The notes under the pieces: generated by a model
The model's database searches: none
What the model saw: only the letters and a program-made list of their open reading frames with translations
Told to the model about the DNA's origin: nothing
Assembly (NCBI RefSeq): GCF_006345805.1
Contig: NC_043013.1
Coordinates: 49,352,001-49,416,000 of the forward strand
DNA length: 64,000 bases
Direction of reading: 5' to 3'
DNA from: Octopus sinensis
Lineage: Eukaryota
Made by a program: the position numbers and the translations under genes
Shown here: positions 1-64,000 of the stretch, in pieces
Layout: every line of letters begins with the position of its first letter
Position numbering within the stretch: position 1 is the first letter of the stretch

Positions 1-140
1 CACTTAGCGGTTCGGCAAAAGAGACCGATAGAATAAGTACTGGGCTTACAAAGAATAAGTTCCGGGGTTGATTTGCTCGACTAAAGGCGGTGCTCCAGCA
101 TGGCCGCAGTCAAATGACTGAAACAAGTAAAAGAGTAAAA
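1..140 (+). mobile_element. 3' part of tRNA-derived SINE family A (cut by the window edge)
   Basis: Near-identical to the 3' ends of copies at 6615-7012, 8712-9087 and 40203-40575 (...ccagcatggccgcagtcaaatgactgaaacaagtaaaagag). Confidence 0.85.
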
Positions 141-567
141 GAAAATATATACTCACACCACTCTTCCAGCCTACAAAAATCTCTTTTACGCCAACACTTC
201 AACACATCCCCGTCTTACATCACACCCCACACATATACCCACACCTACACCACACCCCCTACACTCTACATTCTATTATTTACACACCTGCACTGGAATG
301 CGAAGCCACAATCACCCACCTACTTTCACCTATACTCATCCTCCAACCACCCACTGCTCTCCTTTTGCCTTACTGCTGACCATTCTTCATGCTTTCTCTC
401 TCACACACACACACACATATGCTAACATACAAACACATACATTTATCACATGCTAATGAACTCTATATTATCTCCCCTGGCTTCGCTCTCCTACTTCTCT
501 CTCCCTCCAAAATTCCTGTTACAATATCTTCTTGCACCAACCTACATGTGGTTTTGCTTCTGTTATA

Positions 568-990
568 CATCACCATCATCATCATCATCGTTTAACGTTC
601 GCTTTCCATGCTAGCATGGGTTGGACGATTTTGACTGAGGGCTGGCGAGTCAGATGGCTGCACCAGGCTCCAATCTTGATCTGGCAGAGTTTCTATAGCT
701 GGATGCCCTTCCTAATGCCAACCACCCCGAGAGTGTAGTGGGTGCTTTTTACGTGTCACTGGCATGAGGGCCAGTCAGGCGGCACTGGCAATGACGTCGC
801 TCGAATCTTTTTACACGTGCCACCGGCACAGGTGCCAGTGAAGCGACGTTGGTAACGATCACGCTCGAATGGTGCCCTTTTATGTGCCACGGGTACGGAA
901 GCCAGTTGGCTGCTCTGGCAACGATCACGCTCGGATGGTGCTCTTGGCACCCTACTAGCACAGGTATAAGTGCCAGTCAGGCGACGCAGG
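568..990 (-). mobile_element. Repeat family C (SINE-like, RTE-type 3' tail ending in GAT repeats)
   Basis: Homologous to 30063-30350 and 51160-51465. Shared gttggcgttaggaagggcatccag motif, internal ~50-nt subrepeats and (gat)n tail. Confidence 0.75.
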
Positions 991-1335
991 TAACAATACA
1001 TACTAATTGAATTACTTCACTCAATTTCTTCTTGCGAACCTCCTAATTGGTAACCATTCTAGTATTTCTTGCAACATTGGATTGCATTCATTTTCACTTT
1101 CTAACATAACTGGGAACTTTACTATCTCTATTGCATTTCAACACTTTCTACCAACCTGTGTAAAATAGCTTTTCAGTCAGTAGTTTCTGTACACATCCCT
1201 TCTTAATAGAATTCTTCTTCAAATCCCTTTTACAATCATCTCTCCTTTTTGCAATAATCCTTTCAAAAATTTTCTGTCACAATATATATCTACACACACA
1301 CACAATTACAAAAGAGATACTATTAGTTTCAGGCA

Positions 1336-1640
1336 TTAAGATACATTAAATTGATGGATGGGAGATAATATAGAGTTCATTAGCAACGAGTAACCGAGAG
1401 TCGACTTCGACTGAGCGGATAGATAGGTGGAATTCTTAGACCTAAAAAGAATGTGCCATCTTTCTACTACACATAACTGACATTTCTTTGACCCAAATAT
1501 TTCCGCAATTCTCCACTTGATTGTATATGATGTGCATTTGATCTTCGGACCAAACATGTGTAGCCAAGTTAGTGGCCTTATTTTTAACTGTTTAAATACA
1601 TCTAACATTATGAACTGATCCTGAAAGAGATACACAGCAT
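1336..1640 (-). mobile_element. Degenerate Penelope-like element, C-terminal endonuclease region
   Basis: Translation IKWRIAE...SKKCQLCVVERWHILF resembles the distal GIY-YIG region of PLEs. Confidence 0.45.
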
Positions 1641-1769
1641 TTTACATATCTGCCAATTTAATGTATCTTAAAGCATGAAACTATTACTAGCTCTTTTGTA
1701 ATTGTGTATGTTTGAAGATATTTATTTTTCACAGGGTGGAGTACTTTTTTTTTTGATGATCCTACCTGT

Positions 1770-1921
1770 AGGTGCATGAGTGGCTGCATCACAGGAAACT
1801 TGCTTCTCAACCACACGGTTCCAGGTTCAAACCCACTGCATGGCAAGTGTCTTCTACAATAGCTGCGGGCCAAGTAAAGCCTTGTGAATGAATTTGGTAG
1901 ATGGAAACTGAAAGAAGGCTG

Positions 1922-1993
<72 letters not shown>

Positions 1994-2240
1994 TGTGTGT
2001 GTGTGTATGTATGTATACATCTATGTGTGCATCTTTATGTCAGTGTTTGTCCCCCACACTCGACAACCAGTGTTGGTATGTTTATGTCCCCATAACTTAA
2101 CAGTTCGGCAAAAGGCACTGACAGAATAAGTACCCGGCCTTAAAAAGTGACCTGGGACGATTTGCTCAACTAAAACCTTTCAAGGCAATGCCCCAGCATG
2201 GCTGGTGTCAAAAATGTCTGAAACAAGTAAAACTAAAAGA
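1770..2240 (+). mobile_element. SINE family A, diverged, with expanded internal (TA)n(TG)n
   Basis: B-box-like ggttcaaaccc. Body and tail match the other family A copies. Confidence 0.8.
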
Positions 2241-3039
2241 TAATAGAACTGCAAACTCTCTCACATACTCTCTTCTGCTCAACTATCTTTTTATTGACTT
2301 GTAATTTTTCCTTTGAATCTCAACTTTTTTATGTAAAATAACTTAACTCCCTACAATACTTTTTACTTTCTGTTTTGTATCCTTTTTATAATTATCTCTG
2401 CATTTTGCAAAAACTATTCCCCGTGCTTTATATATATATTTCTTAATTATTCTGTTCCTAACTTCTCTGCCTTTTTACATACTCTTTCATGCTCAACAGT
2501 TTTCTTTTTTCTTTCTATTTTTCCAGATATTATACCTAACCTTTTCCCCACTTTTATCAACTCTGAACTCATACCTGATTTTTTTTTTCTCACCTTCTAC
2601 ACCATTTTCTTCAATCTTCCCCCATCTTTTCTTCTTCACCCCTTCCTCTCACCTTCACCACAGTCATATCCCCATCAACTCCACTCACCCTCATCCAACC
2701 ACCTGCACCCCAAACTGCTCACAAGTCTCCCCCTATGACCATCTCTTTATACACATACTCATATATATTAACACAACAACTCACCTACTTCTCTTCCTTT
2801 CTTCTTAACTCACCGTCTACAATCACATTCCCACCTGGCCCCAACCCTTTTTTCTTTCCTTCTTTCCACTATGCTTCTTCCATTCTTTTTTTCTGATAAT
2901 TGACTCTAATACCCAAAATGTCAAAGAACGTTTTCTATTTTCTTTTCAGTGTGAAACTAATAACACCATTGTGAAAGCTTTTCCCCTCTTGTGTTTTTTC
3001 TAGATTTTCTTCTTTTTTATCATTAATCATATCTATGAA

Positions 3040-3280
3040 TGCATGTGTGTAATGTTGTGTCTCCTTGTCGTGATTGTTCTAAATGACTATTACTGTCATG
3101 GAGGTGATGTCATTCATTTCCAAAATTCTATGAAAACATATCAGGTCATGGAAGAATATTACCTTATTTGGAAACAGAAGAAAGTTAGTGACAGAGCAGG
3201 CATCTAGCTGTAAAAGATCTCCCTCAATGACCTCTAATCCAGGTAAGCATGGCTTAGTGAACATTTAAATGAGGATGGTG
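3040..3280 (+). mobile_element. Old diverged SINE fragment with RTE-type tail
   Basis: Similar to 27150-27395 and to the family C tail. Confidence 0.45.
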
Positions 3281-3311
<31 letters not shown>

Positions 3312-3564
3312 TTTTGGAGTGAAATACTTTCTGAATGACTTGAAACATGATTCAAAGAATCCTTAGCTCAGAAGTTATACTGAATAAAAGATAACACAGG
3401 TTAAATGAGATGTTGCGATGTTCATGATTTTTTTTTTACTCTTATGCCACTTTATAAAAATATATCACAATAATATTCCATATTTCTAAAAGCTATAATT
3501 TTTTATGCTGTTTTTTTTTTACCTGTATTTTAGTTAACTTTTAAAAGCTTCACAAATTAGTTTC

Positions 3565-3722
3565 AAATTTTGACCCAAAGCCAGTAATTTTAGGGAAAGG
3601 GGTAAGTTGATTACATCAGTCCCATTGATCAACTGGTACTTATTTTATCGACCCCAAAAGGACAGAATTTGAACTCAGAATGTAAAGACATATAAAATAT
3701 CACTAACCATTTTGCCTGGCAT
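3565..3722 (-). mobile_element. Degenerate SINE family B fragment (Meta/MESC-like domain)
   Basis: aactggtacttattttatcgacccc motif shared with the family B copies. Confidence 0.65.
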
Positions 3723-3916
3723 AGATGATTTATATATTAACAAGAGTTTTTCTTTTCATACAGATGGCCTCTGCATTGTTATATTTCCATATGGCACTTA
3801 ATGTGCAACCTTGTGAATGACCCATTCATCACTACTTGAGCAAATATGATGAGCACTGTGATTCTTTCATGATAAGAGAATAATGGTGAAACAAATTACA
3901 AGAATACAAGAATACC

Positions 3917-4335
3917 CATTTCTTTACAACCCACAAGGGGCTAAACACAGAGGGGACAAACGAGGACAGATAAACGGATTAAGTCAATTTCATCGACCCC
4001 AGTGTGTAACTGGTACTTATTTAATCGACCCCGGGAGGATGAAAGGCAAAGTCGACTTTGGTGGAATTTGAACTCAGAACGTAATGGCAGACAAAATACC
4101 TATTTCATTACTACCCACAAGGGGTTAAACACAGAGGGGACAAACAAGGATAGACAAACGGATTAAGTCGATTATATCGACCCCAATGCGTAACTGGTAC
4201 TTATTTAATCGACCCCGGGAGGATGAAAGGCAAAGTCAACCGTGGCGGAATTTGAACTCAGAACATAGCAGCAGATGAAATACCACTAAGCAAATTCATC
4301 CAGCGTGCTAACGATTCTGCCAGCTTGCCGCCTTA
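3917..4335 (-). mobile_element. Head-to-tail dimer of tRNA-derived SINE family B with 14-bp TSD
   Basis: Two tandem units containing gcctttcatcct...gtcgat...agtaccag, flanked by aatacaagaatacc at 3903-3916 and 4336-4349. Confidence 0.85.
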
Positions 4336-4389
4336 AATACAAGAATACCAATCATTGTATTGCCTTCTTTCTTCACTGTATAAATATTG

Positions 4390-4600
4390 ATTTCAAATTT
4401 TGGCACAAGGCCAGCAACTTTGGGGTAAGAGTAAGTAAATGACATCAACCAAAATACTCAACCGGTTCTTATTTTATTGAACCCGAGAGGATGAAAGGCA
4501 AAGTCATCCTCTGCAGATTTGAACTTAGGATGTAAAGACGGATGAAATGCTGCTAAGTATCTTATCCAGCATGATAACAATTCTACCAGCTCCTTGCATT
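4390..4600 (-). mobile_element. Degenerate SINE family B variant
   Basis: gatgaaaggcaaagtc core. Tail tttcaaattttggcacaag shared with the copies near 3565 and 11310. Confidence 0.65.
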
Positions 4601-4629
4601 GTTCACAATAAAAATATCTCTACCTTTTA

Positions 4630-4850
4630 TTTTGGATTTGTTTCAGTCATTGGGGAGCAGCTACGCTGAGGCACTGCCTTGAAGGTTTTGGTCAAACAAA
4701 TTGACACCAGTACTTAAATTTTTTAAGCTTGACCCTTATTTTGTATTGGTTTCATTGGCTGAACTGCTAAATTATCTGAACATAAACAATACTGGTTGTG
4801 AAGTGGTGGTGGTGTGGAACAGACACAAAAACACTAATACACACATACAT
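4630..4850 (-). mobile_element. Degenerate 3' half of SINE family A
   Basis: ttgtttcagtcatt tail and diverged body. Confidence 0.55.
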
Positions 4851-5562
4851 ACATGTTTCTTGCCACACAGTCATGCTTGCACCCAAGTAGTTTCCATGTA
4901 TTAAATATGTTACAAATAACTTATCCAATCACTTCACACAAAGACAAAGATTCTACAGGAAATGTGGCATTCCTACCTTTCAGTGTAAAGTGGATGGTTC
5001 CAATGAAGAAATATATCTGAATGGAATATTTTGACTTACCTCTATTCCATAGGAATCTTGTGTCCTAAAATGTTCATTTTGCACATCTGTTTACACCTGA
5101 AACACATCCTCATGCAAAACACATTCAAAGATTTCTTCCTCAGCAAGAATCTTCATATTTGGAAAATATTTTCTCAACTTTCTTTTATTTACCATAGAAT
5201 TGAAAGTGTATTTAAAAATGAATATCACGGTACATTATAAAAAGGGCCTCATGTTTAATAAGCATCTTTATACCTGTAGCCCAGTTTGTTGAACTGTATC
5301 TCTTCTCTGGTGTGTTTTCCGTTACTAAGCATTCTTTTTAATAAAAACCAGTTAAAAGTCTCATCCAACCTCCACGTTAAATCCTTCTTTTTCAAAATTT
5401 AGAAAAGTTTATTTTATTTTCTTTAAAACTTGTGAAATTTTGAGAATCTTTTCCTTATATTTAAATCTAAGCACTAAATAATTTTATAAAGCATTAAATT
5501 CTGTTTATCTTTTAGGATTATTTTCAGGTTACCATAGTATTTTGTAGTGTTTTTTTAATAAA

Positions 5563-5790
5563 TTAACCCTTTAATATTCAGAGTACTCCATCAAATTTAA
5601 TGCTTTTTGGTTCACACTGTTTTGAAGTAATCATGCATTATCTTGAAGCTTTAAGATTTTGATGATGTGGTTGCTTATTTTTAGAATGACATTGTAGAGT
5701 AAGTGTGAGAGGCTGAATATGGCCAGTCTGAACATAAAATAAGTAGAATATTTGGGCCGGAAACAGCCGGTTTAAATACTAAAGGGTTAA
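5563..5790. mobile_element. TTAA-targeting (piggyBac-like) MITE
   Basis: TTAA|CCCTTTAATATT...AATACTAAAGGG|TTAA: terminal inverted repeats with TTAA duplication. Confidence 0.75.
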
Positions 5791-5794
5791 TCAA

Positions 5795-6610
5795 AGATAG
5801 TGACACAATTTCTATGACCATTGCAGAATCTGTCAAACTGATAAGCTTAACATGTTCAGCTTGCAGGTACAAGTTCGCAGGGAAAGTGTAGACAGAGAGA
5901 ATTTCAGAGGATTTCAGTTATTTGAAAGAAGGAATGTATGAAGCATCTCAAGCCAGGCTTAGGAAGTGAGTTAAAAAATAGCCAATAGGTTGGGTGGCTC
6001 TGAGTGGAAAGAATAGACCCCTATCTAGTACAGAACAGAGGCTTTGCAGTTCAATAAAGGTAACAAAAATTCACATTTGTAGTTATTTAAAGGTTTAAGT
6101 TGTGCATTCTTAATAAGCTAATGAGAAAAAGGTTGCCTTATATGTAGTGACTGTCTTAAATGAGAGTAGATTATCATGTCTCTATTAAAGAATGTTCTCA
6201 AATGCATTGCTCGGAGAAGAAATATATATATGTCTGGTGTGGGGTGTTTAAGTTGCATGACACTGATGCTGTGTGAGGAGAGGTAAGGAGGGATAATGGT
6301 GTGCATTGTTAGAAGAGACAACAATTAAGTCATTAGCGAACAGGATGTAGAGTGTGCAAGAAATCACTAGACCTTGAGATAAACCACAAATGATAGTGGG
6401 CATCAAAGATGAACCAATCAGCACACAATGCATACAATGATAAGAAGAAATGAGGGAGGGATAAGGACCATGCACAGGCAATTTAGAAGATCCCAAGACC
6501 AGACATGACTGAAGGTTTTGCTGATAATAGATGCAATAACAGGATCAGAAGTTGTCTTTTTTTGATGAGAGGACACACTATGGTGGTTTCCCAAAGAATC
6601 CCTGTAAAAC
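5795..6610 (-). mobile_element. Degenerate non-LTR retrotransposon RT fragment (Jockey/CR1/L2-like), interrupted by a SINE and probably continuing to ~7330
   Basis: GLSQGLVISCTLYILFANDL corresponds to the RT GVPQGSxLSPxLFxxxINDL motif. Frameshifts and stops are present. Confidence 0.6.
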
Positions 6611-6614
6611 ATAT

Positions 6615-7012
6615 ACTCTTTTACTCTTTTACTTGTTTCAGTCATTTGACTGCGGCCATGCTGGATCACCGCCTTTAGTCGAGCAAATCGACTCCGGGAC
6701 TTATTCTTTGTAAGCCCAGTACTTATTCTATCGGTCTCTTTTGCCGAACCACTAAGTGACGGGGACGTAAACACACCAGCATCGGTTGTCAAGCAATGCT
6801 AGGGGAACAAACACAGACACACAAACACATACATATATATACATATATACGACAGGCTTCTTTCAGTTTCCGTCTACCAGATCCACTCACAAGGCATTGG
6901 TCGGCCCGGGGCTATAGCAGAAGACACTTGCCCAAGATGCCACGCAGCGGGACTGAACCCGGAACCATGTGGTTGGTTAGCAAGCTACTTACCACACAGC
7001 CACTCCTGCGCC
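6615..7012 (-). mobile_element. Full-length SINE family A
   Basis: tRNA-like head ggcgcaggagtggctgtgtggtaag...gggttcagtccc, internal microsatellite, (aaaagagt)n tail. Confidence 0.9.
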
Positions 7013-8223
7013 TTTATAGTTCATAAATGTTAGCATAGGGGAGGGAGAATTATCAAGAAGATTTCTTTTAATTCCAAAGTTGCAGCACTTTCTTATTTGT
7101 GTAATTTTTTATTAAAGAGGTAAATGAAACTAGAAATCAGGAGTCATTGGAAACTGCCACTTTGATGTCTCTAAGAAGTTGGTGGTTGCAGTGAGTGTCT
7201 TGAAATTTTGTGCTTTCTGAAGGAAAAGAAGGAATGCATGGCTATCAGTTAATAGAGCGGTTTATGAAGGCGTTACCAATGTAGCTGCATCCTGGTCCTC
7301 TCTGGCCTTTGGTATCCACTATGAAGTCTTTTCCACTTATATCTTCTGACTAACAGTGACACTACACAAGGAAAAATACAGTCAGAATGAGCATGTCAAA
7401 TCATGGTATCTTCAATGCTGGGCTGATGGCTTTAAAACAGGTGGCACATTTGGGCCTATTTGCACTTTTTTTGAAGAGTGAAATTTTCTCAATGAATTAA
7501 ACATAAATTTTTTTAAATAAATTTCAAAAAATAGGATATTGTTGATAAATAATCAAAATTTATTCCATCTTTGGCAGTACATTCATATAGCTGTCTGATT
7601 TACACTTAATTGTTATCTTTGCAGTGCTCCAGGACCAGTAATAGAAATATTCAGAATAAATGGAAACAATCAAAATAACTCTCCTTGTAACAAATACATC
7701 ATGATTCAATCAACTTCCAGTAATTTGCCAAGCAGACACATTTTCATTTCAGAACTAGCAATCTCAGGTCATAGAACTAAATGTAAAGTACAATTTACAC
7801 TTAATATAGATTTTTGAAAATAATAAAAAATAAAAAGTGGAATATGGGAATTTCTGATGTTAATGCCTCTCTGAGAGGCATTAATAACATAATTAAAGAA
7901 ATTTCAAATGGGAAACAAAACTGGATCACAGATTTATTTCTCAAAGTTACTGTATTATAAAAAAAAACTCACCATAATAAAAAATATATATTAATGAAAA
8001 TAAAATTACTTTTATCAGAATGTAATCTATAGAAAAGCAGAGAAGATAATGTTTTGATATTGCACATACCACAATGAAAAATTAAAGGGTTATTAGGATT
8101 TTATAGATTGCCATATATATAGCCAATAATTAATAAAACTAAGATTAAAGAAGTGCTTTCTTCATAACAAATGAGGTAGTTTGAAAATACACACACAAAT
8201 ACACACTTGTATGTATATATATA

Positions 8224-8274
<51 letters not shown>

Positions 8275-8711
8275 GATATAGATATATATGCATACAGTGA
8301 CATATATATGTGTGTGCATGTATATATATAAACTGATATATTTTTCAAACATGAGAATATGAAAGTTTTGTTTTGCAATCTAAATAACATTTTAATTAAA
8401 GTAATTTTTAATTGTTTCTCTTTGTATTAGCAAAATGACCAGTGGATAAATTATCTGATTGCCAGCTCATCTGTTGTTATTTGAGTGATTACAAGCTGAA
8501 CATATTCTTGTGAGACTCTGAGTAGCAGATTCAATTCCGAATCACTTCTCACAGGGAGAAGTTAAGGGGATAAAAATTACCTGTAATAAACAAGTATCAA
8601 ATGCAGAGAGAGAAACTTGTCTTTTGTTTGTTAAATGTTTAAAAAACTGGAAATATGCATCAGTATATGGGTAATGAAAGAATGAACCTAATTCTTATTT
8701 GAAAATATATT

Positions 8712-9087
8712 CGCAGCAGGAGTGGCTGTGTGGTAAGTAGCTTGTTTACCAACCACATGATTCCGAGTTCAGTCCCAGTGCGTGGCACCTTGGGAAAGTG
8801 TCTTCTACTATAGCCTCGGGCCGACCAAAGCCTTGTGAGTGGATTTGGTAGACGGAAACTGAAAGAAGCCCATCGTATATATATATGTGTATGTGTGTGT
8901 GTTTGTCCTCCTAGCATTGCTTGACAACCGATGCTGGTGTGTTTACGTCCCCGTCACTTAGCGGTTCGGCAAAAGAGACCAATAGAATTAGTACTGGGCT
9001 TACAAAGAATAAGTCCCGGGGTAGAGTTGCTCGATTAAAGGCGTTGCTCCAGCATGGCCGCAGTCAAATGACTGAAACATGTAAAGA
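8712..9087 (+). mobile_element. Full-length SINE family A
   Basis: High identity to 6615-7012 in the opposite orientation. Confidence 0.9.
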
Positions 9088-9580
9088 AAAAATATATCTA
9101 TATATAACTCTTTTTGTCTTCATTGTTTATATCCATGCCACTCTGAGTTATTTCTCTTAGCACATTTCACTTGCATCATGAATATTAACATAAGCCATAA
9201 ATATGTTCCGTTCTTTTTGTATTTGTCTAAGTATTTCATCTGCTGGATTTGATGACTGCTGTCATCATGACACCTTTAACAGTGCCTACATATTTCCTCT
9301 AGACAGAGTGTCCTCTCCTTAATGGCATATCAATTTTGAAGGATTCTTGAATCTTTAGATTATTTTTCCCATTTCATTTACAATGAGTCATGGCTGGCAA
9401 AAAGACATTTGCTTATTCTTCTCTCTAAGAAAAAATAATTTCAATAAATCAAGAATCTCATTGTATAGTATTTTAGTATTTCTACCATTATTTGCTTTTG
9501 CTGTATATATCCATGCCACAGAACAATTAGCATTATTTCACTTAGCTCATTTGCATTTAACCTCATAAATATGCATACAA

Positions 9581-9618
<38 letters not shown>

Positions 9619-10019
9619 AGTGGGGATATAAAAAGCTGTTTTCAAAATATATATATATGGATATATACAAATATACATACATACATACATACATACATAC
9701 ATACATACGTATGTATATACCTCGCATCTGTTATAAACAAGAAAAGCCCCAAACAAAACTATCCTTACAAAAATCTATCACCCATCACAAACAGCTTCTT
9801 GACAATACTCTAACAACCCCTTGGATGAAACAACAAAATCTCTGAAATTAGTTGTGGAACTATCAACAGTGACAAAGAATAGAGACAACAATGTAAAAGA
9901 AAAAAAGCAGACACTATATAAAAATATAATACACTATCTTCAGCTGCTTGTTCGAGGATCTTCATGGTTTCAGCATCAAAAGCAACACCACATCATCCAA
10001 CAGTGTCAACAGCATCAAC

Positions 10020-10150
10020 TTTCTCTCACTCTCTCTTCCTGTTTCTTGAGTAATGCTGTGATGGACTGTCATCCCATCCAGCTGGGGGGAATACATACGC
10101 CACAGAAACCAGGAAACCGGGCCCATGAACCTAGGCTTGAAAAGGGTGCA
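10020..10150 (+). mobile_element. 3' fragment of SINE family E
   Basis: Matches the tail of 44725-45012 (gaaaccgg...catga). Confidence 0.5.
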
Positions 10151-10342
10151 TAAATAAAATTATATATATATACACACACATACATACATACACACACACA
10201 CGCACTCACATACACACAAACACCTGTAGTGTTTTTTGTTTATTTAAGCTGATCTAATGGTTTCTTGCTCTGGAGTTTCTACAGAGGTAACAGTTTGACA
10301 TTTCTGAAGAAGCAGTGGAATGCCATGGTAACTCCAGTGTAA

Positions 10343-10664
10343 AGACTCCGCCGGTTACGACGACGAGGGTCCCAGCTGATACGGTCAACAGAACAGCTTG
10401 CTCATGAAATTAACGTGCAAATGGCTGAGCATTCCACAGACACGTGTACCCTTAACGTAGTTCTCGGGGATAATCAGCGTGACACAGAGAGTGACAAGGC
10501 TGAACCTTTGAAATACAAGTACAACTCATTTTTGCCAGCTGAGTGGACTGGAGCAACGTGAAATAAAGTGTCTTGCTCAAGGACACAACGCGTCGCCGGG
10601 AATCAAACTCACAACCTTACGATCATGAGCCGAATGCCCTAACCACTAAGCCACGTGCCCTCAC
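10343..10664 (-). mobile_element. tRNA-derived CORE-like SINE (family D) with 13-bp TSD
   Basis: Head gggcacgtggcttagtggttagg...gagtttgattcc and CORE-like gtgtccttgagcaagacact. TSD aactccagtgtaa at 10330-10342 and 10665-10677. Confidence 0.85.
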
Positions 10665-11309
10665 AACTCCAGTGTAACAGGCCACTTGATTAACTTAATC
10701 TGTTGCATTCCAAATTTATACTGAATACTTGTTCTCTGGATCATTGGCCAACAACACACACACATATGTATGTACATACATAAATACATACATGCACACT
10801 TACATATGTGTATAGACAGGAAATAAACCATATAAAACTAAAATTCTGAACAAAAACATACAAAATGAAAACACCTTACATTGCTAAATAGAAAACAATT
10901 TTTCATACCACCATTATTCAGTTACTATATTAGAATGTTTGCATGATACAGCACTATATGTGTGTGTGTGTGTGTGCATGTGATATATATATATATACAT
11001 ATACACACACATACATAAATATATGTGTATGTATACATACACATATATGTACATATATATATATATATGTATATATATATATGTATGTATGTATGTATAT
11101 ATGTATGTATGTATGCATGTATGTATGTACATACATAGTATGTATATATGTAAGTTTCTATGTATTTCCAGTTAGTCCATATGTCAGAAATAAAAGCACA
11201 CTCAACATTATAGGACAGATATATGTTTTTATATCCTCAAACAATATATTTATTACTGGCTATGGGATATTATTGGTCTGAATGTTGCCATCAGTTTCTC
11301 ACCAAATAT

Positions 11310-11510
11310 TGGTTTCAAATTTTCACACAAAGCCACCAATTACAGGAGTGGGGCTAAGTAGATTACATAAACCCCAGTGTTCAACTGGTACTTATCTTAA
11401 CCCTGAAAGGAAGAAAGGCAAAGTCCACCTCGGAACACAAAGTTGGAAGAAATGCTGCTAAGCATTTTGTCCAGCACAGTAACAATTCTGGCAGCTCACT
11501 CGCTACCTTA
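11310..11510 (-). mobile_element. Degenerate SINE family B variant
   Basis: ccccagtgttcaactggtactt and aggcaaagtc motifs. Confidence 0.6.
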
Positions 11511-11519
11511 CCACAGGAC

Positions 11520-14342
11520 AATATTAGCAACTCTAAAGACAGGTTGGCCAGGTGTATATAACGCTAGCCTACTGAGACTATGCACTTCCAGCCAGAATGT
11601 TGGAATAGTCATCAATATTGAACACAAAACTGATGGTAACATTCTGAATAGTTATATATCATAACCAATAGTATATTATCTCAATAATACATACACACAC
11701 ACACACACACATATTGCATCATTTCCATTATATATTTATTTATAATAGTGTGCATAAATATAATTATATACCTGTGTATTTATATCCAGAATGTTTAAAT
11801 AAATACTATATGAATTTGCACTTTTCGTTAAATTTAATTCATTCAAAATAATAATACAGAGAAATCACAATAATTATTCTAGCTTTGCTTTTCAAAACAA
11901 AAACTAACACATTCATATTTAGCTATAAAAAATAACTTAGAATAATAAAAAATTAAATAATAATCTTTTACATAATAATACTGGTATTTTGGTGAATAAT
12001 TTTAATCTAAATATTTGAAACCAAAATTTACTTTTAACTAATATAACATACCTGAGCTATATAAACATTTTGTACACTATTTATCATCAATCTACTAAAG
12101 CATTTCAGAAAATGTTTATAGTTTAAGGAAAAGAAATAATACATTTCATTAAAATGAACAAAAATATTTGAGATTATATAAAAAAAAATTAATAAATTTG
12201 GTAAAACACTTTTGGAAAAAATTATTTTGAGACAAAAATTATTTTTCCTTAAAATAAAATACTTATGAAATATAAATCTCAGACAAAAAGAAAAAAAAAC
12301 TTTATCTACTTTAAAATCCATAATATAATCATAATAAAAATTTAAATACATATCATGTGTATGAATAAAGATTTAAAAATAATAATTTTCTTTTATATGG
12401 GAGCAATAATCTTGTAGCATCTAATTCCAGTTATTTAAATATCTGGATATCATACAATATATTCTGGATTGTATAATCATTTGTAATGCAATTAATTGCA
12501 AAATTTAAATTAAAATATCAATTTTATTTTAGAAAATCTTAATACACAACTGTTCATATAATTGGATTTAAAATTATGAAATAAAATCTTACTATGATAT
12601 TATTGTCATATACAGCATTAGATTTAATTAACTATAATAGATTATAATATCATAGCTGTTAATATTAATTAGAAAGATATTTAGTGCAATTTTCATTTTA
12701 AGGTGTAGAAAGTCAAATGAAATTTTGCTGAGATCATTTATATTTGTTATTTTTTAAATACTGCTATAGAATGTTTTAGATAATTAAATATACCTCTACT
12801 CAAAAGGATATATATAAAAAAAGATTAAATATTAATTTAATTTTTTAAAAAAACTTTACATGATTTTTTTTTATTCTTTTGTTTTTATATGGCTTTACAG
12901 TTATATGTTTATGTAAGAATTTGTATTAAAATGTATTTTGTGAAATGACCAGTTAAATGTAGCTCTTTTAACAAAAAATGTGTCTGCATGTGGCATGACA
13001 ATGTGCTTGATCACATGCACAACAGCAAGACAAGGCAGATTGAGAGTGGCATAGCTCCAACCTAATAGTCAAATTCCACATGCAACAATGCAGTAAAAAA
13101 TAATGAAAATAACTGTGCAGACCAGAAATATAAATAACAATTAAAATAGGTTTTTAAAAATTATATGAAATGGTATAACAACAGATTATGATTTAAATAT
13201 TATTGTTTGAAGAAAGTAAATTATTAGGACCAAAAGTTAAAATAAAAGTTAGTGCAGGATACAAATAAAAACTGATGGTCACAAGCATTCATGATGTCTA
13301 AAAGTGTAAAGTAGGAACACACAACATTTGTAAAGGCCACAGTTATTGAAACAGTGGCATCCTTATTTTAAATTTTGACTAGTTCTCTTTAGAAAAGGTA
13401 CAGAAGGAAAGTCAATTTCTAAACTATTGAAAACAGGTATTAAAAATTAAATTCAAATCAATGATTGCTAAATAATTTTCAAGTCCCAAACTTTAAAGTA
13501 TAAATATCTTATAAATAAAAGATATTGTAAACTAATAAAAAGGAATAAGACTTCTTAATGACTTTTGTTTTCATTTATGAAACTCCAGTTAACTTCTTTG
13601 CTTAGAAACATCACTAAGTTAATTTTGGTATTTGAATGAATGTAGAGTAATCATGACTTGAACAACATTTAGGCTCTCTATTGCTTTCCTTTTACACATT
13701 TTTGCTTTCTTTTTTTTCTTTTCTTTTTACTAATATGATTATTCAATAATGATTTCTGAAGACAAAATATAGTATTGACAAAACTGAACATTTTTCTGAA
13801 CTTTAATAAATATTAAATAATTCGTATGTTTAATAGCAGTCTGAATACCAGTTTCTATACTAGTTGACAGCAAGATGAGCACTGTCCATTTCAGAAAATT
13901 TTAATGAAATTTTCTCTGGATTGTCAGTGGTTTTCAAAATGAAAAATCTTCAACATTCTTCAAGAGATCAATGTTTCTAATAGAAATCCATTATAATTTT
14001 AACTCTATTCTTGATTTCAAATTGTTTTATAAAAATAAGTTATATTTGTAAAGGTATGTTTGCTTTGATAGGGCTTGTGTCTTTATTGCACATGCAGTGC
14101 TGTCGTCAATTGACAATCAATCTACTAGAAAAAGGAATGCATTGCAAAAAGGCACAAACTTGGTTCAAAAGATGTACATCAGCTGATGTTAGTCCTTAGA
14201 AGGAAAGAACAAGCTGAAATGTTCACAACCCCCATTATTTAACAATTTGTCATAATTGCACAAGATCAAAGCCATAACCTATTAAAGAAAAGAAAAAATG
14301 ATATTTTAAAAGATGATAGAATTTATGTTCATATATATATAT

Positions 14343-14376
<34 letters not shown>

Positions 14377-14440
14377 ATATATATATGAACATACACACAC
14401 ACACACACACACAAACACACATATCCATATATATATATAC

Positions 14441-14491
<51 letters not shown>

Positions 14492-15188
14492 ATCCACAGC
14501 ACCGATATTATGATCCAAGTTAATTAGATATAATTTTAATGATTAGTAGAGTCAAAGATAAGGTAGATTACTGCTAATTTTCCAATAAACTTTTAAAATT
14601 TCCTATATAACAGATCTAGATCGATAGAGTTTATAGATTAGGGACCAAACATTAATAAAAAATAAACATGTAACTTTATTAAAATAATAGAATATGTTAA
14701 AATATATAACTACTGTATAATCATATCTGCTTTTTTATAAATTCACCAGAATCTCAAACAATGTTGAAATAATATACATGTATTATAAAACAAACACAAA
14801 TATAACAAACGTTATTCACAGCAAAGCACCCTACTACAAAAACATTTGTGAGTATGGATATCGGATATCTATTTGTCATATTCAGTTACAACACTTAAGA
14901 ATATAATTTTTCTCTTTCACTTTGATTTTCCATACAAAAACAAAAAGTATACGAAATTTAATTTTTAAAACTATGACAATTTATGAAGAGTTTTATGAAT
15001 TTTGAGGTCTTGAATATGGATTGGTTTAATAAAATGTTTACAATGTTTAATAACATTTTTACAAGCACTGATCACACAGCTACACTTAGGTACAATATAT
15101 ATACATATTTGTGTGTGTATGTGCATACACATAAATACATACATGTATATGTATACACACACACATATATATACACATGCATATATAA

Positions 15189-15221
<33 letters not shown>

Positions 15222-15880
15222 TATGTGTATATAAATATATATACATTCAATATATATATATATATATGTATGCAATGTATAAATATATATTAAATATGTA
15301 TACACACATATATGTGTATATATATATATATATATAAAGTATTACTACTACCATCACTCAGACTCAAGGATAAATTCACTGATTGTATCATGCTTTCACT
15401 AAACAAATACATAATATTTAAACAATAATTATATATACAATATATATTTATATCATATATACAAATATATATATGTATGTATATTCTCACTCTCTCACTC
15501 TTCCTTTGTCCCATTTCTCATTATATATATATATGTATGTGTATGTGTGTGTATGTATATATATCCACATGCACACACATACATATACACACATATACAC
15601 ATACACACACATATATATACATATATATATATACACATACACACACACACACACACATATACGTCAATAGAGACATGGATAACTAGTTTGGAATTCAATC
15701 CCAGTGCATAAACTGTGCCATAGCCTCCACTTGACCATTAGCTCCTGGTTGAAATTTGCTCGATGGAAATTGTGCGAAGGACCATTGTTATAATATATAT
15801 ATACACACAATCACACATATATAAATATATATATATATATATAATATATATATATATTATATATATATATATATAGGTTC

Positions 15881-15911
<31 letters not shown>

Positions 15912-16057
15912 AACATATATATATAAAATAGATAAACAGAGCCTGAAAGACTGCTTTAAGATACATGGCACATTATTTTATATATATGTCTGCTCAAGTA
16001 TCATAATAGCATGAAACTATTAGTAGCTCTTTCTATTGTATATTTAATTTGATAAAC

Positions 16058-16098
<41 letters not shown>

Positions 16099-16329
16099 AA
16101 TACACATATACATATATATGTGTGTGTGTATGTGTGTGTGTGTGTGTGTGTGTGTAAGATACAATATAGGTTTGAGAGAAGGAACTGACCCGAATGCATG
16201 GGAATACATATATTTAATTGGCCGAAAGTTACAAAAGTTGCTGAGAGTACCAAGCTTTTCAAGCATGGAGCATATCATACCTATGAACCTATGATGTTTT
16301 ATATGTTTTGCATATATACATATATATAC

Positions 16330-16362
<33 letters not shown>

Positions 16363-16422
16363 ACCTATGATATTATATGTTTTACATATATATATATATA
16401 CAAATACATATATACATACATG

Positions 16423-16459
<37 letters not shown>

Positions 16460-16496
16460 CCTATGATATTAGTATGGTTTACATATACATACATTA

Positions 16497-16540
<44 letters not shown>

Positions 16541-16598
16541 TACACACAGAGATTCATGCATGTATGTATATATACATACACACATACAAATATGTATG

Positions 16599-16648
<50 letters not shown>

Positions 16649-19600
16649 CACACACGCATATATATATGTACATATGCTTACAACAGTACAAAGTTAGACT
16701 TGAAGGTTTATATATGTAATATAGTCAAATAGGTAAGTACTTAATTTGAATTTATCTAATATAAGGTGAGAGTACCTAGTTCTATCCTATTTTGACTCCT
16801 TGGTATGACTTTACTCCCTCATCATAAGGCATAATGCAGCAAACTAGCTTAAGAGAAAAAAATATTGTAAAAGAGCTGGTGCTTCTAAGGCGAAGTGCAA
16901 TGCATAGATTTTCATTGGCTCATGAATTATCACAGGATCTCATTTAACCAATTGAATTTCTTGAATACACAAGCAGAGAATATTTCATGTTTCAATTTCC
17001 ATAAATAAGTATAAAATATCAAAATACATTTTATGTAAAATACAATTACAAAAATTATAATTAGAGAAAAATGTGAAAATTTGAAAGTGAATACCTATTT
17101 CATTCCTTAATATAAATAATAAAAGTACATAATGGAAAGTTAACCAATAAAATTATTTTCTGAGATTTTGATAGAAGAATCTATTTCAGAAGACACAAAA
17201 AAGATATTCAGGAACAGTGTTTTGCACAATTTACATTGATAGCTGTACATTTGTGGTGATTTACAACTCACATTTAGTTTTTGTTTTATGTTTATTAAGC
17301 ATTATGTGATCATTAAAATGGAGAGAAAACATTTTGATAGTCTTTCAAAGCCAAATTTTGTTTCCATTAGTGAGGGATCTTTATAGAAGTTTAATGATGA
17401 AAGACAAAAAAAAAAACTTACAGGCAAAAAATATAATGTAAATATATGTAGTTAGTATTGATAACTAATTTTTTTTATTAGTCTTCAACATAATTATCAT
17501 TGTTATCATCCTCTTCACCAACATCACGACTACTACCACAACCATCAGCATCATTACTATCATCAACCTGATAAACATTTGAATAGACTATTTATCCCAA
17601 CTTGAAGAATATAATATTTATAGTTTTGTTTTTGTTTTTTTTTTGACAGCTTTTTTTGTTTTTTGTTGCTCTTTTCTTTTTCTTTTTTTTTTCTTTTTTT
17701 CTGTATTTATTTATTGATTTACTTTTTTTTTGTAAAGTGATATTTTCTGTTCTGGGAAAACAAAACATATCTTAACATAATCTGTCATTGAAAATTGATA
17801 TTTCTGTCCATCACGTTACTTGTAGTTTTATTTCCAGCAATAACAATTTCTTTAATTAATACTTTAACTCTGTATTTCTCTGCCAAATGGAGCCAATAAA
17901 TAACCAAAGATCACTCTCATAAGACAGTGCAAAAATAATGTTATTAACAACAATAAATTTAAAAGAAAACTGAATACTCTCAGAGTAGTAATATTACATA
18001 CTATTCTGAAATGTAAATTATGAAGTAAATGGACAACACTAAAAAGGAGAACATACAACAAAATATATGAACTGTAATTTAATGAGAAAGAGAATAAAAA
18101 TGTTGATAGACTGCAATTTAAAAAATAATGCAATTGTTGCTGAGCACACATTTTTGTTAAGTATTAATGAGAGCTGAGCCCATTCATAATGGTAATTTTT
18201 TTGTCAAACTGAATATTTACTACTTCTATAGCTACTACATGGATTTTTGCATATAGTACAAACAATATTAACTAAATTTAACAATGCAGACAAGAAATGC
18301 AACAGACAACACTTGACATAACAAAATATCACAAAGATATCACACAAAGGTATCACAATTAGAAAGCAATAAGACAAAATAAAAGTGATAAAACTTTTTA
18401 AAACTCAGAAGTCTTAATTTTTTTTCCTTGCTACCGTTAGATTGAATAGATTTATTGCTTACATGAATCAACACATTTCAAGTGTGCGATATCAAATTTT
18501 AAGTTGATAATTATTATAGAAATTCTAAAATGTATAAAATAGTCAATATGATCTACTTGGGATAAATTATTTGCAAAATTCATACATCAAAATAACAAAT
18601 ACATCCCATATTTGGCACAAAGATAAAAAAATAATCTTCTCAATATTTTATTTATAATCTTTCTTGTTTTATAACATCCATTCTTAACAACCATACTGAT
18701 AATTTATTTTTGAAACAAATTTTTACAAGAAAGAATTTATACATTTTTAAGGAAGACAGAATGGAAAAATAAGTTGAGCAAATGTTCAAATTTTAAACTA
18801 CTACTATCAGATAAATAAGAAGACTTTTGAAGAGTAAAAGAATTTATTTTAATCATTCTTTACCAAGAAGAACCAACTAGAAATTTACAAACCACACAAC
18901 CATTAGGCAACTACAGTGCAGATAGTTCAAATGGATATAAACCTAAATTTTTAAATAATATATTCCTTGAAGATTATAGAATTCAAAAGAAATACCTCAG
19001 TTTTGATTGTTCACATGTAGCTTCTTCTAAGAGATCAAAAGGACTGTGGTGCACCATGCTTTATCAAACGTAAGTTGTCAAATTTACACAGGTAACTAAT
19101 AGTTTTAACAATAGAAATATTTATAATCAATATTTTTTAAAGATAAGTATTGGCCCATGACTCCAATAATTAATTAATTTTCAAACTAAATATATTTTGA
19201 GCTGAAATATTATTTTATGTTAAAAAAGATAAAAGTTTTTTTGTTTACATTCACAATATTATGAAATGGTGATTGATATCAAGGTGTAGTTACAAGTGCT
19301 TTACAGGAATGCTTTTTGAGAAGACAAAAAACAAAATATTATTGACAGTTAATTTACATCCCTTTATTTACAACAAGGAATGAAATGGTATGTTTACCAT
19401 TTTGAATTTATTTTATTTCATACTACTAAATCTGAAAATATCATCTAGTACTATCAAATTAATTTTGCAAAAACTACAAAAATTAAAGAAATAGTACAAA
19501 ATTTGCTCCTCCCATCAAATTATAATATAAAAATAATACTGTATTTATCAGTATCATAAATTCAATTTTAGTTTACAGTTATTCATCAAATAGATTCAAT

Positions 19601-20578
19601 TTTAACTATTAGATATTTTCTATAAGTGATATCCTCAAAGAAAAGTAAATGATCTTTGTTCTTTTTTGTTTGTTTGCTGTTTTTTTTCTTTCTTCGCAAA
19701 TAACTTTAATTAACATACCCCAGCCACAAGAAATAAAGAGCTGACAAAGAAATCATCTATCAACACAATACCGAATTGTAGAAAGTTTTAAATAATTTTT
19801 TTGTTTTTAGTCTCTTTGGTCGCTTACATTTCAACAGCAATCTGATTTAAATCTGGCACAGCTTGATCATAGAAAAGAATAATAGAAAATAAGCCATTTA
19901 CGTTTTTAAATAGATGTAAGAATTTTTAGATTTTTATTTTCCATTTAAAATGGACTCAGCTGTTGGAAAACATTTCATTAATGAATCAAGAAACCCCAAG
20001 AAATAAACCCTGATATATACAACACATGAATGTGAGAGATTTGGTATGATGTGTGTGTGTACATCAGAAGAGATAAACATTTACACACATGAAGTAATAT
20101 ATAAATATAAATTGTCTCTAACAGAAATAGAATAAAGTTGCAATCATTTATATACACTATCAATGTACTGTCTCACTTCACCTGACAACGGTGATAGTTT
20201 AAGGAAAACTAAAGTCCAAGAGACATTTCGTTGTATGTATATTTGTACAAATGGTTAAATGAGATCACCATTTTAATTGTATGCATGAATTATGAGCGAT
20301 ATGTTTAAGCATATTTCATCATAGAATGGCACACACTTTTAGCCAAATTAAAATAGTCATACATAAAGAATAATAAGAGTGATTTATTAGTTTAGAGTTA
20401 TTTTGGTTGAACTTGTAAATCTAGACTATTTTCTAATAATAAAATAACTGGGTAGCATGAACAAATCTACCTATATTTTTATGTGTCTACATCATTAGTA
20501 TAAAATTGTCAAGAGCATATATATATTATATACACACATATACATCTATATATATGCATGCATACATATATACATAAT

Positions 20579-20616
<38 letters not shown>

Positions 20617-20651
20617 CAAATACACACATATATATGTATATATATACATAA

Positions 20652-20692
<41 letters not shown>

Positions 20693-21123
20693 AATAGATA
20701 AATATATATATATACACATATATGCATTAATATATATATATATATATACACACTCACACACGTATGTATATGTAAAATTAGTGATATAAGAAAATGGAGA
20801 GTTAAAGATGTATATTTAATTTATTTGCATCACAGTTTGTTTTTAAGATATAAATACAAATAAAATTTTTAAAAACACACTAGGAGACTCAGAAACCTAC
20901 ATATATTTCGATTCTAGCCCGTCGGTAATACATAATTCAAAACATTTGAGTTAAATCCAATGTTAAGTATTTAAGCTGTAAGCGGTAGAGTCACTTCAGG
21001 GTTTTATTTATATTTATTTCTTAAAAACAAACTATGTTGCAAATAAATTAAAAATAAATCTTTAAATTTATCAATCCCTAATTATCCTTGAATTGACTGA
21101 CTATACATACATATATGTATATA

Positions 21124-21173
<50 letters not shown>

Positions 21174-21185
21174 TCACACACACAA

Positions 21186-21227
<42 letters not shown>

Positions 21228-21277
21228 TAATATATATAATATATATATATATAATATATATATAATATATATAATAT

Positions 21278-21335
<58 letters not shown>

Positions 21336-22664
21336 TATATTTACATATATATATACATACACATATGCTCTGTGTGTGTGTGTATGTGCATGTATGTATT
21401 CATATGTATGTAAATATGTGTATGTAAATAAAGTATTTATGAATAACTATAGAGCAACATATAGGTAAACTAATTTCTATATAATTATATTTAGGACATA
21501 TGTGATGAACTATGATATAAGATGCTTTGATTTCTGATATTAATCTTGCAATAAAAATAATGTATGTTTTAGAAGCAAACATTTTTTACTATAATGAACT
21601 ACTTCTATTACAACATGTATTATTACATGATGCAAATTTTCTAAAATATTTGATACTATAAAATAGCAAGCAAGGCAAACTCTGGTCTGTGTTTACACAT
21701 AAGAAACTGCACATATGTAGAGGTTAATTTTATAGATAATGTGTGTGTGAGTGGTGTGTATGTGTGTATATGTTTGTACACAATATATATTTATGTATTT
21801 AAGTAGATATCAATATTTATGAACACTTGTCATCATAATACACCTCATTTGCTACTTATAATTGTATAAGGTTTCTCCGAGTAACTAGTAACAAAAATGG
21901 GATTTAGATTATCAATATAGGAACATTTTAAATTCTAGTTCTGTTCATTCGTCAATTTGATTTTTTCATAATAAACACCACAGATTTTTTTTATATAAAA
22001 TTATCAAAGTAGTACCTCAGAAAATAAAATTAAAATATAAAGTATTGGGGACTTAAGTTTTACAATTGCAAATTTGATTGAAAATTTATTACTTTACTTT
22101 ATTTATTACTTTATTTTATTTATCACTTTATTTATATCATTACCTAAAGGTATATACATGGATACATCTGCATAAATGTAGATGTATCATGTATTCAGAT
22201 AAGTTCATCAGTTTTAATAACAACTCAGTTACTATATGAATTGATATATTATCTAAAAGGTTAGAAAGGTAAGTTGATAAGTATGCAAACATGCAAATCA
22301 CATACACACACACTAGCACACAGAGACTTAAGTATTTAGATGAGTGAAATATTGGCCAACATTAAGGTTGAGCACTCCACTCTAACTGCAGGATATTTTA
22401 AGAAATAGGTGCAACTAAACTTCTACTTGATAGGGTAAACATTCCAACATCACCACAAATTTTGGTTAGTGCTCAAACGCAGTAGCTCACACAGAACACA
22501 GTGGAAAATAGTTGTAGGTAAACACAATGATTAACTAAATGTACACATGATCAAGCACGTGAAAATGTATGAAATAAGACATAAACATTATGAATAACAG
22601 TAGATCAGATTGCTGTAGTGGCTTTTCGTGATCTCGATATTTAAATGGTCCAAACGTCATCTAC
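11520..22664 (-). other. Putative long 3' UTR or constrained downstream region of the PCBP gene
   Basis: Lies directly downstream of the exon B stop and is nearly devoid of the SINEs that are dense on both sides. The 3' end is undetermined. Confidence 0.35.
20893..21005 (-). ncRNA. Degenerate type I minimal hammerhead ribozyme (Penelope-type)
   Basis: AAACC-CUGAAG(U)-GACUCUACCG...CGGGCUAGAAUC-GAAA-UAUAU-GUA-GGUUU. Stems I and II and the palindromic stem III are present, with two deviations from consensus. Confidence 0.5.
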
Positions 22665-22701
22665 CTAGCGAATTCCCATTCCACAAACTTCTGTTGTTAT
22701 C
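22665..22701 (-). CDS. PCBP3: Alternative last coding exon B of the same PCBP gene: (R)ITTEVCGMGIR*
   Basis: Acceptor ttttgtgtctttgtAG|G ATA ACA ACA GAA GTT TGT GGA ATG GGA ATT CGC TAG in phase 2. The peptide aligns with recalled vertebrate PCBP C-termini (PCBP3 RLTSEVTGMGTL, PCBP1 RLSSEKGMGCS). Confidence 0.78.
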
Positions 22702-23127
22702 CTACAAAGACACAAAATCACGCTTCAGGCTGCAGGGCAACTGCAGAGAGAATTTCTTTGGAATAGAATCATAAGTGACATGAAAGTAAAAAGTAAAAGA
22801 AAAATGGACATCAACAAGGAAAACAAATACCAGGGTATCTCCACAAATTTGTTGTTCAGTCAGTTTAAATAGATATGAGATATTAAAATGATCCATAAAT
22901 TTTTGTTAAAATGGAGATAGCTCTAATTAAAATAAGTTTTGTATGTTGATTATATACTGTAAAAATGTAATTTATTCTTTAAAAACTCATGCCAACTGAG
23001 TAAGTACTAGACAAATTCACCAGTTTAAAATGTGCAAACTACATGCTAATATAATATATTTCAATATTCATTTCTTTTATTGAAATATCAATGTTACAAA
23101 AACTATGAAATAAAAATAGTGAATAAC

Positions 23128-23137
23128 GATGATGATG

Positions 23138-23204
<67 letters not shown>

Positions 23205-23351
23205 TGATAATAATAATGATGATGATGATGATGACGATGGCGATGATGACAATGGCGATGATGATGATGAGGAGGATAATAATAACAACAACAATAACAA
23301 CAACAATAACAACAGCAACAATAAATAATAATAATAATAATAATAATAATG

Positions 23352-23402
<51 letters not shown>

Positions 23403-23405
23403 TAA
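23128..23405. repeat. Compound (AAT)n/(GAT)n/(AAC)n microsatellite between exons A and B
   Basis: Directly visible. Confidence 0.95.
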
Positions 23406-23916
23406 CAAAAATGGTAGCCGTGGTAACAATATCAATCAAAATGATAAACTAAAAAGCATAATAATCAAATTTATTAGGTGATTAAACATAATGGAAGTAA
23501 ATAAATGAATATTGAAAATGCATTGGTATAAAGGTTGGTAAGGAAAAGTACTCTGACTGACAACATAATTGGAATGTTGGAGATGGGCCTACATTGTTAA
23601 AATGTCCATTGTAGGTAAACCAAAACATGATATCTTATTATTATCACTTCATTCCATCATTATTTCACTTTTTACACATTTACAGAAAAAAATTTTTGGC
23701 ATCTTGCACATATCTTTCTACAAAATATAGACCTCAGCTAGTAAATTTGTGGATATTAGACAAATAACATCCTCTTCAATTACTGTAATCTTTTCCATTT
23801 TTCTTCTATAATGTCTGTCAATAAATATAGTTGTCTTCACACATAGGAAAATCTTGGATGACTCCATTTCAAGTGAACTAGAAAGTCTTAGTAGAAGTAG
23901 ATGTGGTATTTCAACA

Positions 23917-24169
23917 TTAGTAAGGTGCAAATTTTGCTCGTTCCACTTTCTTCAATGCACTATTAGCCGTCACCCCAACCCGCATTTTGGCCGTAAAATG
24001 TTTGCGATCATTATTCAGGTCGAATACACCTGGGACATTTAAATACGGCATTGGTTTCACCAACTGATTCAGCGGGATGGCCAAGGGATGATGGGACTGA
24101 ACAGAGGTCAAGGACGTGGTTGTTGGGGTTGAGGCCGGGTCAAGGGTCAAATTCTTATGCATTTCCATG
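23917..24169 (-). CDS. PCBP3: Alternative last coding exon A of a poly(rC)-binding protein (PCBP3/mub family): (S)MEMHKNLTLDP...KKVERAKFAPY*
   Basis: Acceptor ctccctctcccatttttctacAG|C ATG GAA (AG at 24170-24171) in phase 2. 253 nt open to TAA at 23917-23919. GC-richer non-repetitive island. SMEMHK resembles the post-KH3 SVELQK tail recalled for insect mub. Same phase as exon B. Confidence 0.8.
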
Positions 24170-26514
24170 CTGTAGAAAAATGGGAGAGGGAGATCAGTAT
24201 TAGACAAAGACAAAACGAAGTGCAACTACACAGGACACAAATGTTAGTAACTACATAAGAAACATACATCTGCAATAGACACCAGATGATTGGTCAGCAG
24301 CAGCAGCAGTACAGAATATGATGCAACATGATCAAGTGGGGTTTAAAAGATAAGCACAAGTAAATTAAAGTTGAAATAAAATAAGATGTTCTATGAAAAA
24401 TAACGGCCAGTGGTGTTCACATCAAGAAAGTATTTAAAACATGTTGATAGGAGGATAGAACAAAAACAAAAGCAACATAAGAATTTAGTAAGAAATTAAA
24501 TCAATTTAGCACTTGGAACGGGAATACCATCCGTGCTGAAGCTTGGAAAGTCAAACAAAACTTAAGAGCTTCTTGTGGGAAGTACAAATGATGTATAAAA
24601 ATAAACTGAAGAACAGTAATTTAGCTAAAGTCAAGATTTTAACACATAATATCTAAAATATTAAATGTAAGTACTAAATGACTTTTTATAATCATTACGG
24701 TAGAATAGTGAGATGTGAAGTCAATTTACTTTTTAATCAGTTATCTTAATTTCATTATGGTTCAAATATATGTACATGAATGTAAAATCGATGAATTTAT
24801 TTACATTACTTTCCACAAAAAAATTTTAAGTTTTGCAAGGTGTAACCATAAATATATGAAACACAGTGACCTGGAATGAATAGATGTGAAATGAAAAGGT
24901 AGCATAATCTAAGGTATGGTTAGGGTTAATAGCCATTTAACAGACAGCCAGCCATCTAGAGAGGGCCACATGCATTCAACTACCTTCCTGCTTCTTTTAT
25001 TAAGATGATTTTAATTGATATACAAGTAGCCCTGTCTTTGGCCAACTCTCTCAAAGAGCCATAAAAGCAATGTTAGAGTACCTACTATACCATGCTCTAG
25101 GCCAAATCTAGGAAAAAGTCAATTTTGCTGCCAAAAGCAACACCTTTTGATACTCTCTCAGCTTTAAAAGCCATTTGCCCTCCTTCTGCTTATATTTTAC
25201 TTCATTCAAAATTTTAATAGTATTGAAGAGGATGAAAAAAGTGATATAATATAGTTTTTTTTTTCCAAAAAAGTATAGCCAAATGAACTAAATAGTCTTC
25301 CGTTTTTTACAGAATTTTATTTCTTATAATTTGTATCTTATATAGATAGATATTTGTGACAAGTATACTACTAGGTAATGTATTATAGAGAGAATAAACA
25401 TTTTTAAAAATTAGAAGACTGATTTGGTAATAATTTTTAAGTGTAAGTATTGATTTTGTTTTAATTTGAAAGAGGATTCATTAAAATAATTTTCCATGCT
25501 TTTTCTGAAGGGAATTTAAAAGAAATTAAGAAATGATAATTGCCTATATTTTGCTTCTTTGAAAAATAAAGCAAAGTTTGAAAAAGCACATAACTATCAA
25601 TGAGATCCAACTTGTCAAAAAATACTATAACAACTGTTAATAAAAATTTTTCAAAATAATAAAAATATACTTTATCAAATGATTTATAGTTTGATACACA
25701 CACACATACACACACAAACACGCATGTATCTGTTGAAACAACAAAAATATTTCAATTTGTTTTTTTGTTTTTAGCATAAAAATTTATTTTAAGTAATGTA
25801 ATTATTGTAAAGCTTAACTGATAAATGAAGTGAAAATATGTTTCATAAATTCCTATTAACATAATAGACGTTTATTGTAGCCTCAGTATCACCAAGGGGT
25901 CATCACTGCCCAATAGTCACAAGCAAAACTTCTTCTATGCCACTCTGGAATAAGTACTACAGCACAGGACAAATGTTTGTTGACTCACCAGGAAGCATAG
26001 CTTGATGGTGCATACACCTACACAATGGGCAATCATTTTTCTTCAGTTTCTATTTGTTAAAAGTTTGCACTTGTACACACAAATGCACAACATCCTTCTG
26101 TATAGGATTGGGGTGGCGTTATTCTATCATTATGTGTTTCAATATAGCTGGGAGTAGTTTCAAAATAGCTGGGAGTAGTTCCTCCTCTCACAAATGTTGT
26201 GGCCACCTAAAATATTTGCTCAGACATCTCGTTGGGTGTGACATGCATGAAAAACACTAGGAGACAATATACACTGGAGTAAATCAAATCAGTGGCACTT
26301 TGATTTAGCAAACCCGGAAAGGTGGTGGGCAAAGTTGACTTTGATGGGATATGAACACAGAAAGTAGAACAAGTGAGAAATAAACAGGACAATTCAAATG
26401 CTTCTTTTATGCGAGCAGTAATACTTGAGTACATAAAATAAAATTACACAAAAACTGTACAATATTTTTAAAATTTCATACATAAATATATGCATTTTGA
26501 ATTTATGTGTATAT

Positions 26515-26660
26515 TAGGAAAGGCATCCAGTCATAGAAACCATGCCAAAACAGACAACAGAACTTGGCATAACCTTCTGGGCTTGCTAGCTCTTGTCAAA
26601 CCATCCAACCCATGCCAGATGGAAAGCAGACGTTAAATGATGATGATGATGATGATAATG
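26515..26660 (+). mobile_element. 3' fragment of repeat family C
   Basis: ttaggaaaggcatccag...gacgttaaatgatgatgat. Confidence 0.65.
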
Positions 26661-26913
26661 CTGTATATATACAAACACACACACATACACATACATGCAT
26701 ACATACATATATCAATACATATATGTACGTAAGGTTTCAAACACCTGAGTTGTACATCTCCTAAATGCCCATGGAACATTAAGTCTTGTGGAGCTGAGTC
26801 AAATTTGCTTCCACCCTTATAATGTAGGATTATAATCTAGGCCTGGGCTGACTAAAGCTCAGAGAGTGGATTTGGTAGACAGTAACTATCTACACACACA
26901 CACACACGCACAC

Positions 26914-26994
<81 letters not shown>

Positions 26995-27150
26995 CATAGA
27001 TAGATAGATAGATGGATGGATGGATGGATGGATGATGGATGGATGGATGGATGGATGGATAGATAGATAGATAGATAGATAGAGATAAATAGATAGATGG
27101 ATAGATAGATAAATAGATAGATAGATAGATAGATAGATAAATAGATAGAC
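26914..27150. repeat. (AGAT)n/(GGAT)n tetranucleotide microsatellite
   Basis: Directly visible. Confidence 0.95.
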
Positions 27151-27549
27151 AGTATGTGTCTGGTGGTGTGAACCCTTGTCATGGCATTACATGATAGATG
27201 TAAATGAGCCTCATCATCACCATAAAAACAATGTTTCCATTTCCAGTCTTCTGTGGAAGACTGGAAATGGGAAACAATACCTAGTGGAAAACAGATGAGG
27301 ACCGGCAACAGAAAGGGCATCTGGTCATATGAAATCTGCCAGAACAAATTCTGTTTAACCCATGGCAAAGTGGATGTTAAATGAAAATGGTGATCATATC
27401 ATCAAACTGTCCAAACCATGGTGGTATGGTTGGGCAGTTTGACAGGACCCGGTGGATCAGAAGAAGGCGTCATACTTCACTGTCTACTCTGGTATAGTTT
27501 CTATGCTCATTTTAATGCCAGCCACTTTACAAAGTATACTTGATGCTTT

Positions 27550-27785
27550 TTCTTATTTCTTTACTGCCCACAGGGGGCTAAACACAGGGGACAAACAAGG
27601 ACAGGCAAAGGGATTAAGTCGATTACATCGACCCCAGTGCGTAACTGGTACTTAATTTATCGACCCCGAAAGGATGAAAGGCAAAGTTGACCTTGGCGGA
27701 ATTTGAACTCAGAACGTAAAGACAGACGAAAAACTGCTAAGTAGTTTGCCCGGCGTGCTAACGTTTCTGCCAGCTCACCGCCTTT
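27550..27785 (-). mobile_element. Full-length SINE family B
   Basis: Head ggcggtgagctggcagaaacgttagc, B box gagttcaaattcc, Meta/MESC-like core. Confidence 0.88.
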
Positions 27786-27799
27786 TCTTGTGGCACCAA

Positions 27800-28730
27800 T
27801 ATTAGTGAAGCCACAAGACTAGGGTCCACATTAATTAAGTGGGATTACAGTGGAAAGGGAGGTAGCTTTATATTAGGTGATGAAAGGTTAAAGTATGAAG
27901 CAATGCAACAGAACAGGTTTCTCGCTGCTGAAGAAATACACGGCTGCTGACATTATACAACAGTGAGTGGGAGTGATTGATTTGGAACAGGAAAGAGAAA
28001 TATAAATGATGCCAGGAGGTGGGGGGGAGACACCAAGGGAGGAGAAAAGGGATGCAGGCTGGACAGAAGTGGTAAAAGTGTGAGGAAAAAGGGAAGTAGG
28101 AAAGGATGGTAAGAAATAGAGGAGGGTGTGAATATACTGAATGAGGAACAAAGGACAAGGTGGGGGGAATTTCTATGAGTTGAAGGGAAGAAAGGGGAAA
28201 GTAAATGATGACTAGAGATCGAAAAACGTATTGGGGTGGATGTAGTGAATGCTGGAGGAGTAATCAATGATGCATATAAGTTGGGGGGTAGGTGCAGATT
28301 GGCAGTGCAGGAGAGTGAAGAGTATCAGGATAGAGAGAAATATATGATATGTGGATGGGTCGGTTGCAAGAATGTGAATAGAGAGAAAGACTTAGTGCAT
28401 GGGTAGAGAGAGAAATGTAATGATAAAGGTAAATTAACAGGGAATGGTTCAGTAGAGAGGAAGAGAGAGAGAGGATAGCTAGCATATAAGAGTGGAGTGA
28501 TCAATGTAAAAAGTGAATGGAGAGGGACAAAGTAAGGATGAGGGATGGAAGTCCATTGGAATGGTCCCAGGTAGTGAGATAGATAACTGATATCACGGAA
28601 AGAAATGATAAGATATGTAGTTCTGCCCTCATTTGATCATGGAAATGAAACACTACAGTCGGCAGGTGATGGAGAGATCAGTAATAGAGAATAAGAATGT
28701 AGAAGGAAGATTTAATGAGAAAATTAGGTG
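27800..28730. repeat. Unclassified purine-rich interspersed repeat, related to 43370-44350
   Basis: Shared segments such as aacagaacaggtttctcgctgctga versus aacagaataggtttcttgctgatga, and ggggtggatgtagtgaatg. Confidence 0.45.
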
Positions 28731-28789
28731 AGAGGCCCATTTGTAAATATATAGAGACCATGCTTGCAGAACCTCAGATTCAGCAAGAT

Positions 28790-30050
28790 GGGTGTCATCT
28801 AGAGTGACACATTGCCAAACATTCTGGTCTTTTGATATCTCCTTCATGAGAGTCTTAAATCAGCCCTCACTACTTCTTCCCTTGTCTGCCTCTCTCTCTC
28901 TGGGTCTTCCTCTTCCACAAGTTCCATCAATATTTAGCAATTAGCACTTCTTTATACAACTGTTCTCATTCATATGCATTGCAGGACCATATCAATGCAG
29001 TCCTCTCTCTTGCACACTACAACTGATTCCTCTAACATGCTAGTTTCATTTCTTTGTAAAGATATATCCTCTGTATTCATAGCCCATGTTGCAATACCTT
29101 GTAGCATTGCTCTTCATACACATGCATCATACAATCTGCCTTTCACTCTGAGAAAGAAAATCCTTGTTGTCAACACAGGAAACATTTCTCTGAACTTCCT
29201 CCGGCTTTTTCTTATCCTAGCAACTATTTTATAAAAACTTTCACCAAAGCTACTTAGGGCACCAAGGTAACAAAAGCTATCTACTACCTCTTGGGATTCT
29301 CTTGGGCATTCAAGAAAATCTATTTCCTGTGCATTCTTAATGTTTATTGCTCCTGTGCATCCACCATAAAGGTTAAATGTAAACTTTGTGTCTTAAAGCC
29401 TGGAGGATTATGATGAATAGGAGACAGAGAACTAAGCTTAGACTACCTGCATATTATATTCATGGCTATACTTATTGACACTTATCTTATTGACAGCATG
29501 GCACAAACAAGCCATTCATCCACCCCCTAACCTTCTCAGTAACACTAGATTATACAATAAGGGATTCTATCAAAGCTTTTCTCCAGGATGAGTACAGCAG
29601 CTTACTTTAGCCAAGTACTTTTCCTGCAGTTGCTTTACCAGGAAAAGGCATCAGCAATACATTCCCCTCATGTAACTCTTTCTCTAATTAATTGAGCTAT
29701 GACTTCTCAATATCTTTCATAACCTAGTCCAGCAATTTAATGCTTATTGTAAGTCCCTTTCTCTAAGGTATATCCTTTATTCTTGTAACAGTTAGCTATA
29801 ATGTAAGTCATTGGATATGACACTTTCCTGCACAACCTGATCGACAAGATGGGTAATTAGACTGTATCCTACACCACCAGATATTTTAAGCATTTGGTAG
29901 TAATTACTGGTAATACAGGGGTTATTTCTGCGTTTGAACCTCAATTGTTTTATCTATCACCCTGCTGTCAACAAGAATGACTGGTTTCTCAGCTGCATCC
30001 ACGCTGGGAAGACCTTCTTCCTTCAACACATTCTTCACATTTAATAACGG
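28790..30050 (-). mobile_element. Degenerate RTE-clade LINE (RT and 3' region)
   Basis: Fragments such as RLYDACV and EISKDQNVWQCVTL resemble RTE ORF C-termini. Related to 54100-55995. Multiple stops. Confidence 0.6.
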
Positions 30051-30062
30051 AAATTGTAGCTG

Positions 30063-30350
30063 TGATACCAGTGCCGGTGGCACATAAGAGAACCATCCGA
30101 ATGTGGCTGTTGCCAGCACTGCTCCGACTGGCCTCCATGCCGGTGGCACATAAAAAGCACCATCTCATCGTAGCCGTTGCCAGCCTCGTCTGGCACGTAA
30201 AAAGCACCCACTACACTCACGGAGTGGTTGGCGTTAGGAAGGGCATCCAGCCGTAGAAGCACTGCCAGATCAGACTGGGCCTGGTGCAGCCTTCTGGCTT
30301 CCCAAACCCCAGTTGAACCGTCCAACCCATGCTGATAATGATGATGATGA
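30063..30350 (+). mobile_element. Repeat family C copy
   Basis: Homologous to 568-990. Confidence 0.75.
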
Positions 30351-31929
30351 TGGGAACCACTTTCATGTCTCTTTCTTTTCAGAATTACTAAGAGCAAATG
30401 TACCATTATCTGTATGGACTTCTGCTCCACATCTCAGTTCTCTCTCATACACTGTCTTGCAATTCAGAACACCTCATGCTTCTGCTCTTCACACTGTATA
30501 ACTTGTATAACTTTGATAAATCTCCTTTCTGCTTCTTCCTTTGCTAAATAACACTATCGCCTAGCTTCTCTTCCAGCTATCTAGTATAATTTCCTGCTAC
30601 CCCCATTCTTCCAATTTTTCCAAGCCTGTCTCTCCCCTGTTCTACCACCTATATATCATCCTTGGAACCACAGATTTGGTCTGTCATTCTCCATGGGTTG
30701 TCCTGTTCTACTCCCAATTGTCATTTATGATACACATCTGAATTACCTCCAAGTAAATTGTTTCAGTTAGAACTCTTCTAAACTTCTAATTGTCCAATGA
30801 ATATTTAACCTTCCATATCTTCCTCTCCTGACTCGTTTGTGTCTTTGAATCCTTCTAGTTCTAAGTCACGGACCACTAACCTTCATAGGATTGCACCTTC
30901 AACGTGGACGAACATTGCATTTACAATTTTCTGCGGAGAATGAAGTGCATTTGGCTTTTTGGTGCTCACCAGATTAGTAGGTAATCAAGTGACCGGCTCA
31001 TTCTTGAAGTTCATGTTGCAGATCATTAAGTCATTTATTTATGATCAATAACACTAATATGTGTGTGTTTGCGTGTGTGTGTTTGTGTGTGTGTGTTTGC
31101 ATGCGTGAGTGTGTGTGTGCATGTGCATGTGTGCGCATGTGTAGATGTACATATTGATGCTTGCATGTTTATTTCTATATCTAAATTATTAAGCAACAAA
31201 TATGCTTAAAGAAAAATAACACAAAAACAAACAAAATATATTTTAATAATCTGTCTTCAAATATTTGCATATTTTAATACTTTCCTTTAGAAAATGAAAA
31301 TGTAAATTTCAGATGGAAAAAGGAAATTGAAGGCATGGATCAGAGGCATATTTTGTTTTGAGTGACTAATTCAATTTCAATGCACGAGTTAGCTACCTTA
31401 AAACATTGAATATATATATACAAAAGTATAATTATTTTTTTTTAAATTACAACCTATTTAAAAATATTTCCTACTACATATGAATTAAAGTTACTAATTA
31501 ATCTATCACCAAAGTAAGTACCAAATACACAAATGTGATGGTCTTTCATAAATGCTTTATATCCATATCTTAGTTTAAATACTTGATTTAAATGTACCAA
31601 ATTATTTCTTCATTATTTCTTCTCATACTGTTTCATCTTAATAAGATTTGTGTATCTGTTTGTGTATTTGTATTTAAATTCATATATACATACACACACA
31701 CACATATATTTATATACATATGTGTGTATATAAATACATATATATATAAAGAGAGAGAGAGAGAGGGAGATAGACAGACAGATAAACATTTACTTTTATA
31801 ACATTTACTTTTAAAATATATCAATGTTTACCATAGAACAAAATTTAGAAAATTGGACAAAACAGAGAACCCAATTGAAAAAAAATAAAAAGTAAAAAGA
31901 AAAAAAAGAGAAAAAAACCAAAACTATTC

Positions 31930-32930
31930 ACCACCTTGTGTTGAAAAGTTGGGGACACTGGGAAACCTCTCTAATGGTTATTGAGGTATGCCAGCATGCT
32001 GACAGCATTGCCATAGGTGATGACGAGGCTGATGTGCTGGAACAGCCATGTGCCTTCACGAGCTTCATCAGTCACCTCTGCAAGGTGAATTGCCAGTGAA
32101 GACAGGAATCTCGCAGTTAGTGATCAGAGCCCACCAAACGTCTCAAGCGCCACAGGATGGAAAATGTAGTTGGCTGACAGATTGCGGTATTTCAGGATTT
32201 TGAGATCTCACCCTGACCGCAGTGTCCAAGATGTAAGAAGAAGCAAAGGAGTCGCTAACTGTGACATCCCAGACAAGGCATCTGCCTTCCGATGAGGGGC
32301 ACAAAGTGAGGCCATCAGGTCTCTTCCCATCGCATTTGGATAATCCAGATGGTTCCAAGATGGAGGGGATGTTTGCTCAAGCCAAGCTCCTCATGAGTAT
32401 CAGGTTCAACTCCGTATGATGTGTGAAGCAACCAACATTCAGGTGGCAAGAAAGGCCATGAAGGCCTGTGGAGTCGAGGAGCCTGCCACAATGACAGATC
32501 AAATCAGTGCATACATCAGCTCCCACTCTGAGGGCAATGGAGACACGAAGTTCATCCAAGCTGAATAGGCCACCAACATTAGCAAAGGGATGGCATCAAT
32601 CCAGTCACCTGAGTAGTTGGCGCTAACAGATAGTAGGCGGCACATTGAAAGCTGGTCCGACTGGATGAGGAGGGAGTCGAAGGTGGCCTTCGAAATTATG
32701 TTGTCCCAAGCTTTCTGACTCTGAAAGTCCTCGACCTTCTCAGGAGCAGACAAACCCAATTCCCTCCAGTGTTGGAGAGCTTCATCCAACTCCCAGTTGG
32801 AACTGGTCCATATTAGAGAGGAGAGGATGCTGCTCACTAGGGTGGAGCAGGTGTGGCTGGAGGAAAGGAAGCAGTGGAGGGAGAGGGATGGACCCTTATG
32901 AAGACCAAGACCTCCAAATCAGTGCATCTT
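31930..32930 (-). mobile_element. CRE-clade-like non-LTR retrotransposon 3' fragment (zinc knuckle plus restriction-like endonuclease), frameshifted
   Basis: CHCGRLLDSTGLHGLSC followed by EPSGLSKCDGKRPDGLTL...CLVWDVTVSD. Confidence 0.75.
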
Positions 32931-34721
32931 GATCACGGGATATAGGAGAGAGTCTGACATTGACTATGCATTCATGTAATTCAAAGATTAGGTTGTTGAA
33001 GCTTGGAGGCACTAAAAGATCACTTAATACTTTTCAGTATAATACAATATTCATTTACTTCAACATGAAAGAGACTATATCTATCTATAATCTATCTATA
33101 ACATAATGGAGAAAGTTGCTTGTTAATTATCTATAATATAATGGAGAAAGTAATTATTAAAGCCTTGACCGTCTGGAAATTTTTTTAATACAATTCATGT
33201 TCCAAGAAATTTCCTGTAATTTCAATTTCTGAAGTTTATTGAATATTTGAACAAGAAGTTTTCCTCTAATTTAAATATTCATTGCATTCACTGCAGAGTA
33301 GATTTCATAAACAATATTAACTCGTTGCAGGCGAAATTTTCCATTTTCATTTGCAACAGTCTCTCACTCTCTCTCTCTCGCCTCTATTTTCATTAATGAT
33401 AATTTCATATATATATTCATTTCAATTCTATTCTATATATGTTATGTAAAAAATTATTTATTGAATGAATGAATGCTATTAGACAAAATAGCTGTATAAC
33501 TTTGGGGCTTCCATGATATAGTATACTAGTATAATTTTTTTTTTTAAATTAAGAAGTGATTTTGTTGGCATGGTTATTTGGAAAACTGTAAACATACATA
33601 CAGGCAAACACATGCACATATGTGATTGTATATACCATATATACTCGAATAATAGTTGATCTCATATAAAAGTCGACACCCTGTTTTAGGCCCAAAAATT
33701 GGGAATTTTCCATAGATCCCATATGAAAGTCGACCCTAGTATTTCACGAACAATAGGACAACATTTGTGGGTCAAGGTACCATATTATCCTGTACGTAGA
33801 AATAAAACTGTTACAAAATTGTGTGGCTACCTTACTGTAGCCTGCTCTACAGGTGGAATGCTTGGTGCTTATAATGGAATGCTTGGTGCTTATAGTAAAA
33901 CACCATTTAGTAGCGAGCACTACACACCTGTTGATGAGTGCTACATCACCATTACTAAAATGTATGCACAGGGTATGCTGCAAGCCTGCATACATCCTCA
34001 AGCACAATAAACACGTGTCATACACTTGTTGTCTACATGGTGAGAAACGTGCTTCACAGAGAGTATTATTGGCGAACACTTGCAAATGCCACTGTCTAAA
34101 TTCATACAAAGGTTAATTATTTGACCAATCAGTCAGTCACCTGATTTGTCAGAGTCTTTGTCACATGTGACCTAATCAATTAACACACACTCATTACTCC
34201 AGGTTGGAGTTGCTGGACTCCAAACTTTTATTAGTGGATTTCTACTATTTGGAAAGTGTATGTGAGTAAGAGTGTGTATTTGATTGGTGGGAAGTGCGAT
34301 GTGCAGGGCAGTTGGTGAACGTGTGAATTACAGGTATTTGATATTTTAATGGTTATTGTCTTTGTAATTAGACACTGTGTGTGTGTGTCTGTGTGTGTGT
34401 GTCTGTGTGTGTGTGCAAATATGTATGTGTGTGTATGCCTGCATGTTTATATGTGCACACACGCACACAAGCCTTCTTGTTCCTTACTTTTTGTATTGTT
34501 ATATATATACACACACCCATATCATCCATTTTTTTTGGTGATGCATATACACATGCTGCTGATGTCTACACACTCACTCAACACGATGCATCACTACAAC
34601 AGATACAAGTCATAAATTTAAATTTAAAAAAGTAAACAAATATAGAAGAAATTACACGGACCCACAACATGAACACACAGATCTAAAATTTCACCATCAA
34701 ATATAGGGACATGTGCATGAA

Positions 34722-34753
<32 letters not shown>

Positions 34754-34917
34754 AGTGGGTGAATGGTAGTATGTATGGGTGAATGGTAGCATATATATGT
34801 ATTCATACATTTAGCATAACAGAGACATGGCAATCTTAATTTAATGTTCTTTCAGTTGTGTTCAATTAGGATAAAGATATACACATATACTAGAAGTATA
34901 TGTGTATATATATATAT

Positions 34918-35050
34918 TGCCTTTCATCCTTTCGGGGTCGATAAATTAAGTACCAGTTACGCACTGGGGTCAATATAAACGACTTAATCCGTTTGTCTGT
35001 CCTTGTTTATCCCCTCTGTGTTTAGCCCCTTGTGGGTAGTAAAGAAATAA
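34918..35050 (+). mobile_element. 3' part of SINE family B
   Basis: gcctttcatcctttcggggtcgataaattaagtaccag...gtaaagaaata. Confidence 0.85.
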
Positions 35051-35319
35051 ATATATATATATATAAATGGAGTTAAACGCAGGTGTTATTCAATTTCTTT
35101 TACTTCCAACACGTGTTTCGAAGATATCACTGGTATTATTCCAAAGGAATAAAATGATGTAAAACAATGTAATCTTTTCTACCTTTAAAAACAAGGTTAC
35201 GCCCCTTTTACTTGTGTGATTTTTTGCTACCCTGGTAAATATTTATCTATTTTTTCCATGTTAATTGTTAACAAGGGAAAAATACACACATTTATTTGTA
35301 TTTGTAAACAGTGACATGA

Positions 35320-35750
35320 ATTATGAGTGGCCAAACCGATTTGCATAGACAGAAGAGTAACAATCTATGAGCCTGCTACACAACTGGACAGTGGTCATAA
35401 TGCATAAGAAAAGATTGTGGTAAACTCTGGATATTGGAGAGTGTGTGCAGAGAGGGTAACCCATTTGAAGACAAGAAGGATGGAAGCCTGATCTGAACTC
35501 CTGGAAGTGCTTCAAGCCAAAGAAAACATTTTTTCCTATCTGATGAGAGTGGGTGGTGAAATGTGGGCATATCTTTACAATCCAGAAACAAAGACTCAAT
35601 CCATTGGTGGGGGTCACACAACTTTTCCGTGGACTAAGAAGTTCAAGAGTCAGCAACTAGCACAAAAAATCATTGTGACTGAGGGGCTTTTTTGGGTGGG
35701 GGGTGAGGAGTGACTAGGATATCAATTTCCAGCACAGAGGATGGACATTA
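35320..35750 (+). mobile_element. Degenerate mariner transposase fragment
   Basis: DRRVTIYE, GYWRVCAERVTH (WVP motif) and GGEMWAYLYNPETKTQS (TGDExW motif). Confidence 0.7.
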
Positions 35751-35889
35751 AAAGATGAATAAGATGATGTTGATGATAAAGATGATATATATCAAATTCA
35801 CTTGCAAGACATTAGATGTATGTATGTATGTATGTATGTACGTATGTATGTGTGTATGTATGCTTGTAGGCATGTATGTATACGTGTAA

Positions 35890-35950
<61 letters not shown>

Positions 35951-35999
35951 TATAATTACACACACACACACACACATGCATATAGAAAGATACAATTAT

Positions 36000-36334
36000 G
36001 GAGACTCACATATAGAACTTCAAGTTTCTATGTCAACGATATGCTCATCACTGAACTTTTTCAGCTATCGATTAAAAGCACAAAAACCCCTACACCACAC
36101 GTGGAAAGAAAAATCCCCTCCGGGCATTACAAGAACAACAACTAATTTTTTGTTTAATAGTCACTACTTCGTGAAAACCCTATTATGTGTAGGTTGAAAT
36201 AATTATAAAGTGATAATTAAAGGAAATGAATATAGTAAGTAAATGAATAAATATATAAATAATGAAAAAAAATCACACGGCTTCTTAGGAATAAAACATG
36301 AGAAGATGGGATATTGAGGTTAAAATAAGCTAAC

Positions 36335-36375
<41 letters not shown>

Positions 36376-37264
36376 AAGGGAGAGAGAGAGGGGAGGGGAG
36401 GGAGAGAGAGGGGAGGGGAGGGAGAGAGAGGGGGAGAGAGAGAGGGAGAGAGAGAGAGGCCTTTCCAAGAAACCTTATGAAAACTTTTTTTAAATATGAA
36501 AAATTGACACTGGCAGTTGAAAATTTGAAAGTTTAAATTAAAAGTAATAGGATATTGAAAACTTTCAAAATTATGAAAGGAAAATCAAATAAAATTAAAA
36601 TTGAAATAAAAATTGAGAATAAAAAAGTTAAAAAGCAAAATTGAATTTTTTTTTAAGTGTTAAGTAATTAAAAATTAGACATTAAAATTAAATTAAAATT
36701 AAATCAAAAATTTCCTTGGAAAAGTAAATTGTAACAATTTTTTTTTTTAATTTGAAATTAAAATATTTTTAACTTATGTCAAGAAATATTTTTAAATTTA
36801 AGAATTCAGGAACTATTTTTATCTAAGCAAAACATAAACATTTTTTAATTGTTTAATATCTATTTATCTTTAATGTTCAATTTCTTGATTTTTATTTTTT
36901 TAATTGTAAATTGCTATTTTATTGGGGTCACTAGTGTTGGACAGCATAAATTAAGTTTTAAACTTTTAATTTTTCAATTTTAGGATTTTTTTAATCTTTC
37001 AATTTTTATCTGTTAACTTTTTTAATTGTTTAATAGTATTTTTTGCTTATTTTTCAATTTTACTTTTAATCCAATTTAAAATTTTCAATTTTGATTTTAA
37101 ATTTTTATTCTCAATTTTCATTTCAATTTTGATTTATTTACATTTCCCTTCATAAGTTTACTTTTAGTTTGAATTTTTTAAATTTCAATTTCCAGTTGTA
37201 AATTTTAGTGTCAACTTTTTATATTTTTCATTTTAAGCCTTTAACCTATGAGGTTTCTTGAAAG

Positions 37265-37310
<46 letters not shown>

Positions 37311-37413
37311 GTATGTGTGTATATGTATGTATATATATATATATATATATACATATCTATATACACATACATACATATATATATATATATATATGCATAT
37401 ATACGTATGTATG

Positions 37414-37445
<32 letters not shown>

Positions 37446-37549
37446 TTGTATATATATATTACATATATATGTATATATATATACATATATATGTATATAT
37501 ATACATATATATGTATATATATATCATATATATGTATAATATATACATA

Positions 37550-37589
<40 letters not shown>

Positions 37590-37867
37590 CATATATATAC
37601 ATATATACATACATATATATACATATATACTATATACATATATATATAACATATATACATATATACATACATATATATACATATATACATATATATATAT
37701 ATACATATATATACATATATACATATATATATATACATACATATATACATATATATATATACATACATATATATATACATACATATATATATATATATAT
37801 ATACATATATACATATATATATACATACATATACATATATATATATATACATATATACATATATATA

Positions 37868-37907
<40 letters not shown>

Positions 37908-38285
37908 TCTATATATATATATATTAGCTTCCAAGGTTCATGATACTATTTTAACATCAGTATCCTATTTTTCAAAGTTTCATTTGCAAGAAGCTGTGAT
38001 CTATTCTTCATTCATTTACATATTTATATCATTTAATTTATTCCTTCATAAATATTTCAACCAACAGATAATGGGGTTTTAGACATGTTCAGGCAATCAA
38101 GCCAAGAAGTTTTTCCTTTGTAAAATCTAATGCCCAAAGGGGATGTTTTCTTTCCATGGGCAGTGCAGATTTATTCATGCTTGTAATTGATGATGATAAG
38201 CGCACCAGGATTATGACAGCTGAAGAGGTGTGGTGATGATCATATTGTTGACATAGAAACTTGAAGTTCTGTAAGTGAGTCTCTA
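36000..38285. repeat. ~2.3 kb degenerate fold-back (inverted repeat) element
   Basis: 36000-36335 is the reverse complement of 37925-38285 (gagactcac...agaacttcaagtttctatgtcaac). 36460-36650 is the reverse complement of ~37080-37265. Confidence 0.75.
37268..37923. repeat. Long compound (GT)n/(TA)n/(TACA)n microsatellite
   Basis: Directly visible. Confidence 0.95.
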
Positions 38286-38295
38286 GCAATACACA

Positions 38296-38355
<60 letters not shown>

Positions 38356-38770
38356 TGTAAGTGGAACTGACATGAGGAAACTGATGTAGAAGATCATGTG
38401 TGTGTGTGTGTGCACGCATGCAAATGTATGTGAATGTTGACATCCTAGTCTTTAATTGCTACTGCTTGAGTAAATGAACAGTATGCTTGTATGCATGTAT
38501 GCATCGGTGCATGTATATATATGTATGCATGTGTAGTTAAACATATTACGTTATTATCTAAATGTAACCTGCTATTTGAGCCCTTACTCAGAGTGATCTT
38601 CAATTGAAGATTACCTGAAGAGTATTTCTAGTAAGAAACTCTGAGTAATAAGCTATACAAAATTTAAAATATATTCACACTCTACAAACTTAATATGAGT
38701 AATTTTTTTAGTTTTTACTAGCCATATAAAGCTATCAGTGCTCTCCTCTCTCTCTCCCTATCTATCTATC

Positions 38771-38839
<69 letters not shown>

Positions 38840-38954
38840 GTGTGTATACACACATATATACATACATACATACATATATACATACATACATACATACAGG
38901 TCATACTGCTAGTGCATGCATATACGGTTGCATGCGTGCACACATACACGTGAG

Positions 38955-39238
38955 TACTGTCCAAATCACCGACCAATCACATACAGCTAGCTGGCATTCA
39001 ATTGGCGTATCAAGTTTCGGGCATTTTGATTGGGTTTTGGATAGAAAATTCCCAAAAAATTCACTTCTATTGATTTTTTAATGGCTTTGCAGAGTGACTG
39101 GGGAAATGTAAAGATGTGCACGACCACCATTGGACGGTTTTAAATGACCATAGAAGGTGCGAGCCCTCTAACTGAAAGATTGTGGATTTGTATAAAGGAC
39201 ACGCACGCAGACATTTTGCCATTTATATATATAGAGAT
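38955..39238 (-). mobile_element. Non-autonomous Helitron-like element, 5' portion
   Basis: The minus strand begins TCTCTATATATATAAATGGCAAAATGTCTGCGTG, a typical non-autonomous Helitron 5' end. Confidence 0.45.
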
Positions 39239-40010
39239 ACTGGGTGAAAAAGAATGGAGATGAACTATTTGATGTTGCTATGGGGATGCCTGATGGAGCA
39301 AAGATAGTGGATCTGGTTGGCCTTTTCATCTTACATATCCCTAACAATGTCGTAAAGGATGCTAACATAGATTTATATAGGGATGATGGAGTAAGGCATA
39401 ATAAGAATGGCTATGATACATAGAAGTTATGCATGATATTTAATCAACTCAATCTAAGAATTAGAGTTAGCACTTATCTCGAAGAAGCTAATTTCTTAGA
39501 TGTTAACATGAACCTTCACACAGGAAAATATAGATTTTCCACAAGCCTAACAAGGGATACATCATGTATCAACAGCAGCTGTAACCATCCACCATCAACA
39601 ATAAATAGCATAAACAGGCATGTTTCCAACATATCCGCTGATGAAGCAGGCTTCATAAAGTAACCACAAAGAAACATGGTTAAAATTAGCTATAATTGCT
39701 TTCCCCATATAGGTACAACCATCTTCAGTTACAATAAGAATCATAGCGCTAGGAACATGCACAGAAATCTTGTATCACTAGATCCCCTGGTAAATGTCCT
39801 CTAAACAATACATGCCATGAAAAAGAACTGATTTATAAGGCCAATATCACTGACATGGATTGGACCACAAGAACTTACATGGGAATGACTGGAAATACCC
39901 CCAAGGAAAGATATACACAGGACTTGGCTTTACTTAGAGATAGCAATGAAAGACACAACATATTTGTCTTATATGGTATGGAGCTATAAAGAATATTTTT
40001 AGCATTAGGG
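39238..40010 (+). mobile_element. Degenerate Penelope-like RT and endonuclease fragment
   Basis: FDVAMGMPDGAKIVDLVGLFIL, LYRDDG, NFLDVNMNL, SCNHPPS, later LIYKA...TYMGMT. Confidence 0.8.
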
Positions 40011-40202
40011 AAAGAACCACTCCCACTGCTTACATAAATCACTGTTTAAACTTGTTTATGTTGTTATTTATAATACTATATTCTATAAAAAGAATCCCTC
40101 ACACTGTACAGACAAATTGTTATGAAAATTTGTAGAAAATCCAAGAAGGTGAAATTATACACTTACAAGTTCAATGAGTATTGGCATTTCTTAATTTCAT
40201 AT

Positions 40203-40575
40203 ACTCTTACTCTTTACTCTTTTACTTGTTTCAGTCATGTGGCTGTGGCCATGCTGGAGCACCGCCTTTAGCCGAGCAAATCGACCCCAGGACTTACTCT
40301 TTGTAAGCCTAGTACTTATTCTATCGGTATCTTTTGCCGAACCGCTAAGTTACGGGGATGTAAACACACCAGCATTGGTTGTCAAGCGACACACATATAT
40401 ATACATATATACGACGGGCTTCTTTCAGTTTCCGTCTACCAAATCCACTCACAAGGCTTTGGTCGGCCCGAGGCTATAGTAGAAGACACTTGCCCAAGGT
40501 GCCACGCAGTGGGACTGAACCCGGAACCATGTGGTTGGTAAGCAAGCTACTTACCACACAGCCACTCCTACGCCT
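40203..40575 (-). mobile_element. Full-length SINE family A
   Basis: High identity to 6615-7012. Confidence 0.9.
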
Positions 40576-40749
40576 ATTTAAAGATAATATGTAAAGATAA
40601 TACATAAATTGTGATTCAAAAGAGCCAGATTGCAACTAATATCTGATAGAATTGATAAATTTGCTTTTTGATATTGAACTCATGAAAAATGAATACACAC
40701 TTTAGCTATAATTTTGATAGCTATAACTATGAAAACTGTCAGAAAGAGA

Positions 40750-41257
40750 TATATATATATATATATATAAAACTCAACTTGTGTGTCTGTGTGTGTATAT
40801 GTGTGTGTGTTTGTGTGTTTAACTTCCCGGCACATCTCCTTCTAACCAACAAATTGTAGAACCACCAAAAATGGGTCACTTAAAGTTTAGGCGAATGAAA
40901 ATTGAACTGCGCTATTTCTGTTCCGCAATCACATCTCGCAAGTGCAAAAATAGATAATGTGTTTGTTTAGTCCTTATCCCATGCATTGAATAGTGAACTT
41001 TACTCAGTCAGCTGTTTGATGTGAACTGTGTTTACCATGCGTAAATTGCATGAAAAATAAAAAAATCAAGATATAAAAACGAATCGCCGTAAACATTGTA
41101 GAAATTCGGCAAAGAAATGAATTTTCGGGATGTAGCCTGGAGGGTTTTTTTTCTATTAATCGTTTGAACTTTGTGAACACATACCAATTGTTTTCATAAC
41201 ATTTTTAATGCTTTGAATTAAATGTGACCATTTTGCAAAGCTGGGCAATACTGCTAG
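40750..41257 (+). mobile_element. Non-autonomous Helitron-like element
   Basis: (TA)n/(TG)n near the 5' end. 3' terminus gctgggcaatactgCTAG followed by T. Confidence 0.5.
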
Positions 41258-42028
41258 TATATATATAAATGCAGAATATTATGAGATTAAAGCAGAAATA
41301 AAAATAATGTTGCTATACATGCACAAAATGAAAAGTTATAGCTAAAACAGTACCACAAAATAATACTGGTACAAATACAATTTGCTTTCAAAGACAAACA
41401 TAGCCTAATAACTCAAAAGTGGTGCAAGCAGTTTAAACTAATTGCAATTTAGTAACACATAAGTAGTGGAGTGGCAAAGTCATTAGAAGTTCTGAGTCAA
41501 AATCCTGCAGAAAAACATTTGACTGGATGCCTTGCATTCTGGGTTCAAATCAAACCACGTTCTACATAGTAGATTTAACCCATCACCTGGTTTAACACCC
41601 CTGCCTGATATCTTGGATGCCTTTAAGCAAGCATTTGGATTAGGTTTCTGGTCTAAGGATAACTTCTTCCCTCCCAACAGTATCAGAGGCTCTGTAACTG
41701 GTCATGAGCACTGCTTTCCCTCCTGACTAAAAGATAAGAAAAAAAATAAGCATACCCATATTGAAACAGAATAAAAATATAAATGAACTAAGCATATGAT
41801 AATAGTCTACACATGCTGTTTGTGTTGATTACACAGTCTTAACAAAACATCAAAAACATATAAACTGTGAATGCACAAACAAGAATAAGAATATTTTGTA
41901 CATTTACCAGAGAGTAGTACTGAAAATTCACTGCATTACTTCTCAGTATTCTTTTGGTATTCAGGGTGTGTGTGTGTGTATGTATGTAAGTGTTTGAATT
42001 ATATATATATATTTATGTATGTATACAC

Positions 42029-42069
<41 letters not shown>

Positions 42070-42161
42070 CAACAATTGAGGATAAAATTAATTAATTATT
42101 AATCAATTTCACCAAGTATTCAGTATGTAAAGGGACCATTTAGGCGAATTCAAATTATTAC

Positions 42162-42371
42162 ATTATATAAAAGGGCTTAGTAAAATAAATTACTTTGCCA
42201 CATACTGAACTCATTAGAAATAGCAGCTAAAAAAATTTTTTTAAACTATTTCTAATACTTTAAGTATTTTCTTTAAGTATTAGAAATAGTTCAAAAAAAT
42301 TTTTTTAGCTGCTATTTCTAATGAGTTCAGTATGTGGCAAAGTAATTTATTTTACTAAGCCCTTTTATATA

Positions 42372-42373
<2 letters not shown>
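42162..42373. repeat. Near-perfect inverted repeat, 99-bp arms, 14-nt spacer
   Basis: 42162-42260 versus 42275-42373, with one mismatch. Confidence 0.95.
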
Positions 42374-42402
<29 letters not shown>

Positions 42403-42412
42403 ATATATATAT

Positions 42413-42690
42413 ACTAGCAGCTAAGCCTGGTTTCACCCAGCCTGTTTGGATGATGTGGCTATAATCATTTTCGGTTAGGCTTAATCTATAACAGCATTTC
42501 TCAACCTTGTCGTTTCAGGTCCCCTGTTTCGATTGGATCCATGTAGCTGAGCTAGGAAGCAAATTTATTATCACACATTCATACCCATAGCTATGTGTGT
42601 GTGTCAACAGGAGACATCGATGTTTCCTAGGGCTAAATGGCGGGTGTAATTCCCTTACGGGACTGTCACATTGAGTTGACAGTATACGAC
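42413..42690 (-). mobile_element. Helitron-like 3' fragment
   Basis: The minus strand ends ctgggtgaaaccaggcttagctgCTAGt (subterminal hairpin plus CTAG). Confidence 0.45.
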
Positions 42691-42737
<47 letters not shown>

Positions 42738-43066
42738 ATATATATACACACACATATACACATATATATACACATTCCATTTGCTCACAGCTTCATTGGA
42801 GCTTCAAATATGAAGTGTAGTTTATTTAATAAACTGCACTTCATATTCAAGGCTACGATGAAACTAGGTGATACTCAACTCTGAGTCCATTGCATCTTAT
42901 AACAGAAACAGCTGTAAGCTAATGAAGTTCATAAGATAATCCTTTATTCCTTTGTTGTTATCTTATTTCTTTATTAGCACTCTGTATTTGACTAATGCGT
43001 CATTCTGAGGCACACTTATATTGAGTTCTACACCAGGTCATTAGTCTCACAATGTCTAAGAAAAAC

Positions 43067-43081
43067 ATCATCATCATCATC

Positions 43082-43137
<56 letters not shown>

Positions 43138-43195
43138 CCTCCCCCACCATCACCACTATCATTATCATCATCATGAACCATCACCATCATGATCA
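43067..43195. repeat. (CAT)n microsatellite, the tail of an adjacent degenerate family C copy
   Basis: Directly visible. Confidence 0.9.
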
Positions 43196-43672
43196 TTTGA
43201 TATCTATGTTCCCTGCTGGTATAGGTTGGACAGTTTGACATGATACAATAGGTCAGAGAATTGTATCATGTCCACTTTGGCATGTTTTCAAATTGCTGGC
43301 TGACTTTCCCAATGCCAACCACTTTGGAGAATTTCCTTGGTGATCTTTTTTGTGTGTGCCACCAGCACTAGTAAGGTCCCCATGCAACTTGCAAGAATAC
43401 AAATTCCAAGAGAGGAGGCTTTATGCTAGAAGATGGGGGATTAAAGTATGAGAAAAGGAGATCAAAACAGAATAGGTTTCTTGCTGATGAGGGGCTACAA
43501 CCAGGGTAGAGCTGAAAAGAGATATATAACAGAGGTGATGAGATGTCTGTGTGAACCCCCAATTTTGGGTGGATAATGTTCGCAAGAGTGTATAGTAAAA
43601 TGAAAGCTGAGAAGTTTGAGAGGGATTAATGTAAAGAATGAAAGTGTGGAGTGGATGGTAAATAGGGAAGAG

Positions 43673-43904
43673 GGGTGGCAAGCTGGCAGAATTGTTAGCA
43701 CACCGGGCGAAATGCGTAGCCGTATTTCGTCTGCCGTTGCATTCTGAGTTCAAATTTTGCCGAGGTCGACTTTGCCTTTCATCCTTTCAGGATCGATAAA
43801 TTAAGTACTAGTTACGCACTGGGGTCGATATAATCGACTTAATACCTATGTCTGTCCTTGTTTGTCCTCTCTGTGTTTAGCCCCTTGTGGGTAATAAAGA
43901 AATA
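43673..43904 (+). mobile_element. Full-length SINE family B with 16-bp TSD, nested in the purine-rich repeat
   Basis: TSD ggtaaatagggaagag at 43657-43672 and 43905-43920. Confidence 0.9.
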
Positions 43905-44409
43905 GGTAAATAGGGAAGAGTAGCTGACAATTGTAGATAATGAATATAATTGTGGGGTAGATGTAGTGAATGGTGGATAAGGAGTGGGAGTGAGTAAAAC
44001 TGAATAGGAATGATAATACAATGATAATACAATAGACAGGGGAAGGATGAGAAAGGGTGATGAGTGGTTGGGAAGGTTGTGAGAGAGGGGAAGAGAGAAG
44101 CAAGTGTATAGTGCATGGAAAGCGTGAGAGGCCAATGGGGTAGAGAAGGTAAAGTGATTTGGTGTCTCAAGGTAGGGGAGGGGGAGTCAGTAGGGGTTAA
44201 TATGAAACATGGATGGAGAGAACAGTATTAAGGATGAGAGATGGATATCAAGTGAAATGGTTCTGGGAAGTGAGAAAGGTTAGTGTTAACAGGAAAAGCT
44301 GAAGTTAGAGAGATGAAGGGTGATGGAGGTATCTTGAGGAAGAAACTGAACAAAGACCTACTTATGCATACACACACACACACACACACACAGAGTACTT
44401 TTAGAACTT

Positions 44410-44615
44410 AGTTTCAGTGAGTTGGGTCAGTCTTCTCAAGAACCATATATTTCCAATCATCCCATTCTCTTGTCAATTCCTCTGTGAGGTTCAACATCCT
44501 GAGATCAGCCTTCACCGCTTTGTCCCATATCTTCCTGGGTCTCCCTCTTCTGCTAGCTTCATCCACAGTTTTTCCATTCATATTTTTATTCTGACGCATC
44601 ACAGGTAATCGGAAA
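44410..44615 (-). mobile_element. RTE LINE 3' end fragment
   Basis: RRGRPRKIWDKAVKADLRMLNLTEELTREWDDWK. Confidence 0.7.
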
Positions 44616-44724
44616 TTTTCAGTAGCAACTGAGTGAATTACCAGCTTCAAAAGAATCAACTTCTTTTTTGTTTTAAGTACACGAACATATTTATATATGT
44701 GTGTGTTTATATATGTGTATATTA

Positions 44725-45012
44725 TTTCTTCTCGAGCCATGCCTGGCTCATGAGGGCCGGTTTCCTTGGCATATAGGTTCCCCACCTGGACAGGACGCTG
44801 GTCCATTGCAGGTGAGCTGCAAATGCAGGAGGAAAGAGTGAGAGAAAGTTGTGGCGAAAGAGTCAGCAGAAGTTTCATCATTACCTTCTGCCAGAGCCGC
44901 ATGGCACTTAGGTGTTTCGCTCATAAACACACACATCTCCAGTTCTGAGATTCGAACCCACGGTTCCTCAACCATGAGTCTACTGCTCTAATCACTAGGC
45001 CATGTGCCTCCA
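44725..45012 (-). mobile_element. tRNA-derived SINE family E
   Basis: Head ggaggcacatggcctagtgattagagc...gggttcgaatctc. Related to 60822-61128. Confidence 0.8.
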
Positions 45013-46074
45013 TATGCGTATATACAATTATATGTATGTATATGTTTATTGAAAAGATTATTATATTTAGGTGTAACAGGAAAATGTATTTTATTAAGGA
45101 CAAGAAAGTAAGTCCTAAATTAGAACCTACACTTATGTTTAAGGACTAGGGATAAATTGCATCACACTTCTTTTCTTAGCTCTACAGTTTTGTGAGATTT
45201 CCATTTTATTTTTCTTTGTAGTTGTTTCTTCTTCATACATCATTATAGAAGAGTACAGCTCAACTGAATATATTCCTATTGGAGAATAGATTGAATGCAT
45301 CTTTATATTTTAATAACTGTGACAAGATGGTTAGAGTCATTGTTTATATAAACTATATCTTAATTGTTACCTGAAGTCAAGCTTAATGTAATGTCTAAAA
45401 ATTTTGTGATTCAAAAATTAGTGTTCATAGTTATTTTTAGACTTTATTCGTTAAATATGTTTATTAGTAGTTTCCTAATTGCATCTGTGTTATGGTTATT
45501 CAGGTTGTACAAATCTGTTAATCTGATATCTTTACATAATCCTAGTTGGGGAAAGTCTGTTTATTTTAAGATTTTAAAAAATGAAATCTATGGACCCATT
45601 AGCTCACACACTTTGGATCTATTAAGAGAATTATAGTTTCGCTGAGCGTCAGTAAAGCCTTCATCCATTTCTTTCATGAGATCTATGCATCCCTAAACTG
45701 TTTATTCAAAAGCTTCCTAACAGTTCACCTCTCACAGTGTGTTGACAAATCCCTTAACAAAATTCAGTCTATCAACACACATGTATCTATCTATCCTACA
45801 CCTTTTCTTCTTTTCAACAACCAACAGTCATTCAACTTTAACCCCAACCCTCCCCACCATACTTACACAAATGGCATCAATCATCAATCATTTATCATTC
45901 ACTTTCAGTCTACATGCCTCACCTATATACAACATAAAATTTTCTATCCAATATATATCATTTCCAGTAATAATTACAAGGGAAATACTTATCAACAGGC
46001 TGATTAATTATCAATACATAACATAAAATAAAATCACTTCTTAATAAACCAAACAAATAGCAACATATCACCCT

Positions 46075-46522
46075 TTAACCCTTTTGTTACTGTATTTATT
46101 TTGCTCTGTGTTTCTTTAACCCTTTCGTTACCAACCCGGCCAAAACCGGCTCAAGCTCTGTAATACAAAAGTCTTGTTTTGAAAAGTTCTGAATTAAAAT
46201 CTTCCACCAAACCTTAGTCACAATTTATGTTCCTAACACTAGCTTAATGATAACCAAGTCATTTTACTAAATTCTTTGTTATATTTAAAATAATTGAAAG
46301 AAACACAGAGCATCTCAAAATATATACATTAACAAAAGAGTTAAATTACTTTAAATATAACAAAGAATTTAGTAAAATAACTTGGTTATCATTAAGCTAC
46401 TGTTAGGAACATAAATTGTGACTAAAGTTTGGTGGAAGATTTTAATTTAAAACTTATTAAAATAAGACATTTGTACTCAGAGCCAGAGCCGGTTTCAGCC
46501 GAGTTGGTAACGAAAGGGTTAA
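46075..46522. mobile_element. Two nested TTAA-targeting MITEs of the same family in opposite orientation
   Basis: Outer copy TTAA|CCCTTT (46075)...AAAGGG|TTAA (46522). Inner copy 46116-46344 is bounded by TTAA. Confidence 0.8.
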
Positions 46523-47362
46523 TATTCAAGAACAACAGACAACTGAAATTACTATATTTCTGTAACCATAATTTCCATGATAACCATTCTGTATATGGAA
46601 AAGTGCATATCACAATGGCTTAATTTCTTGCCAAAAGCAAAATTCTTCTGTCAAATATAGCAACAGAATCTATATGATAAATATTTTTTTTACCTGAAGG
46701 ACTAGGAGTACGCAGAAATTGAAAAGAAAAATAAAACAGCTAGAAGCTGTAATTTAAATATGACATACAGCAGGTATGAATATGTCTTTGATTTAGCACT
46801 CACAATAATATTTCTTACCAAAGAGTATTGAATAAATACTCTTCTTTCTTTTTTGTATATTTACAAAGAATGATTTAAATTTTGGTTGGCAAGCTGTCAC
46901 CCAACCACATTTTACTCCGAATTCCCCTAAGTATCTCTTCTTCAACTCTTATAGTGAATTCAGCCTTTTGAGTTTAATGTCTGTACACTAACCAATATCA
47001 ATGCTACCTAAATACACCCAGTGCACCTGGCTCTTATTCTCTTCTCACTTTGTGTCACTGTATCCAATCCATTGTCTTCAGATCTGGATAGCTCTACAGC
47101 TTGTTCCTTGTCATTATTTTTCTTTCCTTCAATTACTAACCTATACAAATGCAAATTGAATATTTTCATTAATCTTAATCATTTATCTCTATTCTTCAGT
47201 TTTTGAGGGTATGAACAGGTGATAGATGCTACTCTTTCTTTCACAGGCTAACCAATTATAACAAACTTTAAATCATAAATTAAAAGAATTGTAAGAATTC
47301 AGGTTTTGGAGTTTTTATAGCCAAATCTAAGATATGTGACATCACATATTCTATATGCTTTC

Positions 47363-47376
47363 ATTATTTATTATAA

Positions 47377-47434
<58 letters not shown>

Positions 47435-47552
47435 CATTAGGCACCAAGTTGGCTGAGCTGTTAGCATACTGAATAAAATGCTTAGCAACATTTCGTACAT
47501 CGTTACATTCTGAGTTCATATTTCCCTGAGGTCAACTTTGCCTTTCATCCTT
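47363..47552 (+). mobile_element. (ATT)n tract followed by the 5' part of a degenerate SINE family B copy
   Basis: gaggtcaactttgcctttcatcc. Confidence 0.65.
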
Positions 47553-50500
47553 ACTATGCGTAGGCTTATTCACTTAAACATGTATATAATTTCAGAAAAA
47601 ATACCATTTTTATAGACATGCAAGTTTTTCATAACTAAAAATCTAATATGATTACTAATAGAAAAGATAAATATTTATCAATAGTAAAAGAAAAGGGCGA
47701 GTTCGCATCGTATTGATTTTATATTATAGTTTAAGTATCATTGAAATACATAAATTTGAGATTATTGACTAAAATATCGTAAAATAAAACAATATTAAAA
47801 GTAGTTTAAAATGAAATACCATCATAATTAAAACTAATGATATATCAGTTCTTATAACTTATAAAATAGAAATAGAAAAATAGTTTTCATACAAAAATAG
47901 TATATTGAGTATACTACAGTAGAATTGGCCTAGATAAATAATGAAGCAACAAATAAATCTAATATAACATTTTGAAAATATAGTACTCAACATTGCTTAA
48001 TAAAATTTTTTTAAATCAAAACATCAGTTATTAACTCTTTCAACATTTTAAGTCAATGATTATTTTCAAAAGAAATATTTTAAAATTGCTTATGTCATAT
48101 TGTTTCAAAAGAAACCCTTTAAAATTATTTCAAAAATATTACTTTCTTTCAATTTTAGTGATGATTTCCAAAATCAGTTAAATATTAAGTATTAGACTCA
48201 GGAATATTTAGTAACATTTGGAGCTGCTTATATTCTCAGCAATAAATCATTAATTATTCATATTGGTATTATTAATTGCCATCATATCAAATTTGCAAAG
48301 CAAAATAATTACAGTATAATTCAAAATATATTTCTGCAGTTTTTGTGCAGACATTATGAAAACTTTCTGGCAGAATATATGGAAACTAAATACCCTGATT
48401 TATATGGTGTATGACTTTAAAATGTTCAAAAGAGGAAAACAAAAGAAAATAAAAAGTAACTCAAGACAATCAAAATCCTGTCAAAAGAAACAAAATGAAA
48501 TCTTAAAATAACTTATTTACAAACAAAATGCAATCAAATTAATCTTCAAAAATTCTTGTCAAGCATTCAGTGATTTGCTCATTAATTTCAGTCGTAGCAT
48601 AAAACTAAATTTATTTCAGCCTATAATTATCTTTTTTTTTTTACTTTATTAAAAACTGGGTACATTTCTGTGATAATTCACCTAAGTTACTTGAAGTTTA
48701 TCTTACCATCTTTAAGCGCTATTGAGATTTTGCAAAATAAATCAACTATTATGTCTATCAGTGTACAAAATATCTGATAAAAAAATGTATATAATTTATT
48801 AATTAGTACAGTAATATTCTATTTGTTAATTTTTCCAAAATGAAAAAGATCACATAAGTTTTTAAGTAATACAGCGATCTGCTATAATAATAATCACTTT
48901 GGAAGTTTTAATTGGGAAATTAGGGTTAACCTAAAATAAGTATGATAATTAAGTGGTAATTATAAATATCTTTTTAAATATGATATGGAAAGAATGCACT
49001 ATCCGAAGTAGTTTAGGAATTGAAGATTAAAAATCTAAATGATAAAATTCTTGTTAGAATAATAACATAGAAATAAAATTGCAAAATGAAAATTAAACAA
49101 CAAATAAGAAAATAAAGAGAATTAATAAAAAGAAAACTGAAATAAATATAATAATGTATCAGAATCTATGCGTAACAAAAACTTTAAATTAATAGATTGA
49201 AACATCATGTAATTTGGACCATATTCAGAAAGTCCATTGTATATTATTGATGCCATAAATTTATTTGCATTTCTACATCTATGATAAAAGCCATCTGGAA
49301 GATTAGCATGAAATATATTTATTTGTTTCATTGTACTTGGTAAATTATTTTCTAACTCATAAAACCAAGAATGAAATGCCTATTAAACTATACATACACA
49401 CACACATATGCACAGTACTTAATATATGTACATGCATACACAGACAGACACACACGCATACATTGACTGTTCAGAATTAAATTGTTAATAGGTTTTGGTG
49501 AAGCAGGCAAAAGAAAAAAAAAGCAGAGAAGATAAAAATTTTTAGTAAAAGTAGAAAGATGCTTTATCTAATTTGGAAAAAGGTCAGTGGAAAACCAGCA
49601 TGGTGTTACTGGCAGTATAAATACCCACCAAATGAGAGATTCAAAACTGAATTTGTCATTTAATTTCAAATTACCATTTGGAAAGGTATAATGTTAATAG
49701 TGTGTGTGTGCGCACGTGTGTGTGTGTGTTTGTGTGTGCGTGTGTGTGCATGTGTATGTGTGTGTGTGTGTGTGTGTGTTATCTTCTCTGATGTTTCATT
49801 TTTATCATCTTTTCATTTTATCTAGTTTCAGCTCACGAGTTGTGGCCATGCTGGGGCACCGCCATGTTCATTTTTATCAATTATGAAGTTGCAGTTGATT
49901 GAATCTGCTCCTATTATTCCGTCCTACGTGTTCCGACTCCTGTCCAGTTTTTGGAAACCAACGAGAGGCATTAACTATCTTAATATCCTGATATCCATCT
50001 ATCAAACCATAATCATATTTTAAAATGGAAATGCATTACATGAAACATTCTCACTTGTACTGATCTAAGTCAACTGAAATTAAGTTTTATGCAATGGTCC
50101 AAATTACATCAATGCAACATGCAATACAAAACAATATTACAAACACTAATAGCTGCAAGAACACACACATTGGACACTGAAAGAGAAGCAAAACACAGTA
50201 AGTGGTCAGCAGGAGAGAAGCAACCACTGAAGGAAGTAGCAGGTAAATGTAATGTTGATGAAACTATCTGAAAAGTAAATCTAAAATTGCTCAACATTCT
50301 AGAACTATGAATGGATGAAATAAACATTTTTGGAATTATGAAACAGTGAAAGAAAAACAAACATTTCAAAAATTTCAGATTAAAAAGCTTAGGAAAATAT
50401 AATTAAACAAAACACTAAATCTAAATTTAAAATTTATATTTTTACAGCATTTATTTCGAAATTTACCTTTCCTATAATTTTGTTTCATATTTATATATAT

Positions 50501-51159
50501 ATTTGAATTTTGAATGACTAATGATCAGAATTAATTAATTTTGTAGGAAATCAAGAATAAAAATTTAGTACTGATCCATCATTTTCTTAGTCAATAAAGA
50601 TTTCGTGTGTAAGTTTATATTATTTCTATATATATGTGTATGTGTATACGTTTGTGTCTAGTCTAATTATTCTTATTTTTCTCTTGGTGATTATATCCAT
50701 ATTAAGATTTGAGTTTCAAATCAAGAGGAATTTTCCACTCTACCACAAATCTTATTTAAGTACAAAGTGCTTTTATATCATTTAATAAAGAATTGCATCT
50801 TAACATAAGCTATTTCTTATTAAACACAATTCTAGATGTTACTCTGATAAGTAAACTAATGCAAGAACTAAACATATCCAAACTGGTACTTAAATCCAGT
50901 AACTTATTCTTTGGAATAGGTCACTTAATATGAGTACCAATATGGAAAAATTCATCTATCCATCACTGATGGACAGATGCACAGAGCAATGAACTAAAAT
51001 ACACACATAAGCTACTAAGGGAAGCAAAATATACAACAGAAATTGAAAAATTCTGTTGTTCATTTCCTATTGATTTCACCATTTATTTATAAGCATTAAT
51101 AAACCTTATGCACATGAATAGAAATAATGCTTATGCAAATATCACTGTATGTGTGTATA

Positions 51160-51465
51160 TCATCATCATTTAGCATCTGCTTTCCATGCTAGCATGGGTT
51201 GGACGGTTCAACTGGGGTCTGGGAGGCCAGAAGGCTGCACCAGGCCCAGTCTGATCTGGCAATGTTTCTACGGTTGGATGCCCTTCCTAAGCCAACCACT
51301 CCGTGAGTGTAGTGGGTGATTTTTACATGTTACTGGCACAGGTGCCAGACAGGGCTGGCAAACGGCCAAAGTCGAATGGAGCTTTTTACGTGCCACCGAC
51401 ACAGAGGCCTGGTGAGGCTGGCAACGGCCACGATCGGATGGTGCTTTTTACGTGCCACTGGCACG
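51160..51465 (-). mobile_element. Repeat family C copy
   Basis: Homologous to 568-990. Confidence 0.75.
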
Positions 51466-52204
51466 AACATATATTTCTATACTTACACACACACACACAA
51501 GAAGCATATATACTAATACTATAAGATATATAACAAGAGAAACACTAACTTACATGAATTTATAACTACCATATCTATTACAAGTCAACTTCCTTGATAT
51601 TTTTGTCTCTATCAAAATTATCTACCTCTCCAACTCTGTTTATTGTAAACCTACAGACCCTACTTTTATCCCAACTTTTATTCCTGTCATCCCACACACA
51701 GTAATTCTGAACTTTCTTACAACTACTCTGATACCACACCTCTGCATTATATGTCCCAAACACTCATGGATACCCTCCACTGCTAAGCCCAAGTCATCTG
51801 TTAGTTAGACAACTGTTCCCCATCCACTGCCATACATTCACCAGCCTGTTCACTAGATTTCTTTCCACTCCGTAATCCAGCTACTTTTGTTTACCATTCT
51901 GTAACTTCCACTTTTTACAGGTGAATCCCCATAAATGCTTTAAAATGTCAGGTCAGGTCACTACCGTATGCTACAGGTAATATGTAACCCAGTACAACTT
52001 GTCACATAATCGAGTTATCAGCAACTAAACCAGCAATCCCACCAAGTTTGCCTGATGAGAAGGGTGATTACAAGGACACCCTGCAGGATAAAAAACAAAA
52101 CCCAACAAATGGCAGAACTCAGGAGAGTCAACAGCCACCGAGTTTGTATAAGAAATGAAGAATGAAATAAAGGAGATTTGTATGTGGAAAGATCAATGGA
52201 ATAT

Positions 52205-52437
52205 ATATTTCTTTACTACCCACAAGGGGCTAAACATAGAGGGGACAAACAAGGATAGACAAAGGGATTAAGTCAATTACATCAACCCAGTGCAAAACTG
52301 GTACTTTATTTATCGACTCCGAGAGGATGAAAGGCAAGGTCGACCTCAGCGGAATTTGAACTCAGAACGTAACGACAAATGAAATACCATTAAGTATTTC
52401 GCCCAGCGTGCTAACGATTCTGCCAGCTCGCCGCTTC
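52205..52437 (-). mobile_element. Full-length SINE family B
   Basis: Same head, core and tail as 27550-27785. Confidence 0.88.
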
Positions 52438-54099
52438 TCTACCAAGCAGTTGCATAGGTGAGATGGTGACTCTGATAAGTCACCGGAAAAGAGGCATCGT
52501 GAGCTATGTTTTCATATTAGTAATCAAGGGGATGACTGAATTGAGCACCTAGATAGGGCACGAAATTTAATCGTATTGTGAATCCTCACTGGTTAGGATT
52601 GGTTGCTCAACCATGTCAAAGGATGAAATGAATGCCTCAATCTTCCCTAAGCCTTTACTCCCCTGCTTCAAAAATAATGAAAATCAATGTAACGTTCTGA
52701 TCAAGACTTCTTTCATATGACCCTTCAAAAGAAATATTTCTTGTAACCCAGAAAATGAGACCCACAAACACAAGTGAAAGCATCTCAGATGCAGCATATT
52801 AATCTTTGCTCTACGAAGTATGAAAATATACTGCAAATTCCTTTGATTCTGCCTTCCATCCTTCCAGCTATCTCATCTATTTACAGTATCTTTTCCTCTC
52901 CACTTTCTCTATCAAGATTCTTGTTTTGTGCTCATGTTTAAGTATAGGTTTAAGTATTAGTGTGTCTGTATAAGGGCACATATCCCATTGCATTTTTACT
53001 TGCATATATGTCTGTACAACTGTACGTGTACACATCAAGGAAGCTATCTGTATATATGCAGTCTGACAGTCTGACCAAATTTATGTCATTCTTACTACGG
53101 AAGTCCAAATTTCTAGGAGTAATCATGCTTCTTGCCTCCCACTCCTAACCTTTTCCTCTCCCTCTTTCCTCTTAACTTGATCTCAAGTGTGGTCTTACTC
53201 AAAACTATATATATATATATATATACATTAACAGGCAGACAGACAGATATTAATCAAAATTCTGAGAAGTGAGAGTTGAAATATTCATTCCATTTGTCAA
53301 CAGCTGTTTCATAGTCTGTATCCAGTCACAAGTGAAAAAGGTATTTCATCTCTCACTTCTCTGAATTTTGGCTAATATATACTCTCCACCATTGCAATTC
53401 CTGGATTTTCAGAAGGATAGCAATGTTAATATTATGTCCTAATCTCAACTATTATCTTTCTAGTTGAATCCCTATTTCTGTTTATGAATGTGTGTGTGTG
53501 CATACGTGTGTGTGCATGCGTGTGTGTGCATGCATGTCTGTGTGTGCATACATACATATGTACATATATACATGCATACATTCATAAACATTATACATAC
53601 ATTTTACACTTAGATGTCTCAACCAATTCATCAAGACCATTGTCATTCCAAAAAGATACTTATGAACAGACAGATGGTAAGAAGTACGTGTAGGAAGTGC
53701 CAAACAACATTTGATAAATAGAGTTACACTCCCTAAACTAAGAAAATACCACAGAAAACTTGTGAAAGCTTAGCTTGATTACAACAAGGTGTATAATCCT
53801 ATTCTCTACTCTTAGTTACTGAAACCATTCCTGTTAGCAAAATTACCTGCTTTCATTTTAGTTGCTGCCACTGAAAGGCTCACAAATCCAAGTCAACAAC
53901 TACTACACTTGTAATGGATAGCAGAATGATTGTCTTTGAGCTTATAAGTATTTCAAAAGGACTATTCTAAGAAAAATATATGTCTCTGCTTCTGTTTATT
54001 TAGGCAGTAAATCTGTTACAATTTTTTTAACAAAACCCAGAGGTTAAGTGTTAGGGTTTATAACTGTAAAAAACATCAGTGTAAACCATGATTTCTTTG

Positions 54100-55995
54100 T
54101 GGAGGAAGCCATAATTCAAAGTAAATATTCACACAGTGGCAGGTCTTCTGGAAATTGGGAGAGTATGGTCAAGAGACGTATTCTTGTTTTGTAGACCTGT
54201 TAAAGGAATACAACTGCATTACATGGGACTTGTTGTGGATGACTCAGTAGGAGAACAGGATAAATGGCTGGAGTATAAGATAAGAGTCAAAACCACTCAA
54301 TGTGGGTGTTGGACTCTGCCAAGGGTACATACTATCACCTCCTCTATTTATGATCTTTATGGTCAGGATTAACATGTATAGTCAGGTATTGGGATTGGCA
54401 GATGTAGGATCAGTTGGCTGGAATTTTCAGACATCATAGTACTACTCAACTCATTAGAAAATGATCTGTGGAATACATTTGATAGATTTGCTACTGAGAG
54501 CTGCTCAGCAGGAATGAAAATCAGTGCTGTGAAGATTGAGACACATATCCTTTCAAAGAGACCTGTGCAGTGCAATCTACATGTGAGTGGAGTTCCATTG
54601 AAGCAAGAGAAGTTCAAGTATGGAAGCTTTAAAGATCAATTGAACAGTCAGAGATTTAGAGACATTCTAATTGAGGCATTTAACAAGAGGGAGGAGCTAG
54701 AGATGTATAAACATGCAGAATAACTGGAGCTTGTTATGGGACAACCTACTGACAGCAACAAACCAACTTTGTGGCTGGTATAAAGTTTCAGCCAGACGAA
54801 AGGTAATGTCATGGAGGAACAATGAAGTAGCACCATAAAAGGAAGGATTGGGAAAATAGAGGTGGCAGAAAAAATGTAGCAGGTACCTAGAAGAGAGGCT
54901 AGGCAATAGGTTTATCTAGTAAGAAGAGAAGTAGAAAGGAAGAAATCTACCAATGTCCTATGGCATGAGAGCTAGAGGCATATGGTGTTCTAGTTGCAAG
55001 ACAGTGTGTATGGATGGATGACTGGATGTTAGTACACCTGCGCTGAGTAATTCTGAACAGAAAGAAGTATGGAACGGCTACTATGGGAGAGGCTATTAAA
55101 TATGGAGAAGGCATGGGAGAAGAGGAGTCTTTCTAATGAACCAGCCTGTGGGACTGGCCATTGTAGTTGACAGCAGTATGTTAGATAAGACAAGGATACA
55201 AAGACGGGGAAAGCTGAGACGCTTAAATTACCTGGCAAAGTGGGATACAGCCTAGTAACCTGTATAGTTAATTATGTAGTACAGAGAGGCATCATACTAC
55301 TGGTGTAGAAGTATTGTAGTTAACTCCTACAAGGGCAAAGAAGATGCCTCAGAGAGAAATAGTCCCAGTGGTATTAAATTGCCAGACAAAGTCATTCAAG
55401 TTACAGAAAGGGTAATAACTCAACTAATTTAGAAGAGAACATAGGTGAGGAACGGTCTGGTTTTGTACCAGGGAAGAATACCATTGATGCTTTCTTTTTA
55501 GTAAGTAGTTAGCCAAAAATAAAGTACTATACTTTGCATTTATCATTATGGAGAAGCCTTTGACGAGGTCCCTAGCTTCCTCACCTGGTGGTAATGCACA
55601 AGCTAAAAGTAGATAAATGGTTGGTGAGAGCTGTCCAAGTAATTTACAGGTGTGTTGTCAGTAAAATAAAAGTTGACAATGCATACAGCAATGAATTTAG
55701 TGTGCAGGTAAGTATTCAACAAGGTTCAGTTCTCAGTCCCCTCCTATTTTTCATAGTTCTCCAGGCCAAAACGGAGGAGTTTCAGATGGGTTGCTTGTGA
55801 AAGTTCCTCTATGCTGATGACTTCGTTCTTACGGTTGAAACTGTAGTGGAATTAGAAATGAAATTCCAAGTGTGGAAGCAAAACCTGGAATCAGAGGGCC
55901 TTAAGGTTAACTTAGCAAAGACCAAAGTTCTAGTTAGCAGGGAAACAAACAAACCACTAATCCCTTCGATAAGGCGAATAGGTGTTGGTAGAAAT
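54100..55995 (+). mobile_element. Degenerate RTE-clade LINE with RT domain
   Basis: GFVPGKNTIDAFF, QQGSVLSPLLFFIVL, LYADDFVL, GLKVNLAKTKVL. Stops and frameshifts are present. Confidence 0.85.
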
Positions 55996-56139
55996 TTGTG
56001 TCTAAACTCCAGCTTTAAATGCAGTGATATGATAGCTGCCCAAATGAAGATTAGCTATAGATACTGTACCAATTCAGCTGGTATGTATATAACAGAACAA
56101 AATCATTAAAACAGGAATGAAAACAAGATTATGACAGAT

Positions 56140-56800
56140 GTATATTTATACAACATATAGAGATAACCACAAAACAACTAATTTCCTCAACATTGCCTTA
56201 GATTTAATCTCATCCTTATATTCTCCAGACCATAAAGCAAATGAGTATTTTCAATATATCACTATTAAATCTGACAATCGTAGATCAATATTGTCAAACA
56301 GTATTTCCATTGGAATCTCTAACCTGTCTGCAAACAAAGAAATGTTTAATAACCATGACAAAATAAATTTTTTTATCTAACACCAAACTTCAGAATTGCT
56401 TGGCTAAGCTAGATCCTAAATCTAAACATACAGAGGCCATACACAATATTCCTAACTCTAACAGGGACACCTACTCTGCAAAAAACAGCAATTTCATTCC
56501 ATCATTACATTTGTTGCAACATCCCCCCACCACTTAAATTAAACCACAAGAGCACATGAGAAATGATCCTTAAATGAAAACTAGACTTCTCCCCAAATTT
56601 CAGGATTATCTAACAAGAGCAAGAAGAGAGGTGTATATCCTTTGGTATACACCTCTAATCTGCTTAAATGTTAAGGGATGCCAGAACAGTTATTTAGTAT
56701 TATTACCCACAACATAAGTACCACAAATTTTTTATTTGTTCACGATTAAACTGTCATACTCAGCTACACCTAATATTGGATCTATTATAGACATAAAGAC
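56140..56800 (+). mobile_element. Degenerate Penelope-like fragment
   Basis: TNFLNIALDL...YSPDHKANEYFQYITIKSDN, similar to the 39433 region. Confidence 0.65.
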
Positions 56801-57292
56801 TATTTTATAATTCACACCACCCTACTCATAATGACAGTAATAACAATAACTCAGATAGAAACTGTAATAACAGTACGGAAAAGTTTAAAAATGACGGTCA
56901 GCTTAACAGGAATAGTGATAATGGTAGTAACAGTCACAACAACAATAATAACAATGAGAATATCCATAGTAATAGAAGAAATAATAATCATAAGAAGAGC
57001 AAATATGAAAATATAAGGTAAAATACAGGTAACAATGTTCAGTGAGAGGATGACACACACACACTCTAATAATAATACATATAATATGGAATATATTCTG
57101 GGATGGTACAACAATGAGGACAGTTGATTTGATATGAGCACCTATTATGGTTATAATATCATTATGAATTCCACTGAGTAGGTTGCAAGAGTGAATGGGG
57201 AAGAGAGAGATGCAGGCACAGTGTGGAGGGATGAATATCAAAATTAATGGGGAAACAAGATTTATATAAGATTTGAACATATATAAGATTTG

Positions 57293-57337
<45 letters not shown>

Positions 57338-57774
57338 GTCTTTATATGAGAGTATTGTAGTTCACTTGAAGCATTGTGTATTGTTTCTAAAATATAACGT
57401 CTTGAATGGCACGACAATGCAGAGTGGACTTAATAACTGTTATAATTTAATTATCCATAGTCTGATATAATAATGATATTTCAGAATACAAAAATTCCTT
57501 CTTCAGATATCGCTTGGAATTGGTCGAGTCACTGCTATAGTCAGTTTTCCAATGGTTACTAAATTTTTTTTTCTGGAAGCGTTTCTGCAATGGTCTCATA
57601 AAGCTCTTTCCAGAATTCCTCATGAGAAGTGCATGAGGGCGGCCATATCTCAAGCTCGTGCATGTTGGCACATCTGCAGTGCTGTTTCTAAGTTATGTAT
57701 TATATGTGCAGTTTCTTTTATTTCTTTTCATAATACATGAGCATGTTATCAAAAATGAACCTACATGCATCCAG

Positions 57775-58135
57775 ATGTAGCTAAATGATATAGTGATTGC
57801 CAACCACCAGCCTGTTGTTAATTTGGGGCCCTAGTCTGTCTATCAGGATAGCTTCCTTAATCTTTAATTTACCCAAATTTCTTTCATTGGCCTCAATTGT
57901 GGCTGTTATGCTTTTGTCGGTGTTCTGGCATCTGTCTAGATGTTTTCTGAAGGAGGAGGCTTTCATGCTCAGATGTTCTTTGATGGGAATGTGTAATGGC
58001 CTTGTTGTGCTACCCACATAGAACTTGTTGCATTTGTTACATTATATTCTATACATAACATTTATCCGTTGGTATAAATCTGTGTCACGGATGGGGCAGT
58101 TAGCTAGTGTGCATTGATTGCTGTATGTCTACATA
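57775..58135 (-). mobile_element. Penelope-like GIY-YIG endonuclease fragment
   Basis: NVMYRI*CNKCNKFYVGSTTRPLHIPIKEH...KIKEAILIDRLGPQINNR. Confidence 0.8.
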
Positions 58136-58307
58136 CAACTAGCCCACTCTGGTCCCTCTCTGAGGAGACACCAAGCAAAGAAACGAGCAAAGGACAGCAA
58201 TCAATGAACACAGATTTTTAATAAAGTATATTACTCTACCTCTGGTATTCGAGTACTATTTTTTCCGACCTTGTTTCGCATTTATATGCTTACTCTGGTA
58301 TATATAT

Positions 58308-58341
<34 letters not shown>

Positions 58342-58434
58342 ATATATATATATATATATTTATACATATATATGTGTGTGTGTGTGTCTGTGTATGTCTC
58401 TTCTATTTTTAATTATTAGCAATCTTCCACTGAG

Positions 58435-59100
58435 GAAGTTAACACAGACAAATTCCCATTTGGAACTTGGGAAAAGTCTTGCATACTTTTACTGTTCCAC
58501 ACACAGATTGCACTTGTAATGTACGAATTAGTCGATCATTTTCTCTTTCTGAAAATCCCAGTTTATCCAAATTCTCCTTTAAGCATTTGCTAAAAAAACC
58601 TAGTGCTCTAATTATTATTGGTATGAATATGAATTCATAGTCTGGATATAGATGCTGGAGGTTTCAAAGCAGTTGTCCATAGATATCCTCTTTTTCTTTC
58701 ATTTACAAAGAGCTATGTATATCTGCAGAGCAGCTGACTTCTATGATGGTTCATACCTTTGCCTGTCTGTCCCAAACAACAATATCCGGCTTGTTATATT
58801 TACATTTGATAGAAGTTTTGATGGGAATATCCCACCAATATTCCTTGAGTTGGTGTTTATGAATGTATTCCAGAACAGAAAAATTTTCTAAGTTTATTTC
58901 AGGATAGTCTTGTGTCCAAGAAAGGCTGTGCTTTGTGTCAATTCTACTGTATTCTTCAAACTTCCAGGCAACCTACCCTGCATAGTCTTTTTGTTGTATG
59001 CTGAGTGCTTTCCATGCAGGTCTTCTCTGAGGTAAGAGAGCCCAGCTGCTTTGGGGCTGTATAGGAGATCATCAAGAAGACTAATCCTGAGGAACTCACT
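58435..59100 (-). mobile_element. R4/Dong-like non-LTR retrotransposon C-terminal restriction-like endonuclease fragment
   Basis: EYWWDIPIKTSIKCKYNKPDIVVWDRQAKV*TIIEVSC...FIPIIIRALG (PD-(D/E)xK RLE). Confidence 0.75.
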
Positions 59101-59327
59101 GCCATGCATGCATGCATGTATGTATGTATGTATGTATGTATATTGGTCCTTAATAATTAAAAGTAGAGTTGAAGATAATCAATTTTGAATTTCATCTTTT
59201 TCTTTACACTAAATATAGATGAGAATGAACAAACATTCTATGAAAAAAATAGATACTTGTTTTAGTATCAGCTTAAAATATTTTCCCATTTTTTCCATTT
59301 AAGTATCTAATAATGATTTCTAACATT

Positions 59328-59330
59328 AAC

Positions 59331-59404
<74 letters not shown>

Positions 59405-59427
59405 TAACAATAATAACAATAATAATA

Positions 59428-59485
<58 letters not shown>

Positions 59486-59488
59486 TAA
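59328..59488. repeat. (AAT)n microsatellite
   Basis: Directly visible. Confidence 0.95.
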
Positions 59489-60554
59489 TTTCTGTATCAG
59501 GGCCTTTTAGTAATACAAACTACTCAATGGTAATTTTGCTATTTTACCATCCATATTAATAAATTTTTTGAAACAAAAATTTTTCCTTTCATTCTGATGT
59601 CATTCCTAAGTTTTCAAAAGTATTTTGCATTTATTGAGCCAGGTAAACCATTACTTTGCAAGACTTTATAATATATAATTTTTTTTTTTCTATATTTTGA
59701 CATTTAATAATCATTAATAATTGCATATCTAGTTGTTTTCTATCAGAAATAAAATCAAAAATAATTTTTTTTAATGAGCAAACAAATTATCCATTTTCCC
59801 CCTTTTTCTTCCTAATTTATTTAAGTACACAAGGTGTACACAAAAATGCTTACTAAAATTTTAAAATACAGATTCACATGATACGGATAGTTTCTATGTG
59901 TTTTAGGCAATTTTGTGTATACAAACACACATATAGATAGATAGATAGATAGTTGGATATATGTATCTGTACGTACACACACGCACATACTCACACACAC
60001 ACATATACATAAACATGCGTGCACACACACACACACACATACACACAGAATGAGTATATACACATTTATATACTTACACATAAAATGCAAATGACATAAT
60101 AGAATGATGAACAGAAAAGTGAAATTTCCCTAAAATTCTATGATGGATCAGAATTGACAAAATAAATAAATATTGTTGTATATTTCATTTCTATAACTAT
60201 TTATGATTTTAAATATTAACATTGAAGATTAACAAATGCTAACTATAGATTTCATATGTACCAAGATTCAAAGTGGAAGGCTTTAATCCACTCAAATGAT
60301 GGTGAAATCCATGAATGACATGATCTTACAAAAAAAAATTGCTGAATGTTGTAAAGCTTAACATATTTTGTCACCAGATGTACACACAACATAAACTGAT
60401 ATACACACACACTTACACACACACACTCACACACACACACACTCACACACATATATGTACTTATACGTGTGTCTGTGTGGATGTGCATGTATATGTAAAA
60501 ATATACACAAACATATATATACATGTGTGTGTATGTGTGTATATATACACATAC

Positions 60555-60588
<34 letters not shown>

Positions 60589-60616
60589 ATATATACATAA
60601 TATATATATATATATA

Positions 60617-60655
<39 letters not shown>

Positions 60656-60657
60656 AG

Positions 60658-60691
<34 letters not shown>

Positions 60692-60712
60692 CATACATAT
60701 ATATATATATAC

Positions 60713-60763
<51 letters not shown>

Positions 60764-60821
60764 GCTTCATACTTCATCTATAAATACATATATATATATA
60801 TATATATATACATATATATAT

Positions 60822-61128
60822 GTGGAGGTGCAATGGCCTAGTGGTTTGGGCAGCGGACTCACGGTCGCAGGATCGCGGTTTCGATTCCCAGACCGGGCGT
60901 TGTGAGTGTTTATTGAACGAAAACACCTAAAAGCTCCACGAGGCTCTGGCAGGGGGTGGTGATCCCTGCTGTACTCTTTCACCACTCTTTCTCCCACTCT
61001 TTCTTCTGTTGGCCTGCTTGCTTAGCCAGCGGGGTGGCGTCATTCGAAGGCTAAAACAATGCGAACGCATTGTGACCAGCGATGTGTAACAACATCTGAT
61101 GGTCTGGTCGGTCACGTGATCACATGAT
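60822..61128 (+). mobile_element. tRNA-derived SINE (family E type) inserted in (TA)n
   Basis: A box tggcctagtggtt and B box ggtttcgattccc, followed by a non-tRNA body. Confidence 0.82.
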
Positions 61129-61130
61129 AT

Positions 61131-61164
<34 letters not shown>

Positions 61165-61880
61165 TTATTTCCATTATTGTCTGTGTTCAAGTATTTCCTA
61201 AAATTATTTCTGTACTCTAATGGAAAAAGTATTGTATGTGTGTGTATTTTGTGAGCATGCATGCATGTGTGTGTGTGTGTGAGTGTGTGTGTGTGTGTGT
61301 GTGTACAAACAAATTGACTCTAAAAATTGTTGAACATGAAGCAAATATAAATCTCCAGCAGATCATGCGAACCATGCTATATTAGCTGAATATAAGATAT
61401 ATTGAAGCAAAATCAGATTTTCATTAAAATTAGATAAACTTAAGCTATATTAGTATTTAAAATATTCAAATGTTAAAACAAGCTATTTTAAGAGGAGATA
61501 TATAATATCAACTGAAGCTTTTAGACCAATTATTCTTTCAGCAAATTTTTGCATTATATATACGAAAAATATTTATGTATATCCATACATAAATATATAC
61601 ATCTACACCTCCCCGCCCCCACACACACATATATATACAGTATGCATATGCATATATATATATATATACATATATGAATATATAATAACAGACATATATA
61701 TATATATATAATATATATATATATGCACACATAATATGAATATATATATATATGCGTAAGTATAGATGTCTACACAGATATACATGTATATATGTATATT
61801 TATATCTGTGCATATATATATATATGTATATTCAATTTATCTATCTATCTATCTCTTTCTCTCTCTCACACTCTTTCTCG

Positions 61881-61922
<42 letters not shown>

Positions 61923-62076
61923 GCTTTCAGAAACTCTGATAAATATGATGTAAAATACCCAGTTTCTAATAAATCCTATAAAGTTGCTCTATCACATGAT
62001 TGTGCTCCTTTTACATTGCAAAGTTAATATATAGCTAGAAATACTAGCAAAATCAACATTACATCATATATACATA

Positions 62077-62946
62077 CAGGGTCTGATCAATAAGTATCCG
62101 GACTGTTGTCATAGTAACGAAGCTAAAGCACACAGTTTGAAGCTGTTTGGCACAGATTAGCCTTGATCTCTGTTGAGCATGTGCACTAAGTTTTAACATT
62201 CTAGCTCATTTCCACTGTTTACAGCAATGCTTGGAAGTAAGGTGTGTAGCATGTGATAATCACACTGACCATGACATAAAGCTGTCATGGCAATACCTGC
62301 TCAGAGGCCTACACAAATTTGCATAAAGTGTATGGAGAGGAGTGTATGAGCTGCACAGGGTTCAGACGTTTCCATGATTGCCAAAAAAATGAAGATATTG
62401 ATAAACGTTCTAGGAGACCCGCAACCAGCAGAACTGAGAAAATATTGCAGAGGTGCATGAGCTGTGAGGGGAAATCGTCGAATCACCACCCTTGAGTTAT
62501 CAGAAGATGTGCAGATTAGTTACAGTTCAGTTCAGTCCATTATCACTGAAGATTTGGGTATGAGGTGTGTGTCTGCCAAGTTTGTGCCAAAACTGCTTTC
62601 AGCTGACCAAAAAGGCACTTGGGATTCAGTTGCACAAGATCTCCTTGATTGTGTTGAGAATGATGAAATTTTTTGAAACCTTTGCATAGGCCTCTGAGCA
62701 GGTATGGCTAAACTTTTGGCAAAATTTGATGCAGATTCTCTGCTCAACTTTCTCTGTCATGGTTAATGCGGTTATCACACGCTACACACCTTCCTTCCAA
62801 GCACTGCTGTAAACAGTGTAAGTGAGCTAGAATGTTAAAATTTAGTGCACATGCACAACAGAGATCAAGGCTAATCTGTGCGAAGCAGCTTTAGCTTTAG
62901 CCCCATTACTATGGCAACAGTGTGGATACTTATTGATCAGACCTGA
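62077..62946 (+). mobile_element. Mariner-derived non-autonomous element with ~250-bp inverted ends
   Basis: CAGGGTCTGATCAATAAGTATCC... mirrored at 62680-62946. Internal transposase remnant NRRITTLELSEDVQISYSSVQSIITEDLGMRCVSAKFVPKLL. Confidence 0.85.
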
Positions 62947-62951
62947 TATAT

Positions 62952-63017
<66 letters not shown>

Positions 63018-64000
63018 ATATGTATGTATTTATGCATGTATTTACATATACATATGTATGTGCATATATATATAAATATGTGTGTGCGTGTGTATATCTC
63101 CATGTGTGTATATATATATATATATGTATATACATATATATATATCTAAACATATATATAGACATATATATATCTAAACATATATATAGACATATATATA
63201 TATCTAAACATATATATATATCATTATAGCTAGACATATACATATATGTATCTATGCTTATATATGTGAGTGTAAGAGTATGCATATATGTATGTGTATG
63301 CATATACATATATTCAAATATTTGAATTTTGGCACATATCTTTTACAGCTGTCACTATTTTCTTTTGATAATCATTTAGCTGAGATCTTAAAAAATTATA
63401 CTTAATATCTTTTCATTTCAGACATATTACAGAAAGAAAAGCCATCTGCTTCAGGAAAAGATACAATGTTTGTCAGAAATTCAGAACTTCATCTGTTCTG
63501 TTGTCATATCTTAAAATAAGACTGACAAATTTTTAAACCAAAATTTAAAATGCATAGTTGTCTTTTGTGTTTTTCTGTCATCTTAAATGTATGTCATGTA
63601 AATAATGTATAACAAATTTTTAGATAATTCTAATATGTATAAAATTATTGGTAATATTCAAATAAGTGTAATATGACTGGTATAGTATGATTGGTAATAT
63701 CCTAAATAATAAATTATTAAATTAGATATTAATTTTTGAAAACCTTAACTATTTGTTCATGTAAAGACAAAAGCTATTGGAAGAAATGTAATTTCAATGT
63801 TAATAAATATGAAATATCAACGTTTGTAATTTGATATTTATTAAAAAAGGAATTGATGTCGCAGTATCTTTAAAATCAAATATAATTTATAGGTTTCTAA
63901 AAGTTTGTTTCTTCAAGAAATGTTCTTTTTTAAATATAAATTAATAATGTGTATAAAGCAGAAACAGGACAAAAGTGTAAGAGTCAGATTGTCTATCCAA

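What the first reader, a model, noticed from the sequence alone, without database searches (positions are those of the whole stretch)
22665..24169. Two alternative last exons may switch a PCBP between PY-NLS-bearing and vertebrate-type C-termini
Seen: two phase-2 acceptors 1.5 kb apart on the minus strand give an 84-aa tail ending KKVERAKFAPY (exon A) or a 12-aa tail RITTEVCGMGIR (exon B). Established: a basic stretch plus R-X2-5-PY is the transportin-1 (karyopherin beta2) PY-NLS, and PCBP1-3 end in RL(S/T)SE..GMG. Inference: last-exon choice switches nuclear versus cytoplasmic localisation and the 3' UTR. The 37-nt exon B is invisible to the ORF track and easily missed in annotation.
Basis: partly seen in the sequence, partly recalled or inferred. 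Interest (0 to 1): 0.72.

Follow-up and report, generated by a model that had tools for sequence, protein, structure and literature searches.

The report
Ancient two-tail splice choice in PCBP
The octopus poly(C)-binding protein gene carries two splice acceptors that end the protein with either a long tail bearing a possible nuclear-import motif or a 12-residue tail; the same pair is annotated in other molluscs, a brachiopod, an insect, a sea star, a shark and a sturgeon, so the choice is likely as old as bilaterian animals, but its effect on localisation is untested.

Summary
The upstream exon lies 7.7 kb beyond the window, encodes the end of KH3 of the only PCBP gene found in this genome and ends in phase 2. 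Both tails are already RefSeq isoforms of Octopus, so exon B is not missed. Neither tail is specially 'vertebrate': A and B isoforms with the same protein body occur in 14 named species, from molluscs to an insect, a sea star, a shark and a sturgeon. Tail A resembles the vertebrate PCBP4-type end. Probable-RNA contigs run unspliced across acceptor B, so B probably sits inside A's 3' UTR. Tail A meets the loose PY-NLS rules (terminal R/K-x2-5-PY, basic, predicted disordered) but not the strict published patterns. A review reports PCBP4 cytoplasmic and PCBP1/2 nuclear through internal signals, the reverse of the proposed switch. Verdict: a real, deeply conserved splice choice that I did not find described; the import role is plausible but open.

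The parts
24170..64000 (-). Window part of the last intron (about 47.5 kb to A). It comes from the shared phase-2 donor AG|GTGAGT of the KH3 exon, which lies outside the window at G000:C17:49423693-49423812
24170..24210 (-). Acceptor A with a C-rich polypyrimidine tract (10 C of 25; two CCC runs)
23917..24169 (-). Coding part of exon A: 84-aa tail (S-MEMHK…KKVERAKFAPY); the first residues finish the last KH3 helix, the rest is predicted disordered
22702..23916 (-). Proximal 3' UTR of isoform A, skipped in isoform B; holds an ATT/ATC microsatellite (about 23130-23410) and AATAAA hexamers at 23475, 23081 and 22976
   Evidence: only 22200-23100 was laid
22725..22740 (-). Tandem acceptor B', 39 nt upstream of B, giving tail SCPAA (O. 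sinensis X7); seen in no other species fetched
22665..22701 (-). Coding part of exon B: 12-aa tail RITTEVCGMGIR
22200..22664 (-). 3' UTR downstream of B, probably shared by both isoforms; AATAAA cluster just beyond at 22132-22090
45260..45275 (-). Minor RefSeq last acceptor, tail RNIFS (Octopus only in my set)
17864..17879 (-). Minor RefSeq last acceptor, tail REIQS (Octopus only in my set)
14266..14278 (-). Minor RefSeq last acceptor, tail RLWL (Octopus only in my set)
7337..7361 (-). Minor RefSeq last acceptor, tail SVTVSQKI (Octopus only in my set)
7171..7216 (-). Minor RefSeq last acceptor, tail RKHKISRHSLQPPTS (Octopus only in my set)

Best explanation
The octopus PCBP gene has one phase-2 donor after its KH3 exon and two conserved acceptors, a pair likely inherited from the bilaterian ancestor, and the long tail A likely adds a transportin-binding PY-type import signal that would bias, not dictate, nuclear entry of that isoform. 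Shown: gene structure, annotation of both isoforms, and conservation of both tails and of their pairing. Predicted: both tails complete the last KH3 helix alike, so RNA binding would be unchanged, and the rest of A is disordered. Inferred: B lies in A's 3' UTR, so choosing B also drops about 1.2 kb of UTR; vertebrate paralogs sorted the pair (PCBP2 and a non-mammalian PCBP3-like gene both tails, PCBP3 B, PCBP4 A, on small samples). Untested: transportin binding and any change in localisation.
For: Structure; one locus only for a KH2 exon and for tail A; best PDB match human PCBP2 KH1-2, E 1e-62, against 1e-16 for hnRNP K. Pairing: hand-picked A/B pairs have identical bodies in 13 of 14 named species and 415/416 in Lingula. 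Homology of A: a profile of 24 mollusc tails scores 16 of 16 non-mollusc tails above all 200 shuffles; without the last five residues, 15 of 16 are reached by at most 4 of 200 shuffles. Motif: 107 of 121 distinct long tails end in PY, 107 of those 107 fit R/K/H-x2-5-PY, and 105 of 107 are net basic over the last 30 residues, against 1 of 48 other tails ending in PY (biased, because two searches used A tails; among the 150 library representatives 20 of 31 long tails end in PY). Disorder: pLDDT below 50 over residues 341-372 and 374-414; helix 320-338 in both models. Literature: PCBP4's long C-terminus is described as holding a nuclear import and an export signal that the short variant alphaCP-4a lacks (PMC3017617, passages); QKI-5 is a KH-protein precedent (PMC4824116, passages).
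Against: The octopus tail fits neither the basic nor the hydrophobic PY-NLS search pattern of PMC2408616; only 10 and 2 of 107 tails do. A review (PMC9701828, passages; the primary paper is not held) says that PCBP4 and PCBP3 are cytoplasmic and that PCBP1/2 are nuclear through internal NLS I and II, so B-type proteins can be nuclear and the A-type paralog is reported cytoplasmic. No joint into B appeared in 4 of 4 runs laid (contigs drop rare forms). The PCBP4-like tail loses its signal without the last five residues (49 of 200 shuffles). No human or mouse tail sequence was retrieved.
Confidence: 0.5

Rival explanations
1. The splice pair is real and ancient, but tail A is an effector or partner-binding module (its terminal K-F-x-P-Y and its internal P-L-x-x-L-x-K-P and T-x-K stretches bind something other than transportin), and localisation is set by signals in the shared body.
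For: Reported cytoplasmic PCBP4 and internal NLSs of PCBP1/2; the strict PY-NLS patterns fail; F at position -4 is kept in 99 of 107 tails and K at -5 in 104 of 107, tighter than the loose PY-NLS consensus needs; alphaCP-4 arrests cells in G2-M and alphaCP-4a does not; the QKI-7 tail binds a poly(A) polymerase, a precedent for effector tails.
Against: Terminal position, net basic charge and predicted disorder are all kept across phyla and match the three physical PY-NLS rules; the published patterns are stated to be too narrow for known cargoes.
Confidence: 0.33
2. One reading: A is nuclear, B is cytoplasmic, an on/off switch as in QKI-5 against QKI-7.
For: QKI precedent; motif conservation.
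Against: PCBP1 and PCBP2 are reported mainly nuclear through internal signals, and the PCBP2 proteins retrieved include B-type ends.
Confidence: 0.12
3. The choice matters mainly at the RNA level (3' UTR length, stability or transport), and B in octopus is one of many leaky acceptors.
For: RefSeq lists at least seven more last acceptors; no joint at B in the contigs laid.
Against: B's peptide is 12 of 12 identical in an annelid and 8-11 of 12 in the four gastropods and bivalves tested, while none of the six minor tails tested has a relative outside Octopus in my set.
Confidence: 0.05

Closest known systems
Vertebrate PCBP2/3/4 (alphaCP, hnRNP E) and insect PCBP (mub)
   Same: Three KH domains, the same junction after KH3 (Ser or Cys for A, Arg for B), and homologous tails; shark, sturgeon and Bradysia genes have both isoforms.
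   Different: One gene in octopus against several paralogs. In a quick tree the PCBP3 rows (6) were all B and the PCBP4 rows (3) all A-type at the junction (small samples). The papers I read treat the long end as a PCBP4 feature. The name mub for the insect gene is recalled.
QKI-5 / QKI-6 / QKI-7
   Same: A KH protein whose isoforms differ only at the C-terminus; one tail has an NLS (PMC4824116).
   Different: STAR family with one KH domain; the localisation switch is shown for QKI but not here; no homology is claimed.
PCBP4 alphaCP-4 / alphaCP-4a
   Same: A long tail described with import and export signals against a short distinct tail, with different cell-cycle effects (PMC3017617).
   Different: Whether alphaCP-4a uses a B-homologous acceptor was not tested; its sequence was not retrieved.
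PY-NLS cargoes of transportin-1 (Kap beta2)
   Same: C-terminal R/K/H-x2-5-PY, basic, predicted disordered.
   Different: No match to the published N-terminal basic or hydrophobic epitope patterns; no binding data.

Membership tests
PCBP (alphaCP) subfamily | Three KH domains, KH1-2 close together and KH3 after a linker | tested here: met
   Exons mapped; models
PCBP (alphaCP) subfamily | Closer to PCBP1/2 than to hnRNP K or Nova | tested here: met
   PDB: PCBP2 E 1e-62; hnRNP K and Nova about 1e-16
PCBP (alphaCP) subfamily | Binds poly(C) | not testable with these tools
   Bench assay
Alternative terminal acceptor pair | A shared donor in the same phase, with both joined forms on record | tested here: met
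   B-form ORFs on Logan contigs of at most 1.7 kb from another cephalopod
Alternative terminal acceptor pair | Junction reads in this species | tested here: inconclusive
Separate last exons with their own poly(A) sites | Transcripts of A end before B | tested here: inconclusive
   Single contigs span 22200-23100 in 3 of 4 runs and 22200-22966 in the fourth, all across acceptor B; AATAAA sites between A and B exist; RNA status is a guess
PY-NLS | C-terminal R/K/H-x2-5-PY | tested here: met
   Octopus R-x4-PY; 107 of 107 PY-ending tails
PY-NLS | Overall basic character | tested here: met
   Net +6 over the last 30 residues; positive in 105 of 107
PY-NLS | Disordered segment of 30 residues or more | tested here: met
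   Predicted only: pLDDT below 50 over 341-372 and 374-414
PY-NLS | N-terminal basic or hydrophobic epitope by the published search patterns | tested here: not met
   Octopus fits neither; 10 and 2 of 107. The paper calls such patterns too narrow.
PY-NLS | RanGTP-sensitive binding to transportin-1 | not testable with these tools
   Bench assay; no transportin sequence was on hand for a complex prediction

The most novel reading that the evidence does not exclude
PCBP carries a splice switch kept since the bilaterian ancestor: an older short tail (B-like ends occur even in a sponge) against a long tail with an unrecognised transportin signal. The protein promotes its own long form by binding the C-rich tract of acceptor A, a feedback loop on its nuclear pool. 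Vertebrate PCBP3 and PCBP4 froze the two states, and an overlooked PY-tailed PCBP2 isoform still makes the choice.
Probability: 0.12. Interest if true: 0.78.

Novelty: new member of a known kind. Interest (0 to 1): 0.5.

Why it matters
Alternative splicing events shared by protostomes and deuterostomes are uncommon (own knowledge). This one affects a family central to splicing, mRNA stability and iron handling. It recasts the long PCBP4 tail as one arm of an ancestral choice, and it points to PY-tailed isoforms of PCBP2 and of a non-mammalian PCBP3-like gene that the papers I saw do not discuss. The last 55 residues of that gene's tail are 87-100% identical from sharks to birds among the 120 best hits. 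A two-residue mutation tests the import claim.

Tried and rejected
No KH exon inside the window. No Pfam family for tail A; no Rfam match in 5000-30000; the ESM Atlas gave no usable hit for the fish PCBP2 A tail. Three A>G differences on the + strand are T>C on the transcript strand, so they are not A-to-I editing. A metagenome scan gave 1 locus from 395 candidates (L012, unnamed animal): the same intron positions and acceptor A, but no B-like exon in the 1.65 kb held downstream. Importin cargo tables: PCBP2 ranks 90 and 1026 for Trn-1 and PCBP1 305 and 116 (columns read by matching two files); PCBP3 and PCBP4 are absent (PMC5305215 supplements); PCBP2 is not significant in PMC5740495 supplements; neither resolves isoforms. 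The mub protein-trap passage (PMC4197698) is not isoform-resolved. The search for mammalian PCBP2 A forms was crowded out: 120 of 252 hits were listed, none named as mammalian. The sponge B-like tail is not significant beyond its first residues (171 of 2000 shuffles). The careful tree did not finish; only the quick tree was read. No complex prediction was run. No earlier findings. Papers not held.

Full report
Observation. On the minus strand, acceptor A at 24169 opens a frame of 83 residues plus stop after a one-base split codon, and acceptor B at 22701 opens 37 nt that read RITTEVCGMGIR. No KH exon lies in the window. The window is G000:C17:49352001-49416000, and KH matches lie just beyond it on the same strand. 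The contig length equals that listed for Octopus sinensis RefSeq proteins. The exon at C17:49423693-49423812 encodes the second half of KH3 and ends in AG|GTGAGT, phase 2. The other coding exons map over about 50 kb upstream. A KH2 exon and tail A each match one place in the genome. The best solved relative is human PCBP2.

Annotation. Tail A ends RefSeq PCBP3 isoforms of O. bimaculoides and O. sinensis. Tail B ends XP_036366454.1 and XP_052829781.1. At least seven further ends are annotated; six map uniquely to 45275, 22740, 17879, 14278, 7361 and 7216, and one (RK) is ambiguous. None of the six has a relative outside Octopus among the proteins fetched. That RefSeq XP models usually rest on RNA-seq introns is my own knowledge. 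B-joined proteins are also called on Logan contigs of at most 1.7 kb; their body is identical to that of an unnamed A-form (P0088, P0330, P0006) and about 96-98% identical to octopus, so probably another cephalopod. Such short contigs are most likely spliced transcripts.

Transcript layout. Twenty of 24 listed runs hold at least half the words of 22300-24300, and none is on record as RNA. Four were laid on 22200-23100: one contig spans the whole stretch in three runs and 22200-22966 in the fourth, with no joint or loose end at B. If these are RNA, transcripts pass through B unspliced. B is then an alternative acceptor inside A's 3' UTR, and its use would remove 1,215 nt of UTR rather than swap the UTR. 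The contigs give no measure of B use.

Conservation. I picked pairs by hand from species seen to have both tails. Bodies are identical in Octopus sinensis, three Haliotis, Patella, three scallops, Mytilus, Patiria, Bradysia, Scyliorhinus and Acipenser, and 415/416 in Lingula. For oysters, frogs, Styela and Priapulus I saw A without B, but listings were capped. A mollusc-only profile of tail A scores 16 of 16 non-mollusc tails above 200 shuffles each; without the terminal five residues, 8 are reached by none, 7 by 1-4, and the PCBP4-like tail by 49 of 200. For B, 14 of 16 tails are reached by at most 6 of 2000 shuffles, a rotifer tail by 12 and the sponge tail by 171; these were chosen for resemblance, so the test is conditional. 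A quick tree of 35 bodies groups fish and bird PCBP2 with both tails (support 100), six PCBP3 rows with B (92) and three PCBP4 rows with the A-type junction (100). The non-mammalian PCBP3-like rows, with both tails, are unresolved. So tail A is no mollusc novelty, and B is not the only vertebrate type.

Structure. In models of both isoforms the last KH3 helix runs 320-338 and so takes in the first residues of either tail; beyond 340, tail A has pLDDT mostly below 50. RNA binding is therefore predicted to be the same in both.

PY-NLS test. PMC2408616 (passages) gives the rules: disorder, basic character, an N-terminal basic or hydrophobic epitope, and R/K/H-x2-5-PY. Of 525 stored proteins 427 had the KH3-end anchor, giving 193 distinct tails; 121 are long and start with S or C; 107 end in PY. 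All 107 fit the C-terminal motif (92 with R), 105 are net basic, 10 fit the basic pattern and 2 the hydrophobic one; the octopus tail fits neither. The 14 long tails without PY include apparent mis-predictions and divergent forms; I did not check them one by one. The set is enriched for A tails by my queries; among 150 library representatives 20 of 31 long tails end in PY.

Literature. PMC9701828 (passages) reports PCBP1/2 nuclear through two internal NLSs and PCBP3/4 cytoplasmic; the primary paper was not held, so tags and variants are unknown. PMC3017617 (passages) describes the long PCBP4 end as holding import and export signals that alphaCP-4a lacks. Cargo tables (supplement rows of PMC5305215 and PMC5740495) do not resolve isoforms. 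PMC4824116 (passages) gives the QKI precedent. Passages of PMC11288931, PMC2889901, PMC4197698, PMC11450717 and PMC3674313 added nothing decisive. Nine searches turned up no paper on a conserved A/B acceptor pair or on a PY-NLS in PCBPs. I read only listings for most hits, the library lacks most subscription papers, and bioRxiv supplements were closed, so this is weak evidence of novelty.

Possible autoregulation. Acceptor A has the most C-rich tract (10 of 25) and the only CCC runs among 19 acceptors of the gene; 4 of 92 pyrimidine-rich YAG sites on this strand, A included, are as C-rich. Mammalian PCBPs enhance exons behind C-rich tracts (PMC4797308, passages). In L012 the A tract is also 10 of 25 C, but without CCC, and another acceptor there is richer (14 of 25). 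This is a lead only.

Verdict. The splice pair and its deep conservation are well supported (about 0.9). A transportin signal in tail A is about even odds. A clean nuclear/cytoplasmic switch is unlikely (about 0.12). Both isoforms are in automatic annotation; what appears new is their pairing across bilaterians. Interest 0.5.

Noticed in passing
P0224, P0231 (library representatives): Unnamed PCBP relatives with only two KH domains still end in R-R-[FY]-x-P-Y, so the terminal motif can outlast KH3. That they are nematode proteins is my guess.
   Followed up: no
L002:5664-5748 and L002:2203-2221 (C17 about 49429.7 kb and 49426.2 kb): Two internal alternative acceptors add 28 and 6 residues to the KH2-KH3 linker in RefSeq isoforms.
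   Followed up: partly
L007:46-69: A 24-nt micro-exon encodes EVGSIIGK of the KH1 GXXG region.
   Followed up: no
L004:3588-3614: A partial copy of the acceptor and first nine codons of the KH2a exon lies about 660 nt downstream of that exon.
   Followed up: no
window 22331, 22374, 22898: A>G differences on the + strand in contigs of other runs; the wrong direction for A-to-I editing of this transcript.
   Followed up: yes
P0343-P0461: A PCBP3-like gene listed for birds, turtles, lizards, amphibians, coelacanth, gar, sturgeon and sharks has a nearly invariant A tail; no mammal was named among the 120 rows listed.
   Followed up: partly
P0011, P0012, P0013: Gene models of Octopus vulgaris and cuttlefish leave exon A at the MRVG codons and lose the PY end; these may be prediction errors or a cryptic donor.
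   Followed up: no
L012:2106-2425: An unnamed animal with a compact gene has the same intron positions and the same first seven bases of exon A.
   Followed up: partly
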